Shown here: one piece after another, positions 1 to 64,000 of the stretch
Layout: the number at the start of each line of letters is the position of its first letter
Numbering within the stretch: position 1 is the first letter of the stretch
NCBI GenBank assembly: GCA_049472195.1
Contig: JBLIRG010000002.1
Coordinates: forward strand, 5,184 to 69,183
Direction of reading: 5' to 3'
Length of the DNA: 64,000 nucleotides
DNA from: Thermoplasmatota archaeon
GTDB lineage: Archaea > Thermoplasmatota > Penumbrarchaeia > Penumbrarchaeales > Penumbrarchaeaceae
Notes under the pieces: model-generated
Database searches by the model: none
What the model was told of the DNA's origin: nothing
What the model saw: only the letters and a program-made list of their open reading frames with translations
Translations under genes and position numbers: made by a program

Positions 1-2521
1 ACCAAGGGTACCGGCCCTCGAACCGATGGAAAGTTACACGGTATCCTTCGACTGGAAAGCTCTTCAACCTATCGGTTTCCACAAGCTGTATGCCACTCTG
101 GACTATATGGATGAGGTGAAAGAGCAGGACGAGGAGAACGAGTGGAACTTCTCCGTGAAAGTCGATACCGAGCCGGACATCGCCCTGGTATCCGATATCG
201 GATTCAATCCGAATCCGGTTACCGACGGAAGGAATGCCACCATATGGATACATGTTAAGAACCTGGGAAACACGATGGCCCGGGATGTGGAGGTCCGTTT
301 CTCTCTGGACTCGGAGATAAACATACTCGGAACCGAGGTGATAAACCTGCTACCCGGTCAGATGAGGAATCTGACACTCAGATGGTCCGCAAAGGGACCG
401 GGGACGCACAGCATCCTTCTGTTCGCCGACCACGGCGATGATATCCTGGAAACGGACGAATCCAACAATTTCAAGTCAAAGGACATCCTGGTCCTGACCA
501 AACCCGACATCACCATGAACCAGGAGGATCTTCAGATCTCTCCCAAGGGGATGATCGAGATCGGTTCGCTTGTCTACCTGAATGCCACGATCTGGAACAA
601 AGGACAGACAGACGCCTCGACCGTGATAGTCAGGTTCTACGACGGCAATCCTGAACTGGGAGGAAGGATAATTCCATACACCGAGACCCAGCCGTCTGTG
701 AACATAGAGATGATACGGGCCGGAAGCTGGCACAAGGTATCATTGACCTGGAAGGCCAACATCGGCGGTTCGCACAAGATCTACGTGGTGATGGACCTCT
801 CGAACCTCGTCGTCGAGAAAAACGAGGACAACAACATCATGTCATGGGATCTATATGTCAAGACATTGCCGGAACTCAGTTTCTCGGACATATCCTTCTA
901 TCAGGGAGGTTTCCTGGTCAATTCCTCAGGGGTTGATACTGAGAGGGATCAGGAGGATATGCTGAAATTAACCATCAACGTAACCCTCGTGAACACCGGA
1001 GATTCTCCGGCCGGGGAATTCTCCGTGACGTTCTTCAACGGGAATCCGATCCAAGACTCCACATCCATAGAGATCGGAGAGATCAGATATCCGTCGGGAG
1101 TGCTTCCGGGCCACGCATCGAAATTCCTTGAGTACGACTGGAATGTCGATTATCCAAAGGGCATAAGGAACATATACGTGACCGTCAGCCTCCTCGAGGG
1201 ATCCGAACAGAATACGGACAACAACTTCATATTCGCACCGCTGGAGGTATTCGATATCAACGATGTGCCCGAGCTTCACGTGGAAACCGACAGCCTCCTG
1301 ATCTTCTCTAATTATCTGGGCATCGATCCTCTCGATATGAACATCGGCGAGGAGGAGAGGAGGACCTTCGTCGGGATGAACCACTCCATATCGTTCAACA
1401 TCACCAACATCGGCGGTAAAGCCGCCTCCAACCTGACCGTCCATTTCATATCATCAAACCTCACGGATACATGGATAGAGCACAGTTACAACATACCGAT
1501 ACTGGAGAATGAGGGAACCGCCCTGGTGACAGGTTTCTGGAACATCCGTGATATGGACGTGAACGAGCTGTCCATAATCGTGGATCCAGACAACAGCATC
1601 AGGGAGTTTGACGAGGGCAACAACCTGCTGACCTACAAGGTGAAGGTCGAGGAAGCCCCCGATCTGACCGTCCGGTTGATCAAGACCGGCGATTATTACA
1701 ACTACAACCTTGACAGGTTCGAGATGACCAAGGGAAAAAGCTATACGGTTTCCTTCGACATCATCAACAGCGGCAATCTCTCCTACAACGGCATTGACGT
1801 TTACTTCAGCGGTCCTGCCAGCAACAACGAGCAGACGATCTCGGTCGATGCGAACTCCACAAGAAGGGTCGTCTTCAACATCGAACCTGCAAGCATAACC
1901 ACCGTACCGTATCCTTGGACATGCACCGTCAACCGATATGCTAACTTCTTCGAGGCGGATCTTTCCAATAACGAGGATGAGGGTTATTTCCTTGTGACGG
2001 AGGAGAAGGATACCGAATTCCCCTGGATAATAATTGTGGTGGTCCTTGTTGTGATCGTTCTGGTCGTGATCGGCATAGTGTTCTTTGTCGTCACCAGAAT
2101 GCAGAAGGGCGACATGGCGAAGTGTTCCAACTGCGGTGGGCTTGTGGAGATGGAAGCTTCCATCTGCCCGCACTGCGGAATAGAATTTTCCGATGAGGTC
2201 GAATGCGACTGCGGCGAGATCATTCCGCCGGGGTCCACTGAATGTCCGAGCTGCGGAAAACCGGTCGAGGTTCCGGAAGCCGAGAAGGACGAGGAATCCG
2301 AGGTTGAGGGATCAAAGGAGGAAGGCCCCGCCGCTAAATCGGATGAATCCGAGGAGGAGGAATTCGAGGAGGAGGAGCTCGAGGAATTCACCGAGGAGGA
2401 TCTCGAGATGAAGCCCGGGTCTGTTCAGGAAGAAGAGGAGATGGCCGAGTGCTTCGAATGCGGGTCCATCATTCCCATATCAGCACCGATCTGCCCGCAC
2501 TGCGGCGCTGTGTTCGAGTGA
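1..2521 (+). CDS. 5'-truncated large surface protein: multiple CARDB/Ig-like domains, C-terminal TM helix, cytoplasmic tail with three Cys-rich Zn-ribbon units and an acidic linker
   Basis: The frame is open back to the window start. CARDB-like motifs recur (PDIAL..SDI, V.N.G...A..V.V.F, E.DE.NN). TM FPWIIIVVVLVVIVLVVIGIVFFVV is followed by CSNC..CPHC, CDC..CPSC and CFEC..CPHC units. Confidence 0.85.
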   Translation, partial: PRVPALEPMESYTVSFDWKALQPIGFHKLYATLDYMDEVKEQDEENEWNFSVKVDTEPDIALVSDIGFNPNPVTDGRNATIWIHVKNLGNTMARDVEVRFSLDSEINILGTEVINLLPGQMRNLTLRWSAKGPGTHSILLFADHGDDILETDESNNFKSKDILVLTKPDITMNQEDLQISPKGMIEIGSLVYLNATIWNKGQTDASTVIVRFYDGNPELGGRIIPYTETQPSVNIEMIRAGSWHKVSLTWKANIGGSHKIYVVMDLSNLVVEKNEDNNIMSWDLYVKTLPELSFSDISFYQGGFLVNSSGVDTERDQEDMLKLTINVTLVNTGDSPAGEFSVTFFNGNPIQDSTSIEIGEIRYPSGVLPGHASKFLEYDWNVDYPKGIRNIYVTVSLLEGSEQNTDNNFIFAPLEVFDINDVPELHVETDSLLIFSNYLGIDPLDMNIGEEERRTFVGMNHSISFNITNIGGKAASNLTVHFISSNLTDTWIEHSYNIPILENEGTALVTGFWNIRDMDVNELSIIVDPDNSIREFDEGNNLLTYKVKVEEAPDLTVRLIKTGDYYNYNLDRFEMTKGKSYTVSFDIINSGNLSYNGIDVYFSGPASNNEQTISVDANSTRRVVFNIEPASITTVPYPWTCTVNRYANFFEADLSNNEDEGYFLVTEEKDTEFPWIIIVVVLVVIVLVVIGIVFFVVTRMQKGDMAKCSNCGGLVEMEASICPHCGIEFSDEVECDCGEIIPPGSTECPSCGKPVEVPEAEKDEESEVEGSKEEGPAAKSDESEEEEFEEEELEEFTEEDLEMKPGSVQEEEEMAECFECGSIIPISAPICPHCGAVFE

Positions 2522-2528
2522 CGGGATC

Positions 2529-2569
2529 ATGATGTCCGGTGGCATGCTGACGCCGGACATTATTTTTTT
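2529..2569 (+). terminator. Hairpin plus U-tract terminator after the CARDB gene
   Basis: atgatgtccggtg (2529-2541) pairs with cgccggacattat (2551-2563) using two G-U pairs, followed by a T7 tract. Confidence 0.7.
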
Positions 2570-2754
2570 GTATTTTCACTGCACAGGCATGAACGTACCG
2601 ATTGATAGATAATCTTTGTATTATCAACACGTTTAAGCCCGGCTTAATAAAGGAACCCTATACATTTCATAAGTGATCTCATGCCGATCAACAGCGGAAG
2701 TGCAAGACCTTGACAAGGAAAAATGTAATAAGAGACATCTATCATTTCCCGTTA

Positions 2755-3828
2755 ATGGAACCAAAGGCGATCACAAAAATTCTGGACAGTTACGATAAAA
2801 ACGATCTGACCGTTACCACCGTATGTTCCCATTCCAGCCTTCAGATATTCCACGGCGCGAGGAAGGAAGGTATGAAAACTATGGGGATATCGATCGGCAG
2901 GGCTCCCAAGATTTTTGACGCGTTCCCCGCTGCAAAACCCGATTCCTTTCTGGTCCTGGATGATTACAAGGAGCTTCCGGATCATCTCGACGAGATCAGG
3001 AACAAAAACGGCATATTGATCCCGCATGGTTCATTCGTGGAATATCTCGGGGCGGACAATTTTCGGAACCTGATGGTTCCCACCTTTGGAAACCGAAACG
3101 TCCTGGAATGGGAATCGGACCGGAACAAGGAGAGGGTGTGGCTGGAGAGGGCGGGCATATCCATGCCCCGCGAGATCAAGGATCCGAAGAAGATCGACGT
3201 CCCGGTGATGGTGAAATACCAGGGGGCAAAGGGAGGAAGGGGTTTCTTCATAGCAAAGGATTACAACCAGTTCAAGATGGGTATCGATCACGAGCAGAAG
3301 TACAACATACAGGAGTACATCCTGGGTACCCGTTATTACCTTCATTTCTTCCATTCGCCCCTTAGGACGGATGGTTACAAGGTTGACGGGGCCAGGGGGA
3401 TCGTGGAACTGATGTCGATGGACCGCCGGGACGAGACGAACATAGACGAGATGTATAAACTGGGTTCCCAGGAGGAACTGAAGGAGCACGGTATATACCC
3501 CACATTCGTTGTGACAGGAAATCTTCCGCTCGTCATAAGAGAATCCCTCCTTCCCAAGGCATTCGAGATGGCAGAGAGCGTCGTCAGGGAATCGTACGAG
3601 CTGTTCGGGGGAATGGTGGGGCCGTTCTGCCTCGAGACCGTGGTTACCGATCAGCTGAAATTCAAGGTGTTCGAGATCTCCGCGAGGATCGTCGCCGGAA
3701 CCAATCCCTTCATATCGGGATCGCCGTATGCCGATCTCATAGAGGACGGCCTGTCAACGGGAAGGAGGATAGCCCAGGAGATCAAGCTGGGAGTCGGGCT
3801 AAACCGTCTTGATGAGATAATAACATAA
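2755..3828 (+). CDS. purP: FAICAR synthetase PurP (ATP-grasp)
   Basis: CSHSSLQIFHGARKEG, PHGSFVEY, GAKGGRG, VTGNLPLVIRESLL and FEISARIVAGTN motifs. ATG 2755 is preferred over TTG 2710. Confidence 0.93.
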   Translation: MEPKAITKILDSYDKNDLTVTTVCSHSSLQIFHGARKEGMKTMGISIGRAPKIFDAFPAAKPDSFLVLDDYKELPDHLDEIRNKNGILIPHGSFVEYLGADNFRNLMVPTFGNRNVLEWESDRNKERVWLERAGISMPREIKDPKKIDVPVMVKYQGAKGGRGFFIAKDYNQFKMGIDHEQKYNIQEYILGTRYYLHFFHSPLRTDGYKVDGARGIVELMSMDRRDETNIDEMYKLGSQEELKEHGIYPTFVVTGNLPLVIRESLLPKAFEMAESVVRESYELFGGMVGPFCLETVVTDQLKFKVFEISARIVAGTNPFISGSPYADLIEDGLSTGRRIAQEIKLGVGLNRLDEIIT

Positions 3829-3881
3829 TATACGACGATTTTTGGCGCGTAATCCTTAATAGTAGGGTTCGATTATACGGA

Positions 3882-4391
3882 TTGATGAGACGGACCTTCC
3901 TCTTCGATTTCGACGATACCCTGGCCGGTTTTGCCGTGTACAATACCTGGGTTTACATCTCTCCCGTCAAGGTCTTCCCGCCCGTAGGGGGGCTCCTGCC
4001 GGGGGCGGAGGATGTTCTGGAATTTCTTACATCCCGCGGAGACGATCTGAAGATGGTCACCCTGAACATCGTTCTCAACGAGGAGAGGAAATGGAAAAAG
4101 CTGGAAAGGCTGGGTCTGAGGAAATACTTCAACGAGGACAATGTCTGGATGGTGAGGGAGAAAACCCCCGATCTTTTCAGGGAAATCTGCAGGGGAAAAA
4201 ATCCCCAAAGATGCGTGATGGTGGGGAATTCCATCGTAAACGATATCCGGCCGGCCCTGAAAGCGGGGATCAAGGCGATATTCATACCCCGGCCCTTTTT
4301 CAAGAGGATATTGCCGATCAGGATCGACGATCCAAACTGCATCAGGCTTGGCAGCATAAGGGAGATCATCGACCGGTACGACGAGTTCTGA
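3882..4391 (+). CDS. HAD-superfamily hydrolase
   Basis: FDFDDTL motif I and VMVGNSIVNDIRPA motif IV. Confidence 0.85.
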   Translation: MMRRTFLFDFDDTLAGFAVYNTWVYISPVKVFPPVGGLLPGAEDVLEFLTSRGDDLKMVTLNIVLNEERKWKKLERLGLRKYFNEDNVWMVREKTPDLFREICRGKNPQRCVMVGNSIVNDIRPALKAGIKAIFIPRPFFKRILPIRIDDPNCIRLGSIREIIDRYDEF

Positions 4392-4446
4392 ATGGGACAA
4401 CTTTAATAGAATGATCGACAATCCCCGCCCTCGTTCGGGGTATGCC

Positions 4447-6495
4447 ATGCGATTAATTATCTGTGAGAAGAACAACGCCGCCAGGAGAATATCCTCGATC
4501 CTATCGGGCGACAATGTATCGACGGTCAAGAGAGGCAGGGTCCCCCTATACCAGTTTCAATGGGAGGGAGAGGAAACCTACTCTGTGGGTCTCAGAGGCC
4601 ACATTCTGAACATGGATTTCCCGAAAGAGTACAACAACTGGTCTGCGCACAGGCCGGCAGACCTCATAGAAGTCAAACCGGAGAAGATGGTATCCGAGAG
4701 ATCGATCGCCTCGGTGCTGAGGTCCCTGTCCAAGGAGGCGGATTCCGTATATGTCGCGACAGACTACGACAGGGAGGGGGAGCTTATCGGCCTGGAGGCG
4801 GTCGAGTACGCGTTCGGAGAGAACTCTGTGAAAACATCGAAGAGGGCGCGCTTCTCATCACTGACACCCAGGGAGATAACGGCATCATTTTCGGACCTGA
4901 CCGGGATCGATGTACCTCTGGCCAAGGCGGCGGAGACCAGACAGATCATCGATCTGTACTGGGGCGCCACCCTGACCCGTTTCGTTTCGCTGACATCCGA
5001 CAGGATGGGTCATGATTTCCTGTCAGTCGGCAGGGTTCAGAGCCCGACCCTTGCGATAATCGTGAAAAAGGAGAGGGAGATAAGGGATTTCCAGCCGGTT
5101 CCGTACTGGACGATCGAAGGCTCCTTCGAGAAGGACGGAAGCGGTTTCAACGGAGTGCATACCCACGGTGACTTCCTGGAGGAGAATGGAGCCCTGGAGA
5201 TCTTCAACAGGATCAAGGACGCAAAGCAGGCGGAGGTCACTTCCGTCACCGGAAAGGAGAGGGATGACAGGCCGCCCATTCCCTTCAATACCACTCACCT
5301 TATAAGGGCAGCCAATACCATGGGAATGTCCGCATCACGCATCATGTCGGTCGCGGAGGATCTGTACACCGAGGGATATATTTCCTACCCGAGGACGGAC
5401 AATACTGTATATCCGGTATCGCTGGATCTCAGGGCTTCGACCGAGATGCTTGCGCACGGACCATACAAGAAGGCGGCGGATCACATACTGGGAAAGGACC
5501 GGATCATTCCGACCCGCGGAAGCAAGGAGACCACCGACCATCCTCCGATCTATCCGACATCATATGCCGCGAAAAACGAGCTTTCGGATGAAAAATGGAA
5601 GCTGTACGATCTGATAGTCAGACGTTTCCTGGCAACGCTTCACGATCCTTCGAAGGTTAGGATCACAAGGGTCAATATGAACGTTGGAGGAGAGATATTC
5701 GCTGCCTCCGGGGTCAGGACATTGTATCCGGGCTGGAGGGAGATCTACACATTCTCGAAGATCAAGGAGACGACGATACCTCACATAGAGAAGGGGGACG
5801 TGATCTCGGTTGAGGGGATCGATCTGAATGCGAAACATACGAAACCCCCCAAGCGGTACTCCCAGGGAGGCCTCATTCAGGAAATGGAGAGGCTCGGGCT
5901 CGGAACGAAGTCCACGAGGCACGAGATAATCAAGAAACTCTATGACAGAAGGTATATCGAGGATTCCCCCCCCCGCCCCACCATGTCGGGTGATGCCCTC
6001 GTTACATCTCTTGAGAAATATGCACCCCATATAACCGATCACGACATGACCGCAAGACTTGAGCGGGATATGGAGAAGATCAGCCAGGGGGCGCTGACGG
6101 AGGAGGAGGTCCTCGACGAATCGAAGGGAATGCTCAAAGAGATCATGGATGAGATGGAGACGAACAAGGTCGATATCGCCAAGGATCTCAAGGAGGCATT
6201 CCAGATCCAGGATGTTGTTGGTTTGTGTCCCAGGTGCAATCATCCCATGCTCCTTGCAAGGTCCAAATGGGGGAAGAGGTACGTGAGATGCTCCATGTCG
6301 CCCGGCTGCTCGAAATCGTATCCTCTCCCGCAGAAGGGTAAGATATCATTCACCGAGAACAGGTGCGGGGATTGCAGATCACCGATGATAGTGATGTACC
6401 GCAAGGGAAGACCTCCCTTCGAGACATGCATCAATCCCGCCTGTCCCACCAAAGCGGGCGGGAAGGGAGGCGGTGGTGGATCGAATGACCGATAG
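4447..6495 (+). CDS. topA: DNA topoisomerase IA with C-terminal Cys4 Zn fingers
   Basis: LIICEK Toprim start, ATDYDREGE, SVGRVQSPTL, GYISYPRTD (catalytic Tyr), GLGTKSTR and C-terminal CxxC pairs. Confidence 0.95.
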   Translation: MRLIICEKNNAARRISSILSGDNVSTVKRGRVPLYQFQWEGEETYSVGLRGHILNMDFPKEYNNWSAHRPADLIEVKPEKMVSERSIASVLRSLSKEADSVYVATDYDREGELIGLEAVEYAFGENSVKTSKRARFSSLTPREITASFSDLTGIDVPLAKAAETRQIIDLYWGATLTRFVSLTSDRMGHDFLSVGRVQSPTLAIIVKKEREIRDFQPVPYWTIEGSFEKDGSGFNGVHTHGDFLEENGALEIFNRIKDAKQAEVTSVTGKERDDRPPIPFNTTHLIRAANTMGMSASRIMSVAEDLYTEGYISYPRTDNTVYPVSLDLRASTEMLAHGPYKKAADHILGKDRIIPTRGSKETTDHPPIYPTSYAAKNELSDEKWKLYDLIVRRFLATLHDPSKVRITRVNMNVGGEIFAASGVRTLYPGWREIYTFSKIKETTIPHIEKGDVISVEGIDLNAKHTKPPKRYSQGGLIQEMERLGLGTKSTRHEIIKKLYDRRYIEDSPPRPTMSGDALVTSLEKYAPHITDHDMTARLERDMEKISQGALTEEEVLDESKGMLKEIMDEMETNKVDIAKDLKEAFQIQDVVGLCPRCNHPMLLARSKWGKRYVRCSMSPGCSKSYPLPQKGKISFTENRCGDCRSPMIVMYRKGRPPFETCINPACPTKAGGKGGGGGSNDR

Positions 6496-7375
6496 TATTT
6501 CCTTTCCGACCGTGTCCCTGGGAAGGATCGGGATCTATCCTGATCCCGCTAGATTCTCGAACCTGAAACCCCCGCTGATAATGGGGATCCTGAACGTAAC
6601 CCCCGATTCCTTCTCGGACGGCGGCATGTATCTGGATTCGGATGCCGCCGTTGAGAGGGGCTTGAAGATGGTTAGCGAGGGGGCGGATATAATCGATGTG
6701 GGTGGAGAGTCGACCCGCCCGTTTTCAGAAATCGTTCCCCCGGAGGTCGAGATCGAGAGGGTCCTTCCGGTCATCAGGGAGCTGGTAAGGAAAATACCGG
6801 TTCCGGTATCAATCGATACCAGAAATCCGGAAACGGCATCGGAATGCATCGGAGCGGGCGCGTCCATGGTAAATGATGTGAACGGCCTGAGGGAGGAGGG
6901 AATGGATGAACTGGTTGCGAGGACGGGGGTGAGCGCCGTTATCATGCACATGATGGGCTCCCCAAAGGACATGCAGGTCTCACCTCGATACGAAGATGTT
7001 GTGGCGGTGGTGCGGGATTTCCTCGATGAGCGTGTCGAACGCATGACGGATCTGGGTGTTGACCGCGGCCGGCTCATAGTGGATCCCGGCATCGGATTCG
7101 GAAAGACCGTTGAACATAATCTCGATCTCATAGCGAACATCAAGGTCCTCAAGCAGATCGGTTGTCCCGTTCTGATCGGGGCGTCAAGGAAGTCTTTCAT
7201 CGGGAAGATCCTTGGCACGGAGACCGACGAGAGGCTGGCAGGATCCCTTGCTGCAGCGTTGGAAAGTGTACGCCGGGGCGCCGACATAGTAAGGGTTCAC
7301 GATGTTTTAGAGACAAAGAGGGCGCTGATGATAACATACGCATTGGAAAATCCCGGTTTATTCGAATCCTTGTAG
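6485..7375 (+). CDS. folP: Dihydropteroate synthase
   Basis: IMGILNVTPDSFSDGG, DVGGESTRP, SIDT, DPGIGFGK, GASRKSFIG and VRVHDV motifs. Overlaps the topA stop by 11 nt. Confidence 0.93.
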   Translation: MTDSISFPTVSLGRIGIYPDPARFSNLKPPLIMGILNVTPDSFSDGGMYLDSDAAVERGLKMVSEGADIIDVGGESTRPFSEIVPPEVEIERVLPVIRELVRKIPVPVSIDTRNPETASECIGAGASMVNDVNGLREEGMDELVARTGVSAVIMHMMGSPKDMQVSPRYEDVVAVVRDFLDERVERMTDLGVDRGRLIVDPGIGFGKTVEHNLDLIANIKVLKQIGCPVLIGASRKSFIGKILGTETDERLAGSLAAALESVRRGADIVRVHDVLETKRALMITYALENPGLFESL

Positions 7376-7377
7376 AA

Positions 7378-7418
7378 ATAAAAAAAATAAAAGCGCCGGA
7401 ATATTTCACCGACGCTTT
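7378..7418 (-). terminator. Hairpin plus U-tract terminator after FG-GAP paralog 1
   Basis: On the minus strand, aaagcgtcgg pairs with ccggcgcttt (one U-G), followed by a T-rich run (A-tract at 7376-7392 on the + strand). Confidence 0.65.
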
Positions 7419-7433
7419 CACACGGCCGTTTAC

Positions 7434-10400
7434 CTACAGCTGTTTCTTCGTTCCGCAGAGCGGGCACTCGACCTGGGCTGCTCCCGGAGGTACTTCGACG
7501 GACGAACCGCAGAGATCGCACAGGATTGTCGTACCAGCTGATTCGGCATTCCCCGGGAGGTTCGGGGTTGCGGCCAGGTCCTCCGGTTTCGGTATCTTAC
7601 CGGGAACGGATCCTGCCGGAGCCGGTGCTTTTGCGGGAGCCGGAGCGGGCGCGGGGGCCGGTTCGGGCTGGACCGGTTTCGCCGGTTCCTCAGTTTCTTC
7701 AGGCTCGGTCTTTTCCCTCTTCTTCTCTTTCTCGACCCTTCCCCGGGGGACAACCTGCTGGGCCGATACGGGAGGCAGCGAGAGACCCATTTCCTTGACC
7801 GAGGGCAGAAGCTCCGGTTCAATTCCGGTAAGCGCCTCGTACCTCTGCACCATGCTTGCTTCCCTGGTCACATTCCTTGTAACCCTGTTCTTCTCCAAGG
7901 TCGACCTCTTCTTGAGCACGATCATCACCGCAACGATGAGTATCAGTATGGCAAGGACAACTATCCAGACCATGAACCCGAAGTAGGTGGAATATCCCGT
8001 TTCGTCCTCATCATCGATGATGAGCGGATTCAGTGGGTCCGCATCGAGATAATCGTTCATGCCGTCCTGATCCGTGTCGGCGATCTTCGGATTCGTTCCA
8101 AGAGAGAGCTCCTCTTGATCCGTCAGTTCATCTCCGTCGTCGTCAAGGTCCTCTCCATCCGGCAGACCGTCCCCGTCGGTGTCTATCTCGCTCGGGTGTA
8201 TCTTCACGTAGAAGGATATCGAGTCCGTGATGGTGAACCAGCCGTCCGTGACATAGAGGGTGATCACGTGCACGCCCTGTCCTAGGCTACTTGCCTCCAC
8301 CTCGAAATCGGCCTCTTCGCTCAGTATCGTCTTGTTCGCGAGAACCCACTTGAACTGGAGATTATCCAGATCAGGATCGATGGAATCAGATCCCTCGAAC
8401 GAGATCTTCTGCTGTGTGTCGTACACCTCGTGCATCTCGGGTGCGGATATCGAGGCCAACGGGGGATTGTTGACTTCCTTGTATACTATGTTGATCGGGA
8501 AGTCGTCGGAGACGACGAAACCGTTTCCGGCAATGTCCTTTACCCTCCATCTGACATAGTTGGTGGATCCGGGTTCGAACAGAAGTTCAGTCGATGATGC
8601 CAGGATGGTATCTGAATCATCCGTGAGACCCGCAGATATCCAGCCGCCGTAGTTGGATATGCCGTCTCGGGATACGGAATACTGTATGGTCGATGCGTCG
8701 ACTCCCGAGAGGTCCAGTCCCTGATCCTCGATGATTATGGTGGCGGTGATCCTGCTGTCCTCCTGGGGCTCCGGATCGGGAGTCGGATCCGAGAATGTGG
8801 GTGCCTGAATATCCACCCATGCATTGGCAGGATTCCGGCTGATCGCTTCCTTCTCGAAATCCGGCCGGCTCTCCTCGGCTTTCTCCCTCGCCATGTTGTC
8901 GGTGAGGTTTACCGTGTCCCTGTAGTGTATATACAGATCCTCGACCTTCTGATCCACATCGATGACCTTCGTGGTCCCGCGGTTTCCCGCCTCGTCGGCT
9001 ACCGACCACCATATGAAGTTCTCGGTTCCCTCAGAAAGCTGGACGGGAACCGATAAGGTGTAAACGTAGTTTTCACCTCTGTCAAGTGACAGGATCGTAT
9101 ACAGCGCCCTGACGCCGTCGTTCTCCCACATCTCCTCGGTAGGTTCGCCGTTCATGTTGTCGGTTACCAGATATTTCAAGGTGGATAGGTCCAGCATCGG
9201 GCTGTTATCGCCGACGACCAGATCGCTTATGGAAACCCTGAGCTCCACCTCCTTGGAGTTGAACCATATGTTACCTGTATAGGAGGGATAGTGATTGAAC
9301 AGTGTCAGGTCCTCCCTGTCGATAACGATGGACTTGATACCCCTCCTTCCGGGATTTCCTGCCTCGTCAATGCCCCATATCTGGATGGTATAGACTCCGC
9401 TCTCCCCGAGGGTCAGTTCCGTGAACCTGTCCTCGGTGTCGCCGGTTACCATGAAGGAGCCGGGGCCCCTGACCTGGTATTTGTAACCGATGACGCCTAC
9501 CTGGGTGTCGAAGGCAGGATCCCAGGAGATCCATACCTGGTTGTCGTTGTCCCACCTGCCCTCGGGATCATCGATGGAATCGGCGTGGAACTTCAGGTTC
9601 TGTGGCGCAAACGGTCCATCGAAATCGAGGCTGACGTAGAATCCGGGAATATTGGATACGGACGTGGCGTGCAGCTCGTACTCGGGATAGAGTATCTGTT
9701 CCACCCACAGCCGGAATATGCCCGAATCGACATTTGTCGGTATTCTGATATCTATCTCCAATCCGGCGCTGGATCTGTTCTCGAACACCCTGAGGTAGTT
9801 GTCCTTGACCCTCACGAAGAACTTGTCGTTTCCGGGAGATACGTCCGTTTCCTCGTATACCGCTCTAAGGCCTGTTATCCTCAGAGGCTCACCGCCGGAT
9901 AGGACAGCTCCTCTCTCAAGCTGGCTGTCTCCAAGCATAACCTTCATGTCGATATTATCGAACGTCAGGTCCTTCTCGACCCGAAGCATGTCCTCCCTCG
10001 TCTCCGTCTTCAAGAAGCGCCCCATAACGATGTTGAAGATCACATCGAATGGGTCCTGTGTCAGGAAATTCCTGTTGATACGGAAAGACAGGTTCAGTTC
10101 GGCATAGTGATAACCCGATGTTGTGAAGTCCGAATGTTCCGGGACCACCTCAAGGCCGTTCTCGTAACTGTCGATAATGTAATAGGTATCGTTCTGGGGC
10201 GAATAGCCGAATATGTAGCTGAGACCGGACAACTGACCCTTGAGCTTGAATTCTATGATTATTTCGGATGTCTGGTACACGGTCCATGAATTCGTGAAGT
10301 TCGTGTAGAAGGTGTATATTCCGCTTCCGATCTTGTTCGTGTCATTTCTGCCCTTTCCTCCGGCCTCGGCGCAGAGGATATTCCCCCCCTCGCCGTCTCC

Positions 10401-12188
10401 GTTGGAGATATCGAACGAAAGGACCTCCGAACTGGATGGCTGGGTCAGGAACAGATATGCCGCTCCCCGGTAATATTGGCTGGATTCGTAAGGATATCCG
10501 TAGGCGCCGACAAGTATATCGGCCACCCCGTCGTTGTTTATGTCGCCTGATCCGAAATTATCGTAGGCGTAATAGCCCAGATAATTATAGGTATAATAAC
10601 CCTGAACCGTCCAGCTCATATCGCTCCACGAATAACTGCTTCCCCATTGAGAAGCACTCATTCCATAGAACAGTCCGACTGTTCCCGCATAGTTCTGGTT
10701 CCTTCCGTTTGGTACATTATACGCACCCAGCAGTATGTCGTCAATTCCGTCACCGTCGAAATCGTCGATGTGGGATTGGCACATGTACGAACTGCTTCTG
10801 GGTCCTTTGATCTTGGCAGTGGAAATGCTGTTCAGATTGCAGTAATATCCGCCGTAGGGATATGAATTGTGAAATGTGTCCTTGTACTCCGAAACATCTG
10901 ACTTCCCCCAGATGATATTTGCCGTCCCTGTATAGGAATCGGAAGATGCCCTGTCCATGATTACAAGATCATCGAAACCGTCGCCGTTGAGATCCCCCAT
11001 GGAAGGATTGTAACCGGTATAGGCGGATGATTCGCGCTTGGTGAACATCATGTAATCTCCCTGGCGGGCCAGCATGTCATAGTGCCCTCCCCACTGCATC
11101 CATTCCGATCTCGTTCTTCCCTCGATCAGGTAGGTGGCTCCTGCGTAGGTATACCGCGAGGATGTTGTGTAGTACAGGTAGGTATAGTAACCCGCACCTA
11201 TGACAAGGTCCGTTCTTCCGTCTCCGTTGAAATCCCCGGAATCGAAGGCGTCTCCGTTTCCGTATCCCATTCTGGTGTACATGTAACCGCTGTTGCCGCA
11301 CGGGGCCCATGCTTTGATCCTGAGGTAGCCGTCACCGACGGGATCCTTGTTATTGCAGTTGATGGATCCTCCGGTGGCCTTCCATTCATTCTGGGTCCTC
11401 CCCCAGAAAACAAATGATAGTCCGGTCCAGTTGTACCTTACCCGCCAGCTGAGACCGCCCCAGTTTATATTCACGTAATACGGATATGAGTATTGCTGAC
11501 ACCAATAAGGGGCGGTTACCAGCAGATCACCTTTTCCGTCATCATCGATGTCCTCGATTCCCACATTGTAACCAAAGTAAGCATATCCTCCTCCGTACGC
11601 TCCGCGTTCACCAAGCAATTTGACATCGGGTGTCGTGTAGGATGCGCTGGTCCATTCCTCCCTTCCGAAATACAGATATGCCTCCCCGATGTAGCTGTTT
11701 GCATAATAGCTTCCGATGAGAATATCATCGATCCCGTCGCCGTCCACATCTCCCACCGCGACTGTTCCACCGGCATACCTGGAGCCGGTAGGTTTCAACG
11801 TGACATCGGCGTCCTTCTCGTCAAGGTTGGATCCGGTATTGGTCATGCCGAAGTATATCCTGACCTCTCCGCTGTAGCTCGAAGCGCCCCTGGCGCCGAC
11901 GATTATATCATTGTAACCGTCGCCGTTGACGTCCCCGATCTCGCACGCGGATCCTGTATAATCGTAATTTGTTGTGGAGGTGAACATCTGATCAGGTTCA
12001 TCCCCGTTCCACAAATTGACCGTGCCGGTCAATCGACCGTTGTCGTTGTTCAAAGCAACTTGTTCATCATTCGAAATCTCGTCCTCCTCGGAACTAACGT
12101 TCAATGTTGCCAATCCCGATATCATCAGAATGACAACGACAAGTCCCGCAAGGATGCCGGATAACGTGTAACGTAACCCTGGTTTCAA
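7434..12188 (-). CDS. Integrin-alpha-like surface receptor, paralog 1: 7 FG-GAP repeats, Ig/Fn3 stalk, TSP3-like repeats, TM, Pro-rich tail and Zn ribbon
   Basis: Seven DxDxDG blades (GDVNGDG, GDVDGDG, EDIDDDG, GDFNGDG, GDLNGDG, DDFDGDG, GDINNDG). DTDGDGLPDGEDLDDDGD repeat and TM FMVWIVVLAILILIVAVMIV. Ends with CDLCG..ECPLCG. TTG start with GGAGGTGA SD at 12193-12200. Confidence 0.88.
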   Translation of the reverse strand: MKPGLRYTLSGILAGLVVVILMISGLATLNVSSEEDEISNDEQVALNNDNGRLTGTVNLWNGDEPDQMFTSTTNYDYTGSACEIGDVNGDGYNDIIVGARGASSYSGEVRIYFGMTNTGSNLDEKDADVTLKPTGSRYAGGTVAVGDVDGDGIDDILIGSYYANSYIGEAYLYFGREEWTSASYTTPDVKLLGERGAYGGGYAYFGYNVGIEDIDDDGKGDLLVTAPYWCQQYSYPYYVNINWGGLSWRVRYNWTGLSFVFWGRTQNEWKATGGSINCNNKDPVGDGYLRIKAWAPCGNSGYMYTRMGYGNGDAFDSGDFNGDGRTDLVIGAGYYTYLYYTTSSRYTYAGATYLIEGRTRSEWMQWGGHYDMLARQGDYMMFTKRESSAYTGYNPSMGDLNGDGFDDLVIMDRASSDSYTGTANIIWGKSDVSEYKDTFHNSYPYGGYYCNLNSISTAKIKGPRSSSYMCQSHIDDFDGDGIDDILLGAYNVPNGRNQNYAGTVGLFYGMSASQWGSSYSWSDMSWTVQGYYTYNYLGYYAYDNFGSGDINNDGVADILVGAYGYPYESSQYYRGAAYLFLTQPSSSEVLSFDISNGDGEGGNILCAEAGGKGRNDTNKIGSGIYTFYTNFTNSWTVYQTSEIIIEFKLKGQLSGLSYIFGYSPQNDTYYIIDSYENGLEVVPEHSDFTTSGYHYAELNLSFRINRNFLTQDPFDVIFNIVMGRFLKTETREDMLRVEKDLTFDNIDMKVMLGDSQLERGAVLSGGEPLRITGLRAVYEETDVSPGNDKFFVRVKDNYLRVFENRSSAGLEIDIRIPTNVDSGIFRLWVEQILYPEYELHATSVSNIPGFYVSLDFDGPFAPQNLKFHADSIDDPEGRWDNDNQVWISWDPAFDTQVGVIGYKYQVRGPGSFMVTGDTEDRFTELTLGESGVYTIQIWGIDEAGNPGRRGIKSIVIDREDLTLFNHYPSYTGNIWFNSKEVELRVSISDLVVGDNSPMLDLSTLKYLVTDNMNGEPTEEMWENDGVRALYTILSLDRGENYVYTLSVPVQLSEGTENFIWWSVADEAGNRGTTKVIDVDQKVEDLYIHYRDTVNLTDNMAREKAEESRPDFEKEAISRNPANAWVDIQAPTFSDPTPDPEPQEDSRITATIIIEDQGLDLSGVDASTIQYSVSRDGISNYGGWISAGLTDDSDTILASSTELLFEPGSTNYVRWRVKDIAGNGFVVSDDFPINIVYKEVNNPPLASISAPEMHEVYDTQQKISFEGSDSIDPDLDNLQFKWVLANKTILSEEADFEVEASSLGQGVHVITLYVTDGWFTITDSISFYVKIHPSEIDTDGDGLPDGEDLDDDGDELTDQEELSLGTNPKIADTDQDGMNDYLDADPLNPLIIDDEDETGYSTYFGFMVWIVVLAILILIVAVMIVLKKRSTLEKNRVTRNVTREASMVQRYEALTGIEPELLPSVKEMGLSLPPVSAQQVVPRGRVEKEKKREKTEPEETEEPAKPVQPEPAPAPAPAPAKAPAPAGSVPGKIPKPEDLAATPNLPGNAESAGTTILCDLCGSSVEVPPGAAQVECPLCGTKKQL

Positions 12189-12254
12189 CTATTCACCTCC
12201 ATTCGGATTCTGAATTCAAAAAGAAAGCGCCTTACTCTCTTTCAATAAAAATCT

Positions 12255-12310
12255 AAGTATAATGGTATATATAAGTTATGTCGCAAATTATTCTTATTAT
12301 ATATAATTTT
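12255..12310 (-). promoter_or_regulatory. AT-rich putative archaeal promoter (TATA-like TTATATATA) upstream of paralog 1
   Basis: TTATATATA-like boxes on the minus strand within the AT-rich intergenic region. Confidence 0.4.
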
Positions 12311-12326
12311 GTCAAATTTCAACTTT

Positions 12327-12785
12327 TTACATAAGAGAGAGGATGTCGGTTTTGAATTTTATGATCCTATGCTCGCATCGAATAATGTCCGCATGCCCCT
12401 CCACGCCGAGCAGGAGCCAGTAAGCATCATCCCCGAAATCGTATATGGTGCGTCTGAAATCCTGATATACGAAAAAATTCAGATCCCCCTCGTTGAACAC
12501 GCTCTCGTCTGTAACGTTCGCCCGGTGGAAGAACGGGTTCAATCTGTATCGGAGTTCCTCCTGGTCTTCCCTGGACATGTCCACTGTCCTGAAGAATTCC
12601 TCGTTCATGTTGTGCTGGTAAAGCCTGATAAGATTTGCATAGAATGCCCCGGTGACGTAGTTCACGGCATCAACTACCAGGGGGCCGTAGTGATGTGTCG
12701 ATGATCTAATCTTCCGTTCCGTCATATCGATCAATCTGCACAGGTTGTCGTAAAACTCGTTTGAGGATGATTCATCCACTGCCAT
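12327..12785 (-). CDS. Hypothetical protein, 152 aa, between the two tandem FG-GAP genes
   Basis: ATG preceded by GGGTGGAG, with genome-like codon usage. No family recognised. Confidence 0.7.
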   Translation of the reverse strand: MAVDESSSNEFYDNLCRLIDMTERKIRSSTHHYGPLVVDAVNYVTGAFYANLIRLYQHNMNEEFFRTVDMSREDQEELRYRLNPFFHRANVTDESVFNEGDLNFFVYQDFRRTIYDFGDDAYWLLLGVEGHADIIRCEHRIIKFKTDILSLM

Positions 12786-12890
12786 TTCTCCACCCTGATC
12801 GATCGAAAGGCCACCGTCGGGAAGTTGAATGGAAATAACGGTAGTTAAGCTCTTTTATCATCGCTGTAACCATTACATTATATGCAAAAT

Positions 12891-12924
12891 AAAAAAAAAG
12901 GCGCTGGAAGCGTCTTCCAGCGCC
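12891..12924 (-). terminator. Perfect 11-bp hairpin plus U9 terminator after FG-GAP paralog 2
   Basis: ggcgctggaag (12900-12910), loop cgt, cttccagcgcc (12914-12924). A9 at 12891-12899 gives the U-tract on the minus strand. Confidence 0.8.
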
Positions 12925-12940
12925 GGATGCAATTCTTTCC

Positions 12941-15900
12941 TCACAGGTTCTTCTTCTCACCGCAGAGCGGGCACTCTACCTGGGATACGCCCGGCAGAAC
13001 CTCAATGGAGGATCCGCAGAGGTCGCATGTGGTGGTGGAGGCTCCCGTGTCAGCTGCACCGGAAGAACCGGGAAGGTTCGGCGTCGCAGTGAGGTCCTCG
13101 GGTTTCGGTACCTGACCGGGGACTTTTCCCGCCGGGGCGGGCGCCCTCCCGGGAGCGGGTGCCGGTTTGGGTGCCGGAGCGGGTTTGGGCACTGTCGGGG
13201 ACGGCTCAGGCTCCGCGGTTTTTACAGGTTCCTCTTCCTTCTTGGGTTCCTTGATGTCATGAAGCTTCTTTGCTTTACCCCGTGGTAGGACCTGTTGAGC
13301 GGCGATCGGAGGCAGGGATACTCCCATGTCCTTTACGGAGGGAAGGAGCTCGGCTTCGATGCCGGTGAGCGCTTCATACCTCTGGACGACCTCCGATTCC
13401 CTGGCGACGGATCTCGTGATCCTATTCTTCTCGACCGTGGACCTCTTCTTGAGAACCACCATCACAGCGACCAGAAGTATCAGGATTGCCAGGACAACCA
13501 CCCAGATCATGAAGGAATAGTAGGTGGAATACCCTTCATCCTTCTCCTTCTCGAAGACCAGGGGATTGAGCGGTTCGGGATCGAGATAGTCATCAATACC
13601 GTCCTGATCCGTGTCCTTTAGTTTCGGATTGGTTCCCATGGCGAGCTCCTCGAGATCAGACAATCTGTCGTTGTCATCATCGAGATCCTCGCCATCCGGC
13701 AGGCCGTCCCCGTCGGTATCGACCTCGTCCGGATGGATCTTCACGTAAAGCGATACCGAGTCTGTGATCGTGAACCATCCGTCGGTAACATACAGGGTGA
13801 TGACATGGACGCCCTCTCCGAGCCTGGCGGCCGGTATCTCGAAATCGGCCTTCTCGCTGAGGATCGTCTTGTTCGCCAGGACCCACTTGAACTGCAGATT
13901 ATCCAGGTCCGGATCGGTGGAATCCGATCCTTCGAAGGATATGGTCTGCTTAGTGTCGAACACATCCTGCATTTCGGGTGAGGATATCACTGCTATCGGG
14001 GGATTGTTCAGCGGAATGAACTCGATTATTATCGGATAGTCGTCGGAGACAACGAATCCGTTTCCGGCAACATCCTTTGCCCTCCACCTGATATAATTGG
14101 TGGAACCGGGTTCGAACAGAAGAACCGTGGTCGAGGCAAGGACCTGATCGGCATCGTCGCTCAATCCGGCGGAGATCCAGCCTCCGTAATTGGAAATTCC
14201 GTCCCGCGATATTGAGTACTGTATCGTCGATACATCGACCCCGGAGAGATCCACTCCCTTATCCCGGATGATCACCGTTGCGGTGATCCTGTTGGTTTCC
14301 TGGGGTTCCGGGTCCGGTGTGGGATCGGAGAACATCGGGGCCTGAATATCGACCCAGGCGTTGGCAGGATTCTCACTCATCGCTTTCTTTTCCAGGGTGG
14401 CCCTGCTCTCCTCGGCCTTCTCCCTTGCCATGTTATCCGTGAGGTTCATGGTGTCCCTGTAATATACGTAGAGATCCTCGACCTCGGCATCAACGTCCAG
14501 TATCCGTGTGATCCCCTCGTTTCCGGCCTCGTCCTTCACTGACCACCAGATGTAGTTCTCCTTTCCTTCCTTCAGCTGAACCGGGGCCGATATGGTGTAT
14601 ATGTATCTCTCCCCGCGGTCGATCGACATGAGCGTATACTGAGCTTTGACCCCGTCCGCTTCCCACATCTCCTCGGTTGGTTCACCGGTCATCTGATCCG
14701 TCACGAGGTATCTCAGGGTCGAGAGGTCGAGCATCGGGCCGTTGTCACCGACCATAAGATCGCTTATCGAAGCCCTTAGGTCGACCTCCTTGGAGTTGAA
14801 CCACATATCACCCATGTATGTGGGATAGTGGTTGACGATGGAGAGATCCTCATGGTCGATCACGATGGATTTGATGGCCCTGATTCCAGGATTGTTCGCC
14901 TCGTCCATACCCCAGATCTGGATGGTGTAGACACCGCTGCCACCGAGGGTGAGTTCTGTGAATCGGTCAACGGTATCACCCGTCACGAGGAAGGAGCCGG
15001 GACCCCTGAGCTGGTATTTGTACCCGATCACATCCACCTGGGTATCGAAGGCAGGATCCCAGGAGATCCAGACCTGGTTGTCGTTATCCCATCTTCCCTC
15101 GGGATCGTCGATGGAATCGGCGTGGAACTTCAGGTTCTGGGGTGCTGACGGTCCTTCGAAATCCATGGTCACGTAGAAGCCTGGGACCGCTCCTTTTTCC
15201 TCTGCGTAAACCCCGTATTCGGGAGATATCATGATATTCACCCAGAACCGAAGGGTTCCCGAATCGACGTTGGTCGGAAGTATCATATTGATATCCATGC
15301 CCGCGGAGGAGTGGTTCTCGAAGACCCTCATGTAGTTATCGGTCACCCTGATGTAGTATTTGTCGTTGGACGGAGATACCTCCGTGTCCTCGTACACCAC
15401 CCTGAGTCCGGAGATCACCAGAGGATCTCCACCGGGTATGAAATCCCCTCTATTCACGGTTCTTCCTCCCTGTGTTACGGTCATGTCTATGTTGTTGAAA
15501 GTGATGTCCTTTTCCACCCTGAGCATTTCCTCTTCTACGTGGTAAACAACATCCCTGGACCGCACTATTCCGAACTTGACGTCGAAGGGATCCTGGGTCG
15601 GGAAGTTCCTGTTGATCCTGATCGAGATATTAATCTCCGCATCAAAATAGCCGTGTATCGTATAGTTGCATTTATCCTGTACCAGTTCTATGGCGTCGGC
15701 GAAATTATCTTTTATGTAGAAGGTATCGTTGATGGGATTGTATCCCATGCTGTAGGTTATTCCGGTCCATCCCCCTTTCAGAACGAACTCGAGAACGATC
15801 TCGTTTGCTTCCTTCACGGTCCACGAATCCGTATAATTCCCCCAGAACGTGTAGACGCCGTCGCCTATGGGATCCGCGCCTCCCACGCCGCCTGCTTCGG

Positions 15901-17671
15901 CGGTGAGGATGTTATTCTCCTCCCCGTCTCCGTCCTTCAGCTCGAATCCCTTGATCTCGAGGGCGGGAGGTTCTGTCAGGAACATGTAGACAGCACCGCA
16001 GTATGAAGTTGTCCCATAGGACCTGCCCTGTGCAGTAAGGACGATATCGGCTATGCTGTCATCGTTGAAATCCCCGCTGGACATGGACTGCAGGTAATAA
16101 TCACCAAGGTAACTGTATCGAGTCTCCCCCTGGACGGTCCAGTCGGCATCAGTCCATTTCAGATCCGATTGCCAATTGGCCTGTCCGTAGAACAGCCCAA
16201 CCCTTCCAGCATAGGTGTCGCTGTTATCATTGGGCATTCTGGACGGTGCAACGAGGAGATCTCCGTAACCGTCCCCGTCGAAGTCGTCGATCCAGTTGTG
16301 GGCCATGTAGCCACTGCTGGAGGTTCCGGAGATGGTCACATCCGTTACGTCTTTGATGTCGTTGTAATATCCGCCCGCGGGATAGCTGTCCCAGAATGTC
16401 GAGGTAAGGCTCGAGGTATCCGATCTTCCCCAAATGATGTAGCTCTGTCCCTCGTAATTTCCCGGCATCCGGTAAGAGCTGATGACGAGATCGTCATATC
16501 CGTCCCCGTTCAGATCTCCCAGTCTGGGATTGAATCCGGAGTAGGTGGAGCTCTCTCTCCTTGTGAAGAGCATGTAATCGCCGTTTCTGGCCATCATGTC
16601 GTAATGACCGCCCCACTGCATCCACTCCGATCTGGATCTTCCTGGAACTAGCCATGTCGCTCCGGTGTAGGAATACGATGAATAGGTAGAATAGTAAACA
16701 TAGCAGTAATAACCGGTCCCAAAGAGGATATCATTATAACCGTCACCGTCAAAATCACCGGAATGTGTGCTCTGGCCCCCGTAATATCCGAGTCTAGCGT
16801 ATCTGTAGGAACCGCCGGGCATCCAGCCCTTGATCCTTACGTACTGGTCCCCCGTGTAATCCTTGTTGTCGCAGTTTATGGTCCCGCCGATCGCGGTCCA
16901 TTCCGTTCTGGACCTACCCCAGAATATGAATGCTAGACCCGTGTAATTGTAATAGATATAGTTAGTGGTCCCTTTGAAATATTCGTTTCCGTTGACATAT
17001 TCATACCAGTAGGGCTCGGTTGCGATTATATCATCGTATCCGTCGTTATCCAGATCGTCCACCCAGACGTTGTCGCCGAAATACGATGAGGAGGACTGAC
17101 CGGTCTCACCGATGAATTTCAGATCGGGCGCCGTGTATGATTTTCCTTTGACCCAGTCCGTTCTTCCGTAGAACACGAAGGCTTCACCCTTGTAGCTGGA
17201 TCCGCCGTAGTTGCCCAGAGCGATATCGTCGATACCGTCGCCGTCCACGTCCCCGATGCCTATGGTGTCTCCAAGTCCGACGCCGCCGCTTGGTTTCAAG
17301 GTGACGTCGGCATCCTTGTATGACAGTGATCCTCCTGCCGTTATCATGCCGAAGTACACGTAGACCTCGTTGATCCCGTCGGCTCCCGTGACCATATCGT
17401 CGTATCCGTCCCCGTTCACGTCACCAACCGCAATTCCGGCGCCCATCCAGGCGCTTGATGTCGTGTGGTACATCATCTGGTCGGCGCTGCTCTCCCAGAG
17501 CTTCACATCTCCGGAAAGCCTGTTGGTTACGGGAAGCGGCTGTTCGTCGCCCGATCCGCCCTCGGTGACCGGTACGAACTCGATCACCGTCAGGCTGCTC
17601 AGAAGGAATAATGCCGCTATGAGAAACGGAATCATTCCCCGCTTTAAGGTTGTCTTGGATAAGCTTGTCAT
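12941..17671 (-). CDS. Integrin-alpha-like surface receptor, paralog 2 (same architecture as 7434-12188)
   Basis: Seven FG-GAP blades, a stalk colinear with paralog 1, TM FMIWVVVLAILILLVAVMVV, RYEALTGI and CDLCG..ECPLCG. ATG 17671 has a GGGGTGA SD. Confidence 0.88.
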   Translation of the reverse strand: MTSLSKTTLKRGMIPFLIAALFLLSSLTVIEFVPVTEGGSGDEQPLPVTNRLSGDVKLWESSADQMMYHTTSSAWMGAGIAVGDVNGDGYDDMVTGADGINEVYVYFGMITAGGSLSYKDADVTLKPSGGVGLGDTIGIGDVDGDGIDDIALGNYGGSSYKGEAFVFYGRTDWVKGKSYTAPDLKFIGETGQSSSSYFGDNVWVDDLDNDGYDDIIATEPYWYEYVNGNEYFKGTTNYIYYNYTGLAFIFWGRSRTEWTAIGGTINCDNKDYTGDQYVRIKGWMPGGSYRYARLGYYGGQSTHSGDFDGDGYNDILFGTGYYCYVYYSTYSSYSYTGATWLVPGRSRSEWMQWGGHYDMMARNGDYMLFTRRESSTYSGFNPRLGDLNGDGYDDLVISSYRMPGNYEGQSYIIWGRSDTSSLTSTFWDSYPAGGYYNDIKDVTDVTISGTSSSGYMAHNWIDDFDGDGYGDLLVAPSRMPNDNSDTYAGRVGLFYGQANWQSDLKWTDADWTVQGETRYSYLGDYYLQSMSSGDFNDDSIADIVLTAQGRSYGTTSYCGAVYMFLTEPPALEIKGFELKDGDGEENNILTAEAGGVGGADPIGDGVYTFWGNYTDSWTVKEANEIVLEFVLKGGWTGITYSMGYNPINDTFYIKDNFADAIELVQDKCNYTIHGYFDAEINISIRINRNFPTQDPFDVKFGIVRSRDVVYHVEEEMLRVEKDITFNNIDMTVTQGGRTVNRGDFIPGGDPLVISGLRVVYEDTEVSPSNDKYYIRVTDNYMRVFENHSSAGMDINMILPTNVDSGTLRFWVNIMISPEYGVYAEEKGAVPGFYVTMDFEGPSAPQNLKFHADSIDDPEGRWDNDNQVWISWDPAFDTQVDVIGYKYQLRGPGSFLVTGDTVDRFTELTLGGSGVYTIQIWGMDEANNPGIRAIKSIVIDHEDLSIVNHYPTYMGDMWFNSKEVDLRASISDLMVGDNGPMLDLSTLRYLVTDQMTGEPTEEMWEADGVKAQYTLMSIDRGERYIYTISAPVQLKEGKENYIWWSVKDEAGNEGITRILDVDAEVEDLYVYYRDTMNLTDNMAREKAEESRATLEKKAMSENPANAWVDIQAPMFSDPTPDPEPQETNRITATVIIRDKGVDLSGVDVSTIQYSISRDGISNYGGWISAGLSDDADQVLASTTVLLFEPGSTNYIRWRAKDVAGNGFVVSDDYPIIIEFIPLNNPPIAVISSPEMQDVFDTKQTISFEGSDSTDPDLDNLQFKWVLANKTILSEKADFEIPAARLGEGVHVITLYVTDGWFTITDSVSLYVKIHPDEVDTDGDGLPDGEDLDDDNDRLSDLEELAMGTNPKLKDTDQDGIDDYLDPEPLNPLVFEKEKDEGYSTYYSFMIWVVVLAILILLVAVMVVLKKRSTVEKNRITRSVARESEVVQRYEALTGIEAELLPSVKDMGVSLPPIAAQQVLPRGKAKKLHDIKEPKKEEEPVKTAEPEPSPTVPKPAPAPKPAPAPGRAPAPAGKVPGQVPKPEDLTATPNLPGSSGAADTGASTTTCDLCGSSIEVLPGVSQVECPLCGEKKNL

Positions 17672-17858
17672 TATGTTCACCCCTATATACTCTATGCTGC
17701 TCCATTTGAGCATCAAAATTTTACAAATACAGGCCCCATTTTATAATATATAAAAGGCACAGTTGGATTTTTTCATTTTATATAAAGTTTACATGTTTAT
17801 ATGGCTGTTGTGACCGATTTCATCCAATTTGAATGGATGAATTCATCCTCAATTTTTA

Positions 17859-19397
17859 CTAGAAACCTCCCACCTCCCACGGGGGATAGGCGGAGGTCTG
17901 AAGGAAACCGAAGAGGAATACGGATATCCATGTAAGCGGGGGATCGGAGGCGAGTGCAAAGGGAAATATCCAGAGAAGATACCACGGATGAAACTGGGGC
18001 GAGCAGATGAGAAGGAGGATCAGCACGGAAGCGGAGACCGTGGGGATCAAAATGACGGGAATATGACGCTTCAACATTTTTGTGCCTTCTTGAATCCCGT
18101 TCTCCCCTCCCTCGGAATCGAAGCTGACGAAGAGATATACGGATAGACCTATGAACAGGATCGAGCGCCCCAGTGAGAACATTCCCGATGTCCATTCGTA
18201 GATGGAATGGGATCCGGCCTTGATTATGGATATGCCGTAGATCAGCATGATTATGATGAGAAGCGAGGTCAGAACGGCGATCAGCGAAAGGTCTTTCCTT
18301 TTTATCTTTCCCGTTGCCCCACGGTAGTAGAGATACAGCGCTCCCGCCGCCAGCGCAAGGTTTAGAATTACCGCAGCAGCCGAGGTTGGGAATCCGGCAA
18401 TATCAAGGATCAGCTCCATTAGGAACCTCACCGAGAGCCCGCTGTACCATCCTGCCGTCTGATATACGAAATAATCCAGAAGAAGTACGGGATCCCTGAT
18501 AAGGATCGGGAGGGATGAAATAAGGAAAACGGATACGAACCCGGCGAGAAGGATTCCCCTGTCCTTCCATTTCCTGAAACCGAGGAGAAAGACGGGTAGA
18601 AGGAAGATCGGATACAGCTTGAGGGAGAATCCCGCCCCCAGAAAGAGGCCCGATATGATCGGCTTTCCCCTGATAAGGAAGAGGTAGGAAAGGAGAACCG
18701 AGATCACCACCACGGGATCGAAATGCCCCGCAAGCCCCGACTCCAGTATCCCGACCGGCCACAGGGAATATGCCAAGGCACCGATCCCCCAACCGATCGG
18801 GGGCAATCCGCCATCAGACGATCCGTCAGTTACACGGTTGAGGTATCCACTATCCATGCCGGCTCTGTATATGCCAAGCATTACCACCGGTATCGCTGAA
18901 TTTACCAGGACGAAGATTATTCTGAAGGACGCCTCGGTCGGTCCGAATACGACCGAGATGAGTCCGACCATCCAGATGTAGAGCGGCGGCTTGTTTACGG
19001 GGAAATCCTGATAGGGGAATTTCCCGTCGATCATGTTCTCCCCCCGCATATGCAGCCACATTATGTCCTGGGAGAGTGCCGGTTCCCTGAGAAGAAAGGT
19101 CAGCTGAAGAAACAGCGCGATACCGAAAAGCAGGAGCGAGGAACGAAGCGGTCCGAGGGACATAAGCTTCCCGGGATATGACGACCTGGCGAAGAAAAAG
19201 ACCGCCGCGGCGAATGATATGTACCATACCGCGTTTGCTGACTGAAAACGGAGCCATGAATCTCCCCCCGCCGCCATAAAAACATAGGACAGCATGTATA
19301 TGGTGAGCGATACGAAGAAAAGCGCCTCGCTTGACAACCGGTTCCTTCCCGTCCCGGCTGTCTTGATCAACCGCCGTTCGGCGATATCCATGGCCAT
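17859..19397 (-). CDS. GT-C fold polytopic glycosyltransferase (GT87/DUF2029-like)
   Basis: Many TM helices; FPYQDFPVNKPP, HFDPV, SLKLYP and PQFHPWYLLW motifs. Confidence 0.7.
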   Translation of the reverse strand: MAMDIAERRLIKTAGTGRNRLSSEALFFVSLTIYMLSYVFMAAGGDSWLRFQSANAVWYISFAAAVFFFARSSYPGKLMSLGPLRSSLLLFGIALFLQLTFLLREPALSQDIMWLHMRGENMIDGKFPYQDFPVNKPPLYIWMVGLISVVFGPTEASFRIIFVLVNSAIPVVMLGIYRAGMDSGYLNRVTDGSSDGGLPPIGWGIGALAYSLWPVGILESGLAGHFDPVVVISVLLSYLFLIRGKPIISGLFLGAGFSLKLYPIFLLPVFLLGFRKWKDRGILLAGFVSVFLISSLPILIRDPVLLLDYFVYQTAGWYSGLSVRFLMELILDIAGFPTSAAAVILNLALAAGALYLYYRGATGKIKRKDLSLIAVLTSLLIIIMLIYGISIIKAGSHSIYEWTSGMFSLGRSILFIGLSVYLFVSFDSEGGENGIQEGTKMLKRHIPVILIPTVSASVLILLLICSPQFHPWYLLWIFPFALASDPPLTWISVFLFGFLQTSAYPPWEVGGF

Positions 19398-19456
19398 ATG
19401 AAGGAATTACCTCATTTAAACATAACCGCGGTAATCATGACGGGATCATTAAAGGA

Positions 19457-20416
19457 TCATTTGCCCTTTCCACTTATTATCCTGTAGTGGGATCTCGTTA
19501 TCCTTTCGGTTCCCACAGCAGAGAGCAGAAGCTCGGCTGTCAAACCGACGAACAGGGTTGTTATGCCGAAGAGATACAAAACGGCTCCGAGAACGGTTCC
19601 AGGATTGAGAAAGTTGGATCCGTCGGCTATCAGATAATAGAGCGAGAATCCCATTGGAATTGATCCCAAGATCATGGAGAATACGAACCCTCTTGCGAAG
19701 AAATGAAGGGGCGATCGGCTGTATTTCGTGAGGAATGTTATGGTTACAAGGTCGATGAAACCCTTGAAGAGCCTCTCGATCCCGTATTTGGATTTCCCCG
19801 TTGTTCTCTTGTGGTGTTTGACCTTTATCTCGCCGACCCGAAACCCCCTCCAGTGGGCTTTCACGGGAAGATATCTGTGGAACTCCCCGTAGACGTCGAG
19901 GGATCTGACAACCTCCCTGCGGTATGCCTTGAACCCGCAGTTGTTGTCGTGGATCTTCACACCCGTCATCTTCCGGATCAACCAGTTGAAGAATTTCGAA
20001 GGTATCTTCTTCCCCATGGGGTCCAGTCTCTGGTATTTCCAGCCGGAGACGAGGTCATATCCCTCATCCAGCTTCTTGAGGAACCTTCCGATCTCCCTAG
20101 GATCGTCCTGCAGGTCCCCGTCCATGGTTATGACGATATCCCCTTTGACATTCTCGAATCCGGCCCTGAGAGCGTTTGCCTTTCCGAAATTCCGGTAGAA
20201 AGTTATTACGGATACCCTGCCGTCCTTTCGTATCAGGCCCTGGATCTTCTTCAGGGTCGAATCCGTTGATCCGTCGTCCACGAAGATGATCTCGTAGGAT
20301 CTGCCGAGCCTGTCGAGCTCCTCCTTGAGCTTGGAATAGAGCGCCTTGACGCTTCCCTCCTCGTTGTAGACCGGAATCACTATGCTGAGGTCCTTCCCTG
20401 ACAAATGATCAACCAC
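19457..20416 (-). CDS. GT2 polyprenol-phosphate glycosyltransferase (DPM synthase/ArnC-like)
   Basis: SIVIPVYNEE, FVDDGSTD, RNFGKANAL, MDGDLQDDP and DNNCGFKAYRR motifs, plus two C-terminal TMs. Confidence 0.9.
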   Translation of the reverse strand: MVDHLSGKDLSIVIPVYNEEGSVKALYSKLKEELDRLGRSYEIIFVDDGSTDSTLKKIQGLIRKDGRVSVITFYRNFGKANALRAGFENVKGDIVITMDGDLQDDPREIGRFLKKLDEGYDLVSGWKYQRLDPMGKKIPSKFFNWLIRKMTGVKIHDNNCGFKAYRREVVRSLDVYGEFHRYLPVKAHWRGFRVGEIKVKHHKRTTGKSKYGIERLFKGFIDLVTITFLTKYSRSPLHFFARGFVFSMILGSIPMGFSLYYLIADGSNFLNPGTVLGAVLYLFGITTLFVGLTAELLLSAVGTERITRSHYRIISGKGK

Positions 20417-20525
20417 CGGATCGATTATGAACTGACATTTGGACCAAAGAATGAAGGTTTTTAAACTTTACCTGACGGATCCCCCGATTGCGGACGTTAT
20501 CCCGGCAGTATGGACCAGACAGCGG

Positions 20526-21590
20526 TCAATTTCTGCTCCTCCTCCGAAGGTAGAACAGGGAGATCAAACCCAGGGGTATCGAGAGCCAGAGCGAGGTTGC
20601 CACCATTGCGATCGATGCCGATGTGGATATGCCTTCATCATCCGTCAGGAGGTATAGTACTGATGATGATCCCAGCAGGTTGCCTGCCCCGATCGGGAGG
20701 ATGAACCCGAGTATGTTGGCTATCGCGATTCCGGCGACCGCTCCGGGGAAAGCGACGTTCGCGTCAACCGGAAGAGCCAGTATGACAAGATACAGCCGGA
20801 CCGCCTCGTTGAACCAGATCGCTATGGTCATGATAATGATGCCCGCAAAGGACATCCTGTCCCTGGTCATCCTCGATATCGAGTCATGGAACTTCTTTGC
20901 CGACTCATCGAGTTTGCCGACCAGCTTTGACGAGAATTTCAGCGCTCTTCCTCTCAGGAAGCGATCCGTGAACCCCCCCAAGATCCTGATGGAAGCGGAC
21001 ATGAGCCTTCGGTTCGATATCAGGACAATCGCCAGAATGACAAGTATCCCCACGATGATGATCCCGGCGATCATGCCGATCGTATCATCGAACCCGATCT
21101 TCCATATCAGATAGACGGCCCCAAGTATTGCGAATGTCAGTATTGTCAGGATATCCAGGGATTTCTCCGAGAAGATCGATGCGGCGCCCACGGAGATCCG
21201 TGTATCCGTATGTTCCCTCAGAAGGTAGGCCCTGACCGGCTCGCCTCCGATCTTGCCCGGCGTGGAATTGTTAAGGGCGAGGGAAGCAAGGAATATGGGA
21301 AGTGTGATCCAGCCGGTCCTTTTCCGGGTCATGCCCCTTATGATGGCATTCCATCTGAGAGCCTTCATGGCGGTATTCAGAAAATACAATCCGAGGATGA
21401 GCAGAAGCAGGCCGATATCGATCCCACTGATCGTATCGAGGGTCCTTCTAACGTTGGCGTTGATAACGAGCATGATGATGAGGACGAGGGCAAGACCTAG
21501 ATAGAGAAGGTCCTTCCATCCCATACTTATCTTCAATCCGCCCTTTTTTCCCTCGGCCAACGGCATGAATTTTTCTCCGGAATGATCCAT
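20526..21590 (-). CDS. Flippase-like membrane protein (UPF0104 / LPG-synthase TM family)
   Basis: LRW, NNSTPGKIGGEPVRAYLL and SEKSLD motifs; about 8 TMs. Confidence 0.85.
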   Translation of the reverse strand: MDHSGEKFMPLAEGKKGGLKISMGWKDLLYLGLALVLIIMLVINANVRRTLDTISGIDIGLLLLILGLYFLNTAMKALRWNAIIRGMTRKRTGWITLPIFLASLALNNSTPGKIGGEPVRAYLLREHTDTRISVGAASIFSEKSLDILTILTFAILGAVYLIWKIGFDDTIGMIAGIIIVGILVILAIVLISNRRLMSASIRILGGFTDRFLRGRALKFSSKLVGKLDESAKKFHDSISRMTRDRMSFAGIIIMTIAIWFNEAVRLYLVILALPVDANVAFPGAVAGIAIANILGFILPIGAGNLLGSSSVLYLLTDDEGISTSASIAMVATSLWLSIPLGLISLFYLRRRSRN

Positions 21591-21629
21591 CTGACCATAT
21601 GATATACTCTTATTTGAAGGAAAGGGGGA

Positions 21630-22475
21630 TCATGCTTCGAATACGGCTATCGAGGCATATCCCACGGCGCTGTCCGCAGGCGAAACATCGTAACTGGTCC
21701 TGTAATCGAGGTTGACAGCTTTTCCCCCTCCGGATCTCGAAACTGCGGTCATCATTGCGGCTACAGGGCCCAACCCGCAAGCGGTCACGCCCAGGGAATC
21801 CCTTTTCCTGAACGCTCCGGGCAGATCCCAATCAAGAAGTCTTTCTATTACCGGAATGTCGATGGACCGAGCGAACTCCCCGGCGTTGTAGCCGGGCGGC
21901 ACCGGATATCCGTAGTTCCAGCCGCAGTGGGTGAAATCGGATGAGGCTATGATAGCAGCCGATCCTGTGTACTTTCCCAGGGCTTTGGAGATCTTTTTCC
22001 CCAGATCGACCGATGAGTCGAGGGACTGGTCCGACATCGAGATGCATACCTGTTTTACGCCGGGATCCGCCGCCTGAACGAAAGGAAGCTGGACCTCCAT
22101 GGAATGCTCCTGGGAATGAGCCCTGCAGTCATCCCTCAATCCGAGCAGGCTTCCCAGGTCATGGTCGAAACGCATGACTCCCAGGGGTGTGGAGAAATCA
22201 TCCATGCAGGCAACTGCCCCGGATCCCATGCCCCGGTGGTTCGGGCCGATAACAATAACCGTATCGGGCATTCCTCCGGCGCGAAGCGCGCCGAATCCGA
22301 AAGCCGCCACCGGGCCGGAATATGTGTAACCCGCGTGGGGAGAGACAAGTCCCAGGACCTTTCCATCCTTGAATTCCTTACTGCCGGGTCCATCCCTGTA
22401 GCACCTTTCGATCTCTTTCTGAAGGGGCTTTCGGCTGCCGGGATAGAACATTCCGGCCACAGCAGGTGATCTCAT
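21630..22475 (-). CDS. amrB: AmmeMemoRadiSam system protein B (MEMO1 family)
   Basis: RSPAVAGMFYP, SPHAGYTYSG, GPNH, EHSMEVQLPF, ASSDFTH, CGLGP and VGYAS motifs. Confidence 0.92.
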   Translation of the reverse strand: MRSPAVAGMFYPGSRKPLQKEIERCYRDGPGSKEFKDGKVLGLVSPHAGYTYSGPVAAFGFGALRAGGMPDTVIVIGPNHRGMGSGAVACMDDFSTPLGVMRFDHDLGSLLGLRDDCRAHSQEHSMEVQLPFVQAADPGVKQVCISMSDQSLDSSVDLGKKISKALGKYTGSAAIIASSDFTHCGWNYGYPVPPGYNAGEFARSIDIPVIERLLDWDLPGAFRKRDSLGVTACGLGPVAAMMTAVSRSGGGKAVNLDYRTSYDVSPADSAVGYASIAVFEA

Positions 22476-22511
22476 GGCCGTTAAAGGGATTTGGGGGTTT
22501 ATAAACTGTAT

Positions 22512-23144
22512 CTATAGGGTCGCCTCGAACTCCTTGATCTCCATCTTGAAGTTCTCCAGCTTCTCGGAGTCTTCCCTGGCCTTGAAATATTCCTTGGTCA
22601 AAAGCCAGTAAACGACGGCCAGGGATCTGCGGCCCTTGTTGTTTGCCGGGATCACGAGGTCGACGAATTTCGTCTCGTTGTTCGCGTCGCAGAGTCCGAT
22701 GATGGGGATCTTGGAGTTGACCGCCTCTTTCAATGCCTGCTGATCGGCGGCGGGATCGGTCACGACCAGGATCTTGGGCTCAACGTAGTCCTCCAGGTCG
22801 GGATTTGTGAGGGTGCCGGGAACGAACCTTCCCGGGAAGGCATTGCATCCGATGGAATCGGAGAATTTCCGGACCGGTCTCTGGCCGTACTGCCTGGCGG
22901 ATACCACCAGTATGTCCTCGGGATCGTACTTGGAGAGCATCTTCGCGGCAACCCTTATCCTCTCATCGGTCTTCTTGATATCCAATACGTAAAGACCGTC
23001 GGATCGAACCTTGAATATGAAGTCCTTCATGTCGGCGCTCTTCTGCTGTGTGCCAATGTGCACTCCGGAGGTCAGGTACACGTCCTCCTCGATGAGGAGT
23101 TCACTTGCCGGCTGTTCGTCTCCCATTTCAATCATCTCCGTCAT
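22512..23144 (-). CDS. rps2: 30S ribosomal protein S2 (uS2), archaeal type
   Basis: [23 protein letters not shown] and [10 protein letters not shown] motifs. True start is 23144, overlapping the rpoK stop (ATGA). The ORF-track extension to 23318 is spurious. Confidence 0.95.
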
Positions 23145-23302
23145 TCCCGCTTCACGGTCATGGGGATCATACCGTCCCTGAGTTCCGCCTCCGCTGTTTT
23201 CAGAGGATCGATGTCGATGGAGGAACCCACCGGGGGTGCTCCCAGCGACAGTTGAAGCGTTCTCGCGCCGAGGACCCGTGCCTTTTCGTATTTGGTCATC
23301 AT
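23141..23302 (-). CDS. rpoK: DNA-directed RNA polymerase subunit K (Rpo6), 53 aa; absent from the ORF track
   Basis: Hand translation gives [53 protein letters not shown]. This matches the T(R/K)YE.AR..GARALQ..MGAP / P.T(V/I)RR signature of RpoK. Confidence 0.93.
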
Positions 23303-23441
23303 TTTTGATCCCTCTCATGGCCGTGTACCATATATAGGGGCTGTAGGGAAGGGTGTAAACTGGTATCCAATATAAACCTTGTGGGAGGCCATATGGGATG
23401 AAATGAGAACTGAGTTACATTAACAGAAAATATAGGATATG

Positions 23442-24239
23442 TCAATCCTTTATCAAACCCTCATGGAGGGAGCCCGTTCTGTATCCCAGCGGATCAAGTG
23501 CGATCTTCAGATCCCCGGCTGATCCGACTATCTCCCCCCATCTCGATACTGCCCTGTCGATATCGTCAACCTCGATTATTCCAAAATATTTGGCTTCGGA
23601 TATCTCGTAAAGCCTCAATCTGACCTGTCGGAATCCCAATTCGGATACCGCCGTCTCGATCTTGTCGACGATCTCAAGCTTTTCAGAGGTGATCTTCTGG
23701 CCGAAGGGTATTCGGGATGCAAGGCAGGGCGAGGCGGGTTTGTTCCAGATGGGTATCCCCTCCGTTTTCAGGATCCTCTCGACATCGTCTTTTGTTATTC
23801 CAGTTTCGATGAGAGGATGCCAGATGCCCATCTTGTCGGCTTCGGCATGGCCGGGCCTGTAATCCTCCAGATCGTCGATAACTGCTCCGTCAGCAACGGT
23901 CTCGATACCGGATCTGGATGCCTCCTCGATGATGACCGACATTATCCTCCTCTTGCATAAACCGCAGCGTTTGACGGGATTGCTGACGAAGTCGGGATCC
24001 TTAAGGACATCAACGCCGACCTCTTTCAGTTCGAGTCCCAGCAGCCGGGCGGTTCGTCCCGCATCCTCTATGTCCCTGCGCGGGATGGTCTCGTTCACAG
24101 CCATGATCAACATGACATCCCTCCCAACCGCCTTGACCGATGCAAGAGCTACCAGGGTGCTGTCCCGCCCCCCCGAGTAGGCAACGGCAATCCTTCCCTT
24201 TTCCCTGATGATATCGATCAAAGTCGACAGATCGGCCAT
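23442..24239 (-). CDS. larE: LarE-family ATP-dependent sacrificial sulfur transferase (PP-loop)
   Basis: VAYSGGRDS, CGLCK, DG...DDLEDYRPG, WNKPASPCLASRIPFG and GFRQVRLR motifs. Confidence 0.88.
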   Translation of the reverse strand: MADLSTLIDIIREKGRIAVAYSGGRDSTLVALASVKAVGRDVMLIMAVNETIPRRDIEDAGRTARLLGLELKEVGVDVLKDPDFVSNPVKRCGLCKRRIMSVIIEEASRSGIETVADGAVIDDLEDYRPGHAEADKMGIWHPLIETGITKDDVERILKTEGIPIWNKPASPCLASRIPFGQKITSEKLEIVDKIETAVSELGFRQVRLRLYEISEAKYFGIIEVDDIDRAVSRWGEIVGSAGDLKIALDPLGYRTGSLHEGLIKD

Positions 24240-24342
24240 GTCAAGCCATCGACGGCCGGATTATTATCATTTTCCCGTGAATATCCGGGGAGGTTCGGAT
24301 TCGATGAAAGCGTTTAAATAAGCCATCCTTTGTGCACAACGC

Positions 24343-24951
24343 ATGAGCGAGGGCTCGGAGATATTCTTCCACTGCGAGACATGCGGTTCCGAAACACCGC
24401 ACCGGGTACTTCGCGGAAGGATCGGGGTCACATCGGACGAGGGATTCGACGGAACCGCCCAGTGCACGGAATGCGACACGGTACACCATGTTCTGATTCC
24501 CGTAGTGAAATCGGTCCGGGTGAAGATGGTGGTGTCGGACCGCGACCTATCCAAAAAGGATGAGATCGAGCTGTCGACGAGGGAAGAGATCTCTGTGGGG
24601 GACGAGTTCTACCACGGCGATCACAACCTGAAGGTCACTGCAATAGAATCGGCAGGAAAGAACGTATCCCGGGGCTTGGCCGGCGATGTCAGTATGCTCT
24701 ATGCCAAGGTCTTCGACGTCGTGCATGTCAAGGTTGCCATCGTGAAAGGGGCGAACACCTCATCAGAGCAGATCGAGGCCGCACCTGATGAGGAATTCGC
24801 CGTGGGCGACATACTGGATTTCGGCAGGACCAAGGTAATAATTGAAAAGATCAAACTCGAAGGCCGAACGCTTTACCGGCAGGGTATGTCCGCACAGGCC
24901 AGAGAGATAAAGAGGGTCTATACGAAGCAGATCAAGGAGAGATATTACTGA
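24343..24951 (+). CDS. HVO_0476-family archaeal zinc-finger protein
   Basis: CETC..ETPHRVL...CTECDTVH, followed by two EEISVGDEF / EEFAVGD repeats and IKRVY. Confidence 0.8.
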   Translation: MSEGSEIFFHCETCGSETPHRVLRGRIGVTSDEGFDGTAQCTECDTVHHVLIPVVKSVRVKMVVSDRDLSKKDEIELSTREEISVGDEFYHGDHNLKVTAIESAGKNVSRGLAGDVSMLYAKVFDVVHVKVAIVKGANTSSEQIEAAPDEEFAVGDILDFGRTKVIIEKIKLEGRTLYRQGMSAQAREIKRVYTKQIKERYY

Positions 24952-24985
24952 ATCGATGCTGATCCGGCACCTATCTCATCCCCTG

Positions 24986-27900
24986 TCAGTTATACCGGTT
25001 CCCGCCTGCAGGTGGCAGAGCGGGGGTCTGATATCCGGGACCGATCGCCGAGGTCTGGTTTGGATAGAGACCAGCGGGCGGAGGGGGCATGGCCGGAGCA
25101 GTCGGAGCCTTTCTCATCTCCAGTATCACCAGCAGGGATAAGGTGATGAACAGGACAGCTCCCACGAGGAGGATGATCAACGGGATCAGGGGAAAGACGT
25201 CTTCCTTCACGGAAGATCCCGGATATGAGTTCTTATCGGTGGGATCGGAGCCTCCGAGGTACTCGTCCAGATTGGAATAGCCGTCGTAATCCGGGTCCTC
25301 CGACGCGTCGTCAACCTCGGGATTCAGGCCGTATCGGATCTCGAATGAATCGTTCATGCCGTCCCCGTCAGTGTCCTTGAACTTCGGATTTTGAAGGATC
25401 GAATCCAGGACAATTACGGAAAATGTCCTTCGGACCTTGTGCACTCCATCCCTCACGGTGAGAGTTATTAGGTGATCTCCGGCGGACAGGTAGAAAAAGG
25501 ATATTGCCGCCGTCCCGAGGGAGCCGTCAATGTTGGAGATCCACTGTACCTCGACATCCTCGTTTCCATCGGGATCATCGATCCTGACCTCGAAAGGTAT
25601 GGATTGATTGTCCAGATAACTGACGCCAAGCACGGGTTTCAGTATCTCGATGTCGGGGGGAGAGTCCACCCGTATCCGGTAGGTCATCGACGAGTTCCTC
25701 CCCACGTTGTCGTAGGCATCAATTCTGAGAAGGTTCTGATCCCCGGGGATCCATGAGGATTTGGTGATCTGTATCGACACCTCCTGATATCCAAGCGAGT
25801 TGTTGTAGGGTTCTGCCTCCAGCGGAATATCCGCGGAGAATGAGGTCCCGTTGTCGACGGAGTACCGGTATGTGATCCGGGTTGTATCCAGTCCGGATCC
25901 AAGCCAGTCATGAATCTTCACATCGATCGGCACGTCTGATGTCTCGAGCCAATCGATCACCGTGCCCTCCTCGTCGACCTCAAGGTCGTCAAGGCTTATA
26001 TCTGGAGCCCTTGAGTCCACCCATACTCTGAACTCATCTGACAGGGTCTCGCCGGATCTGGCCATGTCCTGTCCCTTGATGACCACAAGGTTCCTCCTTC
26101 CCTCAACCAGACTGGGCCTTATCTGGAATTCAAGTTCGCCGCCGGTGTTGTATTCCTGACATGAGTTCCAATCGCTCCATGTCATCCCGTCGTCCCTGGA
26201 AGCTCTGAACAGCAGGGACCTGCCCTCTATCCCCGAAAGTTCGTCCGATGCGCGGAAAGTGATGAACGGGGTCTTACTCTCCGCCCACTCTCCCTGTGCC
26301 GGGTCTATCATCTCATATGACGGTCCGTGAAGGTCAACGAGGAACCTGGTCCAGGTCGGCGGTCCGATATTCCCGACAGCGTCTACGGCCCGGATGGTTA
26401 TATTGATCTCCCCCTCCGGGAGTTCGTCCGACAGCCTTCTTCCTATGTGGTAGTTGAGCCTGTCCGCGGGAACTGTGTTCTTGGATCGGAATTCACCCGA
26501 AACCGCCTCGATTATGTAACTTCCGAGGCCCGAACCTCCGTCATCCGATGCCTCCCATTCGACGAACATATTCCTGTCGTTGTCCATTATGCTGGCGTTC
26601 TCATCAAGGGAATCGGCATATGTTTTGATGAATCCGACGGCGGCCGGTTTATCCGTGTCAATTCTCAGGCTGAACGTCTTGTTCGACGATTTCCCGGATA
26701 CGAGGTTGAGGAACGTCAATCCGGTTATGTAGAAGGTAAACTGCATCTGTGCGGTGAAATCCACCGCTGTCCACGGTGCCGAAAGCCAGTTTCCCTGGGG
26801 AATGAAGTAATCCCTGTCCGTGTTGTAATTGTCCTTGATGCTGATCTGGGCAACGTAAGGCCGCGGTTGAACGTTGGAATCCTCGTAAACGATCATTATA
26901 CCTGTGAACTGTATGTTTTCCCTTCCCTTGACCCAGTCGTTATCCGTCAGCAGGGTTCCGGAGCTGGTCTTGCATACCAGGTCAGTGTCGCTCCATTCGA
27001 AATCGTTCTCGACGCGGTAGATATCGGCCGCTTCGCTGAAACCCGGTATCGCGGAAAGCCCGGTTGCCGTAACGCTCACGTTCCTGGCGGTCTCGGACGG
27101 ATAGTCGATCTTGAAATCGATGTAGAAATCTACCTTGATGGTATCGGGCCCGATCACCGACACCTGGGACAGGATCTCGTTGAGGGTGGCGAATTTCATA
27201 TCTCCTGTACCTCCTGGCTGATAGAAGGTGCTGTTGGAGTGGAAGTAGATGAACCGCAGCCTTTCGAAATGCGGCGAGAGTGTCAGAAACACCCTGTTTA
27301 TGTGATCCTCTCCCTTCGTATGGGAGATCATCGACGAGAAGACGTAATCCTTCGATTCCGCATATACCATATCTCCCCGGCTTCCGTCGCCGTTGGTCAG
27401 TTCCGGTTCGGTTACTTCGATATCTCCGGTTGTGAAGGCGTAGGCATAGGGAGGCTGGAAAATATCCGTGCCGGTGGGTTCGTACTTGTATTCGTGGATC
27501 GAGATACCCCGGGTCCCGGCCGGATTCTCGATCCCGATCACCGCATAGGATCCGACTCCTCCCCATGTATAAACCGATTGATACTGATACTTGATCATTC
27601 CTCCCTTGAAAAGCAGCGCCTCGTATTTGCCGCCGTTTCGGGTGATCCATTCGATGATGAAAACCTCTTCGCCGTCCACCTCGGTGTGCAGGGTGAATAT
27701 GGTCTTCGGATTGTAGTAATCGTAAGCATAATCCTGGCCCCAATATACGGCAAGAATCCCTTTCGGGTCGTTGGTGGACGGCATCGGGTGGTTCGAATAG
27801 TAGGTAAAACTGTTTACATTTGTCTCAACGAAGGAGAATGCGATTCGATTGGAAACGTATACCTTATTGTAGCTCGTCTCATAATATGTAAACGAGAACG

Positions 27901-28141
27901 GAAGATCGATGGTGAGGAGAGTATTATACGAGTCGACATCATGCCCGACGGCCTCGTTCTGGAATTTGAGATCGATGTAGTCGCATTCCACCTTGGGCTC
28001 CGGATCCTCGCCGTCGATGTAGGAATATCCCCCGCTGTTCGCGGGAGTGTACTTCTCCCCGGCGACATTGGCGGCTGTGATGGGAATGGCTGATATCAAC
28101 AATCCCATCACGATGAACATGTGAATACTTCGGATCTTCAT
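24986..28141 (-). CDS. Large surface protein: NIDO/nidogen-like head, the same Ig/Fn3 stalk as the FG-GAP paralogs, TSP3-like repeat, TM and Pro-rich tail
   Basis: Head motif IDLPFSFTYYETSYNKVYVS. Stalk motifs LTNGDG..VYAE, YRVENDFEW, VYEDSNVQP and YADSLD...DNDRNMFVEW. Also DTDGDGMND, a TM helix, and a GGAGGAG SD before ATG 28141. Confidence 0.82.
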   Translation of the reverse strand: MKIRSIHMFIVMGLLISAIPITAANVAGEKYTPANSGGYSYIDGEDPEPKVECDYIDLKFQNEAVGHDVDSYNTLLTIDLPFSFTYYETSYNKVYVSNRIAFSFVETNVNSFTYYSNHPMPSTNDPKGILAVYWGQDYAYDYYNPKTIFTLHTEVDGEEVFIIEWITRNGGKYEALLFKGGMIKYQYQSVYTWGGVGSYAVIGIENPAGTRGISIHEYKYEPTGTDIFQPPYAYAFTTGDIEVTEPELTNGDGSRGDMVYAESKDYVFSSMISHTKGEDHINRVFLTLSPHFERLRFIYFHSNSTFYQPGGTGDMKFATLNEILSQVSVIGPDTIKVDFYIDFKIDYPSETARNVSVTATGLSAIPGFSEAADIYRVENDFEWSDTDLVCKTSSGTLLTDNDWVKGRENIQFTGIMIVYEDSNVQPRPYVAQISIKDNYNTDRDYFIPQGNWLSAPWTAVDFTAQMQFTFYITGLTFLNLVSGKSSNKTFSLRIDTDKPAAVGFIKTYADSLDENASIMDNDRNMFVEWEASDDGGSGLGSYIIEAVSGEFRSKNTVPADRLNYHIGRRLSDELPEGEINITIRAVDAVGNIGPPTWTRFLVDLHGPSYEMIDPAQGEWAESKTPFITFRASDELSGIEGRSLLFRASRDDGMTWSDWNSCQEYNTGGELEFQIRPSLVEGRRNLVVIKGQDMARSGETLSDEFRVWVDSRAPDISLDDLEVDEEGTVIDWLETSDVPIDVKIHDWLGSGLDTTRITYRYSVDNGTSFSADIPLEAEPYNNSLGYQEVSIQITKSSWIPGDQNLLRIDAYDNVGRNSSMTYRIRVDSPPDIEILKPVLGVSYLDNQSIPFEVRIDDPDGNEDVEVQWISNIDGSLGTAAISFFYLSAGDHLITLTVRDGVHKVRRTFSVIVLDSILQNPKFKDTDGDGMNDSFEIRYGLNPEVDDASEDPDYDGYSNLDEYLGGSDPTDKNSYPGSSVKEDVFPLIPLIILLVGAVLFITLSLLVILEMRKAPTAPAMPPPPAGLYPNQTSAIGPGYQTPALPPAGGNRYN

Positions 28142-28252
28142 CTGATCTCCTCCGATACGATCGATCGATTTTTGCACCGAGACCGGTACCTGTAACCGTT
28201 TTTATCATTTAATATTAGGTGATATATACTATTTGTTGTAGAGACGCCCCCG

Positions 28253-31200
28253 TTACTCCTCACCCGTGTCCTTGAAGAATTCCTTCATATCCTTCTCACG
28301 GCCGATCCTGCTCCTGTGGAACACTGCTACCCCCACCAGCACCACGGCCAAAAGAAGCGCGGAGACCACCACTATTATCCACGCATACTGTAAGGGATCG
28401 CCGTCATCCGATCCGTCCGGTGCTGTACCCGAGAGGTACTCTTCAAGGTTCGTCTTCCCATCGTTGTCAAGGTCTCCGAGAGCGTCCGAGGGATCCTTCG
28501 GATTCAAATTGTACTTCTCCTCCCAGCTGTCCGGCATGCCGTCGCCGTCATCGTCATCATCCTGGTTGTCACCTATCCCGTCCGAGTCGGTGTCGTCGGT
28601 CTCATCCGGATCGAGCGGAAAATAGTCGAGGTCATCCGGAGTCCCGTCGCTGTCGCCGTCCACGGTCAGGTCCGGATCGCCGGTATTGAACGACCAGTTG
28701 TAGGCGGACTGTATCTGAACCCCCTTGTACGATTCGATGAGCGGGGAGATCGATACCCTGTACAACGCATTGGGTGAAAGGGGCTGCAGGACCGAACTGG
28801 AGATCGTACGCTGATCTTCTTGGCTCAGGGAAGGGGTTTCGATGGGTATCTCCCTTCCCCTCACATCGGTCAATTTTATCGATCCTTCCGATACGCTGTT
28901 CCCATCGATGGGGATGTCGAACGTTGCGGATATCTGAATCCAGATCCTGTTTCCAAGACCCTGGGGAGAGTATTCCCTTATCTTAGGGGGACCGTCGTCT
29001 GTCATGGTCCTGAACACCATCCGATAGGGACTCGGTTCGCTTATCAGCTCCCCGTCCAGCGGATTACCCTCGATGTCCGTGATCATGGCGCTGATGACAA
29101 GCGTGTACAGGCGCCCGTAATCCAATATGGAATCCGGTAGCCAGGTCAACTTGTAATCATTTTGAGGGAGACCACTTCCGGTGATCTTCAGCTGCTGATC
29201 GTCCAGCAGGTATATCGTGGAGTTTGATACGGTTTCGAGATCCAGTGCTTCGGAGAACGTTATCTCTATCTCGCAGTCGATCTCCGCACTTTCCCTTCCC
29301 CCTTTCACGCTCGCCGTGTCTATCCGAATGAAATTCCTCTGGGGATCCGGGTGATCGACGATTATCGCAGAAGAATATATCGTGAAAGGTTCATTCACCC
29401 CGTCATCTATCGTTCCATTGATGGTGTAGCCGTCCTCCGGAAGACCGCTTGTATTCCAGACGAACTCTCCGAAACCGCCGTTGTCGTCCGAGAATCCGCT
29501 GGTCAGCAGTACCTGATCCGAAGGATCATCCTGATCGGTATCGTAGTAGAGATGGAACTGAGCGTTCTCCTCCTTGTCCGAACAGCTCCATCTTATCGTG
29601 TAGGACTCATCCGCGATATCCGACAGCCCGTCAGGCTCCATGAAGTAGAATGCCGGGGGTGAGTTGGCATCCGTCGTCACATTCAGAGGGATCGAGTATT
29701 CCCTGCTGTTCTGGGAATCCTTGATCATCATTCTGAACTGATATTTCGTGCTGGGTTTAAGATCCGTGAACTTGTATGTCGTCTGATATCTGTCGGATAT
29801 CCTCGCGTCGTTGATGTTGTCGTCCGGGATCGGAGCGATATTCTCCCCGTGGGTCAGGAAATATGCCTGAAAATTGATATCCGGGTTCGCTTCCCATTTG
29901 ACCTCAATCGAATCCCACGTGACAGAACCCGCTTTCAGGACCGGCTTGTCAAGAGGATCCGGGAATGAAACGGTCTTGTTCGATCTGGCCGTGTACGGAT
30001 CACCATCCTCGGCGAAACCGTCCGAGGGATTCGGATCGGTCCTGTAATCAATCCAGAATACCTGGGCCCTGTCCCCCGCTGACAGGACAATGGATGTCTG
30101 TTTGAACATGTTCGCATAGAATATGTCTATCTCCTTGGACATGTTGCCCCAGTCTATGGTATTGTCCACGATATGGTCCTGTCTGAAATATTCCCCGTTT
30201 TTCGTGAGGTAGGCTGTTCTCATCAGGAAGTAATTTCGGCTGTCGATCTCCGTCCATGCAAGCGCAAAGGCATTGTCGTTGAAACCGATCCTGGGGGATA
30301 ATTGGTCCTGTCTCGTGAGATCTCCCTGAATCGCCCTGTATGAATCCGTTATCGATCCGTCCCAAGAGTCGGATCCGGTCCATGCCATTGTATAGACGAT
30401 CCTCCATCCGTCGATGAGCTCTTCCTCCCAGGCAATCAGAAGATCGCCTCCCTTCGAGAATGCCAGGTCAGGATTGATCTGTTTGTTCTCGCCGGGATCC
30501 GGGCTCATCTTGATATTCTCCGAGAAGCTCATGCCCCCGTCCCTGCTGTAGGACATGTAAATATCGCTGTTTCTGCCGGAGATGAACTCCCCGTTCCTGT
30601 AATCCACCCAGACGACAGCGAAAAGTCCGCTCCCGGATACGGCAAGTCTCGGGGACATCTGTGTCTCGTCCGTATCGTCGTCATTGATCCGAACCGGTGC
30701 GGAGAACGACATTCCTCCGTCTGTCGACCTGGCAAACATGATGTCCCTCTGAAACTGGCCTCCGTCAACTCTCTGCCTCTCCTCCACCCAGACGAGACCG
30801 ATGGTCCCGGTCTGCGATACCCGCAGGTAAGGTTCGGAGACCTCTCCCGTCGTCACAGGAACCTTCCAGCTGGCCTGCCAGCTGGTTCCACCGCTTGTTG
30901 AACGGCTCATTCTAATGTGAAAGCCGCCGTCACGACCGTCCAGCCACGCACAGTACAGGTTCTTATCTCCGTCAACCGCAACGCTCGGGTGATCGTTCTC
31001 GTGGCCTTTATCGTCCTCGTCATTCACGATCTTGTCGTTGTTGTTGGCCTCTCCGTCCCCCCAGACCCGGCCGTCCACGGATGATGAGAAGAAGATGTTG
31101 GTCGTCCCCGTTCGCTGATCCGCCCAGACAGCGTAGTATTTCCCGTTCGAATCCACCGCCGCATCCAGGCCCCACTGTTCATCCTGAGCGGGTTCGTCGT

Positions 31201-31324
31201 CCTGTATCAGGTAATTGTCGGGAAAAGCTCCGCTCTTGTGATAAGATGACGGAAGGGATTGAACCAAAGCTGCCGGTATAAGCAACATGGAAGCGATCAG
31301 TATGACGGCCGATAACTTTCTCAT
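28253..31324 (-). CDS. Large surface protein: Asp-box/BNR beta-propeller, Fn3, two SbsA/Big_5-like Ig domains, TSP3-like repeats and TM
   Basis: Asp-boxes SSSVDGRVW, SRSTSGGTSW, ARSTDGGMSF and SYSRDGGMSF. Fn3 YKFTDLKPSTKYQF. ITFSEALD / ATFDIPID Ig units, DSDGDG repeats and a C-terminal TM. Confidence 0.82.
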   Translation of the reverse strand: MRKLSAVILIASMLLIPAALVQSLPSSYHKSGAFPDNYLIQDDEPAQDEQWGLDAAVDSNGKYYAVWADQRTGTTNIFFSSSVDGRVWGDGEANNNDKIVNDEDDKGHENDHPSVAVDGDKNLYCAWLDGRDGGFHIRMSRSTSGGTSWQASWKVPVTTGEVSEPYLRVSQTGTIGLVWVEERQRVDGGQFQRDIMFARSTDGGMSFSAPVRINDDDTDETQMSPRLAVSGSGLFAVVWVDYRNGEFISGRNSDIYMSYSRDGGMSFSENIKMSPDPGENKQINPDLAFSKGGDLLIAWEEELIDGWRIVYTMAWTGSDSWDGSITDSYRAIQGDLTRQDQLSPRIGFNDNAFALAWTEIDSRNYFLMRTAYLTKNGEYFRQDHIVDNTIDWGNMSKEIDIFYANMFKQTSIVLSAGDRAQVFWIDYRTDPNPSDGFAEDGDPYTARSNKTVSFPDPLDKPVLKAGSVTWDSIEVKWEANPDINFQAYFLTHGENIAPIPDDNINDARISDRYQTTYKFTDLKPSTKYQFRMMIKDSQNSREYSIPLNVTTDANSPPAFYFMEPDGLSDIADESYTIRWSCSDKEENAQFHLYYDTDQDDPSDQVLLTSGFSDDNGGFGEFVWNTSGLPEDGYTINGTIDDGVNEPFTIYSSAIIVDHPDPQRNFIRIDTASVKGGRESAEIDCEIEITFSEALDLETVSNSTIYLLDDQQLKITGSGLPQNDYKLTWLPDSILDYGRLYTLVISAMITDIEGNPLDGELISEPSPYRMVFRTMTDDGPPKIREYSPQGLGNRIWIQISATFDIPIDGNSVSEGSIKLTDVRGREIPIETPSLSQEDQRTISSSVLQPLSPNALYRVSISPLIESYKGVQIQSAYNWSFNTGDPDLTVDGDSDGTPDDLDYFPLDPDETDDTDSDGIGDNQDDDDDGDGMPDSWEEKYNLNPKDPSDALGDLDNDGKTNLEEYLSGTAPDGSDDGDPLQYAWIIVVVSALLLAVVLVGVAVFHRSRIGREKDMKEFFKDTGEE

Positions 31325-31421
31325 CTGGAGCACCACCGTTGTAGCGGTTTACAGAAACAATAGCCTCCATAAAACATTAACCGTTCCCTGTGCAGGATGA
31401 GGATATCTAGAGGCAAAGGGA

Positions 31422-33167
31422 TCATTCGGAGTAGTCGATGTGATGAAGAACGGGATGGCCGTCCTCGAGGATCGCCCGGAGGTCATCGTGTGATACGGGT
31501 CTCCCCCTGAAGATGGCCGCCGCCCTTTTCTTTCCTACTCCCGGCAGGGATGTCAGATCTCTGTAGGGAACCCTGTTGACGGGGAAAGGAACGGAAAACC
31601 CCCCGACAGAACGCGAGGATACCGACGTAACCGCCGCATCGATGAAGACTCCCATATCGACCGAGTTGCCTATGCCCACAAGGATCGGATATGATCCCAC
31701 CTGCCTTCCGAAATGGACGTTCCCGAGCGAGGCCTCCATGAAAACGCCCTTCAGAACGGAGTATTCGGGCAGCATCCTTCTCAGAAAAAGAACGTCGAGG
31801 TCGTTTCTGACCTCCTCTTTGAACTTCCGGAACGCTCTTCTGATCGATGCGTTTTCCCATTTTGGCCTTGGACGGCCCCCACTGTCGGGATACAGGGCGG
31901 CTCTGATATTGATCCTGCGGACCATCAGGCCCCTGTCGTAAATATCACACAGGAATGCGGTATCCCCGGCGAAACTCCTTTCGGTCTGCCCCGGAAGTGC
32001 CCCCAGGAAGTTAATGCCCGGGAGGATTTTCGGCATTCCGTTAATACCCCTGTCCCTCCCGATCCCGTTGATGATCTCGACCGCCGTCATCGCCTCGTCC
32101 GGTCCGGAATTCAGGTTGTTAATTTCCCGCACTTCAGGATCGGTGGATTCCAATCCCAGCGCCAGCACCGATCCGGGACTCCCATATCGTGCAATATGAC
32201 CGATGATCCGGGCGGATTCTTCGGGATGGGCTGCGATCACCGATGGATTGGCGTTATCGGTATGTATTATTCCGCAGTCAATATCCAGCCTCAGACCCCT
32301 TGAAATGGCCTTCTTCATTTCCGGGCCCCCATGCAGGGCGTCCCGCACCCCGCGGAACAGATCCCCGATCGCATCCGGGTCCGGGACGGGTGTCTCGGAC
32401 AGACCCGCTTCGGGCGACATGTAGGAGATAAGATCGGACTGCCCGCCGATCCTGATGTTGAGGACACCTGCCTCCGCAAGGTATGAGACCTCCTCGATTA
32501 TATCCGCGGGCTCCCGGAACTGTATCGGGCCTTTCCCGGGTTCAATGCAGAAGGAGCACCCCGCGGATATGTATCTCACACAGCCCCTGGCTATTTCTAT
32601 CTCGCAGATCAGCGGGGATGGATTATCCGGGTGAAGGCCGGCGATGAAGGCGCCCCGGATCAGATGTTGGTTCCACTCTGATCTGTTCCTGTCCCTTCCC
32701 TCAATCCTTCCGGTACGGGAAAACGATTCGGCGATCACACCGGGATCGCCTTTCGGTGCATCCACATGGTCTGATTCCACGGCCGATCCCCCGCCTCCGA
32801 CTAAAATCAGGATTGCGTCCCCGATTTCCGACTCAAGCTCGATGACCTCCCTCCTGGATATCGGCGTCCCCCGGAGGTATTTTCCCGGAACGAGACATCC
32901 CATCACGCAGAAAACGGCCTCCATCTTCGGATCGGACAGAGATTTCCCCTCCCCTCTCAGGTACCTCCATTGATCGACCGTGATATATCCGATATCGTCA
33001 TGATCGGCCCCGCCGCTCACAAGGCCTCCCGCCACTGATCTGACCATGGGGGACAGGTATGGTGGAACTCCCAGTGATGCCGGCTCGTCCACGTAGCCGT
33101 CGAGTATCAGATATCTCCGATCCGTATGATGCCTGCTAGATATCTGCCGGGCCCTCGGTCTGTTCAT
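31422..33167 (-). CDS. Archaeal radical SAM enzyme with C-terminal helix-hairpin-helix (COG1031-like)
   Basis: ILDGYVDEPASLGVPPY N-terminus, RGC-x7-CSFC cluster motif, RRINIR and LPGVGKKRA HhH. Confidence 0.85.
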   Translation of the reverse strand: MNRPRARQISSRHHTDRRYLILDGYVDEPASLGVPPYLSPMVRSVAGGLVSGGADHDDIGYITVDQWRYLRGEGKSLSDPKMEAVFCVMGCLVPGKYLRGTPISRREVIELESEIGDAILILVGGGGSAVESDHVDAPKGDPGVIAESFSRTGRIEGRDRNRSEWNQHLIRGAFIAGLHPDNPSPLICEIEIARGCVRYISAGCSFCIEPGKGPIQFREPADIIEEVSYLAEAGVLNIRIGGQSDLISYMSPEAGLSETPVPDPDAIGDLFRGVRDALHGGPEMKKAISRGLRLDIDCGIIHTDNANPSVIAAHPEESARIIGHIARYGSPGSVLALGLESTDPEVREINNLNSGPDEAMTAVEIINGIGRDRGINGMPKILPGINFLGALPGQTERSFAGDTAFLCDIYDRGLMVRRINIRAALYPDSGGRPRPKWENASIRRAFRKFKEEVRNDLDVLFLRRMLPEYSVLKGVFMEASLGNVHFGRQVGSYPILVGIGNSVDMGVFIDAAVTSVSSRSVGGFSVPFPVNRVPYRDLTSLPGVGKKRAAAIFRGRPVSHDDLRAILEDGHPVLHHIDYSE

Positions 33168-33242
33168 CGGACCCCGAGTGGTGCACGACCCTATTTACCT
33201 GTTGCCGGCAACAGTTAATAACGCACATCAGAATTCCGGACC

Positions 33243-33938
33243 ATGAGAGTCCTCGACGGCAGCGGGATCCTTTACATTCATACCCTTCTCTACCGTCATT
33301 TCGGTGATCCCGGCTGGTGGCCGGGGGATACTCCTTTCGAGGTCGCTGTGGGGGCCGTCCTGACCCAGAACACGTCATGGGTGAACGTCGAGCGGGCGAT
33401 CGGACGGATGAAAGACATGGGAATTCTCGATCCGTTATCTGTTCTTGAACACCGGGAGGATATTCCATATCTGATCAGATCGGCGGGTTATTACAACCAG
33501 AAATCGGGGTATCTCATCGGCTTGTGCGAATACCTCGTCGAGGGATACGGAGGGGATATCAGCCGCATGTCGGAGAAGGGAACGGAACGCCTCAGGTGGG
33601 ACCTTCTTGATCTGAAGGGAATAGGGAGGGAGACGGCCGATTCGATTCTCTGCTATTCCCTGAATCGTCCGGTGTTCGTTGTCGATTCATACACGAAACG
33701 GGTATTCGAAAGGCTGGACCGGGATGAATACGCTGAAATATCGGAGGGACCCGGGGCCGAATACGATAGGATAAAGGACCACGTCGAGATTTCCCTAAAG
33801 GGAGACAATCTTCTGTATAACAGGCTCCATGCGCTGATCGTTTACCTCGGCAAGGGCATATGCAGGCCGAAACCGCTGTGCGGATCATGCCCATTGAACA
33901 CATCATGCGGAAGTTATCTCCATGCAGATGATCGCTGA
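33243..33938 (+). CDS. Endonuclease III-related HhH-GPD protein with 4Fe-4S motif (COG2231-like)
   Basis: WWPGDTPFEVAVGAVLTQNTSW, LKGIGRETADSIL, FVVDSYT and CRPKPLCGSCPLNTSC motifs. Confidence 0.88.
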   Translation: MRVLDGSGILYIHTLLYRHFGDPGWWPGDTPFEVAVGAVLTQNTSWVNVERAIGRMKDMGILDPLSVLEHREDIPYLIRSAGYYNQKSGYLIGLCEYLVEGYGGDISRMSEKGTERLRWDLLDLKGIGRETADSILCYSLNRPVFVVDSYTKRVFERLDRDEYAEISEGPGAEYDRIKDHVEISLKGDNLLYNRLHALIVYLGKGICRPKPLCGSCPLNTSCGSYLHADDR

Positions 33939-34023
33939 CATCTGAGGAAGGAGTCCGGGGAAATTGGAATATAGGGGAAGATTATTATCAAACCCCATAT
34001 ATGACCCGGGAGGGAGATCACCC

Positions 34024-34449
34024 ATGCCAGTTATCAAGACGGAACTTCTGAATGTGGAGGCCAAAAGGGCCGGATCGATGGCCAAGCGGATCAATATGAG
34101 GATCGACAACAACTCGTCCGTCACCCTGATCTCCCTGGTGGAGGAGGACGAGGCCAGGGTGGATTTCAGGTACACAGCGACATACAGCGGCGTGGGAACG
34201 ATAGGCATCGAGGGCCGTCTCTACTTCAAGGGCGATGCCCGGGAGCTTCACGATAAATGGTCCGAGACCGGCAACATGCCGGATAATATCGCATCGGAGA
34301 TCCATACCTCCATCATGCAGACATGCATGCCGGTCGCAGTTCTTCTGAGCCGGGAGGTCAAACTTCCCCCCCCAATACCCATGCCGCAGGTCCAGGTAAA
34401 GGGGAAGCAGAAGAAGAAGCGGGAATCCTCCGGGATCGAGGTCGCCTGA
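34024..34449 (+). CDS. Conserved archaeal hypothetical protein, possibly SecB-like fold
   Basis: Beta-rich N-half, then a helix and the SREVKLPPPIPMP C-terminal motif typical of a widespread euryarchaeal/DPANN family. SD GGGAGG. Confidence 0.65.
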   Translation: MPVIKTELLNVEAKRAGSMAKRINMRIDNNSSVTLISLVEEDEARVDFRYTATYSGVGTIGIEGRLYFKGDARELHDKWSETGNMPDNIASEIHTSIMQTCMPVAVLLSREVKLPPPIPMPQVQVKGKQKKKRESSGIEVA

Positions 34450-34552
34450 TATCGATCCCACCCGATCCATCTCGCCTCATCGAATCATCACGCTTGCACC
34501 TGTGTATATTTTAGCCAAATCCTTAATATTCAACTAGTTCAATATAAACAAT

Positions 34553-37500
34553 GTGATCCGTGAAAGGATAATGCTGGCATCGGTATCTGTCATGCTGCTG
34601 TCCCTATCGCTCGCCGTCATGCCCGTGGAGATCGAAGCGGAAGCAGATATCACTTCCGTCCCCGGTCTGGACAGGGCAGTTGAAACGATGCTCGCCCGGG
34701 CATCGTTCATAACCGGGAGCAGTCCGTATCCCATCGACGGGACCAGGATTCTATCGGATGCGCTGTCGGGCAGGATATCGTATATGGGATTCAACGATGC
34801 CAATCCTCCCCCCTCAAACTGGAACCTGCAGTATTCCGGTACCTATTGTGACATTTACGTCGCCCAGGGAGAGACCGTTCCCTCATCGAAACTGGAATCC
34901 CTGGCGGATGTTTTCGATGTCAGGATCTATCCGAACGTAACGGAATGGTTCCATCCAGACAGCCCTCCATCGAAGATAGATTTCAAGCTGTACGATTTCG
35001 GGGACGGGGTCGGGGGGGTGGCAGGCTTCTTCATAAGATCCATCGCAACAAGGGATGAGCTCTACGTGGATACGGAGGACATCGATTATTCCCATGAGAT
35101 AGTTGCCCACGAGTTCCAGCATCTCCTCCATTACGATCTCGATTTCAACGAGGACACGTGGCTTGACGAGGGCATGGCAGACCTGGCTATCAGGGTATCA
35201 TTGGGTCCGGGAACACCCGCACTCCAGAGCCATATCGACGCTTTGGAGATGTACCCCGAGAACGATCTGATAAGATGGGACGAGGGAGCGCCTCCGGATT
35301 ACATTGAAACCATTGCGGACTACGGAAGGGCATATTCCATGATCGCATATCTGGCCGATCATTACGGCGGATCGGATTTCATATCGGACCTGGCAGCGGA
35401 TCCCAGAAACGGCATAAGTTCCATTGATTCCGTTCTGTCGGACTGGGCGTTTTCCGACACGCTTTTCGACATCCACCTCAAGGAGAGGATGGCCGATGTT
35501 GTTGACGATCCCATCTTCGGAGGCGGAATATTCGATCAGGGATTGATGGACATCGAAATAACCACCAGGAACGGGAGCACCGGATCCTATCCATTCGAGC
35601 ATGCGGAATACTCAACAAAAAGATACGGGCTTTATACCTATCGATTCACGGACGGATCATCCGGCCTCGCCTTCAAATTGAACTCAACCGCCTCGGTATC
35701 CGCGACCCTTGTCGGTACATCCGGGGGAGAGTCCGTCTGGTCCGCCAACATGACATCGAGCAACGGCATCAGCGAGATGGAGCAGCTTTCCGGTTTCGGA
35801 ACGGAATACGATGTCCTTTATGCCGCAGTATCCACCCCGGTAAAGGACGAGTGGTTCGAGGTCAGCGTGGAAAATGTGGTCGTCGAACCTCCCGTAACAG
35901 ATATCACGATACTTCCGGCCGACCCGGACGGCAACAACGGCTATTACGTGACCCCCCCCTCGATAGTCCTGACCACCCGGGCCGAGTCCCGCGTTTACTA
36001 CCGTTTCGATGAGGGAGATTTCGAGGAGGTGGCCGGAACGATAACACCGCCGGAAGGGATTCATGACCTCGAGTTCTACGCGCTGGATCCCCTGGGGCCG
36101 AAGGAGGCAACCAGATCTGTCAGGATAATGCTTGACACGATCGCTCCCTTCACGGAGATCAACGTGGTTCCCGACGAACCGGACGGTAATGGCGGATATT
36201 ATGTCACCCAGCCGAAGGTGTCGCTCCAGTCCCTGGACGGGGAGAAAATCTATTATGATATCGGCGCGGGGCCGGTCGAATACGATGAAACACTGAGCCT
36301 TCCGGAAGGAATATACGACCTGAACTACTGGTCCGAGGATCTGGCAGGGAACGTAGAGGATGTTAAGTCCAGGGAGTTCAAGGTAGTTCTGACAACTCCT
36401 GAAGCAGGGATAGAGGTCACGCCGGAGGAACCGAACGGCGATAACGGCTACTACACCGAGGAGGTCTCGGTAAGCCTCTTCTGCGATCACGGGGAAGCCT
36501 CCTTCTACAGCCTGAACAAGGGCCCCTTCATGGAATATGATGAAACGATCATCCTTGGCGACGGGATATGGGACATCGAATATTACGGGCTGGGGCCTTC
36601 AGGTTACAGGTCGAGTTCAAAATATTACACCGTTAGGGTGGACACGACCATCCCGTCAATCGGCTACCGCACGGAGCCGCCCCTTTCCGAGGGGTGGCAG
36701 TCCGAGGCGACCTACCTGTATCTGGAAACCGATGATCCCGATGCGATGATCTCGTATACCTTGGATGGATCGGATCCGTACGAATATACACAACCCGCGC
36801 TTCTCAACGACGGTGAATATATCGTGACCTACCAGGTGAAGGACAGGGCGGGGAACGTGAGATCGGGAGATCCGATCCGGGTCAGGATAGACGGGACCGC
36901 TCCCAGGACGGTTCTCACCTTCGATCGTGAACCCGATTACGACCTGTGGTTCTACGGCGGCATCCCGTCGCTGACCTTCGAGTCCAGGTCCAACGTCATC
37001 TCTAAGGAGACGATCTATTATTCACTCGAAGAGGGTGATTTCCAGGTGTTCTCAGGTCAGGATATCGATCTCGTGCCGGGGGTGAACACCATCAGATATT
37101 ACGGCGTCGACCAGGCGGGGAACACGGAGATCGCGAGAACCACCGTAATAGGGATCGATTTCTCCACCCCAGTAGCGGCAGTCAGCGCAAACAGGACATT
37201 TACGGACGGTCCGGGTCCGATATTGTTCTATCTGGATGAATCCAGAGACGATAACGCCATCCAGGCCTACAGGGTGTTCTTCGGGGACGGGACTGACTCG
37301 GGATGGATCCTCAGCCCGCAGGTGTCCCATAACTATACCGCATACGGATCTTACACGGTCCGGGTCCAGGTGAGGGATGTCTCGGGGAGGGTGAGCGAGG
37401 AGGAGGCGCAGATTGAGGTGGAGATCCTCACGCATGATGAATACCTCGAGCGGATACGGGAAGACAATACACCATGGGTAATACTGACCGTTGTCGTATT

Positions 37501-37612
37501 GGTCCTTCTCCTTTCTGCGGTCGCTGTTCTGGTGGTGATGATCATCCGGAGGAACCGGACCGTTGAGGTAATCATCCAGGACGATGAGGATGCCGAGGAC
37601 TGGGATGCATAG
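34553..37612 (+). CDS. Membrane-anchored secreted zinc metallopeptidase (M30/InhA-like) with five ~85-aa Ig-like repeats and a PKD domain
   Basis: Signal peptide; AHEFQHLLH...WLDEGMAD zincin motif. Repeats P.T.I...P..PDG.NGYY, PKD VFFGDG, C-terminal TM. Confidence 0.82.
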   Translation: MIRERIMLASVSVMLLSLSLAVMPVEIEAEADITSVPGLDRAVETMLARASFITGSSPYPIDGTRILSDALSGRISYMGFNDANPPPSNWNLQYSGTYCDIYVAQGETVPSSKLESLADVFDVRIYPNVTEWFHPDSPPSKIDFKLYDFGDGVGGVAGFFIRSIATRDELYVDTEDIDYSHEIVAHEFQHLLHYDLDFNEDTWLDEGMADLAIRVSLGPGTPALQSHIDALEMYPENDLIRWDEGAPPDYIETIADYGRAYSMIAYLADHYGGSDFISDLAADPRNGISSIDSVLSDWAFSDTLFDIHLKERMADVVDDPIFGGGIFDQGLMDIEITTRNGSTGSYPFEHAEYSTKRYGLYTYRFTDGSSGLAFKLNSTASVSATLVGTSGGESVWSANMTSSNGISEMEQLSGFGTEYDVLYAAVSTPVKDEWFEVSVENVVVEPPVTDITILPADPDGNNGYYVTPPSIVLTTRAESRVYYRFDEGDFEEVAGTITPPEGIHDLEFYALDPLGPKEATRSVRIMLDTIAPFTEINVVPDEPDGNGGYYVTQPKVSLQSLDGEKIYYDIGAGPVEYDETLSLPEGIYDLNYWSEDLAGNVEDVKSREFKVVLTTPEAGIEVTPEEPNGDNGYYTEEVSVSLFCDHGEASFYSLNKGPFMEYDETIILGDGIWDIEYYGLGPSGYRSSSKYYTVRVDTTIPSIGYRTEPPLSEGWQSEATYLYLETDDPDAMISYTLDGSDPYEYTQPALLNDGEYIVTYQVKDRAGNVRSGDPIRVRIDGTAPRTVLTFDREPDYDLWFYGGIPSLTFESRSNVISKETIYYSLEEGDFQVFSGQDIDLVPGVNTIRYYGVDQAGNTEIARTTVIGIDFSTPVAAVSANRTFTDGPGPILFYLDESRDDNAIQAYRVFFGDGTDSGWILSPQVSHNYTAYGSYTVRVQVRDVSGRVSEEEAQIEVEILTHDEYLERIREDNTPWVILTVVVLVLLLSAVAVLVVMIIRRNRTVEVIIQDDEDAEDWDA

Positions 37613-37652
37613 GAAATCGAATTATACCAGCGGTCAATGTGGGCCGCGGTGA

Positions 37653-38123
37653 TCACTCTTCATTCTCATCCGGCATCAGGGATCTCTCCAGGTCCCAAAG
37701 ATCCCTCTTGATCGACGATGCAATCCTGGCCTTCAGGATCGCAAACAGTATCATATTGATGAAGGATCCGAAGGTCCCGATCAGGACAGATCCCAGGAGC
37801 CCGTTTATTCCGTATCCCTGGAGAACCAGGAGGGAGAGCAGGAAGAACTCCACGAAGGAAACGGTGGCAGATGAGAAGTATCCGTACCAGTCCAGTGTGA
37901 TCTTGACCTTCTCCTTCTCCTTGTTCATGTCGATATCTATCTTCACCTTGCGGTACAGGCCGGATAGGATCATCTGGAGGTTGTTGCGCCTCGCCTCGAT
38001 CTTCCCGTTTATCCTCTCGTAAGTTTCGATATTGAAGCGGTGCTCTATCAGCCTCTCCTTGATCGCCTCCATGACTGTGGAGGTATTGAGATGGCGTGTC
38101 TTCCTGACGATCTCGTCCTGCAT
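37653..38123 (-). CDS. Hypothetical membrane protein (2 C-terminal TMs)
   Basis: Starts 1 nt after the stop of 38125-38457 and has two hydrophobic segments. Confidence 0.7.
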   Translation of the reverse strand: MQDEIVRKTRHLNTSTVMEAIKERLIEHRFNIETYERINGKIEARRNNLQMILSGLYRKVKIDIDMNKEKEKVKITLDWYGYFSSATVSFVEFFLLSLLVLQGYGINGLLGSVLIGTFGSFINMILFAILKARIASSIKRDLWDLERSLMPDENEE

Positions 38124-38124
38124 T

Positions 38125-38457
38125 CTATTCCTCTTTTTTTCCGAAGAACGGGATTCTCTTCTTGATGGATTCCATCCCTTTCATTGCAGACAGCTCCACC
38201 ACATCTCCTTCTCTGACCCTCAATTTCTCCATGTCCTTCTGCCGAAGAGATATCAGACCGGAATGGATGATATCGTCCGCAACCAGTCGAAGAACCCGGT
38301 TTTTCTTCTTGAACGTGACAAGTACGGTCTTTCCCTCGACCAAATCAGGAAGATCATTCAGGACTCCATTGTTAACGCGCGCGATCCCGGAGCCGGATAT
38401 CGGGCTTCTCTTAACCTCAAGTGAGACGGTCGTCGCTTCATCTTTTTCATCTGCCAT
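38125..38457 (-). CDS. Stand-alone double-psi beta-barrel (CDC48/VAT N-domain-like) protein
   Basis: GSGIARVN...EGKTVLV and GLISL...MEKLRVREGDVVEL match the duplicated GD-box pattern of CDC48_N. No AAA domain. Confidence 0.7.
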   Translation of the reverse strand: MADEKDEATTVSLEVKRSPISGSGIARVNNGVLNDLPDLVEGKTVLVTFKKKNRVLRLVADDIIHSGLISLRQKDMEKLRVREGDVVELSAMKGMESIKKRIPFFGKKEE

Positions 38458-38459
38458 AT

Positions 38460-39341
38460 CTACCACCTGCCGAGTTTCTCCATCTCGGATCTGATCATCT
38501 GATAATATCCCGACGCTGCCTGTCTTGCCGACTCTCCCAAACTGCCGCCGTCATTCTGGAAAGCGAACATTATCCCCCGTGATACGTTTATCAGGACACC
38601 GCTGCCGGAGATATCGGTTCCGTACTCCAGGACCGGACGGAGATCACCCCCCTGCGCTCCCACACCCGGAACGAGTATGGGCATGTCGAATCCCACGGCT
38701 TCCCTGATCCTCTTCAGCTCCTCCGGGAACGTGGCTCCGACCACAAGTCCCAGATTGTCATTATCGTTCCAGCCCTTGATGATCCTTGCCATTCGAAGAT
38801 ACAGAGGTTCCCCGTCCATTTCGAGATCCTGTATCTCCGATGCAGCCTGGTTGGAGGTCCTGCAGAGGACGAAAACGAGTTTTTCAGGATCCGCTGAGAA
38901 CGGAATCACGGCATCCTTTCCCATGTAGGCGTTAACCGTGATGGAGTCGGCTTTCATCGAGTCGAAGGCGGCGGATGCGTAAGCCTTCGAGGTGTTTCCG
39001 ATATCTCCTCTCTTTGCATCCAGGATCACTATTGAACCGGGTGCTTCCTCCCGGATCATTCTCACCGTATCATGGAGAGCCCTTATTCCTTCCGGCCCCT
39101 CTTTTTCGTAGAAGGCCAGGTTCGGTTTGTACGCCGCCGCAAGGTCGCTGGTTGCACTGACGATCTCCCTGTTGATCCCGACCTGTCCTCCCAGGTCCCG
39201 GATCAGGTCGGAAGGAAATCTCCCGAGGTCTGTATCCAACCCGACGCAGAGCAGCGTTTTTCTAACGTCAATGCTTCGGCGCAGTTTCTGCTTCCAGGGC
39301 ATGTTCATGTCAACAACCGGGGTGAATATAGTTTTTCCCAT
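38460..39341 (-). CDS. pyrF: Orotidine-5'-phosphate decarboxylase (type 2)
   Basis: LCVGLD, YKPNLAFYE, LDAKRGDIGNT, LCRTSN, LVVGAT, LVPGVGAQGG and NVSRGI motifs. The start may be 39308. Confidence 0.93.
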   Translation of the reverse strand: MGKTIFTPVVDMNMPWKQKLRRSIDVRKTLLCVGLDTDLGRFPSDLIRDLGGQVGINREIVSATSDLAAAYKPNLAFYEKEGPEGIRALHDTVRMIREEAPGSIVILDAKRGDIGNTSKAYASAAFDSMKADSITVNAYMGKDAVIPFSADPEKLVFVLCRTSNQAASEIQDLEMDGEPLYLRMARIIKGWNDNDNLGLVVGATFPEELKRIREAVGFDMPILVPGVGAQGGDLRPVLEYGTDISGSGVLINVSRGIMFAFQNDGGSLGESARQAASGYYQMIRSEMEKLGRW

Positions 39342-39407
39342 TTGATTATTCCCGGTCCGAAAATCGGATAGTCCGTAGAATATGGTAACTACCGAGAAAA
39401 TCGTTAT

Positions 39408-40880
39408 ATGGATATCCGGAATTTACAGTATATGGACGCAGGGGATATCAGAAAGACCAAGATCATCGGTTCCGTCGGACCATCCTGCGGGGATCCCGAA
39501 ACGATCGGATCGATGGTGGATTCGGGCATGGATGTAGTGAGATTGAACTTCTCCCATTCGGATGGGGATTGGCACAAGAGAACGTTCAACATGCTTAGGG
39601 ACGTTTCTCGGGATATCGCGATCCTCTGCGATATCCAGGGACCTAAGATCAGATGCGGCAGGATGTCATCTCCGTTCAGGATCAATCCGGGAGACACGGT
39701 CGGGATCACATCCAGGGATGTCCCGGGAACCAAGGAGATGTTCACGGTCAGCTACCCGCATCTCGAGGAGGACCTGGTCGCCGGGGATGAGATATTCATA
39801 AACGACGGGCTCGTGAAGTTAAGGGTGATTGAAAATCTCGGCGACCATCTGGCATGCATCGCGGAGAGGGGGGGAATGGTATCCGATAGAAAGGGATGCA
39901 ATATCCCGAGCGGCAACCTCACAATCTCGACTCCCACAGAGAAGGATATCAGGGACCTTGAGGTCATATCGGGTCTGGATCCGGAGTTCGTTGCGGTGTC
40001 GTTTGTGAACACTCCGGAGGATACCAAAGAGGTCAGGGACGCATTGAATGGATTTGGTAATGACCGAATCAAGCTCATCTCCAAGATAGAGAGGCCGAGG
40101 GCCCTTCAGAATCTCGACGGCATCATAAAAGCGTCGGAAGGCGTGATGGTCGCCCGCGGTGACCTGGGAGTGGAGATTCCCCCGTATGAAGTGCCGGCCG
40201 TCCAGAAAGATGTGATAAAGAGATGCAACCGGGAGGGAAAGATGGCGGTGGTGGCGACTCAAATGCTCGATTCCATGGTCAACAACACCATACCCACCAG
40301 GGCGGAGGCCAACGATGTTTTCAATGCGGTTCTTGACGGTGCGGATGCGCTGATGCTGTCCAACGAGACATCCGTTGGGAAGTATCCGGTGGAGTCTGTA
40401 AAGACCATGAGCGAGATCCTCCGGAGGGCCGAGAAGATGATGCCCGGGAGGGATCCCGAGTATTACGACTCGGAGAGTCCGACGATGATCGAGGCAATGG
40501 GACATGGATGTTACACTCTGGCATCGCAGTTCGAACAGATGGGATATTCGGGAAGGATACTGGCGATAACCGACACCGGCTATTCGGCGAGGATGATCTC
40601 CAAATACCGGCCGGACCTCACCATAATCGGGCTGACATCCAACGAGAGGACCGCACGGGAGCTGAGGATGATCTGGGGGGTCCTTCCGCTTCATTCCGAA
40701 GGGATCTCGGGGTCGGATATCGAGGAGAAGGTCCACAGCGGTCTGATCCGATCGATATCGGAAGGGCTCCTTTCCGACGGTGATCATGCGATCGTGGTGC
40801 TCAGCTCGCTGAGGACAGGGGATAACGGTTTCTACTCCGCGATCTACGACCTATCCGAGTTCATGAGACTGCACCTATAG
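39408..40880 (+). CDS. pyk: Pyruvate kinase
   Basis: KTKIIGSVGP, RLNFSH, DIQGPKIR, SKIERP, MVARGDLGVE, ATQMLDSM and MLSNET motifs. Confidence 0.96.
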   Translation: MDIRNLQYMDAGDIRKTKIIGSVGPSCGDPETIGSMVDSGMDVVRLNFSHSDGDWHKRTFNMLRDVSRDIAILCDIQGPKIRCGRMSSPFRINPGDTVGITSRDVPGTKEMFTVSYPHLEEDLVAGDEIFINDGLVKLRVIENLGDHLACIAERGGMVSDRKGCNIPSGNLTISTPTEKDIRDLEVISGLDPEFVAVSFVNTPEDTKEVRDALNGFGNDRIKLISKIERPRALQNLDGIIKASEGVMVARGDLGVEIPPYEVPAVQKDVIKRCNREGKMAVVATQMLDSMVNNTIPTRAEANDVFNAVLDGADALMLSNETSVGKYPVESVKTMSEILRRAEKMMPGRDPEYYDSESPTMIEAMGHGCYTLASQFEQMGYSGRILAITDTGYSARMISKYRPDLTIIGLTSNERTARELRMIWGVLPLHSEGISGSDIEEKVHSGLIRSISEGLLSDGDHAIVVLSSLRTGDNGFYSAIYDLSEFMRLHL

Positions 40881-41001
40881 TACACGACCCGAGGAAATCG
40901 GACGCAGTTTCTATTTCAAATAAATTTGAAACCACAAACGTTATAACCCGTGCCCGCATATACTGTTTCAAAAAAGTTTGAAACGGTTGGAGGTAACGGG
41001 C

Positions 41002-42069
41002 ATGATGGATGTGATCCTTGGATCTCTCGGAAGCGGTCTTGACGCTCTGGTGGATTACGTGACAGAGCATACGCTGACCTGCCTCATCCCTGCTCTTTTC
41101 ATCGCCGGCGCCATAGCGGCGTTCGTCAAGAAGGATGCCATTTTGAAGTACTTCGGTCCCGATGTGAAGAAGTACATCTCATACCCGCTGGCATCCGTGT
41201 CGGGAGTGGTTCTGGCCGTTTGCAGCTGTACGATACTGCCCCTCTTCGCCGGATTGTACAAAAAGGGATCCGGAATAGGTCCAGCCGTGTCATTCCTGTA
41301 CGCGGGTCCGGCCATCAACGTCCTGGCAATAGTATATACCGCCAGCGTCCTCGGATATGATCTGGGGGCTGCCCGGGCCGTTATCGCTGTCTTCATGTCG
41401 GTCGTGATCGGTCTGTCAATGTCTTTTCTCTTCCGCGGAGAGACGGAAAAAAGGTCGATGGAAGCTCCGGTGTTGAGGCTTCCAGTGGTTCAGAGAAATC
41501 GGCCTGGATGGGTGATTCCGGCCTTCTTCACATCATTGCTGCTGATCCTCGTGATCGGCGCCTCGAGGCTGGATTGGATGATCAAATTCCCGGTTGTATA
41601 TCTGCTTACGATAGTGATCGGCCTCCTTCTTATCTATCATTTCAGCCGCGATGAGGTGACGGACTGGGGTATGGAGACCTGGGACCTCACGAAGAAGATC
41701 GGGCCGATCCTGGTGATCGGCGCATTCGTCGTTGGAGTCATTGCATACTTCCTCCCTCCCGAGACGTTCCAGCCTTATCTGGGAAATGAGGGCATAGCTG
41801 CGAACGTCCTTGCGTCGATGATCGGGGCATTGCTTTACATGCCCACCCTTCTGGAGGTGCCCATTATCGGGACGACATTCGGCTACGAGGAAGGCCTAAT
41901 GGGATCGGGACCCGCGCTCGCGCTTCTTCTTGCCGGTCCCGCGGTGAGCCTACCCAATATGGTGGTCCTGTGGAGGATTATAGGTGCCAGGAAAACCGTT
42001 GCATACATAATGCTTGTAGTCGTTATATCTTCGGCAGCGGGTCTGGTTTACGGGAATCTCATCGTATAA
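41002..42069 (+). CDS. Permease (DUF318/ArsP family)
   Basis: LAVCSCTILPLFAGL, FLYAGPAIN and ALLLAGPAVSLP motifs. GGAGGT SD before ATG 41002. Confidence 0.88.
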   Translation: MMDVILGSLGSGLDALVDYVTEHTLTCLIPALFIAGAIAAFVKKDAILKYFGPDVKKYISYPLASVSGVVLAVCSCTILPLFAGLYKKGSGIGPAVSFLYAGPAINVLAIVYTASVLGYDLGAARAVIAVFMSVVIGLSMSFLFRGETEKRSMEAPVLRLPVVQRNRPGWVIPAFFTSLLLILVIGASRLDWMIKFPVVYLLTIVIGLLLIYHFSRDEVTDWGMETWDLTKKIGPILVIGAFVVGVIAYFLPPETFQPYLGNEGIAANVLASMIGALLYMPTLLEVPIIGTTFGYEEGLMGSGPALALLLAGPAVSLPNMVVLWRIIGARKTVAYIMLVVVISSAAGLVYGNLIV

Positions 42070-42083
42070 CGGAGGTCGGAAAC

Positions 42084-42317
42084 ATGAAGAGGATAGAGAT
42101 ATTGGGCACTGGCTGTGCAAAATGCAATCGTCTGGAGAGGAACGTCAGAAAAGCCGTTGAAAAGGCCGGTATAAAGGCGAAGATATTGAAGATATCGAAG
42201 ATAGAGGATATAATGGAGAGAGGTGTGATGATCACTCCGGGTCTGGTGGTCGACGGAGTGGTGGTCGCATCGGGGAGCGTACCTGCCGTCGACGATATCG
42301 TCGATATCCTGAAATGA
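42084..42317 (+). CDS. Small redox-active thioredoxin-family protein
   Basis: IEILGTGCAKC and MITPGLVVDG motifs. Usual partner of DUF318 permeases. GGAGGT SD. Confidence 0.88.
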   Translation: MKRIEILGTGCAKCNRLERNVRKAVEKAGIKAKILKISKIEDIMERGVMITPGLVVDGVVVASGSVPAVDDIVDILK

Positions 42318-42359
42318 AACCCTCATGAGCATATTATGTGTTGCCTATAACAAATGGTG

Positions 42360-42386
42360 AAGATTCAGCGAATCCAGCTGAATCTT
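42360..42386. terminator. Perfect 10-bp hairpin between convergent genes
   Basis: aagattcagc, loop gaatcca, gctgaatctt. Confidence 0.5.
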
Positions 42387-42553
42387 TAAAATAAGAATAA
42401 GGGGTGGGATCCGGGTGTGTATGGTGTGTGTTTGCGTGGGGGGAGAAGCGATCCTATTCCAATAGGGTTTTGGATGAACCGGATCCCATGGATCGTTTAT
42501 CGATCGGATGTATCAATATTTCCGGGAATACGGCCTCTCCGCCATCATTTATC

Positions 42554-42814
42554 TCAGGACGCCTGGCCCTCTTTGGGTTCGTGAGAGCATGTGATATACT
42601 GGATCACGGGAACCCCGTTGAACGAGATGTACTTCTTCTTCCTGCCCGTTTTCGATATATCCAGCTCAACCACCTCGATCTCCGATCTCTCGGCCCCTGT
42701 CAGGATCATCCTCAGGGTCCTCGGGGAGAGTTTTATCCTCTTGGGATTGGTGATTATCAGTATCTTCCTCATCTTGTCGACGATGCGGGATTCCCTCTCC
42801 ATCCTAATATTCAT
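42554..42814 (-). CDS. Small basic hypothetical protein (86 aa)
   Basis: GGAGG lies 6 nt upstream of ATG 42814, and the ORF overlaps the stop of the upstream acidic ORF. Confidence 0.5.
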   Translation of the reverse strand: MNIRMERESRIVDKMRKILIITNPKRIKLSPRTLRMILTGAERSEIEVVELDISKTGRKKKYISFNGVPVIQYITCSHEPKEGQAS

Positions 42815-42962
42815 CGTCATCCTCCTCCTCGATTTCAAGCACTTTCTGGATCGCCCAGAGGTTCTCGTAGGCTTCCTCCACGAACTCGTCGAGTTCGGGA
42901 TGTTCCCTGAGCAGATCAAAGAGATCCGCCCGCATCGCCGCGACCTTCTCAATCTCTTCCAT
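42804..42962 (-). CDS. Small acidic hypothetical protein (52 aa)
   Basis: AGGAGAAGTGA SD; sequence MEEIEKVAAMRADLFDLLREHPELDEFVEEAYENLWAIQKVLEIEEEDDDEY. Confidence 0.55.
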   Translation of the reverse strand: MEEIEKVAAMRADLFDLLREHPELDEFVEEAYENLWAIQKVLEIEEEDDDEY

Positions 42963-43346
42963 TGTTTCACTTCTCCTTTCCTTTTCGATCCGAATGGATC
43001 GGCTGAACAACGATCTTTCCGGATCGGGATTTTTCTTAGGTGTTCATCGCTCCGCTGTCGTTTCGGCAACGTTTGACGAAATAATACTTATTTGATATTA
43101 TATATAAAAAATGCGGTTAAAAGATAAAAATATTAAATAATACAGCTGGCGGGCGGTATAATCGACTTGCCCCATTTTTCCGGTTCATTCCCATGGAGGT
43201 CGAGAGTTTTCCGAAATTGTGTATATCATTCAAAAAACAGATTATTTATTTGTTGCGGTTTATCGATCGAATCGATCATCACATGAACATGTCACTGTCC
43301 CCTGTTTTCGACAATTCTTATTTATCCAACCCGGACTGGATATACC

Positions 43347-44054
43347 ATGAAAATACGGGCGAAAACCTTGATAACTGCTGTCCTGTGCATCGTCCTGATC
43401 CTGATGATGGCAGCGGGATCACTGATATACCTGCTTACGGGTGATTCTGATGATCGTGGGAATATGAGCGGTCTCGATCCAGGTCCGATCGAGCTTGGCA
43501 GCGTGGAAGTGGAGGAATACAACGGCACCAAACTCGGATCGACGGAGGACTTTCAGGAGAACTCGATAAAGGGGCCGCAGGAGGTAGATATCGGGTCCTA
43601 CACTTTGAACATAACCGGCCTTGTCGAGGAGGAATTGTCGGTTTCATACGGTGATCTTCTCACCGATTTCAAGCACTACCGAAAGGTGGTTACGATTAAA
43701 TGCGTGATGGGCTGGAGCGTGACGATCCTTTGGGACGGACTGCTCGTGAGGGATTTGATCGATAGGGCAGATCCGATGGATTCCGGGAAGACACTGATAT
43801 TCAAGGCCGTTGACGGATACACCACTTCGCTTCCGATCGAATTTTTCTACGATAATGATATTCTAATGGCCTACGGGATGAACAACGTGACCCTGTCCCC
43901 GGAGAGGGGATTCCCGTTTCAGCTTGTGGCTGAGATGAAGTGGGGCTACAAGTGGATCAAGTGGATAGATGAGATCGAGGTAAGCGACGATATCGATTAC
44001 AAGGGATACTGGGAGGAGCGGGGATTCGACAACGATGCGGATCTCGATCAGTGA
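43347..44054 (+). CDS. Molybdopterin-dependent oxidoreductase (sulfite oxidase/MsrP-like) with N-terminal membrane anchor
   Basis: IKCVMGWS, ERGFPFQLV, WGYKWIKWI and GYWEERG motifs. Confidence 0.88.
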   Translation: MKIRAKTLITAVLCIVLILMMAAGSLIYLLTGDSDDRGNMSGLDPGPIELGSVEVEEYNGTKLGSTEDFQENSIKGPQEVDIGSYTLNITGLVEEELSVSYGDLLTDFKHYRKVVTIKCVMGWSVTILWDGLLVRDLIDRADPMDSGKTLIFKAVDGYTTSLPIEFFYDNDILMAYGMNNVTLSPERGFPFQLVAEMKWGYKWIKWIDEIEVSDDIDYKGYWEERGFDNDADLDQ

Positions 44055-44157
44055 TTCGATCCCGGGTAAAATGACATTTATTTGGCTTGAACATTTTTAG
44101 GTTTGCATCGCAAACTATTTTATACTGCAAACGGAATCATCCCGTGAAAGTGATCAT

Positions 44158-44736
44158 ATGTCTTCGAAACACGAAATGGATAAGATAGAGGCACGCCTCT
44201 TTGCTACCTATTTTCAGGACGGGATGTGGGATGTCATGATCGGGTGGATGCTGATAGTAACCGGAGTGAGATCCTTCATAGACCACTGGTCGATATCATT
44301 TCTGATATTCGCAGGTGTCATTCTGGCAGTATTCATCAGAAAATACGTGACCGTTCGGAGGCTGGGCTATGCCAAGTTCGGAAACGAAAGGAGAAGGAAG
44401 AGGAAGAAGATCCTTATCCTTGTCATCGGAGCGAATCTCCTGACGCTCCTGATCCTTCTTGTCACAATTCTGGGGATCGGATCTGCACCGGGGATATTCG
44501 GATTAGTCATCGCCTTAACGGTTCTGATCATCTTCTCGGCCGTGGCATATATGATGAATTATCCGAGATTCGCTCTATGGGGCATATTGTTTTCGGGCTG
44601 CATACTGGTAACCGAGATAGCAGGGTCGGATCCCGGAAAGTACTTTTTCCTAGTTATCGGAACAGCAGTATTGATCACGGGAATTATCTATTTCATGAGC
44701 TTCCTTCGGAAATATCCGGCTGTTACCGGGGGGTGA
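44158..44736 (+). CDS. Hypothetical polytopic membrane protein
   Basis: About 6 TMs, with YFQDGMWD near the N-terminus. Coupled to the downstream regulator. Confidence 0.75.
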   Translation: MSSKHEMDKIEARLFATYFQDGMWDVMIGWMLIVTGVRSFIDHWSISFLIFAGVILAVFIRKYVTVRRLGYAKFGNERRRKRKKILILVIGANLLTLLILLVTILGIGSAPGIFGLVIALTVLIIFSAVAYMMNYPRFALWGILFSGCILVTEIAGSDPGKYFFLVIGTAVLITGIIYFMSFLRKYPAVTGG

Positions 44737-44740
44737 AAGA

Positions 44741-45058
44741 GTGCCTCTCAAAAATAAAACGGCGATCGGATGGTCGGTGGATGATATTGACAGGATGGTG
44801 CACGAACCGGCGAGATATCAGATCCTTTCGATCCTCTATGTCCTCGAAAAAGCGGATTTTCGGTTCATAATGACCCACACGGGCTTGACAAAAGGCAACC
44901 TCTCATCACATATGTCCAAATTGGAAGATGCGGATTATATACTGATCATGAAGGATTTCGTGGGAAGGAAACCACATACGATGATGAGGATGACCAAGAA
45001 AGGCAAAACCGCATTTGAGAACTACCGGAAGATCATGAAAAGGATCCTTTCAGGTTAG
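44741..45058 (+). CDS. Winged-helix transcriptional regulator (HTH_34/MarR-ArsR-like)
   Basis: VHEPARYQIL, LTKGNLSSHMSKLE..YI and GRKPHT..RMTKKG motifs. Confidence 0.88.
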   Translation: MPLKNKTAIGWSVDDIDRMVHEPARYQILSILYVLEKADFRFIMTHTGLTKGNLSSHMSKLEDADYILIMKDFVGRKPHTMMRMTKKGKTAFENYRKIMKRILSG

Positions 45059-45090
45059 AAGTTATCGTGGACTATTTCATTATATCGAAA

Positions 45091-45627
45091 TCAGGCGGAT
45101 ACAGCCAGATCCCGTAAATGATCGATATCGGGATTTCTTTTTCCTTCGGCAACCAGAATGAAATTTACATCAACGAGCACGGGTTTGTCTATCAGATAAT
45201 CCTGGTAAACAGTCCTCAGAACATCATAATAGGCTCTGGCCGTTGTATGATTGGGTGCGGAGAACCTCAGGATCCAGTCGAATTCTCCGTTAACCTGGAA
45301 AGCATCGATGAGCCTGATGTTCCTTTTTCCCGGTTCGTTGTTCTTAATTCTTCGTATGACGATATCTGCCATGCTGTCCGTCATGGGTTTCGTTTTCATG
45401 AGGACGAGGAAGATCCTCTTATTCAGTTTGTTCTCGTCTATTACAGCAGTATAGCCCCAGATGATCTTTTCATCTTCCAGATATTTCTTCTTCCTCCAAA
45501 TGGTCTGCCTGTAACAATTCAACCTTCTTGCCATTTCCCTCATGCTGGTCATGGGATCATCCAGAAGAAGATCTAGAATATCATCCAACTCGACCTTTTT
45601 TTTACCAATGGTATTATTGTATGCCAA
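45091..45627 (-). CDS. Lrp/AsnC-family transcriptional regulator
   Basis: HTH SMREMARRL and IWGYTAVIDE, followed by a C-terminal RAM-like domain (GEFDWIL). Confidence 0.85.
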   Translation of the reverse strand: MAYNNTIGKKKVELDDILDLLLDDPMTSMREMARRLNCYRQTIWRKKKYLEDEKIIWGYTAVIDENKLNKRIFLVLMKTKPMTDSMADIVIRRIKNNEPGKRNIRLIDAFQVNGEFDWILRFSAPNHTTARAYYDVLRTVYQDYLIDKPVLVDVNFILVAEGKRNPDIDHLRDLAVSA

Positions 45628-45726
45628 AAATAAGCCACCTGTTGCAAGTTTAATTCACATAAACATATATTGGTAATAAGATATTAATGTTTCAGATAGA
45701 TCTGGGCTGAAACCTGCTGGAGGGAT

Positions 45727-46425
45727 GTGAAAATGGACAGGATCGATGAGAACGGAAGCGTGAGGTCTGAGAAGATCTCCGGACCGGATATGGCCGGGGA
45801 ACAGATACTGAGTATCATCGAACGGGGAGTAGACGCTTGGAACGCATGGAGAATGGAGAATCTCGATATGGAGATTCAGATGAGCGGCATTGATCTGTCG
45901 GGCAGAGAGCTTTCCGGTATCAACCTGTTGAATGCAAACCTGACACATGCGGATCTTTCCGGATGCGATCTATCATTCGCTGATCTGCGCAATACGGATC
46001 TATCAAAAACCGATATTCGAAATTCCAACCTTTCAAATGCTGATCTGAGCTTATCGGATCTCACCGGGGCCGTATTGGCGGGATCCAATATGAAAAAAGC
46101 TCTGTTGCTGGATGTCAGGGCCCATGGGTGCGATTTCAGGAATGTTGATTTGAGCGGTGCCTGGCTTATCAGAGCGGACATCCGCAGCAGCGATCTGAAC
46201 GGATCCAAATTGATCAAGGCCCGCCTTGATCATGCCGATCTCAGAGACTCCAATTTGGGATCATCGGATCTCAGGTTCTCAAGTATGTGTAATACCGATA
46301 TCCGCGGAACGGACCTCGGCAATGCCAACATGTATGGAGTGGATACTTCACAGCTGATACGTCTTGGATGGGAGCTCGACGGTGTCAGATCCTTACCCCT
46401 GGTCATTGCCGCAGGCAGAAAATAG
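45727..46425 (+). CDS. Pentapeptide-repeat protein
   Basis: GVDAWNAWR followed by about 25 A(D/N)Lxx-type pentapeptides. Confidence 0.9.
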   Translation: MKMDRIDENGSVRSEKISGPDMAGEQILSIIERGVDAWNAWRMENLDMEIQMSGIDLSGRELSGINLLNANLTHADLSGCDLSFADLRNTDLSKTDIRNSNLSNADLSLSDLTGAVLAGSNMKKALLLDVRAHGCDFRNVDLSGAWLIRADIRSSDLNGSKLIKARLDHADLRDSNLGSSDLRFSSMCNTDIRGTDLGNANMYGVDTSQLIRLGWELDGVRSLPLVIAAGRK

Positions 46426-46500
46426 ATGGATAGGGTTTCGCAGGTGAAATTATCGCTGATCTGCGTTCGATCGATTACTTAGAAGAATGTAGATAAGAAG

Positions 46501-46539
46501 GCGGAGGGATCGGTACTCCCGACCAAGGGATCCCTCCGC
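46501..46539. repeat. Perfect 11-bp inverted repeat (hairpin) in a long intergenic region
   Basis: gcggagggatc (46501-46511) and gatccctccgc (46529-46539). Confidence 0.7.
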
Positions 46540-46723
46540 GGAGCCGGGTGGGTGGAAAAAAAATGGGGAAGTTTTGAGCTTAGTGATATCGTGGTGGGGA
46601 CCACCCGTCTCATTTGAAAAATAAGAAATAGAATATAAATAAAGATTTTTCATGAATTTTCCTAGGTTATAATGATTTTGCTCGATATATATGGAAGATA
46701 ATAATTGAATGGACACTCCAATA

Positions 46724-46737
46724 GGTCACCGGTGACC
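46724..46737. promoter_or_regulatory. Perfect 14-bp palindrome, candidate operator
   Basis: GGTCACCGGTGACC sits in an AT-rich region about 300 bp upstream of paralog 3. Function is inferred. Confidence 0.35.
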
Positions 46738-47042
46738 ATCATCGGAGATTTTATTGAAATAAGAAGTCTCATAATTAGAAGGTGGATGGAGTTTTCATCC
46801 GGTTCATCGAAGATAAAACAAGTTTTCCTCAGAGATGATGTTATCCTTGTCCAGTTCAATAATTTGATGGACCCCCGGACCGAATTTTTCTTTCAAAGGA
46901 CTTTTTTAAAAAGGCGAGGTATAAATACATGGAAAAAACCATGCCAATACCCATTAATAAAGCTCGAGGACTGGAATCAAATATTGGTAATATTGTGGAT
47001 TAACCGATCAATGGACCGGTTAGCATGTCTGGGGTGTTCAAA

Positions 47043-50000
47043 ATGGCGAAATCAATGAGTTTTCAAAAGAAGGTAAAATTTGTAATGGTGCCGGTTCTGA
47101 TGGCGATCATTCTTGCCGTTCCCGCATTTCAGGCGGGATCGGGGATTGATGAGGATCCCGTTCCGACCCGGGATGATGATGAGGATAACGAGATGTTCAC
47201 CGGATCCGTTGACCTGGGCGCGATGTCCATGGAGCAGTACATCAGCGGTGAGGAGAAATACGACAACTTCGGGTATTCCATGGCCAAGGGAGATATCAAC
47301 GGCGATGATCTCGAGGATATCATTATCGGTGCTCCCGGTTTTAACGGGTCCAGGGGCGGCGTTTTCGTGTTTTACGGCGGATCCAAGGGCAGGGAGATGT
47401 CCTACGAGGATGCCGATGTCGTCATCGACCATCATGAAGATTACACCTATTTCGGCCTGAATGTCGAGGTGGGCGACGTGGACGGCGACGGGAACCTGGA
47501 CATTCTTGCCTCGGGTTACACGGACGATCAGCTCGGCCCGGGACCTCTTGTCGAGTATCCCAAGGTATTTCTGTTCCTTGGAAAGAACGGGTGGGCCCAC
47601 AACATCTCCACGGCGGAAGCCGATACGGTGTATATAGGCAGCGATCCGACAACCTTTTTCGGCTACAAGATCGGGCTCGGCGACGTCACCAGCGACGGCT
47701 ACGACGATGTGGTGGTCACCGAGATAGAGGCGGGAGCCGTTGCCGGATCGATGGGCAGCGGTATTGATTACGATACGAATATCGCCCTTGATGCCACGGC
47801 ATCACACAGCGGAGGGGGATCAGGAGTCTGGGGCCCCGATCGTCTGAACAACGGTGATTACACGGGTGTTTACAACGACTGCTGGACTTCAGGAGGCGGA
47901 TGGGTTGAATTGGTATGGGAGGACGAGGTCCAGGTCGCTGCGATGACCGTACTTTACACCAGGTACCGCACTCTCTCAGCATCCTATTGCCTGGATAGAT
48001 GTGATGTCAAATGGTGGGACGGATCCGCCTGGCAGCTGGATCACCAATACCGCACCAGTGCGGAAACCGGAGGTGTAGCCGGTACCGTCCATGACAACTA
48101 TATCAATATGACCGAACCCAGGAAGACCACCAGGGTGAGGCTGGAAAATATGAATTCCGGGTCAAACATCATGATCCAGGAGTGGCTCGTGTTCGGGGGC
48201 GGCGGATCGAAAGCATATGTTGGATCACCCAACGGCACGATGTATATATTCGAAGGCGGTCCGATCCTTCAGAGCTCATACAATGTATCTCTGGGCGCCA
48301 ATCCCGGCGGATACGATCACTTCATCAACAATACCGCCAACAACTCCGGTTTCGCAACCACGGATCTGGATCTCGGCGACATCAACGGCGACGGCTACGA
48401 GGATATCCTGATCGGCTCCGGCGGCATTCAGTACGAGGGTATCGAGTCCGGTTCGGTCCAGGTGATCCTCGGAGGAGCGAACCTTCCCAAGATGATAGAT
48501 CTGTACACCTATTCCCATCTTAACATAACGTCCTTCCCCGGATACAGGTTGTCGTATGTGACCCATGCCGACATCACCGGAGACGGGATCCAGGACCTGA
48601 TCGTTGTAGCCCCCGGCGCTTTCTTCGACAAGACTGGCGGCATATTCGCGTATAAAGGTAAGAAGGTCATGCCCACGGGCCAGATGACCATTCTCAATTA
48701 CGATTTCATGATCCGGGGCCCCCGTGAGGATTGGGAGTTCAATGTGGAGGGAGCTGGTGATCTCGACGGTGACGGTAAGGAGGATCTCTGGATCCGATCC
48801 GGCAACGGCGAGAAGACCGGCGGCGGCGGAATCTATTACCTTCTGTATATGAAGGAGGTTGCGAAGCTTCCGGATCCGACCGTGTACAATATGAAGTTCG
48901 AGACGCCTACGTTCAAGGTTGTTGCTCCCAAGGGCAAGAGCAGTTTCGGATCGTTTTTGCGCAATGGTCTCATGACCCTTGATTTCAACAACGACGATCT
49001 TGAGGAGATCGTGCTGTGTGATTACGACGGCAGTTTCCAGGGTAAACCCACCGAGTCCGGTCTTGTGTCGGTTTATTATCCCCAGGTGAGCGAGATATTG
49101 GTAGAGAAGTTCGAGCTGACCGATCCGGACGGCATCGATGAATACATTGTTGGAGCGGAGAAGGTCTATCATTTCCAGGGTTCCGTTTTGAATACCTGGT
49201 CTTACGGTGATATAAAATCGATGGACCTCAAGTTCCACATGCACGGGACCGGTTACGACGGCCAGTCTTTGGACATATCCTGGAATATGGAGATGATGAA
49301 TCTTGTGGAGCGCAATGATCTTGAGGATTTCATCAACATCGAATCCAGCAGTGTTGTTCAGACGAGCAATTACGGTTTGGATTTCTATCTTAATTTGAGT
49401 TTCAATTCCCATTATCCTCTTGAGGATGCGCTTGATGTCGGTTTGTATGTTGACAGCCACAAGGGAGATCTTTTGATGTCGAAGGTTCTTCCTGGTCTTT
49501 TCCGTGTGGAGGTTGACGTTGATTTCTTCGGTGAGCTTACGGTGAGTGCCGAGAAGAACGGCGTTCTTGCCCGCGGTTCCTATGTTCAGCCCAATGAGAA
49601 GATCGTTGTGACGGGTATTCGTGCTGTTTATGAGGGTACACTGGTGTCTCCTCCGAATACATATTTCTCGATAAAGATGGAGGACAATCTGGGCAACATC
49701 TTCCTGAATCAGAGTTCATCCGGTCTGGATATCTACTTCACGTATCGAACCCAGCCTATGGCGGGCCGGGAGGAGGTGAAGATCTCTATTGTTGATCTCA
49801 AGCAGGGTGTTGATGACATGTCTGGTCAGCCTGATTTCTATTATATTGTCGACACCGATCTTCCCCCTGCTCCGGAGGGTTTGACCGTTCATGCTGATTC
49901 TGATGTTGATCCTTTGATGGGTTACGATAACGATCCCGATGTTTGGGTGTTGTGGAATCCGACCCAGGATGCGACTTCCGAGATAATCGGTTACATGTAT

Positions 50001-51860
50001 AGTATGGAGGATGCGGGTGGTACGGATATGGGTACATTCACCCAGAATACTTTTGTTGAGGTTCATGATCTTCAGGAGGGCTGGAACACGATCTATGTCT
50101 GGAGCGTTGATTCTGCCCAGAACTACGGTCTTTCGTCCGATGTTTCCGTTTATTATGACACGGAGATGCCCATGTTCGCTTTGTCGAATCCCAAGCCTGG
50201 TTCCTGGATAAACACCAATCTGATCAATTACGAGATGTTCATCTTCGACAACGGTCAGTCTGGTGTACGCGGCAGTTCGATCGAGTATACGGTTTCCAAT
50301 GACGGCGGCAAGACGTATGGTGCCTGGGAGCCGACCAATATTCGCAGGAACGGTGATCAGATCACCGTCAAGCTGTTCATCAATTTCCGTGAGGGCGAGG
50401 ACAATTTCATCAAATGGCGTGCGATGGACGTTGCCGGGAACGGTTATGCCGTGTCTGATCCTTACCAGATCAAGGTTGATACGGTTCCGATAACTTTCCG
50501 TTCCGCCACTCCTTCCGATGCCCAGGATGTGAATTACGTGAAGCTTGGCATCACTCTTGGTGACAGCGGTTCGGGTGTTGATGCCGGTACGATTCAGTAT
50601 CAGTTGTCTCATGACGGTGTATCCAATTACGGTCCCTGGGAGTCCATGGGTCTGTCTGGTTCCTACGAGAGCATCACTGTTGAGACCCCTCCGATCTATT
50701 TTGAGAAGGACACTCAGAATTACGTGAAGTGGCGGGCCAAGGATATTGCCGGCAACGGTTTCACCTATTCGACTGATATTCTGATTGATATCAATCCCGA
50801 GGTAGTGAATGGTGATCCTGTTCCGATCATCTCGAATCCCGTGAGCGGTGATACGATATTGGAGAGTTCCAGGATCGTGTTTGATGGTTCGGAGAGCCTT
50901 GATCCCGATGGTGATGAGGTGAAGTATTTGTGGTATTCCGACAAGGATGGTTATCTTGGCACTGATCCTGTTATTGAGAGGTATCTTTCTGCCAACAGCC
51001 ATCGTATCACTCTTCATCTTGATGACGGTCTTTCGAATCGTTCCATCACGGTTGACATCAATGTTCTTCGTGATTACAATGCGATTGACACCGACAAGGA
51101 CGGCATTCCCGATTTCATTGATGATGATGACGACAATGATGGTTTGTTGGATTCTCAGGAGGATCTGAATAACAACGGTGTGTTTGATTATCTTCTCAAT
51201 GAGACGGATATGCGTAAGTGGGATACCGATGGTGATGGTGCGAGTGATTTCCATGATGCTCTTCCTCTTGATCCCGATAATTATGTGAAGGAGAATGAGG
51301 ATGAGATTCCGTGGTGGGTTCTTTTGATCATCGTTCTTGCGATCATCGTGTCCATAGTGATCATCATTCTGTTTGCGGTGTTGAAGATGCGCAGTGATCG
51401 TGAGCGTATTGAGGCTGCTCGTTCTCTTAGGCGTAAGAGGAAGTCCTTGAAGCGTTATGAGGTTCTGACGGGTATTCCGACGAATGATCTTCCTGCCATT
51501 GAGGCGATTCAGTGGGCTTTGCCAGGTGTGATCAGTGAGGCTTCGGAGTTTGTGTTGGAGCCTGCCCCCACTGATGATCTTCTTCCTCCCAAGCCTGAGG
51601 AGGAGTTTGTTCCTCCTGCTGATATGGGTGGCAAGCCTGATCTTGAGGATCTTGAGGTTCCCGCTCCTGATGTGGATGTTCCTTTTGCTGCTGATTCTGT
51701 TCATCAGGAGCCTCCATCGGAGCCTGTGTCTGGTGAGTCTGTTCCGTCTCCGTCTGGTGCCCGTGTGATCAACTGTTCTCTTTGCGGTTCTGAGGTTCCT
51801 GTTGATGACGGTGCGTCCACTGCTGAGTGTCCTCTTTGCGGTGAGATAATCAATCTTTGA
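47043..51860 (+). CDS. Integrin-alpha-like surface receptor, paralog 3: 7 FG-GAP repeats with an inserted discoidin-like domain, Ig/Fn3 stalk, PKD-like unit, TSP3-like repeats, TM, acidic Pro-rich tail and Zn ribbon
   Basis: Blades GDINGDD, GDVDGDG, GDVTSDG, GDINGDG, ADITGDG, GDLDGDG and LDFNNDD. Stalk motif HADSDVD...DND. RYEVLTGI and CSLCG..ECPLCG. GGGGTG SD before ATG 47043. Confidence 0.88.
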   Translation: MAKSMSFQKKVKFVMVPVLMAIILAVPAFQAGSGIDEDPVPTRDDDEDNEMFTGSVDLGAMSMEQYISGEEKYDNFGYSMAKGDINGDDLEDIIIGAPGFNGSRGGVFVFYGGSKGREMSYEDADVVIDHHEDYTYFGLNVEVGDVDGDGNLDILASGYTDDQLGPGPLVEYPKVFLFLGKNGWAHNISTAEADTVYIGSDPTTFFGYKIGLGDVTSDGYDDVVVTEIEAGAVAGSMGSGIDYDTNIALDATASHSGGGSGVWGPDRLNNGDYTGVYNDCWTSGGGWVELVWEDEVQVAAMTVLYTRYRTLSASYCLDRCDVKWWDGSAWQLDHQYRTSAETGGVAGTVHDNYINMTEPRKTTRVRLENMNSGSNIMIQEWLVFGGGGSKAYVGSPNGTMYIFEGGPILQSSYNVSLGANPGGYDHFINNTANNSGFATTDLDLGDINGDGYEDILIGSGGIQYEGIESGSVQVILGGANLPKMIDLYTYSHLNITSFPGYRLSYVTHADITGDGIQDLIVVAPGAFFDKTGGIFAYKGKKVMPTGQMTILNYDFMIRGPREDWEFNVEGAGDLDGDGKEDLWIRSGNGEKTGGGGIYYLLYMKEVAKLPDPTVYNMKFETPTFKVVAPKGKSSFGSFLRNGLMTLDFNNDDLEEIVLCDYDGSFQGKPTESGLVSVYYPQVSEILVEKFELTDPDGIDEYIVGAEKVYHFQGSVLNTWSYGDIKSMDLKFHMHGTGYDGQSLDISWNMEMMNLVERNDLEDFINIESSSVVQTSNYGLDFYLNLSFNSHYPLEDALDVGLYVDSHKGDLLMSKVLPGLFRVEVDVDFFGELTVSAEKNGVLARGSYVQPNEKIVVTGIRAVYEGTLVSPPNTYFSIKMEDNLGNIFLNQSSSGLDIYFTYRTQPMAGREEVKISIVDLKQGVDDMSGQPDFYYIVDTDLPPAPEGLTVHADSDVDPLMGYDNDPDVWVLWNPTQDATSEIIGYMYSMEDAGGTDMGTFTQNTFVEVHDLQEGWNTIYVWSVDSAQNYGLSSDVSVYYDTEMPMFALSNPKPGSWINTNLINYEMFIFDNGQSGVRGSSIEYTVSNDGGKTYGAWEPTNIRRNGDQITVKLFINFREGEDNFIKWRAMDVAGNGYAVSDPYQIKVDTVPITFRSATPSDAQDVNYVKLGITLGDSGSGVDAGTIQYQLSHDGVSNYGPWESMGLSGSYESITVETPPIYFEKDTQNYVKWRAKDIAGNGFTYSTDILIDINPEVVNGDPVPIISNPVSGDTILESSRIVFDGSESLDPDGDEVKYLWYSDKDGYLGTDPVIERYLSANSHRITLHLDDGLSNRSITVDINVLRDYNAIDTDKDGIPDFIDDDDDNDGLLDSQEDLNNNGVFDYLLNETDMRKWDTDGDGASDFHDALPLDPDNYVKENEDEIPWWVLLIIVLAIIVSIVIIILFAVLKMRSDRERIEAARSLRRKRKSLKRYEVLTGIPTNDLPAIEAIQWALPGVISEASEFVLEPAPTDDLLPPKPEEEFVPPADMGGKPDLEDLEVPAPDVDVPFAADSVHQEPPSEPVSGESVPSPSGARVINCSLCGSEVPVDDGASTAECPLCGEIINL

Positions 51861-51880
51861 GCGTATGCATGATGTGTTTG

Positions 51881-51918
51881 GGCGGTTCCCGTTTATCGGG
51901 AGCTGCCTTTTTTTTTTT
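51881..51918 (+). terminator. 11-bp hairpin plus U11 terminator after paralog 3
   Basis: ggcggttcccg (51881-51891) pairs with cgggagctgcc (51897-51907) using two G-U pairs; T11 at 51908-51918. Confidence 0.8.
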
Positions 51919-52024
51919 CTGTTTTTATTCAAATTGATAGGTTGATCTATTCATTTTCGTTCAGGTAATTTCGACCAGTGGTTTCATATTGGCGGAGTTG
52001 ACTTACCCCTCGGTGAAGATCAAG

Positions 52025-53818
52025 ATGCCCGGGAATGTGAAACTGCCCGATAGGAGCGATGTACCGTTGGAGCATCGATGGGATCTCTCAAACTTGTACA
52101 GTAACGATGATCTGTGGGAGAAGGATCTGAAGAAGGTTGAGGGATCCATTCCCCGGATTTTAAAATTCAGGGGAAGATTGGCCGGATCGATCGATGATCT
52201 GTCTGACTGTTTGAGATACATCGATGACCTCTCCCGGCTGATGGAGAAGGTTTACAACTATTCCCATCTCCGTCATGACGAGAATACCGCTGATACGAAT
52301 TACCAGGGTATGGACGATCGTGCAAAGAGGATGTTGGTGAATGTCGATACGGCCATGTCGTTCATGGTCCCTGAGATCCTGTCCATGAAAAAGGAGGATC
52401 TGGTCAAGCTTCTGGAGGAACCGAAACTCCGCTTTGCCTACGTTCCCCTCCGTGAGATCATCCGGAAGAAGGATCACTTTCTTTCCGAAAAGGAGGAAAG
52501 GATCATGTCAATGGCGGAGGAACCCCTGGAATCTCCGTCGAAGATCTTTCGAATGCTCAACGATGCGGATCTGAAATTTCCGAATATCACGGACAGGTCG
52601 GGAAACGAGGTGGAGATTACCCACGGCAGGTTCATCGGTTTCATGATGGACCAGGACAGAAATATCAGAGAAGATGCATTTCGCGGTTTCTATTCCAGCT
52701 ACACCGCACATAAAAACACATACTGCGCCGCTCTAGAAGGGGATTTCAAGAAGAGAGTGTTCAGATCAAGGATCAGGAATTACTCATCGTCACTCGAGGC
52801 ATCCCTTGACAGCGATGAGGTAACACCGGAGGTTTACACCGGTCTGATCGATGCGGTAAGAGAGAAACTTCCGGCCATGTACAAATATGTTCAGCTCCGG
52901 AAGAGATCGCTGGGACTGGACAGGCTTCATATGTGGGATGTATACGCTCCCCTGGTAAAGGATTTTGAAAAAGAGGTCACGTTCGACGAAGCGTCGGAAA
53001 TAGTTATCTCTGCTCTGGAACCGCTCGGGGAGGAGGTCCAGGATATCATCAAGGAAGGTCTGTCCGGGAGGTGGATAGACAGGTTCGAGAACAGGGGAAA
53101 GAGAAGCGGGGCTTACTCGTCCGGATGTTACGATTCCCCCCCTTATATCCTTATGAATTACGATAACAAGGTCAAGGACCTGTTCACCCTGGCCCATGAA
53201 ATGGGACATTCCGTCCACACATTCCTTTCGAACAGGAACCAGCCCCATATGACGGCGGACTACAGGATATTCGTAGCCGAGGTGGCATCCACCGTGAACG
53301 AGATCCTCCTCATGAATTATCTCAGAGGCAAATGGACCAGTATGGAGGAGAGGACCTTCCTCGTCAATCATCATCTGGAAGGGTTCAAGGGAACCGTGTT
53401 CAGGCAGACGATGTTTGCCGAATTCGAGAGGGATGTGAGCGTTATGGTGGAGAATGGGATACCCCTCACGCCCGATTCGCTCTGTGAACTTTACGGAAAG
53501 CTAAACGGAGATTATTTCGGACCCGATGTGGAGCTCGATGAGGAGATCAGAATGGAATGGGCCAGGATACCCCACTTTTACTATAATTTCTACGTTTACA
53601 AATATGCCACCGGTTATTCCAGCGCAACCGCCATTGCCAGGAGAATTCTCGAGGGGGGGGACCTCGAAAATTATCTGGCCATGCTCAAGGCAGGTGGTTC
53701 CAAACCTCCGCTGGAGCTGCTCAAGGGAGCCGGTGTTGATCTTGCCACACCGGAACCCGTTAGATCGGCATTGGAGGTATTCTCCGATCTCGTGGACGAG
53801 ATGGACGGCCTGATTTGA
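52025..53818 (+). CDS. pepF: Oligoendopeptidase F (M3B)
   Basis: WDLSNLY, GKRSGAYS, PYILMNY, TLAHEMGHSVH, FVAEVAS and WARIPHFYYNFYVYKYATG motifs. Confidence 0.94.
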   Translation: MPGNVKLPDRSDVPLEHRWDLSNLYSNDDLWEKDLKKVEGSIPRILKFRGRLAGSIDDLSDCLRYIDDLSRLMEKVYNYSHLRHDENTADTNYQGMDDRAKRMLVNVDTAMSFMVPEILSMKKEDLVKLLEEPKLRFAYVPLREIIRKKDHFLSEKEERIMSMAEEPLESPSKIFRMLNDADLKFPNITDRSGNEVEITHGRFIGFMMDQDRNIREDAFRGFYSSYTAHKNTYCAALEGDFKKRVFRSRIRNYSSSLEASLDSDEVTPEVYTGLIDAVREKLPAMYKYVQLRKRSLGLDRLHMWDVYAPLVKDFEKEVTFDEASEIVISALEPLGEEVQDIIKEGLSGRWIDRFENRGKRSGAYSSGCYDSPPYILMNYDNKVKDLFTLAHEMGHSVHTFLSNRNQPHMTADYRIFVAEVASTVNEILLMNYLRGKWTSMEERTFLVNHHLEGFKGTVFRQTMFAEFERDVSVMVENGIPLTPDSLCELYGKLNGDYFGPDVELDEEIRMEWARIPHFYYNFYVYKYATGYSSATAIARRILEGGDLENYLAMLKAGGSKPPLELLKGAGVDLATPEPVRSALEVFSDLVDEMDGLI

Positions 53819-54141
53819 TCATTCGGGTTCATGTCTTTCCCATCTCTCAAGCGCCCGGGCAAGTTCACCTGAGGACATGTCTCTCTCCTCCAGCAGGATC
53901 CCGTCCATCACTCCATCGATGGCATACATGACCGCTTTTATCCCTACTCTGGTTCCGTCAGGATGACCTTATATTCCCCAGCTAACCGGCGGACCCGGAT
54001 CGGATCCAGATATATCGACAACCCTGGGATCAGACCTTGATGGAGCTATCCGGATGATACTGGGAAAGCGTTCATGATACGGTCCCAGACCTGTTCCGGG
54101 TATAGATACCACGATTATAGGTTCCGATCAGGTCAGAAGGT

Positions 54142-54357
54142 ATGAAATATGCGCAAAGGGGAAATACGAGAACGTGATATGAGCGCCTGTCGGAACGGTT
54201 GGAAATAAGATGAAAACTGCGCAAAGGGTGCGCACGAGAGAGACTGAAACGACGGAGAAATATGTAAAACCGCACGGCCAGGACGGGATGTTGAGGATCC
54301 GGGATGGATCCCCCGGCGCGATGAAGAGATGATAAGGATGCCGCGCCGATGCCGTGC
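54142..54357 (+). promoter_or_regulatory. Structured 5' leader of pnp: imperfect 30-nt direct repeat plus a three-stem junction
   Basis: Repeats at 54142-54171 and 54210-54239 (23/30 identical). Stems are 54272-54278/54351-54357, 54295-54300/54306-54311 and 54314-54320/54342-54348. Confidence 0.45.
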
Positions 54358-54406
54358 ATGTGAATGAGGGGTCGGGGAAAACGGCCAAATAAACAGAGGG
54401 AATCGC

Positions 54407-56656
54407 ATGACGATCAAGACATTTGAGACAGATTTTGCAGGTAAGAAGCTGATAATAGAATACGGCAGGATGGCGCATCAGGCCGGAGCTGCGGTGACAG
54501 CCAGGATGGGTGATACCGTGGTACTCGCCTCGGCAACCATGTCCAGATCCGGCCGGGAGGGAATGGATTTCTTCCCCCTCATGGTGGATTACGAGGAGAG
54601 GTACTACGCCAAGGGGCTCATAAAGGGTCCGAGGTACATGAAGAGGGAAGGAAGGCCCTCCAGCGAGGCAGTTCTGATAGGTAGGATGATAGACCGAGGT
54701 CTTAGGCCGCTCTTTCCCGACGGACTCAGGAACGAGGTTCAGGTTATCTGCCTGCCTCTAAGCCTTGACGAGGAGAACAGGCCCGACGTTGTGGCAATGC
54801 TCGGAGCCTGTGCAGCCCTTCATATATCGAACATACCTTTTAACGGACCGATCGCGGGATGCAGGATCGGGATGGTAACAGGGGACATGATAATCAATCC
54901 CACTGTCGAGGAACTCGAATACTCAGAACTTCAGCTGACCCTTATGGGAGACGGAGAGCGCGTGACAATGGTTGAATGCGAGGCGAGGGAACTCGATGAT
55001 GAAACCACCATTGAAGCGTTCAGGGTGGGAATGGAGGCCTTGGGCCCCATCGCGAAATTCTTCGACGATATAAGAAAGGAGATCGGGATCGAGAAAACAC
55101 CTGCTGATCAACTCCAGTTCAGGGGAGGATTGACCGAGGAGGACGAGGATGTCATCAAGAAGATGAAAGCCGCCCTGAAGCCTTCGCTGAAAAAATATCT
55201 GTTCGACAAACCCATCGGGACCAAGGGAGAGAGGTTCCGGACGCTAGAGGAACTTGAGGATAAGGTCGTGGATAAGCTGAAGAAGAAGCTCACCACCAAG
55301 GATCGCGATGAAGAGGCAACCGAGAATTACCTCAGAGGGCTTCTGGATCATTTCTTCCATGAGTATATCGAAGAGGAGGTTACCCTTTCGATTCTCGACA
55401 GCGATCTGAGGGTTGACGGGAGGAAGCTCGACGAGATCAGGCCCCTATCGGCGGAGGTAGGTGTCATTCCGAGAACACACGGTTCCGGACTTTTCGCCAG
55501 GGGAGAGACCCAGATACTCACGATCGTAACTCTGGGTTCTCCCAGGGATGATCTGTCGATCGAGACCATGGAGAACGAGGGATCGAAGAAATATTTCCAT
55601 CACTACAATTTCCTGCCATACTGCGTTGGAGAGGTCAAACCGCTCAGGGGTGCGGGAAGGAGGGAGATTGGTCACGGAGCCCTTGCGGAGAAAGCCCTGA
55701 AACCGGTTCTCCCTAGCACGGCGGACTTCCCATATACCACGAGAGTGGTCAGCGAGGTAATGGGGTCCAATGGATCTTCATCCATGGCATCCACGTGCGG
55801 ATCGACCCTTGCGCTCATGGATGCAGGCATACCGATCAGCTCTCCCGTTGCAGGAATAGCCATGGGTCTTGCATCCGACGGGAAGAGATGGAAGGTACTA
55901 ACCGATCTTCAGGATCTTGAGGACGGTCCCGGAGGCATGGATTTCAAGTTCACTTCAACACGCAACGGGATAACGGCCGTCCAGATGGATACTAAGACAA
56001 GAGGCCTCTCCAAGGAAATGATAGAGGCGACCTTCCCGCAGATGAGGAAGGCCATCAACGAGATCCTGGATGTGATGGAGAAGGCGATACCCGAACCGAG
56101 ATCCGAGCTATCCCCGTATGCCCCCCGGATGATCCACATGATGATCGATCCGGAAAAGATCGGTGAGGTCATAGGACCAGGAGGAAAGGTGATCAGGGGA
56201 ATGTGTGACGAGCTTGGTGTGGATATCGACGTAAGCGATGATGGGACGGTGCTGATCACTTCCGTGGACGCCGAAGCGGCACATCAGGCGGAGGAGCGCA
56301 TACGCGGAATTGTGAAGGTGGTCGAGGTCGGGGAGGTATACGAGGATGTCGAGGTCGTCAAGATCATGCCTTACGGCGCATTTGTGAGGTTGACCCCAAG
56401 CACCGATGCCATGCTTCACGTTTCCGAGCTGAAATGGGAAAGGGTCGAGAAGGTAACCGATGTGGTTAACCTCGGTGACAGGCTAACCGTGAAGGTGATA
56501 GAGATCGAAAGAGGCAAGGTCGACGTATCCCTTAAGGCGCTGACACCGATGCCGGAGGGCTATCGCAGGGACAGACAGTCCAGAGGCCCCCCCCGCAGAC
56601 CTCAGGGGAAGGGCGGTTCAAGGAACCAGTCCAGGAGAAAACCCCAGAGGCGGTAA
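54407..56656 (+). CDS. pnp: Bacterial-type polyribonucleotide nucleotidyltransferase (PNPase): two RNase PH domains, KH and S1
   Basis: FFPLMVDYEERYYA, KREGRPS, RMIDRGLRPLFP, RTHGSGLFARGETQ, RREIGHGALA, SNGSSSMAS and EDGPGGMDFK motifs. KH IGEVIGPGGKVIR and S1 MLHVSEL. Confidence 0.97.
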   Translation: MTIKTFETDFAGKKLIIEYGRMAHQAGAAVTARMGDTVVLASATMSRSGREGMDFFPLMVDYEERYYAKGLIKGPRYMKREGRPSSEAVLIGRMIDRGLRPLFPDGLRNEVQVICLPLSLDEENRPDVVAMLGACAALHISNIPFNGPIAGCRIGMVTGDMIINPTVEELEYSELQLTLMGDGERVTMVECEARELDDETTIEAFRVGMEALGPIAKFFDDIRKEIGIEKTPADQLQFRGGLTEEDEDVIKKMKAALKPSLKKYLFDKPIGTKGERFRTLEELEDKVVDKLKKKLTTKDRDEEATENYLRGLLDHFFHEYIEEEVTLSILDSDLRVDGRKLDEIRPLSAEVGVIPRTHGSGLFARGETQILTIVTLGSPRDDLSIETMENEGSKKYFHHYNFLPYCVGEVKPLRGAGRREIGHGALAEKALKPVLPSTADFPYTTRVVSEVMGSNGSSSMASTCGSTLALMDAGIPISSPVAGIAMGLASDGKRWKVLTDLQDLEDGPGGMDFKFTSTRNGITAVQMDTKTRGLSKEMIEATFPQMRKAINEILDVMEKAIPEPRSELSPYAPRMIHMMIDPEKIGEVIGPGGKVIRGMCDELGVDIDVSDDGTVLITSVDAEAAHQAEERIRGIVKVVEVGEVYEDVEVVKIMPYGAFVRLTPSTDAMLHVSELKWERVEKVTDVVNLGDRLTVKVIEIERGKVDVSLKALTPMPEGYRRDRQSRGPPRRPQGKGGSRNQSRRKPQRR

Positions 56657-56665
56657 TCCGCCAGA

Positions 56666-57037
56666 TCACCCGAAAAGCAGGACACCTATCACAATATGAA
56701 CCGCAAGGCTCAGCGCAAGGGCTATCTTGAAGGGGATCTTCGATGTCTTGTGCCTGAACAACACCATCCCTAGGGTTCCCCCAATGAATCCACCTAACAC
56801 GAAAACCAGGAAAAACAGTTTTTCGGGCGTTCTGAGCTTTTCCGCTTTGGACGCGATCTTATCCCATCCCATAAGCATGAAAGCAGTCAATCCAGCAGAA
56901 ATGAGCCATGCTAGATACGGATGGATCCCTGTGAATATGATCAGGGGGATGAAGAGTGACCCGTGGAGAAGGAATGAAGCCAAGGAATGGACAAGCCATG
57001 CGTTTCTATCATTTATTCCGTGCCTTTTCCTAGCCAT
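56666..57037 (-). CDS. DUF1294-family membrane protein
   Basis: LMGWDK..S...LRTPEK.FF...LGG..G..LGMVLFRHKTSK motif. Confidence 0.85.
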   Translation of the reverse strand: MARKRHGINDRNAWLVHSLASFLLHGSLFIPLIIFTGIHPYLAWLISAGLTAFMLMGWDKIASKAEKLRTPEKLFFLVFVLGGFIGGTLGMVLFRHKTSKIPFKIALALSLAVHIVIGVLLFG

Positions 57038-57143
57038 GTGAGATCTTCCCCTGCTATCGGTAATAATGATACGAATTTTTGTGTTATTTCCATAACAAAT
57101 ATATACCGAGATCTGATCAGTTCGGTCAAGGGGAGGCATATAT

Positions 57144-57950
57144 ATGGTAAACGGAGGAGGAAACCGAATCGTTCAATCGGTCGGTCTGGAGAAGGTTTAC
57201 GATACAGGTTCCGTCAAGGTGCATGCATTGAAGGGCATAGATCTGAATGTGTCCAAAGGTGAGATGGTCGCGATCATGGGGCCGTCCGGCTGTGGAAAGA
57301 CCACTCTGCTGAACTGCCTTTCAGGTTTGGATGAACCAACGGTGGGGAATGTTTTCATTGAGGGAACCGATCTCGCCAAGATGAAGGACGATCAGAGGAC
57401 CGAGTACAGGGCCCGCCACATGGGTTTCGTGTTCCAGTTCTACAACCTGCTACCGGTACTTACGGCAATAGAGAATGTGGAGATGGTTCTCCTTCTGGCC
57501 GGTGAGAAACCGAAGAATGCCAGGACCAAAGCCCAGAAAGCACTCGATACCGTGGGCCTAAACGGATACGAGAAGCACAGACCGTCGCAGCTGTCCGGTG
57601 GTCAGAGGCAGCGGGTAACCCTGGCCCGCGCTCTCGTCAACGATCCCAAGATAGTATGGGCAGACGAACCCACGGGAGACCTCGACAAGAGGAACTCCAA
57701 TGAGGTGATGGGTCTAATGAGGAATCTCAACCGGGATCTGAACATGACGATCGTCCTTGTCACCCACGATCCGGATGTCGCATCAAAATGCAGACGCATC
57801 ATCCACATGGAAGACGGGAAGATAGTAAAGGATGTCCCGATCACCGCAAAGGATGCCCTTAAGCATCCCAAAACCGGAGAATACTCCATGACCGGAGAGA
57901 AGGACGCCGGAGCCGCGAGGATATCGCTGCAGCAGAAAGCGTCACTTTGA
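57144..57950 (+). CDS. ABC transporter ATP-binding protein (LolD/MacB-type)
   Basis: [36 protein letters not shown] and VTHD motifs. Confidence 0.95.
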
Positions 57951-57963
57951 CCGGGGTGATGGA

Positions 57964-60900
57964 ATGTCCCTGAAAAAAGCTCTCAGCGTATTTTCCGAGA
58001 TCATGTTGATGATCTTTCTTCTGGCATTGATATTGGTGGTGATATTCGGTCTGTATTTCATCCCCGGGGAATTGAAGCCTTTCGTAACGGTTATCGCTCT
58101 GGTTCTGCTGCTCGTTACTATATTCTGGATAGTATTGCTGGCCTTCCTGCACAGGCTTCAGTTCAAGATGGGATTCCGTAATCTCATCAGGCACAAGGGG
58201 GATACGGTAATTGCCATATTCGGATTCATGGTGGGAACCTCCATCATATGTTCGTCAATGGCCATCGGAGATACCATGGGTTCGATGATCGAGGATCTGG
58301 TCTACGACGCCTATTATCTCACGGACGAGTACATGGTGATCAATGACGGGAACGGAGATCCGATCGATATCAACGGAACACTGGCTTCCGAGATATCAGA
58401 TATTGCTTGGAAGATGGAGAGCGAAGATCTGATTGACGGGGTTTCCTGGGAGTATCAGAAGGATTTCTCGGTTGTGGACAATCAGACCATGCTCTTCGAA
58501 CCCGTCGTAACATGCCGGGCCTTGAATCCTTCGACCTACGATGGATTCGGATCGATAACATCTTCCGGATCAACACTTTCATACGACCTGGGTCCCGACG
58601 AGGCATACATGGGAAAGGACCTGTCGGAAAAGCTGGAGTCCGGCGTGGGAAGCGTTGTGACCGTAATGGCCGGAATGCAGATGAAGGAGTTCAGGATCGT
58701 GTCTCTCGTTGATGAGAACGGAAGGGGTGCGAGTCTCGCCGGCGCGGACCTGTATTTAAGCTTCTCATCCATATGGGGGCTGTCCAACGTTACTCCGGAA
58801 GAGGAGGGCCCCGTCGGTGACGGCAGAAACTGGGAGGGAGGAATATACAATATCCTTTTGATATCAAATGAGGGCGGAGTGGTGGAGGGAGGCGATCTCT
58901 GCTCCGAGGTGGTAGACAGGCTGGAGGAGGATCTAAGGGAGATCGAGCACCCCCTGGGCGGGGATTCGGCTTTCGAGTTCAGCGAGACGAAGAAGTCGAG
59001 CGTTGAGATGAGCAAGGACGGAATGGAGATGTTCACCACCATGTTCCTCGTCCTTGGCACATTCAGCATAATTGCCGGTATTACCCTGATAATAAACATC
59101 TTCGTGATGCTGTCGGAGGAGAGAAGGGAGGAGATGGGAATATCCAGGGCCGTGGGTATGAAGGGTAAGCACCTTAGGTTGATGTACCTTTTCGAGGGAA
59201 CGATATATTCGCTCATATCATCCTTCGTGGGGGTAATACTGGGAATCGTTTCCGGACTTGGAATCATATGGGGGCTCAATTCGATCTTCAGGTCGATGGG
59301 TGTAGAGGGGCTCAACCTGCTTGAAAATTATACGGTGACACCGTTATCCATGGTTCTGAGCTTTGTTGCAGGATTCACCATCACCATCACAACAACACTT
59401 TTCATCACGAGAAGGGTGGCCAAACTGAATATTGTATCCGCGATAAGAAGCACCCCCGTTCCTCTGAAAAGGCCGTTCTTGGTAACGTTCACCCAGAAGC
59501 TTTGCGGGGTCTATAACGTCAGAACCTGTTCTGGTGACGGATCGCCTCTCTCAAAAATAATTCAATATATGTTTGATAAGACGACAATGGTTGGATTTTA
59601 TTTCATAATACTTGGTATACCAATTGCTCTGATCGGGATACTGCTGAAAATGATGGCTCCCACCAGCCTCGGGATATCAATGTTGCTTATCGGACTTGCC
59701 CTGGTGATTAAATACTTCACAAATGCCAGGATAACATACACGATTGCCGGAATACTCGTCCTAATATTCTGGATAGTACCATTGCCCGTTTTTGAGGATT
59801 TTTCCGGAGACCTGGAAATGTTCATCCTGTCCGGAATATTCATGGTCACTTCCGGCGTTCTTCTACTGGTCTGGAATACAGATATCATTTTGTGGGTCGT
59901 GGAGAGGATTGTCTCACTGATCGGTCTGGCACCATCCACGATAAAAATGGCCGTATCCTATCCCATCAAGAAGAGGTTCCGAACCGGTGTGACCATATTC
60001 ATGTTCGCATTGATCATATTCACGATAACTGGAATGTCCATGATAGTCCACATCCTGAACGTTAATATCGAGGGATTCGAGAAGACGCTGGGCGGCGGTT
60101 ATTCCATAATCGGCGTTTCCAATATGGGTATTGACGATCTGGAAACGGCCGTTCTGGAGGGAGAGAGTTTTCTAACGGAGGATGTCGACGTTTACGCCAG
60201 GATCGACTGGGATAACACGGTTTCCATGACATCGGGAGTACTGGTGATCAACAGATCTTATACCTTTCAGGGAATGGAGTTCGAGGACGTTTTTCCATAT
60301 CCGTGCAACGGCGTTAACAATGAGTTCATCGAGAAGAACACTTACGGGTTCTCAACCGTTGACTGGTCCCTCGTTCATCCCGAAGGAAACGGTGAAAGGA
60401 CCGATCGTGAGGTCTGGAAAGCCCTCGAAAGGAATCCGGACCTGGTCGTTCTCGACGGAATGATGGGCGGCGACAGCCCGTTCGGTCCCGCGGGTCAGCC
60501 CGGGATCATGGAAGTAGGGGATGTAATCGAACTCGAAGCGGTTGGCGGCCTGCTTGTAAACAAGACAATTGTCGGCTTTACCGAGCAGATAGGCATCAAT
60601 GGTGTCTTCATGTACAATTCATCGGCAGAGTCCGATTTCGGGGTCACCGAGAAGAAGATCCACCTGTTTACCCTGAAGTCAGAGGGAGATGAACAGGAGA
60701 TCGCCAACGATATCAAACGGTCCCTTCTCAGATACGGACTATTCACATTCATAATCAAGGATATCATTGAGGAGATCCTTGAGGCGCAGAACGCGTTCTT
60801 CAACCTGTTCAACGCATTCCTGTCCCTCGGCCTTGTGATAGGAATAGTCGGTCTGGGCATAATAACCCTGAGATCCGTTTACGAGAGGAGGCACGAGATA

Positions 60901-61191
60901 GGAATGATGAGGGCCATAGGATTCAAGAGAAAAGCGGTTATCGCCTCATTCCTCGGGGAATCGGCATTCATCTCGGGATCGGGTCTCATAATCGGGTCCG
61001 TCCTGGGTATAATACTGGGATGGATGCTCTGGCGGGATTCTTTCGGGGAGACAATGACTGAATTCGGTGTTCCGTGGGTGAAGATCCTTGTGATCGCCGG
61101 GATCGCCCTGTTGTTCGCCCTTCTAGCATGTATACCGCCCTCGTTCAGGGCCTCCAGGGTCACACCGGCCGAAGCTCTGAGATACGAATGA
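57964..61191 (+). CDS. FtsX/MacB-like ABC permease with two extracellular domains
   Basis: ERREEMGISRAVG and ERRHEIGMMRAIG motifs, multiple TMs, and a C-terminal RASRVTPAEALRYE. Confidence 0.9.
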   Translation: MSLKKALSVFSEIMLMIFLLALILVVIFGLYFIPGELKPFVTVIALVLLLVTIFWIVLLAFLHRLQFKMGFRNLIRHKGDTVIAIFGFMVGTSIICSSMAIGDTMGSMIEDLVYDAYYLTDEYMVINDGNGDPIDINGTLASEISDIAWKMESEDLIDGVSWEYQKDFSVVDNQTMLFEPVVTCRALNPSTYDGFGSITSSGSTLSYDLGPDEAYMGKDLSEKLESGVGSVVTVMAGMQMKEFRIVSLVDENGRGASLAGADLYLSFSSIWGLSNVTPEEEGPVGDGRNWEGGIYNILLISNEGGVVEGGDLCSEVVDRLEEDLREIEHPLGGDSAFEFSETKKSSVEMSKDGMEMFTTMFLVLGTFSIIAGITLIINIFVMLSEERREEMGISRAVGMKGKHLRLMYLFEGTIYSLISSFVGVILGIVSGLGIIWGLNSIFRSMGVEGLNLLENYTVTPLSMVLSFVAGFTITITTTLFITRRVAKLNIVSAIRSTPVPLKRPFLVTFTQKLCGVYNVRTCSGDGSPLSKIIQYMFDKTTMVGFYFIILGIPIALIGILLKMMAPTSLGISMLLIGLALVIKYFTNARITYTIAGILVLIFWIVPLPVFEDFSGDLEMFILSGIFMVTSGVLLLVWNTDIILWVVERIVSLIGLAPSTIKMAVSYPIKKRFRTGVTIFMFALIIFTITGMSMIVHILNVNIEGFEKTLGGGYSIIGVSNMGIDDLETAVLEGESFLTEDVDVYARIDWDNTVSMTSGVLVINRSYTFQGMEFEDVFPYPCNGVNNEFIEKNTYGFSTVDWSLVHPEGNGERTDREVWKALERNPDLVVLDGMMGGDSPFGPAGQPGIMEVGDVIELEAVGGLLVNKTIVGFTEQIGINGVFMYNSSAESDFGVTEKKIHLFTLKSEGDEQEIANDIKRSLLRYGLFTFIIKDIIEEILEAQNAFFNLFNAFLSLGLVIGIVGLGIITLRSVYERRHEIGMMRAIGFKRKAVIASFLGESAFISGSGLIIGSVLGIILGWMLWRDSFGETMTEFGVPWVKILVIAGIALLFALLACIPPSFRASRVTPAEALRYE

Positions 61192-61299
61192 TCCCTGATT
61201 CGGGGGATACCCGAGACAATCGGAATGAGCAGAGGAAAAGTTGAACTGACTCTTTCGATCAGTACAAATCATTATGAATCCATTCGATGATCAGCCTTC

Positions 61300-61683
61300 A
61301 TGACATTCGCCCACGTATCGGTTAGAACATCGGATATGGATCGTTCGATCGACTTTTACAGGGAATACCTGGGAATGAAGCTGATCCGAAGGAGGGAGAT
61401 CCCTCAGAACAACGCGGAGATCGCATTCCTGGGCGACGAGGGCAGCGATTTCTCCCTTGAACTGACCCATTACCGTGATCAGGAGAGGTTCGAACAGGCG
61501 GAGTACGGCAGCAGGCTCTTCGATCATCTCGCTTTCCTTGTGGACGATCTCCCGAAGGTCGTGGAGAGGATAATCGATGCCGGTTTCACGGTAACGGACC
61601 AGCCGTTCGAACTTTCACCGGGAAGGTGGCTCGCCTTCATCGAGGATCCGGACGGTACATTGATCGAGCTGATTCAGAAATGA
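61300..61683 (+). CDS. VOC/glyoxalase I (lactoylglutathione lyase-like) protein
   Basis: FAHVSVRTSDMDRSIDFY, LELT, DHLAF and FIEDPDGTLIEL motifs. Confidence 0.88.
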   Translation: MTFAHVSVRTSDMDRSIDFYREYLGMKLIRRREIPQNNAEIAFLGDEGSDFSLELTHYRDQERFEQAEYGSRLFDHLAFLVDDLPKVVERIIDAGFTVTDQPFELSPGRWLAFIEDPDGTLIELIQK

Positions 61684-62057
61684 TGTTCGAAAAATCCGTT
61701 GATATCTTATTATGAATTGTTCTTAGTCAATACGACAATAATATAACGGGATTCACTCTTATGTACATATTGTGTCCATATAGGGGATGTTTTATTCGTC
61801 ATTGTCAGATTTTTTATGGGATGTCGACAGGATGGCCCTAGAAAGTTTTATCTTTCTTCGGACCCATATAGGTTAGCCCTGGAGAAATGGTCGGAAATCG
61901 TTAACTCCCTAAACAGGTAAGTGGTAAAGACCACTGAATCGACTCTGGGGATGTGAATTCCGAAACCGGAAAAAAATGGGTGCCTAGCCTTTATTCTCCG
62001 GGTAAAAATTCCAGAGGGAGGTGTAATGAGAATTCGATGCTCATTGAGGTGATCAAG

Positions 62058-62333
62058 ATGAGGGATACCAAGATAATGAAGATAGGAAGTTACAATGATT
62101 TGATCAAGTTGTCAGCCAGAATTGATTCCGAGGTCGATAGATATTCAGAGGTCAAGGGGCAGATCCATGTGTTCCCCCACAGGGATTACATCGTGAACAA
62201 CCGGGAGGATCTCGACCGGGTAGTGAAGAGAATCGCCGTTTTCTCATCTCCGTACGCAACCGTAGAGGGTATGATAAGCTTCTACGAGGAAAATAATATT
62301 GAACAATTGGATTTCGACAAGGAAAAAACATAG
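62058..62333 (+). CDS. Hypothetical protein (91 aa)
   Basis: Strong GAGGTGA SD before ATG 62058. No family recognised. Confidence 0.6.
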   Translation: MRDTKIMKIGSYNDLIKLSARIDSEVDRYSEVKGQIHVFPHRDYIVNNREDLDRVVKRIAVFSSPYATVEGMISFYEENNIEQLDFDKEKT

Positions 62334-62355
62334 ATCAATACGTAACGATAAAATG

Positions 62356-62394
62356 ATCGATCGGGTTCGACGGAACGGTCGGACCCGAATCGAT
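62356..62394 (+). terminator. Long hairpin downstream of 62058-62333
   Basis: atcgat-cgggttcgac pairs with gtcggacccg-a-atcgat (one G-U, one bulge). No U-tract. Confidence 0.4.
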
Positions 62395-62544
62395 AGTGTT
62401 CTTGAATATCCGGTATTCGCATATGGGATGTTCCGTGGAAATTTGAATTTGGCAGGCAGGGAAGTTCCTGAAGCAGGAATGCCGAACACTGCCTTTGGGA
62501 ATATATTGGAACATCGTTCGGATTTTACCCTCGAAACCTGTATA

Positions 62545-62886
62545 TCACAGATCCATGGAGTTTTCCCAGATCCCGTGGATGTTGCAGTAGGAGGTTGCCA
62601 TCAGGGTCTTGAACTCATTCGTACTTACGTGATAACAGACAGAGGGCTCTGTCAGACCAGGTCCGAAGTTGGATTTGCCCAGATCGATGACCATCCCATT
62701 CTCCTTGACGCCGAAGAGGTTGATCCATCCGATATGGTGTTCGACCGTATTGGGATGGTGGACCTCCTTGCCCACGACAACCTTCACGATGTCCTTTTCC
62801 TGCATACCCTCGCCCTTGAATATCTCGATTATCGGCACATGCTTCTCCGTTCCCTCGGCCGTTTTGTAAAGCTCACCCATCTTCAT
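62545..62886 (-). CDS. Superoxide reductase (neelaredoxin / class II SORL)
   Basis: EKHVP, HPNTVEHHIGWI and SYCNIHGIWE iron-ligand motifs. Confidence 0.92.
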   Translation of the reverse strand: MKMGELYKTAEGTEKHVPIIEIFKGEGMQEKDIVKVVVGKEVHHPNTVEHHIGWINLFGVKENGMVIDLGKSNFGPGLTEPSVCYHVSTNEFKTLMATSYCNIHGIWENSMDL

Positions 62887-63094
62887 TTTATCACCACATG
62901 ATCCGGTCCGCCGGATCGTTGATCGGGGACCTGTACGGGATTATTTAATCATAACTCCTGAATCTTTCAATGGATCCCGATGATCCCGGCTCCGTACATG
63001 GGTGTCCCCCGATAATAAATATTGTCAATCTGAAGTATTGTTGTATCAACCGGGGGTAACTGTTTTATCTACTAAGATTTCGATATGGAGGACC

Positions 63095-64000
63095 ATGAAC
63101 AGGAAAGCCCTCATCGGTATCGGGGCAAGCGTTACCGTGGTAATTCTGATCGCCGCGGCGTTGATATTCAACGTCGAATCGATGATATCCGGTGATGAGG
63201 GCATATTCCTGATAGATTTCGATCATGAGGCCGCCGGAGTCCACGTAAGGGAGCTGGTCAGCAATGGACCCCGGATGTCCGGATCCGATGCCGAACTGGC
63301 CGGTGCCGAATACATTCAGAGCCAGTTCGTGGAGGCCGGACTGGAGGATGTCCATATCGAATCGTACCCCGTCCCGATGTTCGAGGTTGTAAACGCCGAT
63401 TTCTCTCTCGTCGAATACAGGCCGATACTCAACATCCCTGCGCCTCTCGGCGAGATGGTTGCATACGAACACATGACCGACTTCGTTCTCCAGGGCTATT
63501 CGGGATCAAGGAGCTGGAACAGCTTCCGGGATGACCTGACCGTGGTGAACATCGGGAACGGAACGGATCCGGGATCCTATGATCAGAGCGCGGGTAGAGT
63601 GTGTTTCATCGAGCAGACAGCCGAGACGCCTTCGAACTCCGATGTATATTTCAGCGCCTACAACTCGGGTGCCAGGGCCATTATTCTCCAGAACTGCATG
63701 AGGGGGGAGACGATCGGATACCCCCCAATGTTCAAATCCAATCAGAATCCCCTGGATTACGATAATTATCCGGACATACCGTTCTTCATGGTGTCCAGGG
63801 GCGTCGGGGACGAGATCCTTGATAAAGCCGGAACCCACAAGCTGAGAATCGATTTCAACGTCAGGGTCGAGACCATGGAGATACGGGTGGTGGTCGGGGA
63901 TATGAAGGGGGAGAGGGATCCGGAGAAGCTGATAGTGATCGGGGGACACCACGATACCTGCTACAATACCATCGGAGTGGTCGACAATACGGTCGGTCCG
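63095..64000 (+). CDS. 3'-truncated M28-family aminopeptidase with PA domain and N-terminal signal/anchor; absent from the ORF track
   Basis: Hand translation from ATG 63095 (GGAGG SD) reads MNRKALIGIG...GPRMSGSDAELAGAEYI...GARAIIL...IVIGGHHDTCYNTIGVVDNTVG. The frame is open to the window end. Confidence 0.85.
   Translation, partial: MNRKALIGIGASVTVVILIAAALIFNVESMISGDEGIFLIDFDHEAAGVHVRELVSNGPRMSGSDAELAGAEYIQSQFVEAGLEDVHIESYPVPMFEVVNADFSLVEYRPILNIPAPLGEMVAYEHMTDFVLQGYSGSRSWNSFRDDLTVVNIGNGTDPGSYDQSAGRVCFIEQTAETPSNSDVYFSAYNSGARAIILQNCMRGETIGYPPMFKSNQNPLDYDNYPDIPFFMVSRGVGDEILDKAGTHKLRIDFNVRVETMEIRVVVGDMKGERDPEKLIVIGGHHDTCYNTIGVVDNTVGP

Follow-up and report, generated by a model that had tools for sequence, protein, structure and literature searches.

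A lineage-specific family of archaeal surface proteins with an integrin-alpha-like layout and a conserved zinc-ribbon tail in uncultured Thermoplasmatota

The window analyzed here, a stretch of 64,000 nucleotides from a Thermoplasmatota archaeon, contains three intact open reading frames, A, B, and C, each of which encodes a type-I membrane protein of approximately 1,600 residues with a signal sequence (table 1). A and B are 61% identical over their full length, and for A and C the identity is 27% across about 1300 residues (E = 1e-94). A preliminary description of this DNA had the reading frames right but differed at two of their ends: it placed the end of B at 17671, the first in-frame ATG of a frame that runs to 17716, and the start of C at 47043, the second ATG of a frame that opens at 47025. 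For B, the ATG at 17671 is the likelier start. The hairpin and T9 tract that follow the B stop codon suggest that A and B are probably transcribed separately, and the ORF that lies between them (12327-12785) has no Pfam match. In related MAGs (L001-L004 and L011), which have a single A-type gene, the glycosyltransferase cluster found upstream of B lies in synteny with that gene, and we counted its position beside the A-type gene toward reading the encoded proteins as adhesion or receptor-like glycoproteins. The A-type gene is also syntenic with housekeeping genes; besides glycosyltransferases, the neighbors assigned by Pfam are a topoisomerase, folP, and a peptidase M3.

Table 1. Genes and features of the window, with residue numbers referring to protein A unless another protein is named.
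Feature	Positions	Strand	Basis
Gene A (P0001), A-type FG-GAP propeller/stalk/TM/Zn-ribbon-tail protein, 1584 aa	7434..12188	-	ORF and translation; Pfam FG-GAP; AF2
A: seven-bladed FG-GAP beta-propeller, residues ~55-582	10443..12026	-	Regex scan, AF2, Foldseek, PDB profile search
A: two beta-sandwich domains right beneath the propeller, residues ~583-855	9624..10442	-	AF2 strands 552-820, pLDDT ~90
A: membrane-proximal stalk, residues 856-1332	8193..9623	-	AF2, Foldseek, PDB profile search, Pfam
A: TSP3-like acidic Ca-binding repeats (DTDGDGLPD...) adjoining the membrane, residues 1333-1395	8004..8192	-	Regex scan, Pfam, PDB profile search
A: single TM helix, residues 1402-1431	7896..7985	-	Hydropathy 3.55; AF2 helix
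A: cytoplasmic tail, residues 1432-1584	7437..7895	-	23-tail alignment, AF2, Pfam, PDB profile search
A: terminal zinc ribbon, CxLCGS..V..G...ECPLCG	7437-7523	-	Tail alignment, AF2
GC-rich hairpin and T9 directly 3' of the B stop codon	12900..12924	-	11-bp stem with 8 GC pairs, TTTTTTTTT
Gene B (P0002), tandem paralog of A with equal architecture, 1591 aa	12941..17716	-	ORF, comparison with A
Conserved neighbors upstream of B: GT87-like membrane glycosyltransferase, GT2, LPG_synthase_TM-like protein	17859..21590	-	Pfam; synteny
P0104, 1063 aa: shared stalk, PKD, TSP3, and TM with a non-propeller head	24986..28177	-	BLASTP, Pfam PKD and TSP3_bac
Gene C (P0003), C-type paralog, 1611 aa	47025..51860	+	ORF, Pfam, regex scan, tree

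All three proteins exceed the cut-offs of the Pfam models PF01839 and PF13517, which assigns them to the FG-GAP/VCBS beta-propeller superfamily; FG-GAP stretches number seven in A (E = 5e-40), six in B (E = 1e-28), and four in C (E = 5e-22). The preliminary description had given each protein exactly seven DxDxDG blades. This is true of A, in which one such Ca loop falls in each blade (residues 86, 147, 213, 319, 399, 476, and 549), but a regex scan finds six strict motifs in the head of B, in which the seventh is degenerate (GDFNDDSIADI), and three in the head of C, in which four further degenerate Ca-loop motifs were judged by eye. The C propeller also contains an insert of about 160 residues between blades 3 and 4 (residues ~240-400); this insert had been called discoidin-like, a label that we withdraw given that the sole Pfam match is DUF7402 at E = 0.09 and that a PDB sequence search returned nothing meaningful. 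Neither A nor B contains a catalytic or known carbohydrate- or protein-binding module according to Pfam and NCBIfam.

Structure prediction with AF2, which for all models drew on shallow alignments of 22-24 sequences, yielded for residues 36-858 of A a model (pLDDT 86.8, pTM 0.82; propeller pLDDT mostly 85-95) in which the predicted strand groups fit seven four-stranded blades with one Ca loop per blade. When the head model was compared with the PDB using Foldseek, the best 50 matches were all integrin alpha chains (E from 2e-23 to 6e-17), and a PDB profile search with the propeller found integrin alphaV (E = 9e-24). Modeling and fold comparison, which the preliminary description had proposed as a check, gave for A strand groups that fit seven blades and placed integrin alpha chains first. 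The TM-score to integrin headpiece targets is 0.5 (normalized to the targets), and the integrin alignments extend over 740-940 columns with an RMSD of 13-27 Å, so only the propeller superposes on integrin alpha.

Below the propeller, the AF2 models of A predict a stalk (residues ~583-1332) of six beta-sandwich domains and a helical insert of roughly 40 residues, in agreement with the Ig/Fn3-like stalk described earlier. In the predicted order, two unnamed domains that match no Pfam family are followed by an Fn3-like domain, an Ig-like domain, the helical insert (about residues 1078-1118), a second Ig-like domain that holds an NY[IV]RWRxKDxAGNG motif, and a PKD domain. The last of these matches the PKD domain of ColH in the PDB profile search (E = 7e-8), and its Pfam PKD matches are weak. 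Foldseek relates the C-terminal four domains to generic Ig/Fn3 strings (leptin receptor, GhpA, SiiE, and Sap, as well as HPI), and no integrin is found among the top 50 matches. For the stalk and tail together, all NCBIfam and Pfam matches (OmpL47-type barrel, CglD, PKD, TSP3_bac, and zf-LSD1) are below threshold. The acidic repeats adjoining the membrane had been described as TSP3-like and Ca-binding, for which matches to Pfam TSP3_bac (E = 0.014) and to thrombospondin-2 in the PDB profile search (E = 2e-3) offer weak but consistent support. Both hydropathy and a long AF2 helix support the single TM helix of A; the model predicts an unbroken helix over residues 1402-1454, with the TM segment running on into a basic juxtamembrane helix. 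The stretch after the TM helix, KKRSTLEKNR, is basic, which places the tail in the cytoplasm.

The tail of A, about 155 residues in length and mostly disordered in the AF2 model, consists of an RYE.LTG[IV]..LLP.VKEMG.SLPP block, a Pro/Ala-rich linker that is also predicted to be disordered, and a zinc ribbon, with four short strands predicted at the end. The C tail contains a RYEVLTGIPTNDLPAIEA..ALPGV motif and a Zn ribbon; the short motifs common to the family read RYE.LTG...LP...[SA]LP[PG]. A multiple sequence alignment of 23 tails, including both paralog types, bears out the conservation of the tail reported in the preliminary description: R54, T59, G60, L66, P67, and the final glycine are invariant, as are the four ribbon cysteines save for a break at one position in L016. 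Pfam matches of the ribbon are weak (zf-LSD1, 15.5 bits against a cut-off of 20.2, E = 0.017; Zn_ribbon_FGT1_2, 20.9 bits against a cut-off of 27, E = 2.7e-4), and the PDB profile search relates it to the LysW ribbon (E = 0.0095). The conservation of the tail argues for an intracellular interaction, and our best reading is that the tail docks a predicted cytoplasmic partner. Across the genome, the RYE.LTG motif is restricted to A, B, and C. About 17 further surface proteins of this host also terminate in a Zn ribbon, as does one small multi-TM protein. The ribbon is a generic feature of the host genome; it could serve to tag membrane proteins in general for handling or anchoring and not be a signaling device. 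Signaling is a function that we infer, and the data are equally compatible with adhesion or anchoring.

Judged by sequence, A, B, and C carry one of the alternative heads found on a modular Thermoplasmatota chassis composed of a stalk, a TM helix, an LPP motif, and a zinc ribbon; for the LPP motif, homology across lineages is based on a short pattern. All three contain the approximately 600-residue stalk with its NY[IV]RWRxKD and [VI]DxS[TS][IV]QYS blocks, PKD, TSP3, one TM helix, an [SA]LP[PG] motif, and a terminal CxxC..CxxC. A further protein encoded in the window, P0104, is 25% identical to C over 603 residues by BLASTP (E = 3e-32); its head resembles the NIDO head of L035, another stalk-sharing protein (Pfam NIDO, 4e-8), and its tail is short, Pro-rich, and carries ALPPAG but no Zn ribbon. 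Twelve stalk-sharing proteins from more distant Thermoplasmatota MAGs are devoid of FG-GAP, and one of them has a NIDO head; a CxxC..CxxC ribbon ends all twelve, and L.[RL][ML]ALPP[AG]P is found in the tails of ten. The stalk-sharing proteins (P0104; L033-L047) have in common with A, B, and C a homologous stalk of ~600-700 residues, PKD, TSP3, the TM helix, the [SA]LPP motif, and, with the exception of P0104, the terminal ribbon. Unlike A, B, and C, they have NIDO-like or unnamed heads, none has the RYE.LTG block, and the Pro-rich tails of those from other MAGs are longer (~260 residues). The notion of an isolated three-member receptor family is not upheld by these data, given that FG-GAP repeats are present in at least 25 large ORFs of the genome, that the stalk occurs with other heads, and that the zinc ribbon is shared with the surface proteins noted above. 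A crude hydropathy screen assigns a C-terminal TM helix to about 230 ORFs of more than 600 residues, and among the surface proteins encoded in the window and genome are many in which a peptidase or BNR-like head sits on a similar anchor. Other type-I surface proteins of the genome carry cytoplasmic J-domain (two proteins), TIR, wHTH (two), or DUF4129 modules, which indicates that functional tails on surface proteins are a theme in this host.

In discussions of the integrin head, prokaryotic FG-GAP propellers have figured as its possible precursors or analogues. Although integrin-alpha-like in layout, A, B, and C are not integrins and form an archaeal family specific to their lineage. Like the metazoan integrin alpha chains (alphaV, alpha5, alphaIIb, and alpha4), they have an N-terminal seven-bladed FG-GAP propeller with DxDxDG Ca loops, beta-sandwich legs, a single C-terminal TM helix, and a cytoplasmic tail, and integrin alpha is the best PDB match of A in both sequence and structure. 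Unlike integrin alpha, A has Ca loops in all seven blades and legs composed of Fn3, Ig, and PKD domains in place of thigh and calf, with an extra TSP3 segment; the tails of the family are long and end in a zinc ribbon, and its members occur only in a single archaeal order. The Integrin_alpha2 family of thigh, calf-1, and calf-2 legs (PF08441) has no match in A, B, or C at E<=0.01, and GFF[KR]R is absent after the TM helix, where the sequence is VLKKRSTLEKNR... Integrin beta (PF00362) has no match in the 86%-complete genome, and control genomes gave none either. The genome has five VWA-bearing ORFs, all of which lack the family tail; one encodes a VIT-VWA protein with wHTH domains. Neither the neighborhoods of A, B, and C nor the genome yielded a beta-like or VWA partner that adjoins them or shares the RYE.LTG tail. 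The integrin-alpha-like architecture of the preliminary description thus stands for the propeller, the Ig-like legs, the one TM helix, and the conserved tail, but the legs are generic and GFFKR is missing. We reject integrin orthology given the lack of the leg-domain family and of GFFKR, the Ca loops in all blades, and a beta-subunit search that gave no match in this genome, as in the control genomes; the resemblance is one of generic FG-GAP propeller similarity and overall layout.

Bacterial FG-GAP/VCBS-superfamily propellers (PMC3192720; Pereira and Lupas 2021, PMC8023676) are, like the head of A, extracellular and built of seven repeats with Ca motifs in all blades; all seven blades of the bacterial propellers bind Ca, versus roughly four in human alphaV (PMC3192720). 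The bacterial integrin-type examples were reported without a TM helix, recognizable leg domains, or a tail (Chouhan et al. 2011, PMC3192720), whereas A, B, and C span the membrane as type-I proteins and have both a defined stalk and a cytoplasmic tail that is conserved. The giant adhesins with Ca-binding Ig repeats and the S-layer proteins (SiiE, GhpA, Sap, and HPI) resemble A in projecting a distal binding module on a Ca-stabilized string of beta-sandwich domains; unlike A, B, and C, they lack a cytoplasmic module and are either secreted or anchored to the wall, and their matches to the stalk are structural, with no sequence homology detected. A full-text literature search found no earlier account of this architecture, as the preliminary description had supposed, and a detailed paper on the host class makes no mention of FG-GAP, surface-protein, S-layer, or zinc-ribbon terms.

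Within the A/B pair, dN/dS is 0.08-0.2 in all domains, indicative of purifying selection. Identity is 53% in the head together with the two domains beneath the propeller and 75-80% in the stalk, TM helix, and Zn ribbon; taken together, the stalk and the two conserved tail blocks span 70-80%. Conservation of either tail block equals that of the stalk and is lower in the linker that joins them. Our phylogenetic tree groups A and B as sisters (100/100) and separates A-type and C-type proteins into two clades (100/100), with a sister-family MAG in both. The two types co-occur in the same MAGs, usually as one copy of each per genome. We regard the A/B tandem as a recent duplication and the A-type and C-type proteins as ancient paralogs, older than the split of the two host families. 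Of 401 Thermoplasmatota genomes, 26 have the full tail: all 24 that were sampled from the host's own GTDB family, covering 7 genera, and 2 from a sister family. It is absent from the other 375. Among 1.84 billion representative proteins, only about 17 match most of the tail, 12 of them over the full length. The family is confined to one order of uncultured Thermoplasmatota, probably class EX4484-6/Ca. Penumbrarchaeia.

We favor, with modest confidence, the interpretation that A, B, and C form a lineage-specific family of Ca2+-dependent glycoproteins of the cell surface with an adhesion or receptor-like role. Their ectodomain would extend outward from the membrane by roughly 25-30 nm, and the propeller would bind an external ligand, perhaps a polymeric substrate, a particle, or another cell. 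The top-face loops of the propeller and the two domains beneath it would be the fast-diverged part, and the near-constant stalk and two tail blocks would link the head to a conserved cytoplasmic partner that recognizes the linear motif and the zinc ribbon; this link might serve anchoring, clustering, or outside-in/inside-out coupling. Given that A-type and C-type proteins have coexisted since before the host families split, they may act together. As a counterpoint, a structural envelope protein would be equally consistent with a gene that is universal, nearly single-copy, and syntenic with housekeeping and glycosylation genes. Such a role, in which A-type and C-type proteins are the core units of the surface coat of a probably wall-less cell, as an S-layer-like or glycocalyx scaffold, is a less probable alternative. 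The stalk would set the thickness of the coat, the propellers would make lateral Ca-bridged contacts, and the tail and Zn ribbon would only fix or organize the inner anchor. It accords with the occurrence of the family in every host-family genome, usually as one A-type and one C-type gene, with the GT2, GT87, LPG_synthase_TM, and housekeeping genes syntenic with the A-type gene, with the S-layer proteins Sap and HPI among the stalk matches, and with the protein-rich surface suggested by the large C-terminal-TM ORFs of the crude screen. However, the S-layer matches are no better than those to receptors and adhesins, an anchor would not need a tail of 155 residues in which several linear motifs are conserved and a ribbon is folded, and both the faster divergence of the head relative to the stalk and the lineage-specific, head-diverged duplicate are typical of ligand-binding diversification.

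Two further explanations appear considerably less probable. We consider it quite doubtful that the proteins form a true integrin-like heterodimeric signaling receptor, in which an A-type and a C-type protein, or a propeller protein and an unrecognized beta-like partner, pair through their ectodomains and TM/tail regions to pass conformational signals across the membrane, whether by homology or convergence to integrin. The top 50 structural matches of the head to integrin alpha, with alignments well beyond the integrin propeller of approximately 450 residues, would be in keeping with this idea, as would the ancient, co-occurring paralog types, the conserved TM-juxtamembrane helix and tail motifs, and the wHTH, TIR, and J-domain tails of other surface proteins, from which transmembrane coupling seems common in the host; against it stand the absence of Integrin_beta, Integrin_alpha2, and GFFKR matches, Ca loops in all seven A blades as in bacterial propellers (PMC3192720), the match of the legs to generic Ig strings with only the propeller superposing, and the wide distribution of FG-GAP propellers in prokaryotes, the host genome included. 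It is similarly improbable that the proteins are a substrate-capture device of a protein- or polymer-degrading heterotroph, with the propeller holding detrital polymers near surface peptidases and the tail functionally irrelevant: the host lineage was enriched on protein in anoxic sediment, with a 90% enrichment available (PMC12220078), and peptidase and BNR-like heads on similar anchors are numerous, but A and B lack any catalytic or known carbohydrate- or protein-binding module and the strict conservation of the tail would be left unexplained.

Extending the adhesion or receptor-like interpretation, we speculate, as an unlikely but broader scenario, that Thermoplasmatota possess phylum-wide, eukaryote-style type-I receptors at the cell surface with swappable heads, a common stalk, and disordered [SA]LPP and zinc-ribbon tails that dock one intracellular machine, for example cytoskeletal, chaperone, or transcriptional; in Ca. 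Penumbrarchaeia, A-type and C-type proteins would be an integrin-like pair coupling Ca-dependent ligand binding to the cell interior. A, B, and C combine the anchor, legs, and tail that are missing from the bacterial FG-GAP examples (PMC3192720) with a strongly conserved intracellular module, in a barely studied sediment lineage. If the tail docks a cytoplasmic partner, the family would offer a tractable archaeal case of adhesion-receptor-style transmembrane coupling and would account for the many giant surface proteins that end in zinc ribbons, J-domains, TIR, or wHTH domains. If the proteins are only an envelope scaffold, they would still point to proteins that may dominate the surface of Ca. 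Penumbrarchaeia and would provide a family that can serve as a marker of the order.

All three ORFs claimed in the preliminary description, each encoding an FG-GAP propeller, a stalk, a transmembrane helix, and a conserved cytoplasmic tail, are present as described (genes A, B, and C; see the table). Identity between A and B is 61% over the full length; for A and C it is 27% across ~1300 aligned amino acids (E 1e-94). All three proteins begin with a hydrophobic signal, and the only other hydrophobic helix of each lies close to the C-terminus, in agreement with the proposed single transmembrane helix. Seven DxDxDG blades had been claimed for every protein; in the heads, a regular-expression scan counts seven strict Dx[DN]x[DN]G loops for A, but six for B and three for C. 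The seventh Ca loop of B is degenerate, and inspection by eye adds four degenerate ones in C. Pfam recognizes seven, six, and four FG-GAP stretches in A, B, and C, respectively, and the scan places two to four TSP3-like DxDxDG units directly ahead of the membrane. C carries an insert of ~160 aa (residues ~240–400) between propeller blades 3 and 4 that has no significant match in Pfam and PDB sequence searches; going by protein lengths, it occurs only in C and its two longest orthologues (L014 and L018, ~1620–1640 aa) and is missing from the orthologues of ~1450 aa. The small ORF between B and A (P0106) has no Pfam match, and its position is without equivalent in relatives because these have no tandem pair.

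Coordinates of features in the window, on other contigs of the genome (C numbers), and in loci of related MAGs (L numbers)
Feature	Position	Strand	Description
Gene A	7434-12188	-	1584-aa ORF
Gene B	12941-17716	-	1591-aa ORF, first ATG 17671
Gene C	47025-51860	+	1611-aa ORF
C insert	47740-48220	+	
P0106	12327-12785	-	152-aa ORF
Membrane-proximal stalk, A vs B	8193-9623 vs 13700-15150		segments compared for dS
P0104	24986-28177		1063 aa, stalk shared with C
Zinc-finger protein	24343-24951	+	CPxCG-related (PF19769, E 3e-44)
CARDB protein	2-2521		ribbon in tail
Stalk-sharing proteins	L035:9146-13135, L038:9275-13093		examples from L033-L047
Large type-I proteins	C26:28958-31072(-), C38:1-3846(+), C57:54812-59500(-), C36:16808-19279(+), C71:10447-15114(-)		J-domain (two), TIR, wHTH, DUF4129 tails
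DnaK/Hsp70-like protein	C98:992-3268	+	C-terminal CPxCG zinc ribbons (cf. C32:15041-18211)
Small multi-TM protein	C21:2961-3635	+	terminal VECPQCG..IPVG..CPYCG ribbon

Protein A was split at a domain boundary and the halves were modelled separately, using an alignment of 22–24 family members from the window and the fetched loci. The model of residues 36–858 (pLDDT 86.8, pTM 0.82) consists of seven four-strand groups, one per Ca loop, followed by two beta-sandwich domains. The best 50 Foldseek matches in the PDB are all integrin alpha subunits (alphaV, alpha5, alphaIIb, and alpha4; E 2e-23 to 6e-17), and a PDB profile search aligns integrin alphaV (E 9e-24) over the Ca-loop-bearing blades of integrin propellers; the TM-score is ~0.5, normalised to the integrin headpieces, with an RMSD of 13–27 Å, so essentially the propeller alone superposes. 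In the model of residues 850–1584 (pLDDT 77.7), Fn3-like, Ig-like, ~40-aa helical insert, Ig-like, PKD, and acidic TSP3-like segments succeed one another in that order; residues 1402–1454 form one long helix that includes the transmembrane and basic juxtamembrane regions, after which come some 90 disordered residues and, at the Cys-rich end, four short strands. Structurally, this half resembles generic Ig/Fn3 strings (leptin receptor, thick-filament proteins, GhpA, SiiE, and the Sap and HPI S-layers), with integrins absent among the best 50, and its sequence matches are the ColH PKD domain (7e-8), thrombospondin-2 (2e-3), and the LysW ribbon (0.0095). The models thus contain both the seven-bladed propeller and the Ig-like legs on which the likeness to integrins had been made to depend, but the legs lend no specific support to integrin homology.

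The conserved cytoplasmic tail is borne out by a good alignment of 23 sequences from both paralog types (A-type, which includes B, and C-type). A basic stretch leads into R[YF]E.LTG[IV]...LP.[VI][KE].....[SA]LP[PG]V, followed by a variable Pro/Ala-rich or acidic linker with further small conserved islands and an invariant end, C.LCGS..-V--G----ECPLCG---L, which Pfam matches only below threshold (Zn_ribbon_FGT1_2, 2.7e-4; zf-LSD1, 0.017). Across the propeller and the pair of domains beneath it A and B are 53% identical; in the remaining stalk, the TM/motif block, and the ribbon the identity is 70–80%. The dN/dS ratio between them is 0.08–0.2 in all domains, a rough estimate because synonymous sites are near saturation. 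The dS of the membrane-proximal stalk (~1.1) is lower than that of the head (2–4, saturated); the cause may be gene conversion within the tandem pair or a mosaic origin.

A pattern scan over GTDB species genomes returned 64 loci, all from Thermoplasmatota MAGs except one contig binned as Candidatus Fermentibacteria (L008, JBDLJP010000288.1, 2907 bp; 47% identity to A); this sole non-archaeal match is probably a binning error. Among the relatives are "Thermoplasmatales archaeon ex4484_6" and an isolate that bears the label EX4484-6, and the window's own GTDB family contains an ORF that matches the one at the ex4484_6 locus; the lineage therefore probably corresponds to class EX4484-6, for which PMC12220078 gives the name Ca. 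Penumbrarchaeia. With a tail HMM, the full module was detected in 24/24 sampled genomes of this family (seven genera) and 2/2 of a sister family, and no full-length match was found in the other 375 Thermoplasmatota genomes, four of which gave weak matches to the zinc ribbon only. A search of 1.84 billion representative proteins gave about 17 whose match covers most of the tail (E<=1e-22), including 12 at E<=1e-30; all other matches are to the ribbon alone. A maximum-likelihood tree resolves A-type and C-type clades, each with 100/100 support, and a sister-family MAG is present in both, indicating that this duplication is old; A and B are sisters (100/100), and the tandem pair is therefore a recent, lineage-specific duplication. 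In relatives the A-type gene is single copy and in the same place, flanked by a GT2/GT87-like/LPG_synthase_TM cluster on one side and folP-topA on the other. A strong hairpin and a T9 run lie directly after B.

The stalk extends beyond these proteins. P0104 aligns with C over 603 aa (E 3e-32), with a different head and without the ribbon, and 12 proteins of more distant Thermoplasmatota MAGs have stalk residues ~625–1316 in common and lack FG-GAP; we therefore conclude that the propeller is one of several heads carried by a broader chassis, which consists of stalk, TM, LPP motif, and ribbon. The terminal CxxC..CxxC ribbon is present in all 12, L.[RL][ML]ALPP[AG]P within a ~260-aa Pro-rich tail in 10, and a Pfam NIDO head in one (L035). 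These proteins (1270–1470 aa) have other heads. The PF19769 zinc-finger protein adjoins P0104 and, in related MAGs, lies in synteny with the surface-protein cluster.

A, B, and C do not stand alone as a system: at least 25 large ORFs in the 2.8-Mb genome carry FG-GAP repeats. Of the ORFs in this assembly (2.79 Mb, 111 contigs), 404 measure 600 aa or more from stop to stop; a crude hydropathy screen, likely with some false positives, assigns a C-terminal TM to about 230 of them, so that giant membrane-anchored proteins take up an unusually large part of the genome. Ninety-four type-I-like ORFs have tails of at least 60 aa; about 17 of these tails contain CxxC..CxxC ribbons, including that of the CARDB protein, and others contain, above Pfam cut-offs, a J-domain (two proteins), TIR, two wHTH domains (beneath a VIT-VWA ectodomain), or DUF4129. 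Judging from its domains, the VIT-VWA protein with two winged-helix DNA-binding domains would make a membrane-tethered transcription factor. The ribbons of the DnaK/Hsp70-like protein resemble those at the ends of surface-protein tails and, with the J-domain tails, hint at a chaperone link to the surface proteins. The small multi-TM protein, with a His/Pro-rich linker and a ribbon like that of the FG-GAP proteins, is kept in many genomes of the family.

Considering architecture, fold, topology, selection pattern, distribution, and modularity as observed, we lean slightly toward a Ca-dependent adhesion or receptor-like role for A, B, and C, in which the fast-evolving propeller would bind something external to the cell and the conserved tail would dock onto a conserved cytoplasmic partner. 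A structural role in the envelope accounts equally well for the universality of the family and its glycosylation neighbours, but it leaves the elaborate tail unexplained, and we consider it rather unlikely. A genuine integrin-like heterodimeric signalling receptor is improbable: the positive evidence is limited to the integrin-like layout and to the fact that the paralogs co-occur. An Integrin_beta domain was not found in the genome, in a search without a positive control; the family tail is in none of the five VWA-bearing ORFs, and the RYE.LTG motif occurs genome-wide only in A, B, and C. The observation behind the preliminary description is confirmed and its interpretation supported in part. 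We found no description of the family in the literature; it is a prokaryotic FG-GAP surface protein, a known kind, set apart by its type-I receptor layout and conserved zinc-ribbon tail.

Follow-up and report, generated by a model that had tools for sequence, protein, structure and literature searches.

The three large surface proteins encoded in the window, the 64,000-nucleotide stretch of a Thermoplasmatota genome analyzed here, share a conserved C-terminal tail made of a juxtamembrane block, a variable spacer, and a four-cysteine ribbon. Since the tail is better conserved than the outer domains, it may well dock a partner inside the cell, and a cytoplasmic docking or switch platform is the function that we tentatively favor (probability about 0.45).

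By translation, paralog 1 (7434-12188, minus strand; 1584 aa, type A) reads VLKKRSTLEKNRV..VQRYEALTGIEPELLP ... CDLCGSSVEVPPGAAQVECPLCGTKKQL up to its stop codon. It lies in tandem with paralog 2 (12941-17716, minus strand; 1591 aa, type A; VLKKRSTVEKNRI..VQRYEALTGIEAELLP ... CDLCGSSIEVLPGVSQVECPLCGEKKNL, stop), and paralog 3 (47025-51860, plus strand; 1611 aa, type B) reads VLKMRSDRERIE..LKRYEVLTGIPTNDLP ... CSLCGSEVPVDDGASTAECPLCGEIINL, again followed by a stop codon. From its N-terminus, which is signal-like, paralog 1 consists of a signal or anchor segment, an FG-GAP propeller, a stalk, Asp-rich TSP3-like repeats, one transmembrane (TM) helix, and the putatively cytoplasmic tail. Pfam FG-GAP matched it with E = 4.9e-40 over 7 stretches, and the other two paralogs with 1.2e-28 and 5e-22. 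The segment 7434-7960 (minus strand) extends from the stop codon (7434-7436) through the entire 160-residue tail (7437-7916) into the TM helix (YFGFMVWIVVLAILILIVAVMIV, 7917-7985, minus strand), of which it includes 15 residues. This helix is preceded by the acidic stretch DDEDETGYS and followed by the basic KKRS, in agreement with the positive-inside rule. The sequence thus suggests a type I surface protein with an FG-GAP propeller on a stalk and a single TM anchor, of which this segment would be the cytoplasmic tail. The tails of the three paralogs are 159-170 aa long and start with LKKRS or LKMRS. That of paralog 2 occupies 12944-13453 (minus strand; juxtamembrane block 13280-13453, ribbon 12944-13027) and that of paralog 3 occupies 51381-51857 (plus strand; block 51381-51554, ribbon 51774-51857). 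Two antisense ORFs on the plus strand (7162-7986 and 7526-7798) read the Pro/Ala spacer in reverse, which makes their translations rich in Gly and Ala. A metatranscriptome from marine sediment contained one short contig identical to 7647-7912, for which DNA carry-over is possible.

The first-pass annotation had reported a conserved tail in the three paralogs and quoted its strings; these are exact on translation, and 37 full tails can be aligned, with R, T, G, L, P, L and the four Cys invariant. It had also described two conserved islands on the tail. Both are real, but the first is a continuous 58-aa block (LKKRSTLEKNRVTRNVTREASMVQRYEALTGIEPELLPSVKEMGLSLPPVSAQQVVPR, 7743-7916, minus strand; supported by profile, AF2, and pN) and not a short motif, and a third island exists. 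The block is a long helix that ends at, and is capped by, RYExLTG[IV], followed by an amphipathic stretch. It falls into two old subfamilies, A and B, in which this stretch reads LLPxVKEMGxSLPP and DLPAIEAVQWALPxVI, respectively. Across 30 aligned tails, the R, T, and G of the core motif (RYEALTGI in paralog 1, 7821-7844, minus strand) never vary, and its Y/F, E, and L hardly do. Hydrophobic residues recur along the helix at i, i+3/4 spacing; the type B helix is strongly basic and very Arg-rich (RRNLRRNRRNIKR), whereas that of type A shows no particular basic character. A relation to TPR was also considered. The block hit one TPR protein (E = 5.8e-4) through 6 weak stretches, and hhalign aligned it to the TPR helix B-loop-helix A unit with a probability of 55% over 28 columns, that is, at most one unit and no repeat array; at 55%, homology to TPR is only weakly supported.

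A block profile of 59 columns, which contains the RYExLTGI motif, was searched against the same genome, its relatives, and a protein library. In the 2.79-Mb genome it found these three genes only. It matched 26 of 61 relatives, 24 of them in a single order of uncultured Thermoplasmatota that is represented by 26 genomes; the other two matches, elsewhere in the phylum, were weak and at chance level, so that none of the 61 relatives carried the block at a meaningful E-value outside that order. Among 1.84 billion proteins, about 17 cluster representatives were true matches. These counts, together with the alignment of 37 tails, place the match far beyond chance. Every full-length block-bearing member scanned has an FG-GAP head. 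We therefore rejected the idea that the whole tail moves between different heads; modularity is confined to the ribbon. A NIDO-headed neighbor (24986-28177) shares the stalk and has a different tail, as do the outgroup homologues.

Between the block and the ribbon lies a low-complexity Pro/Ala/Glu/Lys spacer of variable length and composition (7605-7742 in paralog 1, minus strand; supported by alignment, AF2, and pN), Pro/Ala/Glu-rich in paralogs 1 and 2 and acidic/Pro-rich in paralog 3. Its columns in the tail alignment have a top-residue frequency of 0.29 and a gap fraction of 0.27. The third island (PGKIPKPEDLAATPNLPG, 7551-7604, minus strand), located by alignments and AF2, has the type A consensus PG.IP.PE[DE]L..T..LPG (PxPEDL type), and its type B counterparts are DDLLP plus KP[DE]L.DMEVP.P. 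A PPEDL-like motif is also present in the ribbon-ended tail of an unrelated family (L079).

The protein closes with the ribbon CDLCGSSVEVPPGAAQVECPLCGTKKQL (7437-7520, minus strand), recognized by alignment, AF2, and PDB and Pfam matches. Its spacing is fixed (C-x2-C-x14-C-x2-C), its four Cys are invariant in the 37 aligned sequences, and the chain stops 6 residues past the last one with L, I, or V. Sequence and model agree with a generic C4 zinc ribbon, with two CxxC knuckles in a two-hairpin fold, that would bind zinc. Its surface is acidic or neutral, with E before the third Cys and GE after the fourth. The best PDB sequence matches were LysW (5k2m_E, E = 3.3e-5), which reads CPVCGSEIEI..VECPVCG, and RpoP; weak profile matches to RpoP, Zn-ribbon RNA-binding proteins, and ribosomal ribbons are of a kind generic to all C4 ribbons. 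The plant LSD1-type finger (zf-LSD1, PF06943) has the same spacing and the GA.SV.C signature. It scored 20.4 bits (cut-off 20.2) on the ribbon of paralog 1 alone and only 15.8 within the tail context, and it matched 10 of 16 ribbons (best E = 9.6e-7), although short Cys-rich profiles converge easily. With PF13717 (MJ0042/Zn_ribbon_4) the ribbons remained below threshold (16.2 bits vs. a cut-off of 30.3), and TIGR02098 did not match the tails of paralogs 1 or 3; by comparison, another protein of the same genome has a multi-ribbon tail that scored 19.5 bits vs. a cut-off of 20.9. NF041070 (LysW/ArgW) gave 15.8 bits against a cut-off of 75, and the ribbon is the last element, without an acidic acceptor tail. 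Homology of the ribbon to LysW or LSD1 is thus not established. The LysW, RpoP, and LSD1 ribbons are protein-binding.

The ribbon is generic: many unrelated surface proteins, in this genome and elsewhere in the phylum, carry one on their tails. In the same genome 36 ORFs end in a C4 ribbon, at least 14 of which are large single-pass surface proteins, and unrelated giants of about 1600 aa, from another family in the phylum, end in one as well. For this reason the term "module," given to the tail at first, is misleading: the conserved unit is real, but its islands differ in history, the RYExLTGI block being private to the FG-GAP family and the Zn ribbon generic.

AF2 was run on 30 tails (an earlier run on 3 sequences gave a poor model, with a pLDDT of 58). 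The model bore out the description of conserved islands on a disordered tether: the helix (residues 2-34) had a pLDDT of 80-92 and the ribbon one of about 90, compared with about 55 in the spacer. It predicts that the helix continues from the end of the TM segment into the tail, that a short helix forms at PEDL in the third island, and that the ribbon has four short strands. Packing between the islands was not confident anywhere (pTM 0.30), so an intramolecular contact of the ribbon with the motifs is not predicted. In a fold search of the model against the PDB nothing scored below E = 0.7, and the top matches were generic ribbons (HOIL-1 RING2, HVO_2753, TMEM55B, and LysW).

In five of six comparisons, conservation was higher in the tail than in the ectodomain, with identities of 36-78% for the block and 50-79% for the ribbon against 29-62% for the ectodomain. 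The exception was the comparison with P0023, in which block and ectodomain were equal (29%); in that with P0025 the ribbon figure was lost to an end gap. Paralogs 2 and 1 were 62% identical over their whole length, with 78% for the block and 79% for the ribbon; between paralogs 3 and 1 the corresponding identities were 29%, 36%, and 57%. The pN values were 0.129 for the block and about 0.13 for the ribbon vs. 0.269 for the spacer, 0.244 for the whole gene, and 0.33 for the propeller. That the islands are more conserved than the ectodomain is as predicted for a functional cytoplasmic interaction surface. Their proposed resemblance to adaptor-binding sites stands to this extent, but no adaptor or other partner was found. 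The gene order around the locus is conserved across the family (CARDB giant, purP, HAD-like gene, topA, folP, FG-GAP gene, GT87-like gene, GT2, LPG_synthase_TM-like gene), and this neighborhood of glycosylation genes, folP, topA, and purP holds no candidate cytoplasmic adaptor, so we discarded a partner encoded next door. A 152-aa gene between paralogs 1 and 2 was discarded as well, as it is family-specific but unlinked in other genomes.

Membrane proteins with comparable ribbons have been described in bacteria. GltJ of Myxococcus xanthus is a focal-adhesion membrane protein with a cytoplasmic four-Cys Zn ribbon, which binds a cytoplasmic partner and a linker motif of its own protein and acts as a switch; this N-terminal ribbon works with a GYF domain, MglA-GTP, and MglB (PMC11135422). 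The proteins studied here likewise have a predicted cytoplasmic four-Cys ribbon, a flexible motif-bearing linker, and a TM segment in an envelope protein, but their ribbon is C-terminal and their linker motifs have no sequence similarity to those of GltJ. They gave no Pfam match to a GYF domain. None of the 26 genomes of the order has Roadblock/LC7 (PF03259, MglB), which does occur in other parts of the phylum, and an MglA/MglB-type partner as for GltJ was therefore rejected. In Caulobacter crescentus, the bitopic protein ZitP is recruited to the PopZ scaffold by an N-terminal cytoplasmic MJ0042-type ribbon (PMC5182065, PMC5182063). Our proteins resemble it as membrane-anchored proteins with a predicted cytoplasmic Zn ribbon; they differ in that the ribbon is C-terminal and falls below the MJ0042/Zn_ribbon_4 thresholds. 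To our knowledge, no PopZ-like partner is known in archaea, and we found no description of cytoplasmic zinc-ribbon tails on archaeal surface proteins in the literature searched.

Integrin alpha tails had been the first analogy drawn. Integrin alpha likewise combines an ectodomain that has an FG-GAP propeller, a single TM helix, and a cytoplasmic motif that is conserved close to the membrane. The present tail, however, lacks GFFKR and bears no sequence relation to it; it has ten times the length of the integrin tail and a Zn ribbon at its end. Thigh and calf legs (Integrin_A_Ig_1) gave no Pfam match in the proteins or in a six-frame search of the genome, where no positive control responded, and integrin beta (PF00362) was not found in the genome, a MAG that is 86% complete, nor in any control genome. 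The analogy did not hold at the level of the motif: the resemblance is architectural only, the tails are not homologous, and what it may offer is a functional analogy for transmembrane coupling. The tethered ribbon plus linker motif of ZitP and GltJ is a closer analogue, and the closest in logic.

The docking or switch platform that we propose has four parts. A juxtamembrane helix, basic and amphipathic, extends the TM helix as far as RYExLTG[IV], and the short amphipathic segment of either type comes next; a disordered spacer with one or two more short linear motifs of the PxPEDL type then leads to the zinc ribbon. The ribbon may serve as a common handle, by which many surface proteins of the lineage would attach to one another or to a cytoplasmic factor that they have in common. 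The block and the linker motifs, which are family-specific, would recognize one or more additional partners, or would fold back and gate the ribbon as in GltJ.

The docking reading competes with a structural or topogenic one, which we consider somewhat unlikely, in which the juxtamembrane helix and amphipathic segment would rest against the inner leaflet or associate with the same region of a second copy. Oligomers of a single type, or mixed ones of types A and B, would then steady the single-helix anchor of a 1400-aa ectodomain in a wall-less cell, and the ribbon would be just a stable cap or oligomerisation knob, without a separate adaptor. The hydrophobic spacing and strongly basic character of the helix are those expected for binding to an acidic inner leaflet, the search for a partner gene was negative, and each of the two families of the order has both types, often within one genome. 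Pairing of the two types fits poorly with G008 (97% complete), which has type A only, and with G002 (93%), which has a type B block only, yet also a type A-like ribbon at a contig end, a comparison limited by the many MAG contigs that break in repetitive tail DNA. Moreover, stalk-sharing relatives with equally large ectodomains cope with short or Pro/Gln-rich tails. Anchoring also leaves unexplained the conserved polar R, E, T, and G of RYExLTG, the conserved motifs far along the spacer, and a ribbon that is separated from the membrane by at least 100 disordered residues and whose C-terminal end does not vary.

A GltJ-like autoinhibitory switch seems less probable still. The ribbon would fold onto its own LLPxVKEMG segment or PxPEDL island until it was freed through competition, either by a ligand in the cytoplasm or by some change affecting the ectodomain or the TM helix, giving inside-out or outside-in signaling. 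The layout mirrors that of GltJ, and the L079 tail shares a PPEDL-like motif; ribbon and motifs also change together between types A and B, but shared descent fully accounts for this covariation. The lack of a confident contact between islands in AF2, and of MglB/Roadblock and GYF in the searches above, argues against it. Very improbable, finally, is a tether through which the Arg-rich helix and Zn ribbon would bind RNA, DNA, or ribosomes, for example by localizing the translation of envelope proteins at the membrane. The RpoP, RNA-binding, and ribosomal matches and the Arg content of the type B helix would fit, but those matches are generic, the type A helix lacks this basic character, and the ribbon surface is not basic.

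The wider question is how archaea that have no rigid wall link large surface adhesins to the cell interior. In the family studied here, conservation along a 1600-aa surface protein is highest in the putative intracellular tail, and this, together with the recurrence of the ribbon on unrelated surface proteins, points to a shared cytoplasmic receptor. More speculatively, and in our view with rather low probability, Thermoplasmatota that lack a wall or are poor in S-layer may couple envelope and cytoplasm through an undescribed system, in which the ribbons of many unrelated tails plug into one scaffold, cytoskeletal, or signaling factor and the FG-GAP family is the most elaborate case. If so, this family would be a receptor that works in both directions, as integrins do, and its ribbon would be gated by the private block and the PxPEDL motifs. 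Because the tail is small (160 aa) and modular, with islands defined to the residue, it is a practical bait for partner searches. A partner, if found, would make archaeal transmembrane coupling testable and would show whether an integrin-like architecture works like an integrin.

Paralog 1 (7434-12188, minus strand) is a single open frame of 1584 codons. Its product has a hydrophobic, signal-like N-terminus and seven FG-GAP stretches (Pfam, E=4.9e-40), followed by a long stalk and Asp-rich TSP3-like repeats. A single hydrophobic helix (YFGFMVWIVVLAILILIVAVMIV) then leads into a tail of 160 residues (7437-7916, minus strand). Paralog 2 (12941-17716, minus strand) is in tandem with it, and paralog 3 is located at 47025-51860 (plus strand). 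The first-pass annotation had read 7434-7960 as a conserved intracellular module; this interval comprises the stop codon, the entire tail, and 15 residues of the transmembrane (TM) helix, and the strings it quoted for the three paralogs were exact when the translations were checked. The helix of paralog 1 is preceded by an acidic stretch and followed by KKRS. Given the positive-inside rule and the four-Cys metal site, the tail should be cytoplasmic. A contig identical to 7647-7912 is present in a marine-sediment metatranscriptome, which lends weak support to transcription.

The observation of a conserved tail was confirmed and extended. Both islands described in the first-pass annotation were present, but alignments of 30 to 37 tails (drawn from the window, eight database orthologues, and related genomes) revealed four elements and not two. 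The first is a 58-aa juxtamembrane block. AlphaFold2, run with a 30-sequence alignment, modelled the TM end through RYEALTG as a single helix (pLDDT 80-92); the remainder of the block and the spacer had a pLDDT of about 55. After the LTG[IV] cap, hydrophobic residues are spaced i, i+3/4, in a segment whose sequence differs between the two subfamilies (LLPxVKEMGxSLPPxAAQQV against DLPAIEAVQWALPxVIxEASxF). The second element, a spacer, varies among tails in both length and composition and is either Pro/Ala/Lys/Glu-rich or acidic. The third is a short island, PG.IP.PE[DE]L..T..LPG in type A proteins and DDLLP followed by KP[DE]L.DMEVP.P in type B. The fourth is the ribbon that terminates the protein, C-x-[LI]-C-G-S-x-[IVF]-x-[IV]-x2-G-x4-E-C-P-L-C-G-E-x3-[LIV], in which the C-x2-C-x14-C-x2-C spacing and the distance to the C-terminus were both fixed in 34 of 37 sequences. 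The ribbon was modelled as four short strands (pLDDT about 90), and no confident packing between the tail islands was predicted (pTM 0.30). A 1305-aa stalk homologue from another family of the same class (L079, G032:C34) has a long Pro-rich tail that contains ALPPAPPEDLPE, similar to the PxPEDL island in the tails of the FG-GAP proteins, and ends in an MJ0042-like ribbon. The PxPEDL-like motif may be a recurrent linker motif accompanying ribbons.

To see whether the juxtamembrane block is conserved more than chance would allow, we searched with a 59-column profile of that block alone, the search proposed in the first-pass annotation for the RYExLTGI segment. The profile matched only the three paralogs in their own 2.79-Mb genome and was found in 24 of the order's 26 genomes; two other matches among 61 relatives were at chance level (E about 0.005). 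About 17 true cluster representatives were recovered among 1.84 billion proteins. In each of them the block forms the C-terminal end, either of a protein of 1350-1610 aa or of a fragment truncated by its contig, and every full-length match scanned had FG-GAP repeats. The remaining weak matches were a repeat ORF, a TPR protein, and a tail-fibre-like repeat. The block is private to this FG-GAP family. The split between type A (including paralogs 1 and 2) and type B (including paralog 3) is old, since each family of the order has both types. The protein at 24986-28177 shares the stalk of the FG-GAP proteins and has a different head and a short Pro-rich tail; in other families of the class, the tails of full-length homologues are rich in Pro and Gln and lack the block. 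This protein (minus strand) and those at 28253-31336 (minus strand) and 34553-37612 (plus strand) are three more single-pass surface proteins of about 1000 aa, with tails that are short or Pro-rich and lack both the ribbon and the RYExLTGI block. Contigs of related metagenome-assembled genomes often stop within tail-coding DNA (G006:C90, C99, C13; G010:C76, C44; G002:C91; G015:C232), leaving the ribbon alone at a contig end, and the family is therefore under-counted. These breaks seem to be due to the repetitive Pro/Ala spacer or to near-identical paralog tails.

The tail islands were more conserved than the ectodomain in five of six identity comparisons. Whole protein, block, and ribbon identities were 62%, 78%, and 79% between paralogs 1 and 2; 29%, 36%, and 57% between paralogs 1 and 3; and 43-48%, 57-59%, and 75-79% between paralog 1 and the orthologues P0007 and P0011. 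The exception was P0023, whose block identity (29%) equalled that of the ectodomain; for P0025 the ribbon figure was lost to an end gap. Non-synonymous divergence (pN) between the tandem paralogs was 0.13 in both block and ribbon, 0.24 in the whole gene, 0.27 in the spacer, and 0.33 in the propeller, although ratios based on pN are rough because synonymous sites are saturated.

The ribbon differs in history from the block, being a widespread tail element. Among ORFs of 150 aa or more in the same genome, 36 terminate in a C4 ribbon. Fourteen of these encode proteins of 650-2100 aa that have a signal sequence, a single TM helix, and a tail of 50-215 aa. One of the fourteen is the CARDB-repeat protein at 2-2521 (plus strand; a 1906-aa open frame in the full contig, with one TM helix), which matches CARDB (Pfam, E=1.1e-50), Zn_ribbon_3, and DZR, and whose tail carries a poly-Glu linker as well as three zinc ribbons. 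At least ten other proteins of 650-2100 aa, encoded outside the window on contigs C16, C21, C22, C32, C47, C57, C63, C83, C88, and C107, likewise combine a signal sequence and one TM helix with a predicted cytoplasmic tail that ends in one to three C4 ribbons. Ending the tail in a ribbon looks like a convention that surface proteins of this lineage follow across the proteome. The ribbon profile also found multi-ribbon tails elsewhere in the class, and it matched proteins of about 1600 aa in a distant family of the phylum, where a TM helix and an acidic linker precede the terminal ribbon. No match to the paralog 1 ectodomain was obtained in three of the four genomes with such proteins, and the fourth gave two weak ones on another contig. 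The appendage is not restricted to surface proteins, as, in the same genome, a DnaK-like chaperone (C98:992-3268, plus strand), a polytopic rhomboid-like membrane protein (C100:1471-2496, plus strand), and a TPR protein (C13:24383-25789, minus strand) also end in a linker and MJ0042-like zinc ribbon(s).

The best PDB sequence matches of the ribbon were LysW (5k2m_E, E=3.3e-5) and RNA polymerase subunit P, and a Foldseek search of the PDB returned nothing below E=0.7. Alone, the ribbon just reached the Pfam cut-off for zf-LSD1 (20.4 vs. 20.2 bits), with which it shares the C-x14-C spacing and the GA.SV.C signature; in tail context it fell below. It did not reach the MJ0042 or Zn_ribbon_4 thresholds and lacks the defining features of MJ0042 ribbons. 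Sequence searches thus group it with the generic archaeal C4 ribbons, and we classify it no further than as a C4 zinc ribbon.

Across the family, a conserved block runs from the ribbon-bearing CARDB giant through purP, a HAD-like gene, topA, and folP to the FG-GAP type A gene, followed by a GT87-like membrane glycosyltransferase, a GT2 enzyme, and an LPG_synthase_TM-like protein. In the window these last three (17859-21590, minus strand; 512 aa, 319 aa and Dpm1-like, and 354 aa, respectively) lie directly upstream of the FG-GAP pair, a position kept across genera. They probably form a glycosylation cassette dedicated to the surface protein, and they fit a glycosylated surface protein. No plausible cytoplasmic adaptor was found among the conserved neighbours of the locus. 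A 152-aa soluble orphan between the tandem paralogs (12330-12785, minus strand; no Pfam match) has 51-63% identity to proteins in 12 other genomes, all of the same family, where it is on other contigs; it was rejected as a linked partner because, although family-specific, it is unlinked to the FG-GAP gene there. Paralog 3 is flanked by a pentapeptide-repeat protein upstream (45727-46425, plus strand; Pfam E=6e-36) and an M3 oligoendopeptidase-like gene after it (51989-53818).

The cytoplasmic tail of this giant adhesin-like protein fits best as a docking platform, because strongly constrained, ordered islands sit on a disordered tether and the terminal element is common to many surface proteins. 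The ribbon would be a common handle, used either for clustering or to engage a cytoplasmic factor that the proteins share, and the private block and linker motifs could add family-specific binding or gate the ribbon. A purely structural role, juxtamembrane and in oligomerisation, agrees with the amphipathic, basic character of the block but leaves the distal motifs and the invariant C-terminal ribbon unexplained. That the tail tethers nucleic acid is a reading based on generic ribbon similarities only.

The reading of the islands as adaptor sites is a plausible hypothesis. The analogy with integrins drawn in the first-pass annotation holds only for overall architecture; no GFFKR, leg domains, or beta subunit was detected. 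The best-studied parallels to a docking tail are bacterial: the ZitP ribbon binds PopZ (PMC5182065), and the GltJ ribbon binds its own linker motif, is displaced from it by MglA-GTP, and thereafter recruits MglB (PMC11135422). The likeness is in logic and not in family, and the features that define the GltJ system (GYF domain, MglA/B) were not seen here. Because the Myxococcus GltJ ribbon binds MglB, we searched for Roadblock/LC7 proteins; they are present elsewhere in the phylum but none of the order's 26 genomes has them, which excludes a partner of this type. Cytoplasmic zinc-ribbon tails on Thermoplasmatota surface proteins are a recurrent theme that, as far as we could find, has not been described in the literature, and the FG-GAP tail is a lineage-specific elaboration of it.

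What the first reader, a model, noticed from the sequence alone, without database searches (positions are those of the whole stretch)
47760..48205. Discoidin/F5-8C-like domain inserted inside the FG-GAP propeller
Between blades 3 and 4 of paralog 3 there is a ~150-aa insert (NIALDATASHS...DRLNNGD...CW...WVELVW...TTRVRL...IQEWLVFG) with a galactose-binding/discoidin-like pattern. Paralogs 1 and 2 have only an aromatic loop at that site (seen). Metazoan integrins similarly insert a ligand-binding alphaI domain into their propeller (established), so this looks like a convergent inserted-domain strategy (inference).
Basis: partly seen in the sequence, partly recalled or inferred. Interest (0 to 1): 0.66.

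Follow-up and report, generated by a model that had tools for sequence, protein, structure and literature searches.

The report
Swappable lectin-like cassette inside archaeal propeller
A large surface protein of an uncultured Thermoplasmatota archaeon carries a sugar-binding-type (discoidin/CBM32-like) domain spliced into one loop of its integrin-like seven-bladed propeller, and related archaea have nothing, or four other modules, at exactly the same loop, so the loop acts as a slot for exchangeable binding heads.

Summary
In ORF 47025..51860 (+), 1611 aa, about 170 residues (aa 234-403, nt 47724-48233) lie between strand 2 and strand 3 of blade 3 of a seven-bladed FG-GAP propeller. Fourteen insert-less orthologs have 9-15 residues there. 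The insert is inside blade 3, not between blades 3 and 4.

The folded part (aa 247-390) gives a confident AlphaFold2 model (pLDDT 92, pTM 0.88). Its best structural matches are CBM32 modules, factor VIII C2 and APC10, which share the discoidin/galactose-binding-like jelly roll. By sequence it is a rare, unclassified branch near Pfam DUF7402 and F5_F8_type_C. The full head models as a propeller closest to integrin alpha propellers, with the insert on two disordered Gly-rich linkers.

New here: the same loop carries five alternative modules in related genomes. Three are discoidin-like subtypes, one is a CBM96/DNRLRE domain and one is an unidentified ~240-aa module. All insert-bearing scaffolds form one clade. 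Two tandem genes in one genome are 96-100% identical in DNA on both sides but unalignable across the cassette.

Best reading: an exchangeable, probably glycan-binding head on the face opposite the propeller's Ca2+ sites, where the integrin alphaI domain also sits. It is analogous to alphaI and not homologous to it. Glycan binding is inferred, not shown.

The parts
47025..51860 (+). Whole gene (1611-aa ORF; a database copy of the protein starts at the Met at 47043 and has 1605 aa). Layout: signal or anchor segment, FG-GAP propeller with insert, stalk, TM helix (aa 1430-1453), cytoplasmic tail ending in a CxxC...CxxC zinc ribbon.
47073..47135 (+). N-terminal hydrophobic segment (aa 17-37), a likely signal peptide, which would place the propeller outside the cell.
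   Evidence: read directly from the sequence; inference
47196..47723 (+). First part of the propeller (aa 58-233): N-terminal closing strand, blades 1 and 2, and strands 1-2 of blade 3. Ca motifs at aa 90, 151 and 220.
   Evidence: Pfam FG-GAP E 5e-22; motifs; AF2 strands E3-6 to E171-177
47724..47762 (+). N-side linker IEAGAVAGSMGSG (aa 234-246). Model residues 181-188 have pLDDT below 50. Orthologs have poly-Gly here.
47763..48194 (+). Inserted discoidin/CBM32-like beta-sandwich, 'type A' (aa 247-390). Conserved loop motifs: SHSGGGSGVWGP, RLNNGD, NDCWT, YTRYR and NIMIQEW.
   Evidence: AF2 pLDDT 92; Foldseek CBM32, FVIII C2, APC10; alignments A1 and A4; profile hits
48195..48233 (+). C-side linker GGGGSKAYVGSPN (aa 391-403). 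Model residues 337-342 have pLDDT below 50.
48234..49124 (+). Rest of the propeller (aa 404-700): strands 3-4 of blade 3 and blades 4-7. Ca motifs at aa 452, 516, 579 and 653.
10389..12041 (-). Propeller of paralog 1. An aromatic loop occupies the equivalent 2-3 loop of blade 3; there is no inserted domain.
15917..17539 (-). Propeller of paralog 2. An aromatic loop occupies the equivalent site; there is no inserted domain.

Best explanation
The gene encodes a membrane-anchored archaeal surface receptor or adhesin. Its outermost part is a calcium-binding, seven-bladed FG-GAP propeller. An independently folding discoidin/CBM32-like beta-sandwich of about 145 aa is spliced, on two flexible Gly-rich linkers, into the loop between strands 2 and 3 of blade 3. 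That loop lies on the face opposite the calcium sites. This is the face integrins use for ligand binding and for mounting the alphaI domain.

The module most likely serves as the ligand-binding head, probably for a glycan. The propeller, stalk, membrane helix and zinc-ribbon tail form a constant chassis.

The loop is a cassette slot. Within this archaeal family it is empty, or holds one of three discoidin-like subtypes, a CBM96/DNRLRE carbohydrate-binding module, or a fifth unidentified module. Cassettes and scaffolds have separate histories, through recombination or gene conversion between paralogs. Changing the cassette would therefore change specificity without touching the chassis.

Shown: the insert, its boundaries, its fold class, the intact propeller in the model, the alternative cassettes, and the decoupling of scaffold and cassette. 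Inferred: extracellular location, glycan binding, and functional exchange of specificity.
For: Anatomy:
- The insert is bounded by strand 2 (ends aa 233) and strand 3 (starts aa 404) of blade 3. Fourteen orthologs have only 9-15 residues there.

Fold:
- Domain model: pLDDT 92, pTM 0.88. Foldseek best matches are CBM32 modules, factor VIII C2 and APC10, with TM about 0.7.
- Transitive profile hits go to DUF7402, F5_F8_type_C and the accessory domains of beta-galactosidase 8q2h.

Intact propeller:
- Head model: pLDDT 85.8, pTM 0.74, with only the two linkers disordered.
- Top structural matches are integrin alpha propellers, E 2e-12.

Face:
- The calcium loops are the 1-2 loops, which contact the 3-4 loops (PMC3192720). 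By beta-meander topology, the 2-3 loop is on the opposite face, together with the inter-blade 4-1 loops. The alphaI domain sits in one of those, between blades 2 and 3 (PMC10659397 and PMC3192720).

Autonomy of the module:
- The same module, with 44 invariant residues, stands directly after the signal peptide of P0008.
- It lies inside giant multidomain proteins (P0007, P0009, L007, L009, L013, L015).
- A type-B copy is itself the head on the same stalk in G004 (L008).

Cassette slot:
- Types A, B, C, D and E occupy the same loop.
- Type D is CBM96 (PF24517, 58 bits) and DNRLRE (NF033679, 84 bits).

Separate histories of scaffold and cassette:
- All 10 insert-bearing scaffolds form one clade (99/99), with cassette types mixed inside it.
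- G020 genes a and b: scaffold 95.7% identical, insert 47%.
- This window's gene against G020_a: scaffold 50%, insert 65%.
- G020_b against G014_c381: scaffold 52%, insert 72%.
- DNA of the G020 tandem pair is 96-100% identical on both sides and about 42-56% identical across about 450 nt.

Glycan lead:
- The alternative cassette is a curated CBM family.
- Distant relatives of the module co-occur with pectin-lyase-like NosD, MAM, GEVED, PKD and T9SS sorting domains.
Against: - No binding data exist.
- This sequence passes no curated family threshold (DUF7402 13.6-13.9 bits against a cut-off of 27; no NCBIfam hit).
- The discoidin fold also binds lipids, collagen and peptide degrons, so the fold alone does not prove a glycan ligand.
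- Model coordinates could not be read. The closure of the propeller, the adjacency of the insert's two ends and the orientation of its apex rest on confidence values, secondary structure and topology, not on measured distances.
- Gene neighbours are unrelated housekeeping genes and give no functional clue.
- The G020 'a' copy is split by a frameshift. It may be a pseudogene or a sequencing error.
Confidence: 0.72

Rival explanations
1. The inserted beta-sandwich binds something other than a glycan, such as a protein, a lipid or membrane, or a mineral surface. Discoidin domains do this in factor V/VIII (phospholipid), DDR (collagen) and APC10 (degron). The architecture and the cassette logic would be the same, with a different ligand class.
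For: Foldseek lists factor VIII C2, lactadherin C2, the CASPR2 discoidin domain and APC10 at nearly the same scores as the CBM32 modules. The most conserved element of type A is an unusual Gly/Trp-rich loop, SHSGGGSGVWGP, that was not matched to any known sugar site. In Bap1 the inserted beta-prism does not bind sugar and instead carries an adhesion loop (10.64898/2026.08.03.742583).
Against: The best structural matches are bacterial CBM32 modules. The only significant sequence-profile match in PDB is to accessory domains of a glycosidase. The alternative cassette at the same slot is a curated carbohydrate-binding family, CBM96.
Confidence: 0.18
2. The insert is a regulatory lid or a structural decoration. 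It would cover the ligand-binding face of the propeller, for autoinhibition or shielding, and would not be the binding head itself.
For: It sits on the face that the paralogs decorate with Tyr/Trp-rich loops. It hangs on flexible linkers. The integrin alphaI domain likewise obstructs the ancestral pocket (PMC10659397).
Against: A lid would not need five alternative folds. It would also not need a module that is conserved at 50-68% identity, with invariant loops, in unrelated proteins where no propeller is present. In G004 the module alone replaces the propeller as the head on the same stalk.
Confidence: 0.07
3. The apparent insertion is an artefact, either a chimeric MAG assembly or a mis-joined ORF.
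For: The genome is an 86%-complete MAG of 111 contigs. Some related copies sit on short contigs.
Against: The frame is open through both junctions. The same architecture recurs in at least six other genomes and in independent metagenome proteins from NCBI, ENA, JGI and Logan. The flanks align collinearly with the insert-less orthologs.
Confidence: 0.01

Closest known systems
Integrin alphaI (alphaA) domain inserted in the alpha-subunit FG-GAP propeller (chordates)
   Same: Both have a seven-bladed, Ca2+-binding FG-GAP propeller at the tip of a stalked, single-pass membrane protein. In both, an autonomous ligand-binding domain is spliced into a loop on the face opposite the Ca2+ sites. In both lineages only some family members carry it.
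   Different: The fold is a discoidin/CBM32-like beta-sandwich, not a vWA Rossmann fold with a MIDAS site. The site is the 2-3 loop inside blade 3, not the link between blades 2 and 3. No beta subunit or internal-ligand relay is known. The slot is polymorphic, with five module types, whereas alphaI was a single acquisition. The two proteins are not homologous beyond the propeller fold (12-16% identity to integrin propellers).
Vibrio cholerae biofilm adhesins Bap1/RbmC (Ca2+-binding 8-bladed propeller with a beta-prism lectin-fold domain)
   Same: Both are prokaryotic extracellular adhesins that combine a Ca2+-binding propeller with a lectin-fold beta domain (10.64898/2026.08.03.742583). From my own knowledge of the Bap1 crystal structure, not checked here, the prism emerges from a loop of a propeller blade.
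   Different: Bap1/RbmC are bacterial and secreted and have an 8-bladed propeller and a beta-prism fold. No cassette polymorphism at the insertion site has been reported for them. This protein is archaeal, membrane-anchored and 7-bladed, and its insert is CBM32-like.
CBM32 / F5/8 type C (discoidin) domains; Pfam DUF7402 (PF24135) and F5_F8_type_C_2 (PF22633)
   Same: Same beta-sandwich fold (TM about 0.7). Shared core pattern N.A...(N/D)DG...W...W...TT..R...N...E. Distant relatives of the insert reach these Pfam models.
   Different: This sequence is below every curated threshold. The subfamily is rare, with 54 representatives at E<=1e-3 among 1.84 billion. It has its own invariant loops: SHSGGGSGVWGP, NDCWT, YTRYR and NIMIQEW.
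'Stalk with swappable heads' surface-protein family of the same archaeal lineage (earlier notes e1-5242845 and e1-5242842)
   Same: Same stalk, TM helix and zinc-ribbon tail. Module exchange is the theme in both. In G004 the type-B discoidin-like module is itself a head on that stalk.
   Different: Here the exchange is nested one level deeper. It happens inside a loop of the head domain, not at the head-stalk junction.

Membership tests
FG-GAP / integrin-alpha-type seven-bladed propeller | Repeated FG-GAP units that pass the Pfam threshold | tested here: met
   PF01839 at E 5e-22 and 77.8 bits (cut-off 22.1), five stretches.
FG-GAP / integrin-alpha-type seven-bladed propeller | Seven blades with DxDxDG-type Ca2+ loops between strands 1 and 2, and an integrin-like fold | tested here: met
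   Seven motifs. AF2 model with pLDDT 85.8 and seven strand sets. Foldseek top 50 are integrin alpha chains, best E 2e-12, TM normalised to target up to 0.60.
Integrin alphaI-domain-bearing alpha subunit | Inserted domain is a vWA fold with a MIDAS site | tested here: not met
   The insert is an all-beta jelly roll that matches CBM32 and discoidin domains.
Integrin alphaI-domain-bearing alpha subunit | Insertion lies between blades 2 and 3 | tested here: not met
   The insertion lies between strands 2 and 3 of blade 3. The alphaI position is taken from PMC10659397 and PMC3192720.
Integrin alphaI-domain-bearing alpha subunit | Heterodimer with a beta subunit (betaI domain) | not tested
CBM32 / F5_F8_type_C (discoidin) | Galactose-binding-like beta-sandwich fold | tested here: met
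   Foldseek: 2xqx_B at E 3.8e-8 with TM 0.71/0.74; 4a44 at 0.72/0.78; 2v72 at 0.71/0.79; factor VIII C2 at 0.64-0.67.
CBM32 / F5_F8_type_C (discoidin) | Sequence passes the Pfam PF00754 or PF22633 gathering score | tested here: not met
   This sequence has no hit at E<=0.01. Only 5 of 34 relatives hit PF00754 and 11 of 34 hit PF22633 at E<=0.01.
CBM32 / F5_F8_type_C (discoidin) | Demonstrated carbohydrate binding at the loop apex, and a structural Ca2+ site | not testable with these tools
   This needs coordinates and binding assays. The conserved (N/D)DG and terminal E motifs are present, but they were not mapped in three dimensions.
Pfam DUF7402 (PF24135) | Score at or above the 27-bit gathering cut-off | tested here: not met
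   This sequence scores 13.6-13.9 bits. The distant relatives scanned scored 20-25 bits, also below the cut-off. 18 of 34 aligned relatives match at E<=0.01, best E 1.1e-7.
CBM96 / DNRLRE (alternative cassette, type D, in orthologs G006_c96, G022 and G014_c78) | Passes the curated thresholds | tested here: met
   PF24517 at 58.4 bits (cut-off 26); NF033679 at 84.2 bits (cut-off 34). This applies to the ortholog cassette, not to the insert in this window.

The most novel reading that the evidence does not exclude
The strand 2-3 loop of blade 3 is a dedicated cassette-exchange site. Homologous recombination or gene conversion across near-identical scaffold flanks and Gly-rich linkers would shuffle a pool of binding modules (three discoidin-like types, CBM96/DNRLRE and an unknown fifth). 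The shuffling would occur among paralogs within a genome and possibly between genera. This would give these archaea a combinatorial, integrin-like receptor repertoire. It would be a prokaryotic, repeatedly used counterpart of the single alphaI-domain acquisition in chordates.
Probability: 0.4. Interest if true: 0.8.

Novelty: new variant of a known kind. Interest (0 to 1): 0.62.

Why it matters
Domain-in-propeller receptors are textbook for chordate integrins, where the alphaI domain was acquired once. Here an archaeal lineage appears to have reached the same design independently and turned the insertion point into a reusable slot.

The family offers natural 'before and after' pairs. These are insert-less orthologs and near-identical tandem genes that differ only in the cassette. 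Such pairs are well suited to asking how a foreign domain can be inserted into a closed beta-propeller without disturbing it, and how specificity modules are exchanged.

The work also defines a rare, unclassified discoidin-like subfamily with strikingly invariant loops, whose ligand is unknown.

For the biology of uncultured Thermoplasmatota, it points to surface receptors with tunable, probably glycan-directed specificity linked to a conserved intracellular tail.

Tried and rejected
- Single-sequence searches of the insert gave nothing significant. Pfam returned only DUF7402 at E 0.075. PDB returned YPM at E 0.28, which I rejected as chance. NCBIfam returned nothing.
- The six-sequence profile A1 against PDB gave only 4jx0 at E 0.008. 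The broader A4 profile was needed.
- Model coordinates are not exposed in the Python box. I could not measure the distance between the insert's two ends, the ring closure, or which way the apex points. Topology and a literature statement on the Ca2+ loops were used instead.
It remains unidentified.
- I looked for foreign composition in the insert. GC3 is 0.63 in the insert against 0.70-0.74 in the propeller flanks and 0.55 in the stalk. This is not distinctive, so no claim of recent transfer is made.
- Gene neighbourhood gives no functional clue. The neighbours are a permease, a molybdopterin oxidoreductase, an HTH protein, a pentapeptide-repeat protein, oligopeptidase F and pyruvate kinase.
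- Literature searches for DUF7402, for Thermoplasmatota with FG-GAP, and for domain insertion with propeller and CBM32 found no prior description of this architecture. The library covers open-access papers only.
- A look-up of earlier scan notes by sequence found no look-alike window.
Full report
WHAT IS THERE

The finding lies in ORF 47025..51860 (+), 1611 aa. A database copy of the protein starts at the Met at 47043 and has 1605 aa.

Pfam sees only FG-GAP repeats in the N-terminal 700 residues (E 5e-22). Seven DxDxDGxxD calcium motifs stand at aa 90, 151, 220, 452, 516, 579 and 653. The 232-aa gap between motifs 3 and 4 contrasts with about 61-74 aa elsewhere.

The rest of the protein is a stalk, a TM helix (aa 1430-1453) and a cytoplasmic tail ending in a CxxC...CxxC ribbon. 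Two paralogs in the window share this chassis (7434..12188 and 12941..17716, minus strand). At the equivalent place they have only a loop rich in aromatic residues, with 10-11 Tyr/Trp/Phe in 28 residues.

BOUNDARIES

Orthologs without the insert (P0065-P0067, and 14 genomic copies in total) align collinearly on both sides of the site. Strand 2 of blade 3 (VVVTE) ends at aa 233, and strand 3 (GTMYIFEGG) begins at aa 404. The 170 residues between them replace 9-15 residues in those orthologs.

The insert therefore splits blade 3 in its 2-3 loop. It does not lie between blades 3 and 4.

FOLD

An AlphaFold2 model of aa 58-700, built with 20 aligned sequences, has mean pLDDT 85.8 and pTM 0.74. It shows:
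- seven sets of blade strands;
- an N-terminal strand placed to complete blade 7;
- an all-beta insert (model residues 190-335);
- pLDDT below 50 only in the two Gly-rich linkers (model residues 181-188 and 337-342).

Its best structural matches are integrin alpha propellers: 7nwl_A at E 2e-12, and TM normalised to target up to 0.60.

A domain-only model, built with 34 aligned sequences, has pLDDT 92.0 and pTM 0.88. Its matches are:
- CBM32 modules: 2xqx_B at E 3.8e-8 with TM 0.71/0.74, and 4a44 and 2v72 with TM 0.71-0.79;
- factor VIII C2, lactadherin C2 and the CASPR2 discoidin domain;
- APC10;
- the N-domain of galactose oxidase.

This is the discoidin/galactose-binding-like jelly roll.

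By sequence the domain is hard to place. This sequence passes no curated threshold. Of its 34 aligned relatives, 18 hit DUF7402, 11 hit F5_F8_type_C_2 and 5 hit F5_F8_type_C. The profile also finds two accessory domains of beta-galactosidase 8q2h at E 3e-9.

The subfamily is rare, with 54 representatives at E<=1e-3 among 1.84 billion clusters.

WHICH FACE

In integrin-type propellers the calcium loops are the 1-2 loops, and they contact the 3-4 loops (PMC3192720). By the beta-meander, the 2-3 loop lies on the opposite face, together with the 4-1 loops that link the blades. The alphaI domain sits in the link between blades 2 and 3 (PMC10659397 and PMC3192720).

The archaeal insert is therefore on the same face as alphaI, in a different loop. 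This is a topological inference.

THE MODULE IS AUTONOMOUS AND MOBILE

The same 'type A' module has 44 invariant residues across six proteins, many of them in loops: SHSGGGSGVWGP, RLNNGD, NDCWT, YTRYR and NIMIQEW. It occurs in several unrelated settings:
- directly after the signal peptide of the unrelated 1104-aa protein P0008;
- inside the giant multidomain proteins P0007 and P0009;
- related subtypes lie inside large proteins in other genomes of the same class (L007, L009, L013, L015).

In genome G004 a type-B copy is itself the N-terminal head on the same stalk (L008).

This genome has a single copy of the domain. Nine of 61 related genomes have the domain at all. Among GTDB representative genomes, the pattern scan confirmed type A relatives only in Thermoplasmatota MAGs.

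THE LOOP IS A CASSETTE SLOT

The orthogroup is confined to the window's family plus one member in the sister family. At the same loop I found the following states.
- Empty: 14 orthologs.
- Type A: this window, G020_a and G008.
- Type B: G020_b, G013, G014_c381 and P0064.
- Type C: G014_c376 and P0021.
- Type D: G006_c96, G022 and the partial G014_c78.
- Type E: a module of about 240 aa with no family match, in G006_c82.

Types A, B and C are homologous by HMMER. Type D is a different fold family, CBM96/DNRLRE (PF24517 at 58 bits, NF033679 at 84 bits).

Several genomes carry more than one version: G020 has A and B, G014 has B, C and D, and G006 has D and E. In this data set no genome has both an insert-bearing and an insert-less copy.

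SCAFFOLD AND CASSETTE HAVE SEPARATE HISTORIES

A maximum-likelihood tree of the propeller with the insert removed puts all ten insert-bearing copies in one clade. Support is 99/99, and the clade sits among the insert-less copies. Cassette types are interleaved inside it.

Pairwise identities show the decoupling:
- G020_a against G020_b: scaffold 95.7%, insert 47%.
- This window's gene against G020_a (both type A): scaffold 50%, insert 65%.
- G020_b against G014_c381 (both type B): scaffold 52%, insert 72%.
- G014_c381 against G014_c376: scaffold 69%, insert 33%.

At DNA level the two G020 genes are 96-100% identical on both sides and about 42-56% identical across about 450 nt. They lie in tandem, about 580 nt apart, on a 430-kb contig. 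The 'a' copy is interrupted by a frameshift.

Two explanations remain open. Cassettes may be exchanged between scaffolds. Alternatively, old paralogs may keep distinct cassettes while gene conversion homogenises their scaffolds.

The insert clade spans four genera, and each of the three represented by more than one genome also contains insert-less species. This implies either lateral spread within the family or reciprocal loss of old paralogs.

HOW IT MOST LIKELY WORKS

The protein is a type I surface receptor or adhesin. The constant chassis is the propeller, stalk, TM helix and zinc-ribbon tail. It presents an exchangeable binding head, tethered by flexible linkers, on the face of the propeller opposite the Ca2+ sites.

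The ligand is most likely a glycan, for three reasons:
- the best structural matches are CBM32 modules;
- the only significant PDB sequence match is a glycosidase accessory domain;
- the alternative cassette belongs to a curated CBM family.

Paralogs without a cassette fill the same loop with Tyr/Trp-rich sequence, presumably to bind directly.

A non-glycan ligand cannot be excluded (confidence about 0.18). A lid or shield role is less likely (about 0.07). An assembly artefact is effectively excluded.

COMPARISON WITH KNOWN SYSTEMS AND NOVELTY

The design works like an alphaI-bearing integrin, but it fails the defining tests for that family: the fold, the insertion site and an unknown beta partner.

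The closest prokaryotic precedent is Bap1/RbmC of Vibrio cholerae, a Ca2+-binding propeller combined with a beta-prism lectin fold. That the prism emerges from a blade loop is from my own knowledge and was not checked here.

I found no description of a polymorphic insertion slot in an FG-GAP propeller, nor of this discoidin-like subfamily.

Verdict: a new variant of a known kind, with interest 0.62.

Noticed in passing
L037 (G006:C82), between the blade-3 and blade-4 Ca motifs: A fifth cassette of about 240 aa occupies the same loop (GGHKAGKKVLVATLGSDRTDTLISHCSSLGIEYDVYTAS...). It has no Pfam, NCBIfam or PDB sequence match. Its alternating hydrophobic pattern suggests an alpha/beta domain. If so, it would be closer in kind to the vWA-type alphaI insert. 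Similar-looking segments precede type-B modules in L013 and L015.
   Followed up: partly
L066 (G020:C9:222000-241000), ORFs 10826..14635 and 9871..10869 (minus strand): The type-A tandem copy in G020 is split into 1269-aa and 332-aa ORFs that overlap by 44 nt. This is a frameshift. It is either a real pseudogene or a long-read homopolymer error. The type-B copy downstream (4453..9291) is intact at 1612 aa.
   Followed up: partly
L008 (G004:C44): A type-B discoidin-like module sits directly after the signal peptide and is followed by the same stalk as the propeller proteins. The same module is therefore used both as a stand-alone head and as a propeller insert.
   Followed up: partly
P0007, L007, L009, L013, L015 (class-level relatives): Giant proteins of 1000 to over 2800 aa string together several module kinds, often joined by Gly-rich linkers. 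By eye these are DNRLRE/CBM96-like units, LamG-like segments, BNR/sialidase-like repeats, PKD-like units and type B or C discoidin-like modules. Together they look like a shared extracellular module toolkit in this lineage. No family scan of these proteins was run.
   Followed up: no
window 47874-47891 and 47970-48000 (aa 286, 322, 326): The insert has three cysteines (NDCWT, and YCLDRC). The first is invariant in type A and the other two are mostly conserved, so a disulfide in an extracellular archaeal domain is possible. This was not tested.
   Followed up: no
family-wide tally: In 21 genomes with a member of this orthogroup, none has both an insert-bearing and an insert-less copy, although three of the four genera that have the insert also include insert-less species. 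This suggests allelic or orthologous replacement, or lateral spread, rather than stable co-existing paralogs.
   Followed up: partly

What the first reader, a model, noticed from the sequence alone, without database searches (positions are those of the whole stretch)
48800..51990. Strong T3/A-poor compositional shift in the 3' half of paralog 3 with the reading frame intact
Hand counts of T-ending codons give 4/20 (47460-47519) and 3/20 (48360-48419), against 13/20 (49380-49439), 7/20 (50400-50459), 10/20 (51060-51119) and 27/40 with one A-ending (51600-51719). The G/T skew continues into the 3' intergenic DNA and produces a spurious 738-aa antisense ORF. The equivalent region of paralog 1 is C/G-ending (seen). 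Possible explanations are stalk/tail replacement by recombination from a donor with different codon usage, local strand-specific mutation pressure, or an assembly chimera (inference).
Basis: partly seen in the sequence, partly recalled or inferred. Interest (0 to 1): 0.62.

Follow-up and report, generated by a model that had tools for sequence, protein, structure and literature searches.

The report
Silent A-to-T recoding of surface gene
The last two-thirds of a giant archaeal surface-protein gene is written almost without A-ending codons and with a large excess of T-ending ones while the protein stays unchanged; related species share this, so it is a real inherited oddity of unknown cause and not an assembly error or borrowed DNA.

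Summary
All six hand counts reproduce exactly. From codon 545 (window 48657), A-ending codons fall from 12% to 3% (genome 17%). From codon 758 (49296), T-ending codons rise from 22% to 46%, and to 55-60% in the last 300 codons (genome 17.5%). This is the strongest strand skew in the 2.8-Mb genome. Among 310 long genes only one other shows it, a 27%-identical stalk paralog on contig C47.

The recoding is purely silent, with no amino-acid shift. Independently assembled orthologs at 51-57% identity share it, as does the C47 ortholog of another genus. The 5' and 3' halves have the same nearest relative.

The codon set is not that of highly expressed genes, mRNA folding is unchanged, and the 738-aa antisense ORF is a by-product of losing TTA/CTA/TCA.

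I favour, at moderate confidence, a selection-like force on silent sites of the transcript: avoid A, and prefer U except before A. A DNA-level strand-asymmetric mutation or repair process is the main rival. The closest published phenomenon, GRINS, fails its membership test.

The parts
47025..51860 (+). Gene for the 1611-aa FG-GAP propeller-on-stalk surface protein ('paralog 3'): signal peptide, propeller with an inserted domain, stalk, one TM helix, and a cytoplasmic tail ending in a Zn ribbon
   Evidence: Translation. Pfam FG-GAP 5e-22. Full-length orthologs in relatives.
47025..48656 (+). 5' part (codons 1-544) with near-normal silent-site usage: A3 0.12, T3 about 0.21, C3 about 0.41
48657..51860 (+). 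A3-depleted tract (codons 545-1611): A-ending codons 3.0%. ATA is the best-surviving A-ending codon.
   Evidence: Change point LLR 25. Codon table. ATA retention P = 0.0095.
49296..51860 (+). T3-enriched tract (codons 758-1611): T3 0.46. GGT, CGT, CTT and GTT dominate. AGR is replaced by CGT, and TTG rises.
   Evidence: Change point LLR 50. Codon table.
50943..51860 (+). Extreme 3' end (codons 1307-1611, TM plus cytoplasmic tail): T3 0.55-0.60, A3 0.00-0.02. C3 falls to 0.12 after codon 1370. TA skew 0.27.
   Evidence: Sequence read.
51861..51988 (+). Intergenic spacer, G+T 0.68. It holds a G+C-rich hairpin plus T11 terminator at about 51881-51919 and the promoter region of the next gene.
51989..52588 (+). 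First 200 codons of the downstream oligoendopeptidase F (M3) gene: mild spill-over of the skew (G3+T3 0.63, A3 0.11), normal afterwards
   Evidence: Pfam Peptidase_M3 2e-75. (top 0.18% of windows).
49716..51932 (-). 738-aa antisense ORF. It is a by-product: it lies in the codon-aligned antisense frame, which is open because sense TTA, CTA and TCA are absent.
   Evidence: No Pfam hit. Basic low-complexity translation. Codon counts.
48276..49460 (-). 394-aa antisense ORF in the same frame. A single stop separates it from the 738-aa ORF. Same by-product.
12941..17716 (-). Paralog 1 (control): same architecture, flat normal usage (A3 0.08-0.22, T3 0.08-0.26), TA skew -0.15
7434..12188 (-). Paralog 2 (control): flat normal usage

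Best explanation
The tract is a genuine, inherited, purely synonymous recoding of the coding strand of this gene.

What it consists of:
- From about codon 545, A is removed from every silent position. This covers third positions and also the first position of Arg (AGR to CGT).
- T mostly replaces it. This includes CTN to TTG in Leu.
- GC3 is roughly kept until the last 300 codons.

Where else it occurs:
- The orthologs of this gene in other species.
- One distantly related stalk paralog (C47) and that paralog's ortholog in another genus.

Proposed cause: a selection-like directional force on silent sites of the transcript keeps it in place. The rule is to avoid A, and to prefer U unless the next base is A. 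Neither donor codon usage nor raw mutation pressure fits as well.

Inferred, not shown: the property under selection belongs to the mRNA or its decoding. Candidates are lower susceptibility to A-preferring RNA decay or cleavage, or independence from the U34 tRNAs that read NNA codons. ATA is read by a different tRNA and is the A-ending codon that survives best.

The antisense ORFs are a passive consequence.
For: Real and extreme:
-.

Gene-specific:
- Only 2 of 310 genes of at least 700 aa show it, and only 2 of 17 stalk-family genes.

Inherited or maintained:
- G020 (two copies), G013, and ENA contigs L031 and L032 have A3 0.02-0.14 and T3 0.30-0.58. Their own flanking genes have A3 0.22-0.25 and T3 0.20-0.28.
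- The C47 ortholog in G001 (45% identical) has the same limits, about codon 440 to the TM helix. G011 and G005 show a milder A3 loss in the 3' half starting at other codons, and in G011 there is no T3 gain.

Silent only:
- Position 1 and 2 composition equals that of unbiased orthologs: A1 0.28 against 0.27-0.31, and A2 0.35 against 0.30-0.35.
- G+T-rich-codon amino acids (G, V, C, W, F) are 0.225 against 0.225-0.243. A+C-rich-codon ones (P, T, H, Q, N, K) are 0.236 against 0.213-0.247.
- Replacement changes in the tract show A>G 10 against G>A 20. A mutation bias strong enough for the silent sites predicts about 88% A>G, P = 3e-12.

Family switches that need two changes:
- CGT 0.52-0.71 against the genome's 0.04. 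AGR falls from 0.70 to 0.17.

Context epistasis:
- T/(T+C) is 0.29 before A, but 0.65-0.78 before C, G or T. The genome values are 0.23 and 0.30-0.47.
- A context-free mutational or conversion shift predicts 0.54 before A, P = 2e-10.

No hypermutation:
- Between G013 and a close relative, the 3' end of the gene is 96-98% identical, like the flanks at 98%.

ATA is less depleted than other NNA codons, P = 0.0095.
Against: - No selective agent is identified, and no expression or RNA data could be obtained.
- In the last 300 codons the direction (loss of A and C, gain of G/T) is what deamination of an exposed coding strand would give.
- The skew runs past a strong terminator into the spacer and the first 200 codons of the next gene. 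That fits a DNA-level regional process better than selection on one mRNA.
- The limits (codon 544 inside the propeller; codons 758, 1307 and 1370) do not match domain junctions. C47's cytoplasmic tail is spared while this gene's tail is the most extreme part.
- Distribution among orthologs is patchy. An episodic process would also give that.
- mRNA folding energy is no different from a version recoded with genome usage.
- RelE/ParE toxins are in nearly all relatives and HigB-like toxins in none, so no comparative support for a toxin-escape reading.
- ATA retention is also what an A>G mutation bias predicts.
Confidence: 0.45

Rival explanations
1. A DNA-level, strand-asymmetric mutation, repair or gene-conversion process is tied to this locus. 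Possible sources are transcription or R-loop exposure of the coding strand, or polar recombination initiated near the 3' end. It writes G/T, and above all T in place of A, into the coding strand. The gradient decays away from the gene's 3' end. This would be a single-copy relative of GRINS, and of the local G+T tracts other agents of this scan reported in archaea.
For: - A gradient that peaks at the 3' end, continues through the spacer, and reaches 600 nt into the next gene.
- Limits unrelated to domains.
- Patchy, variable intensity among orthologs, as if at different stages.
- The gene family is a recombination hot spot. The G013/L032 divergence is mosaic, 79-98% inside the gene against 98% in the flanks. 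G020 has 97.5%-identical tandem copies. The 5' and 3' trees are incongruent for genus g4.
- In the last 300 codons both A and C are lost.
- ATA is spared, where A>G would change the amino acid.
- Published link between intense skews and gene conversion (PMC8256042).
Against: - No shift at codon positions 1 and 2 or in amino-acid composition, despite about 50% protein divergence. GRINS do shift composition.
- Replacement changes are not biased away from A.
- The T gain vanishes before A, which a context-free process does not predict.
- Over most of the tract the change is A3 to T3 with G3 and C3 almost unchanged. In C47 the GC skew is 0.008. That is not the deamination pattern.
- AGR to CGT needs an A>C step.
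- Highly transcribed genes (EF-1alpha, EF-2, thermosome, RNA polymerase) lack the skew.
- The first 544 codons of the same transcription unit are normal.
- No excess divergence at the 3' end between close relatives.
Confidence: 0.33
2. The stalk and tail were replaced by recombination with a donor gene that has different codon usage.
For: - Heads and inserted domains are demonstrably exchanged in this family. Genus g4 genes sit in different places in the 5' and 3' trees. The insert at aa 240-402 is 67% identical to one G020 copy and 33% to the other.
- The upstream 42-47 kb is a low-GC variable region.
Against: - Both halves of this gene have the same sister (L031), and identity to all 16 orthologs is even.
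- No relative above 57% identity exists in the searched collection.
- Four separate change points, not one junction.
- Orthologs and an unrelated paralog show the same bias.
- In this genome none of 1411 ORFs or 5480 windows outside the two genes combines A3 of 1-3% with T3 of 45-60%. From general knowledge I know of no genome with such a usage that could serve as donor.
Confidence: 0.05
3. Assembly chimera joining two organisms' orthologs inside the gene.
Against: - The change is gradual and multi-step.
- The reading frame is intact and collinear with full-length orthologs.
- Downstream genes have normal genome usage.
- A similar A3-poor, T3-rich trend occurs in five independent assemblies and in a second gene on another contig.
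Confidence: 0.02
4. Ordinary codon adaptation of a very highly expressed gene, or a real protein-coding gene on the antisense strand constraining the sense third positions.
For: - The bias is strong and gene-specific.
- A 738-aa antisense frame is open.
Against: - EF-1alpha, EF-2 and the thermosome prefer GGA, AGG, CTC, GTC, GAC and AAC, with T3 0.09-0.15. For C/T choices this is the opposite set.
- The antisense product is basic, low-complexity, lacks nearly all T-initial codons and has no Pfam match. All NNA codons are avoided, not only the three that would be antisense stops.
Confidence: 0.03

Closest known systems
[quoted passage not shown] 2021, PNAS; PMC8256042)
   Same: - Kilobase-scale intragenic tracts inside large modular protein genes.
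- G>C and T>A on one strand, strongest at third codon positions.
- The encoded protein stays functional.
- Found in genes that undergo gene conversion or recombination.
- The authors also mention single-copy skewed regions.
   Different: - Here there is a single copy.
- TA skew dominates (0.18-0.27), GC skew is below their 0.15 threshold or absent (C47: 0.008), and the two skews are uncorrelated (r about 0, against 0.70).
- No amino-acid shift, whereas GRINS enrich Gly, Val, Cys and Trp.
- Only one polarity is seen.
- This is an archaeon; the paper does not mention archaea.
Transcription-associated strand asymmetry (coding-strand C>T excess in enterobacteria; T>A and G>C skews of mammalian transcripts). 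Cited from general knowledge.
   Same: - The excess of T over A and G over C is on the coding strand.
- It is confined roughly to a transcribed region.
   Different: - The amplitude is far larger: (T3-A3)/(T3+A3) reaches 0.96.
- It starts 1.6 kb inside the transcription unit.
- It is absent from the highly expressed genes tested.
- It is absent from replacement sites.
Replication-strand codon usage of Borrelia and other bacteria (G3/T3-rich leading-strand genes). Cited from general knowledge.
   Same: G/T-ending codon dialect caused by strand asymmetry.
   Different: - There it is genome-wide by replication strand and shifts amino-acid usage.
- Here it covers one 3-kb tract plus one other gene in 2.8 Mb, with no amino-acid shift.
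Local G+T/A+C strand tracts reported by other agents of this scan in Staphylothermus, a DPANN archaeon, a nanohaloarchaeon, a hot-spring archaeon and an Asgard atpB. These are unchecked notes.
   Same: - Kilobase tracts in archaeal chromosomes where neutral sites of one strand lose A and C.
- Held at the same locus among relatives.
- Cause unknown.
   Different: - Several of those are described as orientation-independent and as running across several genes.
- This one lies within one gene (plus a short spill-over), so orientation independence could not be tested.
- It is mainly an A-to-T swap.

Membership tests
GRINS (PMC8256042) | Region >500 bp with >80% DNA identity to another region of the same cluster or genome | tested here: not met
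   blastn of window 48657-51860 against the whole genome returns only itself. G020's tandem copies are 97.5% identical over 3.66 kb, but that is another genome.
GRINS (PMC8256042) | Mean absolute GC skew and TA skew both >0.15 (150-nt windows, step 30) | tested here: not met
   Codons 545-1611: |GC| 0.139, |TA| 0.175. Codons 758-1611: 0.135 and 0.199. Only the last 305 codons pass both (0.168 and 0.268). C47 tract: 0.087 and 0.179. G020 copies: 0.09 and 0.17.
GRINS (PMC8256042) | GC and TA skews strongly correlated between windows (r about 0.70) | tested here: not met
   r = -0.04, 0.02 and -0.39 for the P3 tract and its sub-tracts, 0.02 for C47, 0.04-0.08 for G020
GRINS (PMC8256042) | Skew strongest at third codon positions, with a noticeable shift of amino-acid composition (Gly, Val, Cys, Trp up; Pro, Thr, His, Gln down) | tested here: not met
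   The third-position part is met. The amino-acid shift is absent: GVCWF 0.225 against 0.225-0.243 in unbiased orthologs, and PTHQNK 0.236 against 0.213-0.247.
Recombinant or horizontally replaced segment | The two parts of the gene have different nearest relatives | tested here: not met
   Segment-wise identities are even. In separate ML trees the sister of both halves is L031: 94/100 for the clade in the 5' tree, 91/81 in the 3' tree.
Recombinant or horizontally replaced segment | A plausible donor with that codon usage exists | tested here: not met
   Best relative is 57% identical. The biased relatives differ from their own genomic flanks too.
Transcription-associated mutational asymmetry | The same directional bias at replacement sites, and a shift in amino-acid composition | tested here: not met
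Transcription-associated mutational asymmetry | Scales with expression and covers the transcription unit | tested here: not met
   EF-1alpha, EF-2, thermosome and RpoA/B have T3 0.09-0.16 and A3 0.13-0.16. The first 544 codons are normal. Expression of the gene itself is not testable here.
Translational-selection codon bias | Preferred codons are those of highly expressed genes | tested here: not met
   GGT 0.70 against 0.16, CGT 0.52 against 0.05, CTT 0.51 against 0.23, GAT 0.74 against 0.43 in EF-1alpha + EF-2 + thermosome
Overlapping antisense protein gene | The antisense product has relatives or domains and a protein-like composition | tested here: not met
   No Pfam match at E <= 0.01. 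The translation is Arg/Ile/Asn/Thr-rich and has almost no Phe, Tyr, Trp or Cys.
Escape from an A-site, A-specific mRNA interferase (HigB-like) | Such a toxin is present in the genomes that show the bias and absent from those that do not | tested here: not met
   PF05015 is in 0 of 27 relatives. PF05016 (RelE/ParE) is in 24 of 27, regardless of bias.

The most novel reading that the evidence does not exclude
Particular archaeal surface-protein genes are held, over the time that separates genera, in a private silent-site dialect: no NNA codons, and U in their place except before A. A force that acts like selection keeps them there, but it is not ordinary codon adaptation. Two readings fit. One is gene-specific insulation of a long mRNA from A-dependent decay or from U34-tRNA decoding. 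The other is an undescribed strand-polar, wobble-tolerant gene-conversion bias. Together with the other archaeal G+T tracts seen in this scan, this would define a new class of local compositional tract.
Probability: 0.3. Interest if true: 0.75.

Novelty: new variant of a known kind. Interest (0 to 1): 0.56.

Why it matters
Silent sites are usually taken to reflect genome-wide mutation bias plus expression-linked codon adaptation. Here a 3-kb piece of one gene has A3 of 1-3% and T3 up to 60% in a genome where both are 17%. The protein composition does not change, and relatives share the pattern.

- If selection keeps it, some property of long archaeal mRNAs (decay, premature termination, or decoding of NNA codons) imposes strong gene-specific constraints that are so far undescribed.
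- If a DNA process writes it, it is an archaeal counterpart of GRINS with different rules.

There is also a practical point. Tracts like this create long spurious antisense ORFs and atypical-composition signals. Gene callers, horizontal-transfer detectors and metagenome-bin chimera checks will misread them.

Tried and rejected
- **High-expression codon cluster.** A PCA of RSCU produced a distinct cluster that I first took for highly expressed genes. Its 'proteins' are nonsense shadow ORFs of my simple ORF caller. I replaced it with EF-1alpha, EF-2, thermosome and RpoA/B found by motif.
- **mRNA structure.** Mean MFE per 150 nt of the tract is -41.8, against -41.2 +/- 0.7 for the same protein recoded with genome usage. 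No effect.
- **Hidden-stop ('ambush') selection.** Off-frame stops in the +2 frame are fewer than in own-codon shuffles, not more: 89 against 109 +/- 5.4, and in C47 35 against 57 +/- 4.6.
- **T-run (terminator) avoidance.** Not significant.
- **Synteny with relatives.** No shared neighbours in the flanks I fetched.
- **Polarised silent changes between close pairs** (G020a/b, G013/L032). Dominated by recombinant segments and by parsimony bias in a skewed composition, so uninformative.
- **tRNA inventory by ARAGORN.** Incomplete, 24 or 14 genes in an 86%-complete bin, so unusable.
- **Toxin profile.** HigB-like toxins are absent everywhere and RelE/ParE are present nearly everywhere, so no correlation with the bias.
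- **Earlier findings on look-alike stretches.** None.
- **First literature search.** Gave nothing specific.
Full report
**What is there**

The window is C24:5184-69183 of a 2.79-Mb, 111-contig bin. Earlier notes and database names place it in an uncultured sediment Thermoplasmatota archaeon. Window 47025-51860 (+) encodes a 1611-aa surface protein. It has a signal peptide, an FG-GAP propeller with an inserted domain, a long stalk, one TM helix and a cytoplasmic tail ending in CxxC...CPxC. Two paralogs of the same layout lie at 12941-17716 and 7434-12188 on the minus strand.

**Check of the observation**

In 100-codon steps, the A3/T3 counts per 100 codons run from 13/23, 5/26, 15/20, 15/17, 14/19 at the 5' end to 3/39, 0/55, 1/49, 2/58 at the 3' end.

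Likelihood change points:
- A3 at codon 544 (0.123 to 0.030).
- T3 at codon 758 (0.222 to 0.457), and again at codon 1307 (to 0.549).
- C3 at codon 1370 (0.341 to 0.124).

So the shift is stepwise. It begins a little upstream of the stated 48800, and A-loss is its sharpest component. Paralogs 1 and 2 are flat.

**Against the genome**

- 1411 ORFs of at least 200 aa have A3 0.169 +/- 0.033 and T3 0.175 +/- 0.048. This gene has the lowest A3 of all.
- Of 5480 200-codon windows outside this gene and one other, none has A3 <= 0.05 (minimum 0.055). Twelve of the 24 windows inside the two genes do.
- In 900-nt windows of raw DNA, the tract is the genome's top G+T outlier, z = 5.6.
- Among 310 genes of at least 700 aa there is no general 3' gradient. 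Only this gene (3' half A3 0.02, T3 0.45) and C47(-)23182-26395 (0.04, 0.37) stand out. The next lowest A3 is 0.07.

**The second gene**

C47 encodes a 1071-aa surface protein with a different head on the same kind of stalk. It is 27% identical to aa 626-1477 of this protein. Its tract runs from codon 424 to about 1029 and stops at the end of the TM helix. The last 40 codons (cytoplasmic tail) are normal again. At 27% identity the two tracts cannot be a recently shared cassette.

**What the recoding consists of**

In codons 601-1611 the usage is as follows, with genome values in brackets:
- GGT 0.70 (0.17), CGT 0.52 (0.04), CTT 0.51 (0.20), GTT 0.55 (0.22).
- AGR falls from 0.70 to 0.17.
- GAG 0.97, AAG 0.92, CAG 1.00.
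- GGG 0.03 (0.25), TTG 0.27 (0.10).
- C47 shows the same set.

Three points matter:
- A is also avoided, and T gained, at synonymous first positions (AGR to CGN, CTN to TTG).
- Over most of the tract G3 and C3 hardly move, so the core is an A3-to-T3 swap. C47 has TA skew 0.18 and GC skew 0.008. Only the last 300 codons of this gene also lose C3.
- ATA is the best-surviving A-ending codon: 10 observed against 4.1 expected under uniform depletion, P = 0.0095.

**Antisense ORFs**

The 738-aa and 394-aa antisense ORFs lie in the codon-aligned antisense frame. Stops in that frame correspond to sense TTA, CTA and TCA. One stop interrupts 1219 codons. The translation is basic and low-complexity, with no Pfam match.

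**Not a chimera and not a donor segment**

Full-length orthologs at 51-57% identity show the same kind of bias against their own backgrounds:

| Ortholog | Gene A3 | Gene T3 | Flanking A3 | Flanking T3 |
|---|---|---|---|---|
| G020 (two tandem copies) | about 0.10 | about 0.43 | 0.246 | 0.278 |
| G013 | 0.13 | 0.33 | 0.225 | 0.219 |
| ENA contig L032 | 0.02-0.30 | 0.27-0.49 | 0.22 | 0.20 |
| ENA contig L031 (nearest relative, 57%) | mostly about 0.10 from codon 400 | up to 0.58 | not measured | not measured |

- One long-type ortholog (L034) and the ten shorter-type orthologs are not biased.
- For C47, the G001 ortholog (45% identical) has the same limits. G011 loses A3 without gaining T3, and G005 is intermediate.
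- At these distances silent sites are saturated. The bias must therefore be kept or re-made in each lineage. It cannot be a single imported segment.
- Identity of this protein to 16 orthologs is even along its length. In separate ML trees both halves have L031 as sister.
- The best relative among 5.8 billion proteins is 57% identical.
- A chimera would also have to recur in five independent assemblies and on a second contig.

**Not the high-expression dialect**

EF-1alpha, EF-2, thermosome and RpoA/B have T3 0.09-0.16 and A3 0.13-0.16. The first three prefer GGA, AGG, CTC, GTC, GAC and AAC. For every C/T choice the tract prefers the codon these genes avoid.

**Mutation or selection?**

Evidence against simple mutation pressure:
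- Over 687 columns shared with orthologs, positions 1 and 2 are unchanged: A1 0.28 against 0.27-0.31, A2 0.35 against 0.30-0.35, T1 0.20, T2 0.30.
- Over 1001 columns, amino acids with G/T-rich codons (0.225) and with A/C-rich codons (0.236) sit inside the range of unbiased orthologs.
- Amino-acid-changing single-base differences from a 70% consensus give A>G 10 against G>A 20, and A-loss 22 against A-gain 34. Controls give 80:96. A bias large enough to explain the silent sites predicts about 88% A>G (P = 3e-12).
- The T gain depends on context. T/(T+C) is 0.29 when the next base is A, but 0.65-0.78 otherwise. Genome values are 0.23 and 0.30-0.47. A context-free shift predicts 0.54 before A (P = 2e-10).
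- Between G013 and a close relative, the flanks are 98% identical and the gene's 3' end 96-98%. There is no ongoing hypermutation there.

Evidence in favour of a DNA-level process:
- The skew peaks at the 3' end.
- It continues through the spacer, where G+T is 0.68, or 0.66 without the hairpin and T11 terminator.
- It continues into the first 200 codons of the next gene, where G3+T3 is 0.63, in the top 0.18% of windows.
- The limits do not coincide with domain junctions.
- The distribution among orthologs is patchy.
- The last 300 codons lose both amino bases.
- ATA, where A>G is not silent, is spared.

**Recombination in the family**

- The G013/L032 comparison is a mosaic, 79-98% identical within the gene.
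- G020's tandem copies are 97.5% identical over 3.66 kb.
- Genus g4 long-type genes group by head in the 5' tree (94/100) and by genus in the 3' tree (100/99). This agrees with earlier notes on swappable heads.

This makes a recombination-linked bias conceivable, but it does not explain why replacement sites are untouched.

**Other tests**

- mRNA folding is unchanged.
- Hidden stops are depleted, not enriched.
- T-runs are not significantly avoided.
- HigB-like toxins are absent, and RelE/ParE toxins are ubiquitous.

**Comparison with what is known**

The closest published phenomenon is GRINS (PMC8256042). These are duplicated regions longer than 500 bp with |GC| and |TA| skews above 0.15. 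The two skews are correlated (r = 0.70), the effect is strongest at third positions, and amino-acid composition shifts.

This tract differs on most points:
- It is single-copy.
- It has |GC| 0.135-0.139, |TA| 0.175-0.20 and r about 0.
- It shows no amino-acid shift.

It therefore resembles GRINS but is not a member.

Other agents of this scan have reported kilobase G+T tracts in several archaea. I did not test those notes. This case differs in lying essentially within one gene and in being mainly an A-to-T swap.

**Verdict**

- The chimera and donor readings are rejected on comparative grounds.
- The best-supported reading (0.45) is a selection-like force on silent sites of the transcript. Candidate agents, inferred only, are A-preferring RNA decay machinery (the archaeal exosome cap prefers A-rich RNA: PMC3672285, PMC4227792, PMC7667871, seen) or independence from U34 tRNAs.
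- A DNA-level strand-asymmetric process is the main rival (0.33).
- Population read data and RNA data would decide between them.

Noticed in passing
G000 contig C47:23182-26395 (-), outside the window: Second gene of the genome with the same A3-poor, T3-rich tract (codons 424-1029). It encodes a 1071-aa stalk-family surface protein with a different head. The tract stops at the TM helix and spares the cytoplasmic tail. The ortholog in G001 (L029) has the same limits.
   Followed up: yes
window 51989-52588: The first 200 codons of the downstream M3 oligoendopeptidase gene have G3+T3 0.63 and A3 0.11, in the top 0.18% of 200-codon windows. Usage is normal afterwards. The skew appears to cross the terminator.
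   Followed up: partly
L032 (ENA contig) vs G013:C15 (L003+L017): Two close relatives are 98% identical over 7.4 kb of flanking genes. Inside the surface-protein gene and the ABC-transporter genes upstream they are only 79-92% identical in blocks. This looks like mosaic allelic recombination.
   Followed up: partly
L013 (G020:C9:224958-237500): Two tandem copies of the ortholog are 97.5% identical over 3.66 kb. Their inserted domains (aa 240-402) differ: 67% against 33% identity to this window's insert. The second copy appears split into two frames.
   Followed up: partly
trees (loci L002-L034): Genus g4 long-type genes group with G000/L031 in the 5' (propeller) tree, but with their genus-mates in the 3' (stalk) tree. 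This gives independent support for head exchange in the family.
   Followed up: partly
G000 contig C58:34-352 (+): A partial ORF at a contig start encodes a TM helix plus a basic tail, with A3 0.05 and T3 0.41. It may be the 3' end of a third gene of this kind, cut by the assembly.
   Followed up: no
whole genome G000: My simple ORF caller finds 310 ORFs of at least 700 aa in 2.79 Mb, many above 1500 aa. That is an unusually large share of giant, mostly surface-type proteins.
   Followed up: no
window 42000-47000: Low-GC stretch (0.44-0.49) just upstream of the gene. Judged from the translations alone, its small ORFs look like a thioredoxin-like protein, a molybdopterin-type oxidoreductase domain, membrane proteins, ArsR/PadR- and Lrp-like regulators and a pentapeptide-repeat protein. 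It is possibly a variable island.
   Followed up: no
G000 and 26 relatives: RelE/ParE-family toxin genes (PF05016) are in 24 of 27 genomes, with 6 copies in G000. HigB-like toxins (PF05015) are in none.
   Followed up: yes
whole genome G000: Strong genome-wide avoidance of T before A across codon boundaries: T/(T+C) is 0.23 when the next base is A, against 0.45-0.47 before C or T. At fourfold sites T3 before A is only 0.07.
   Followed up: partly
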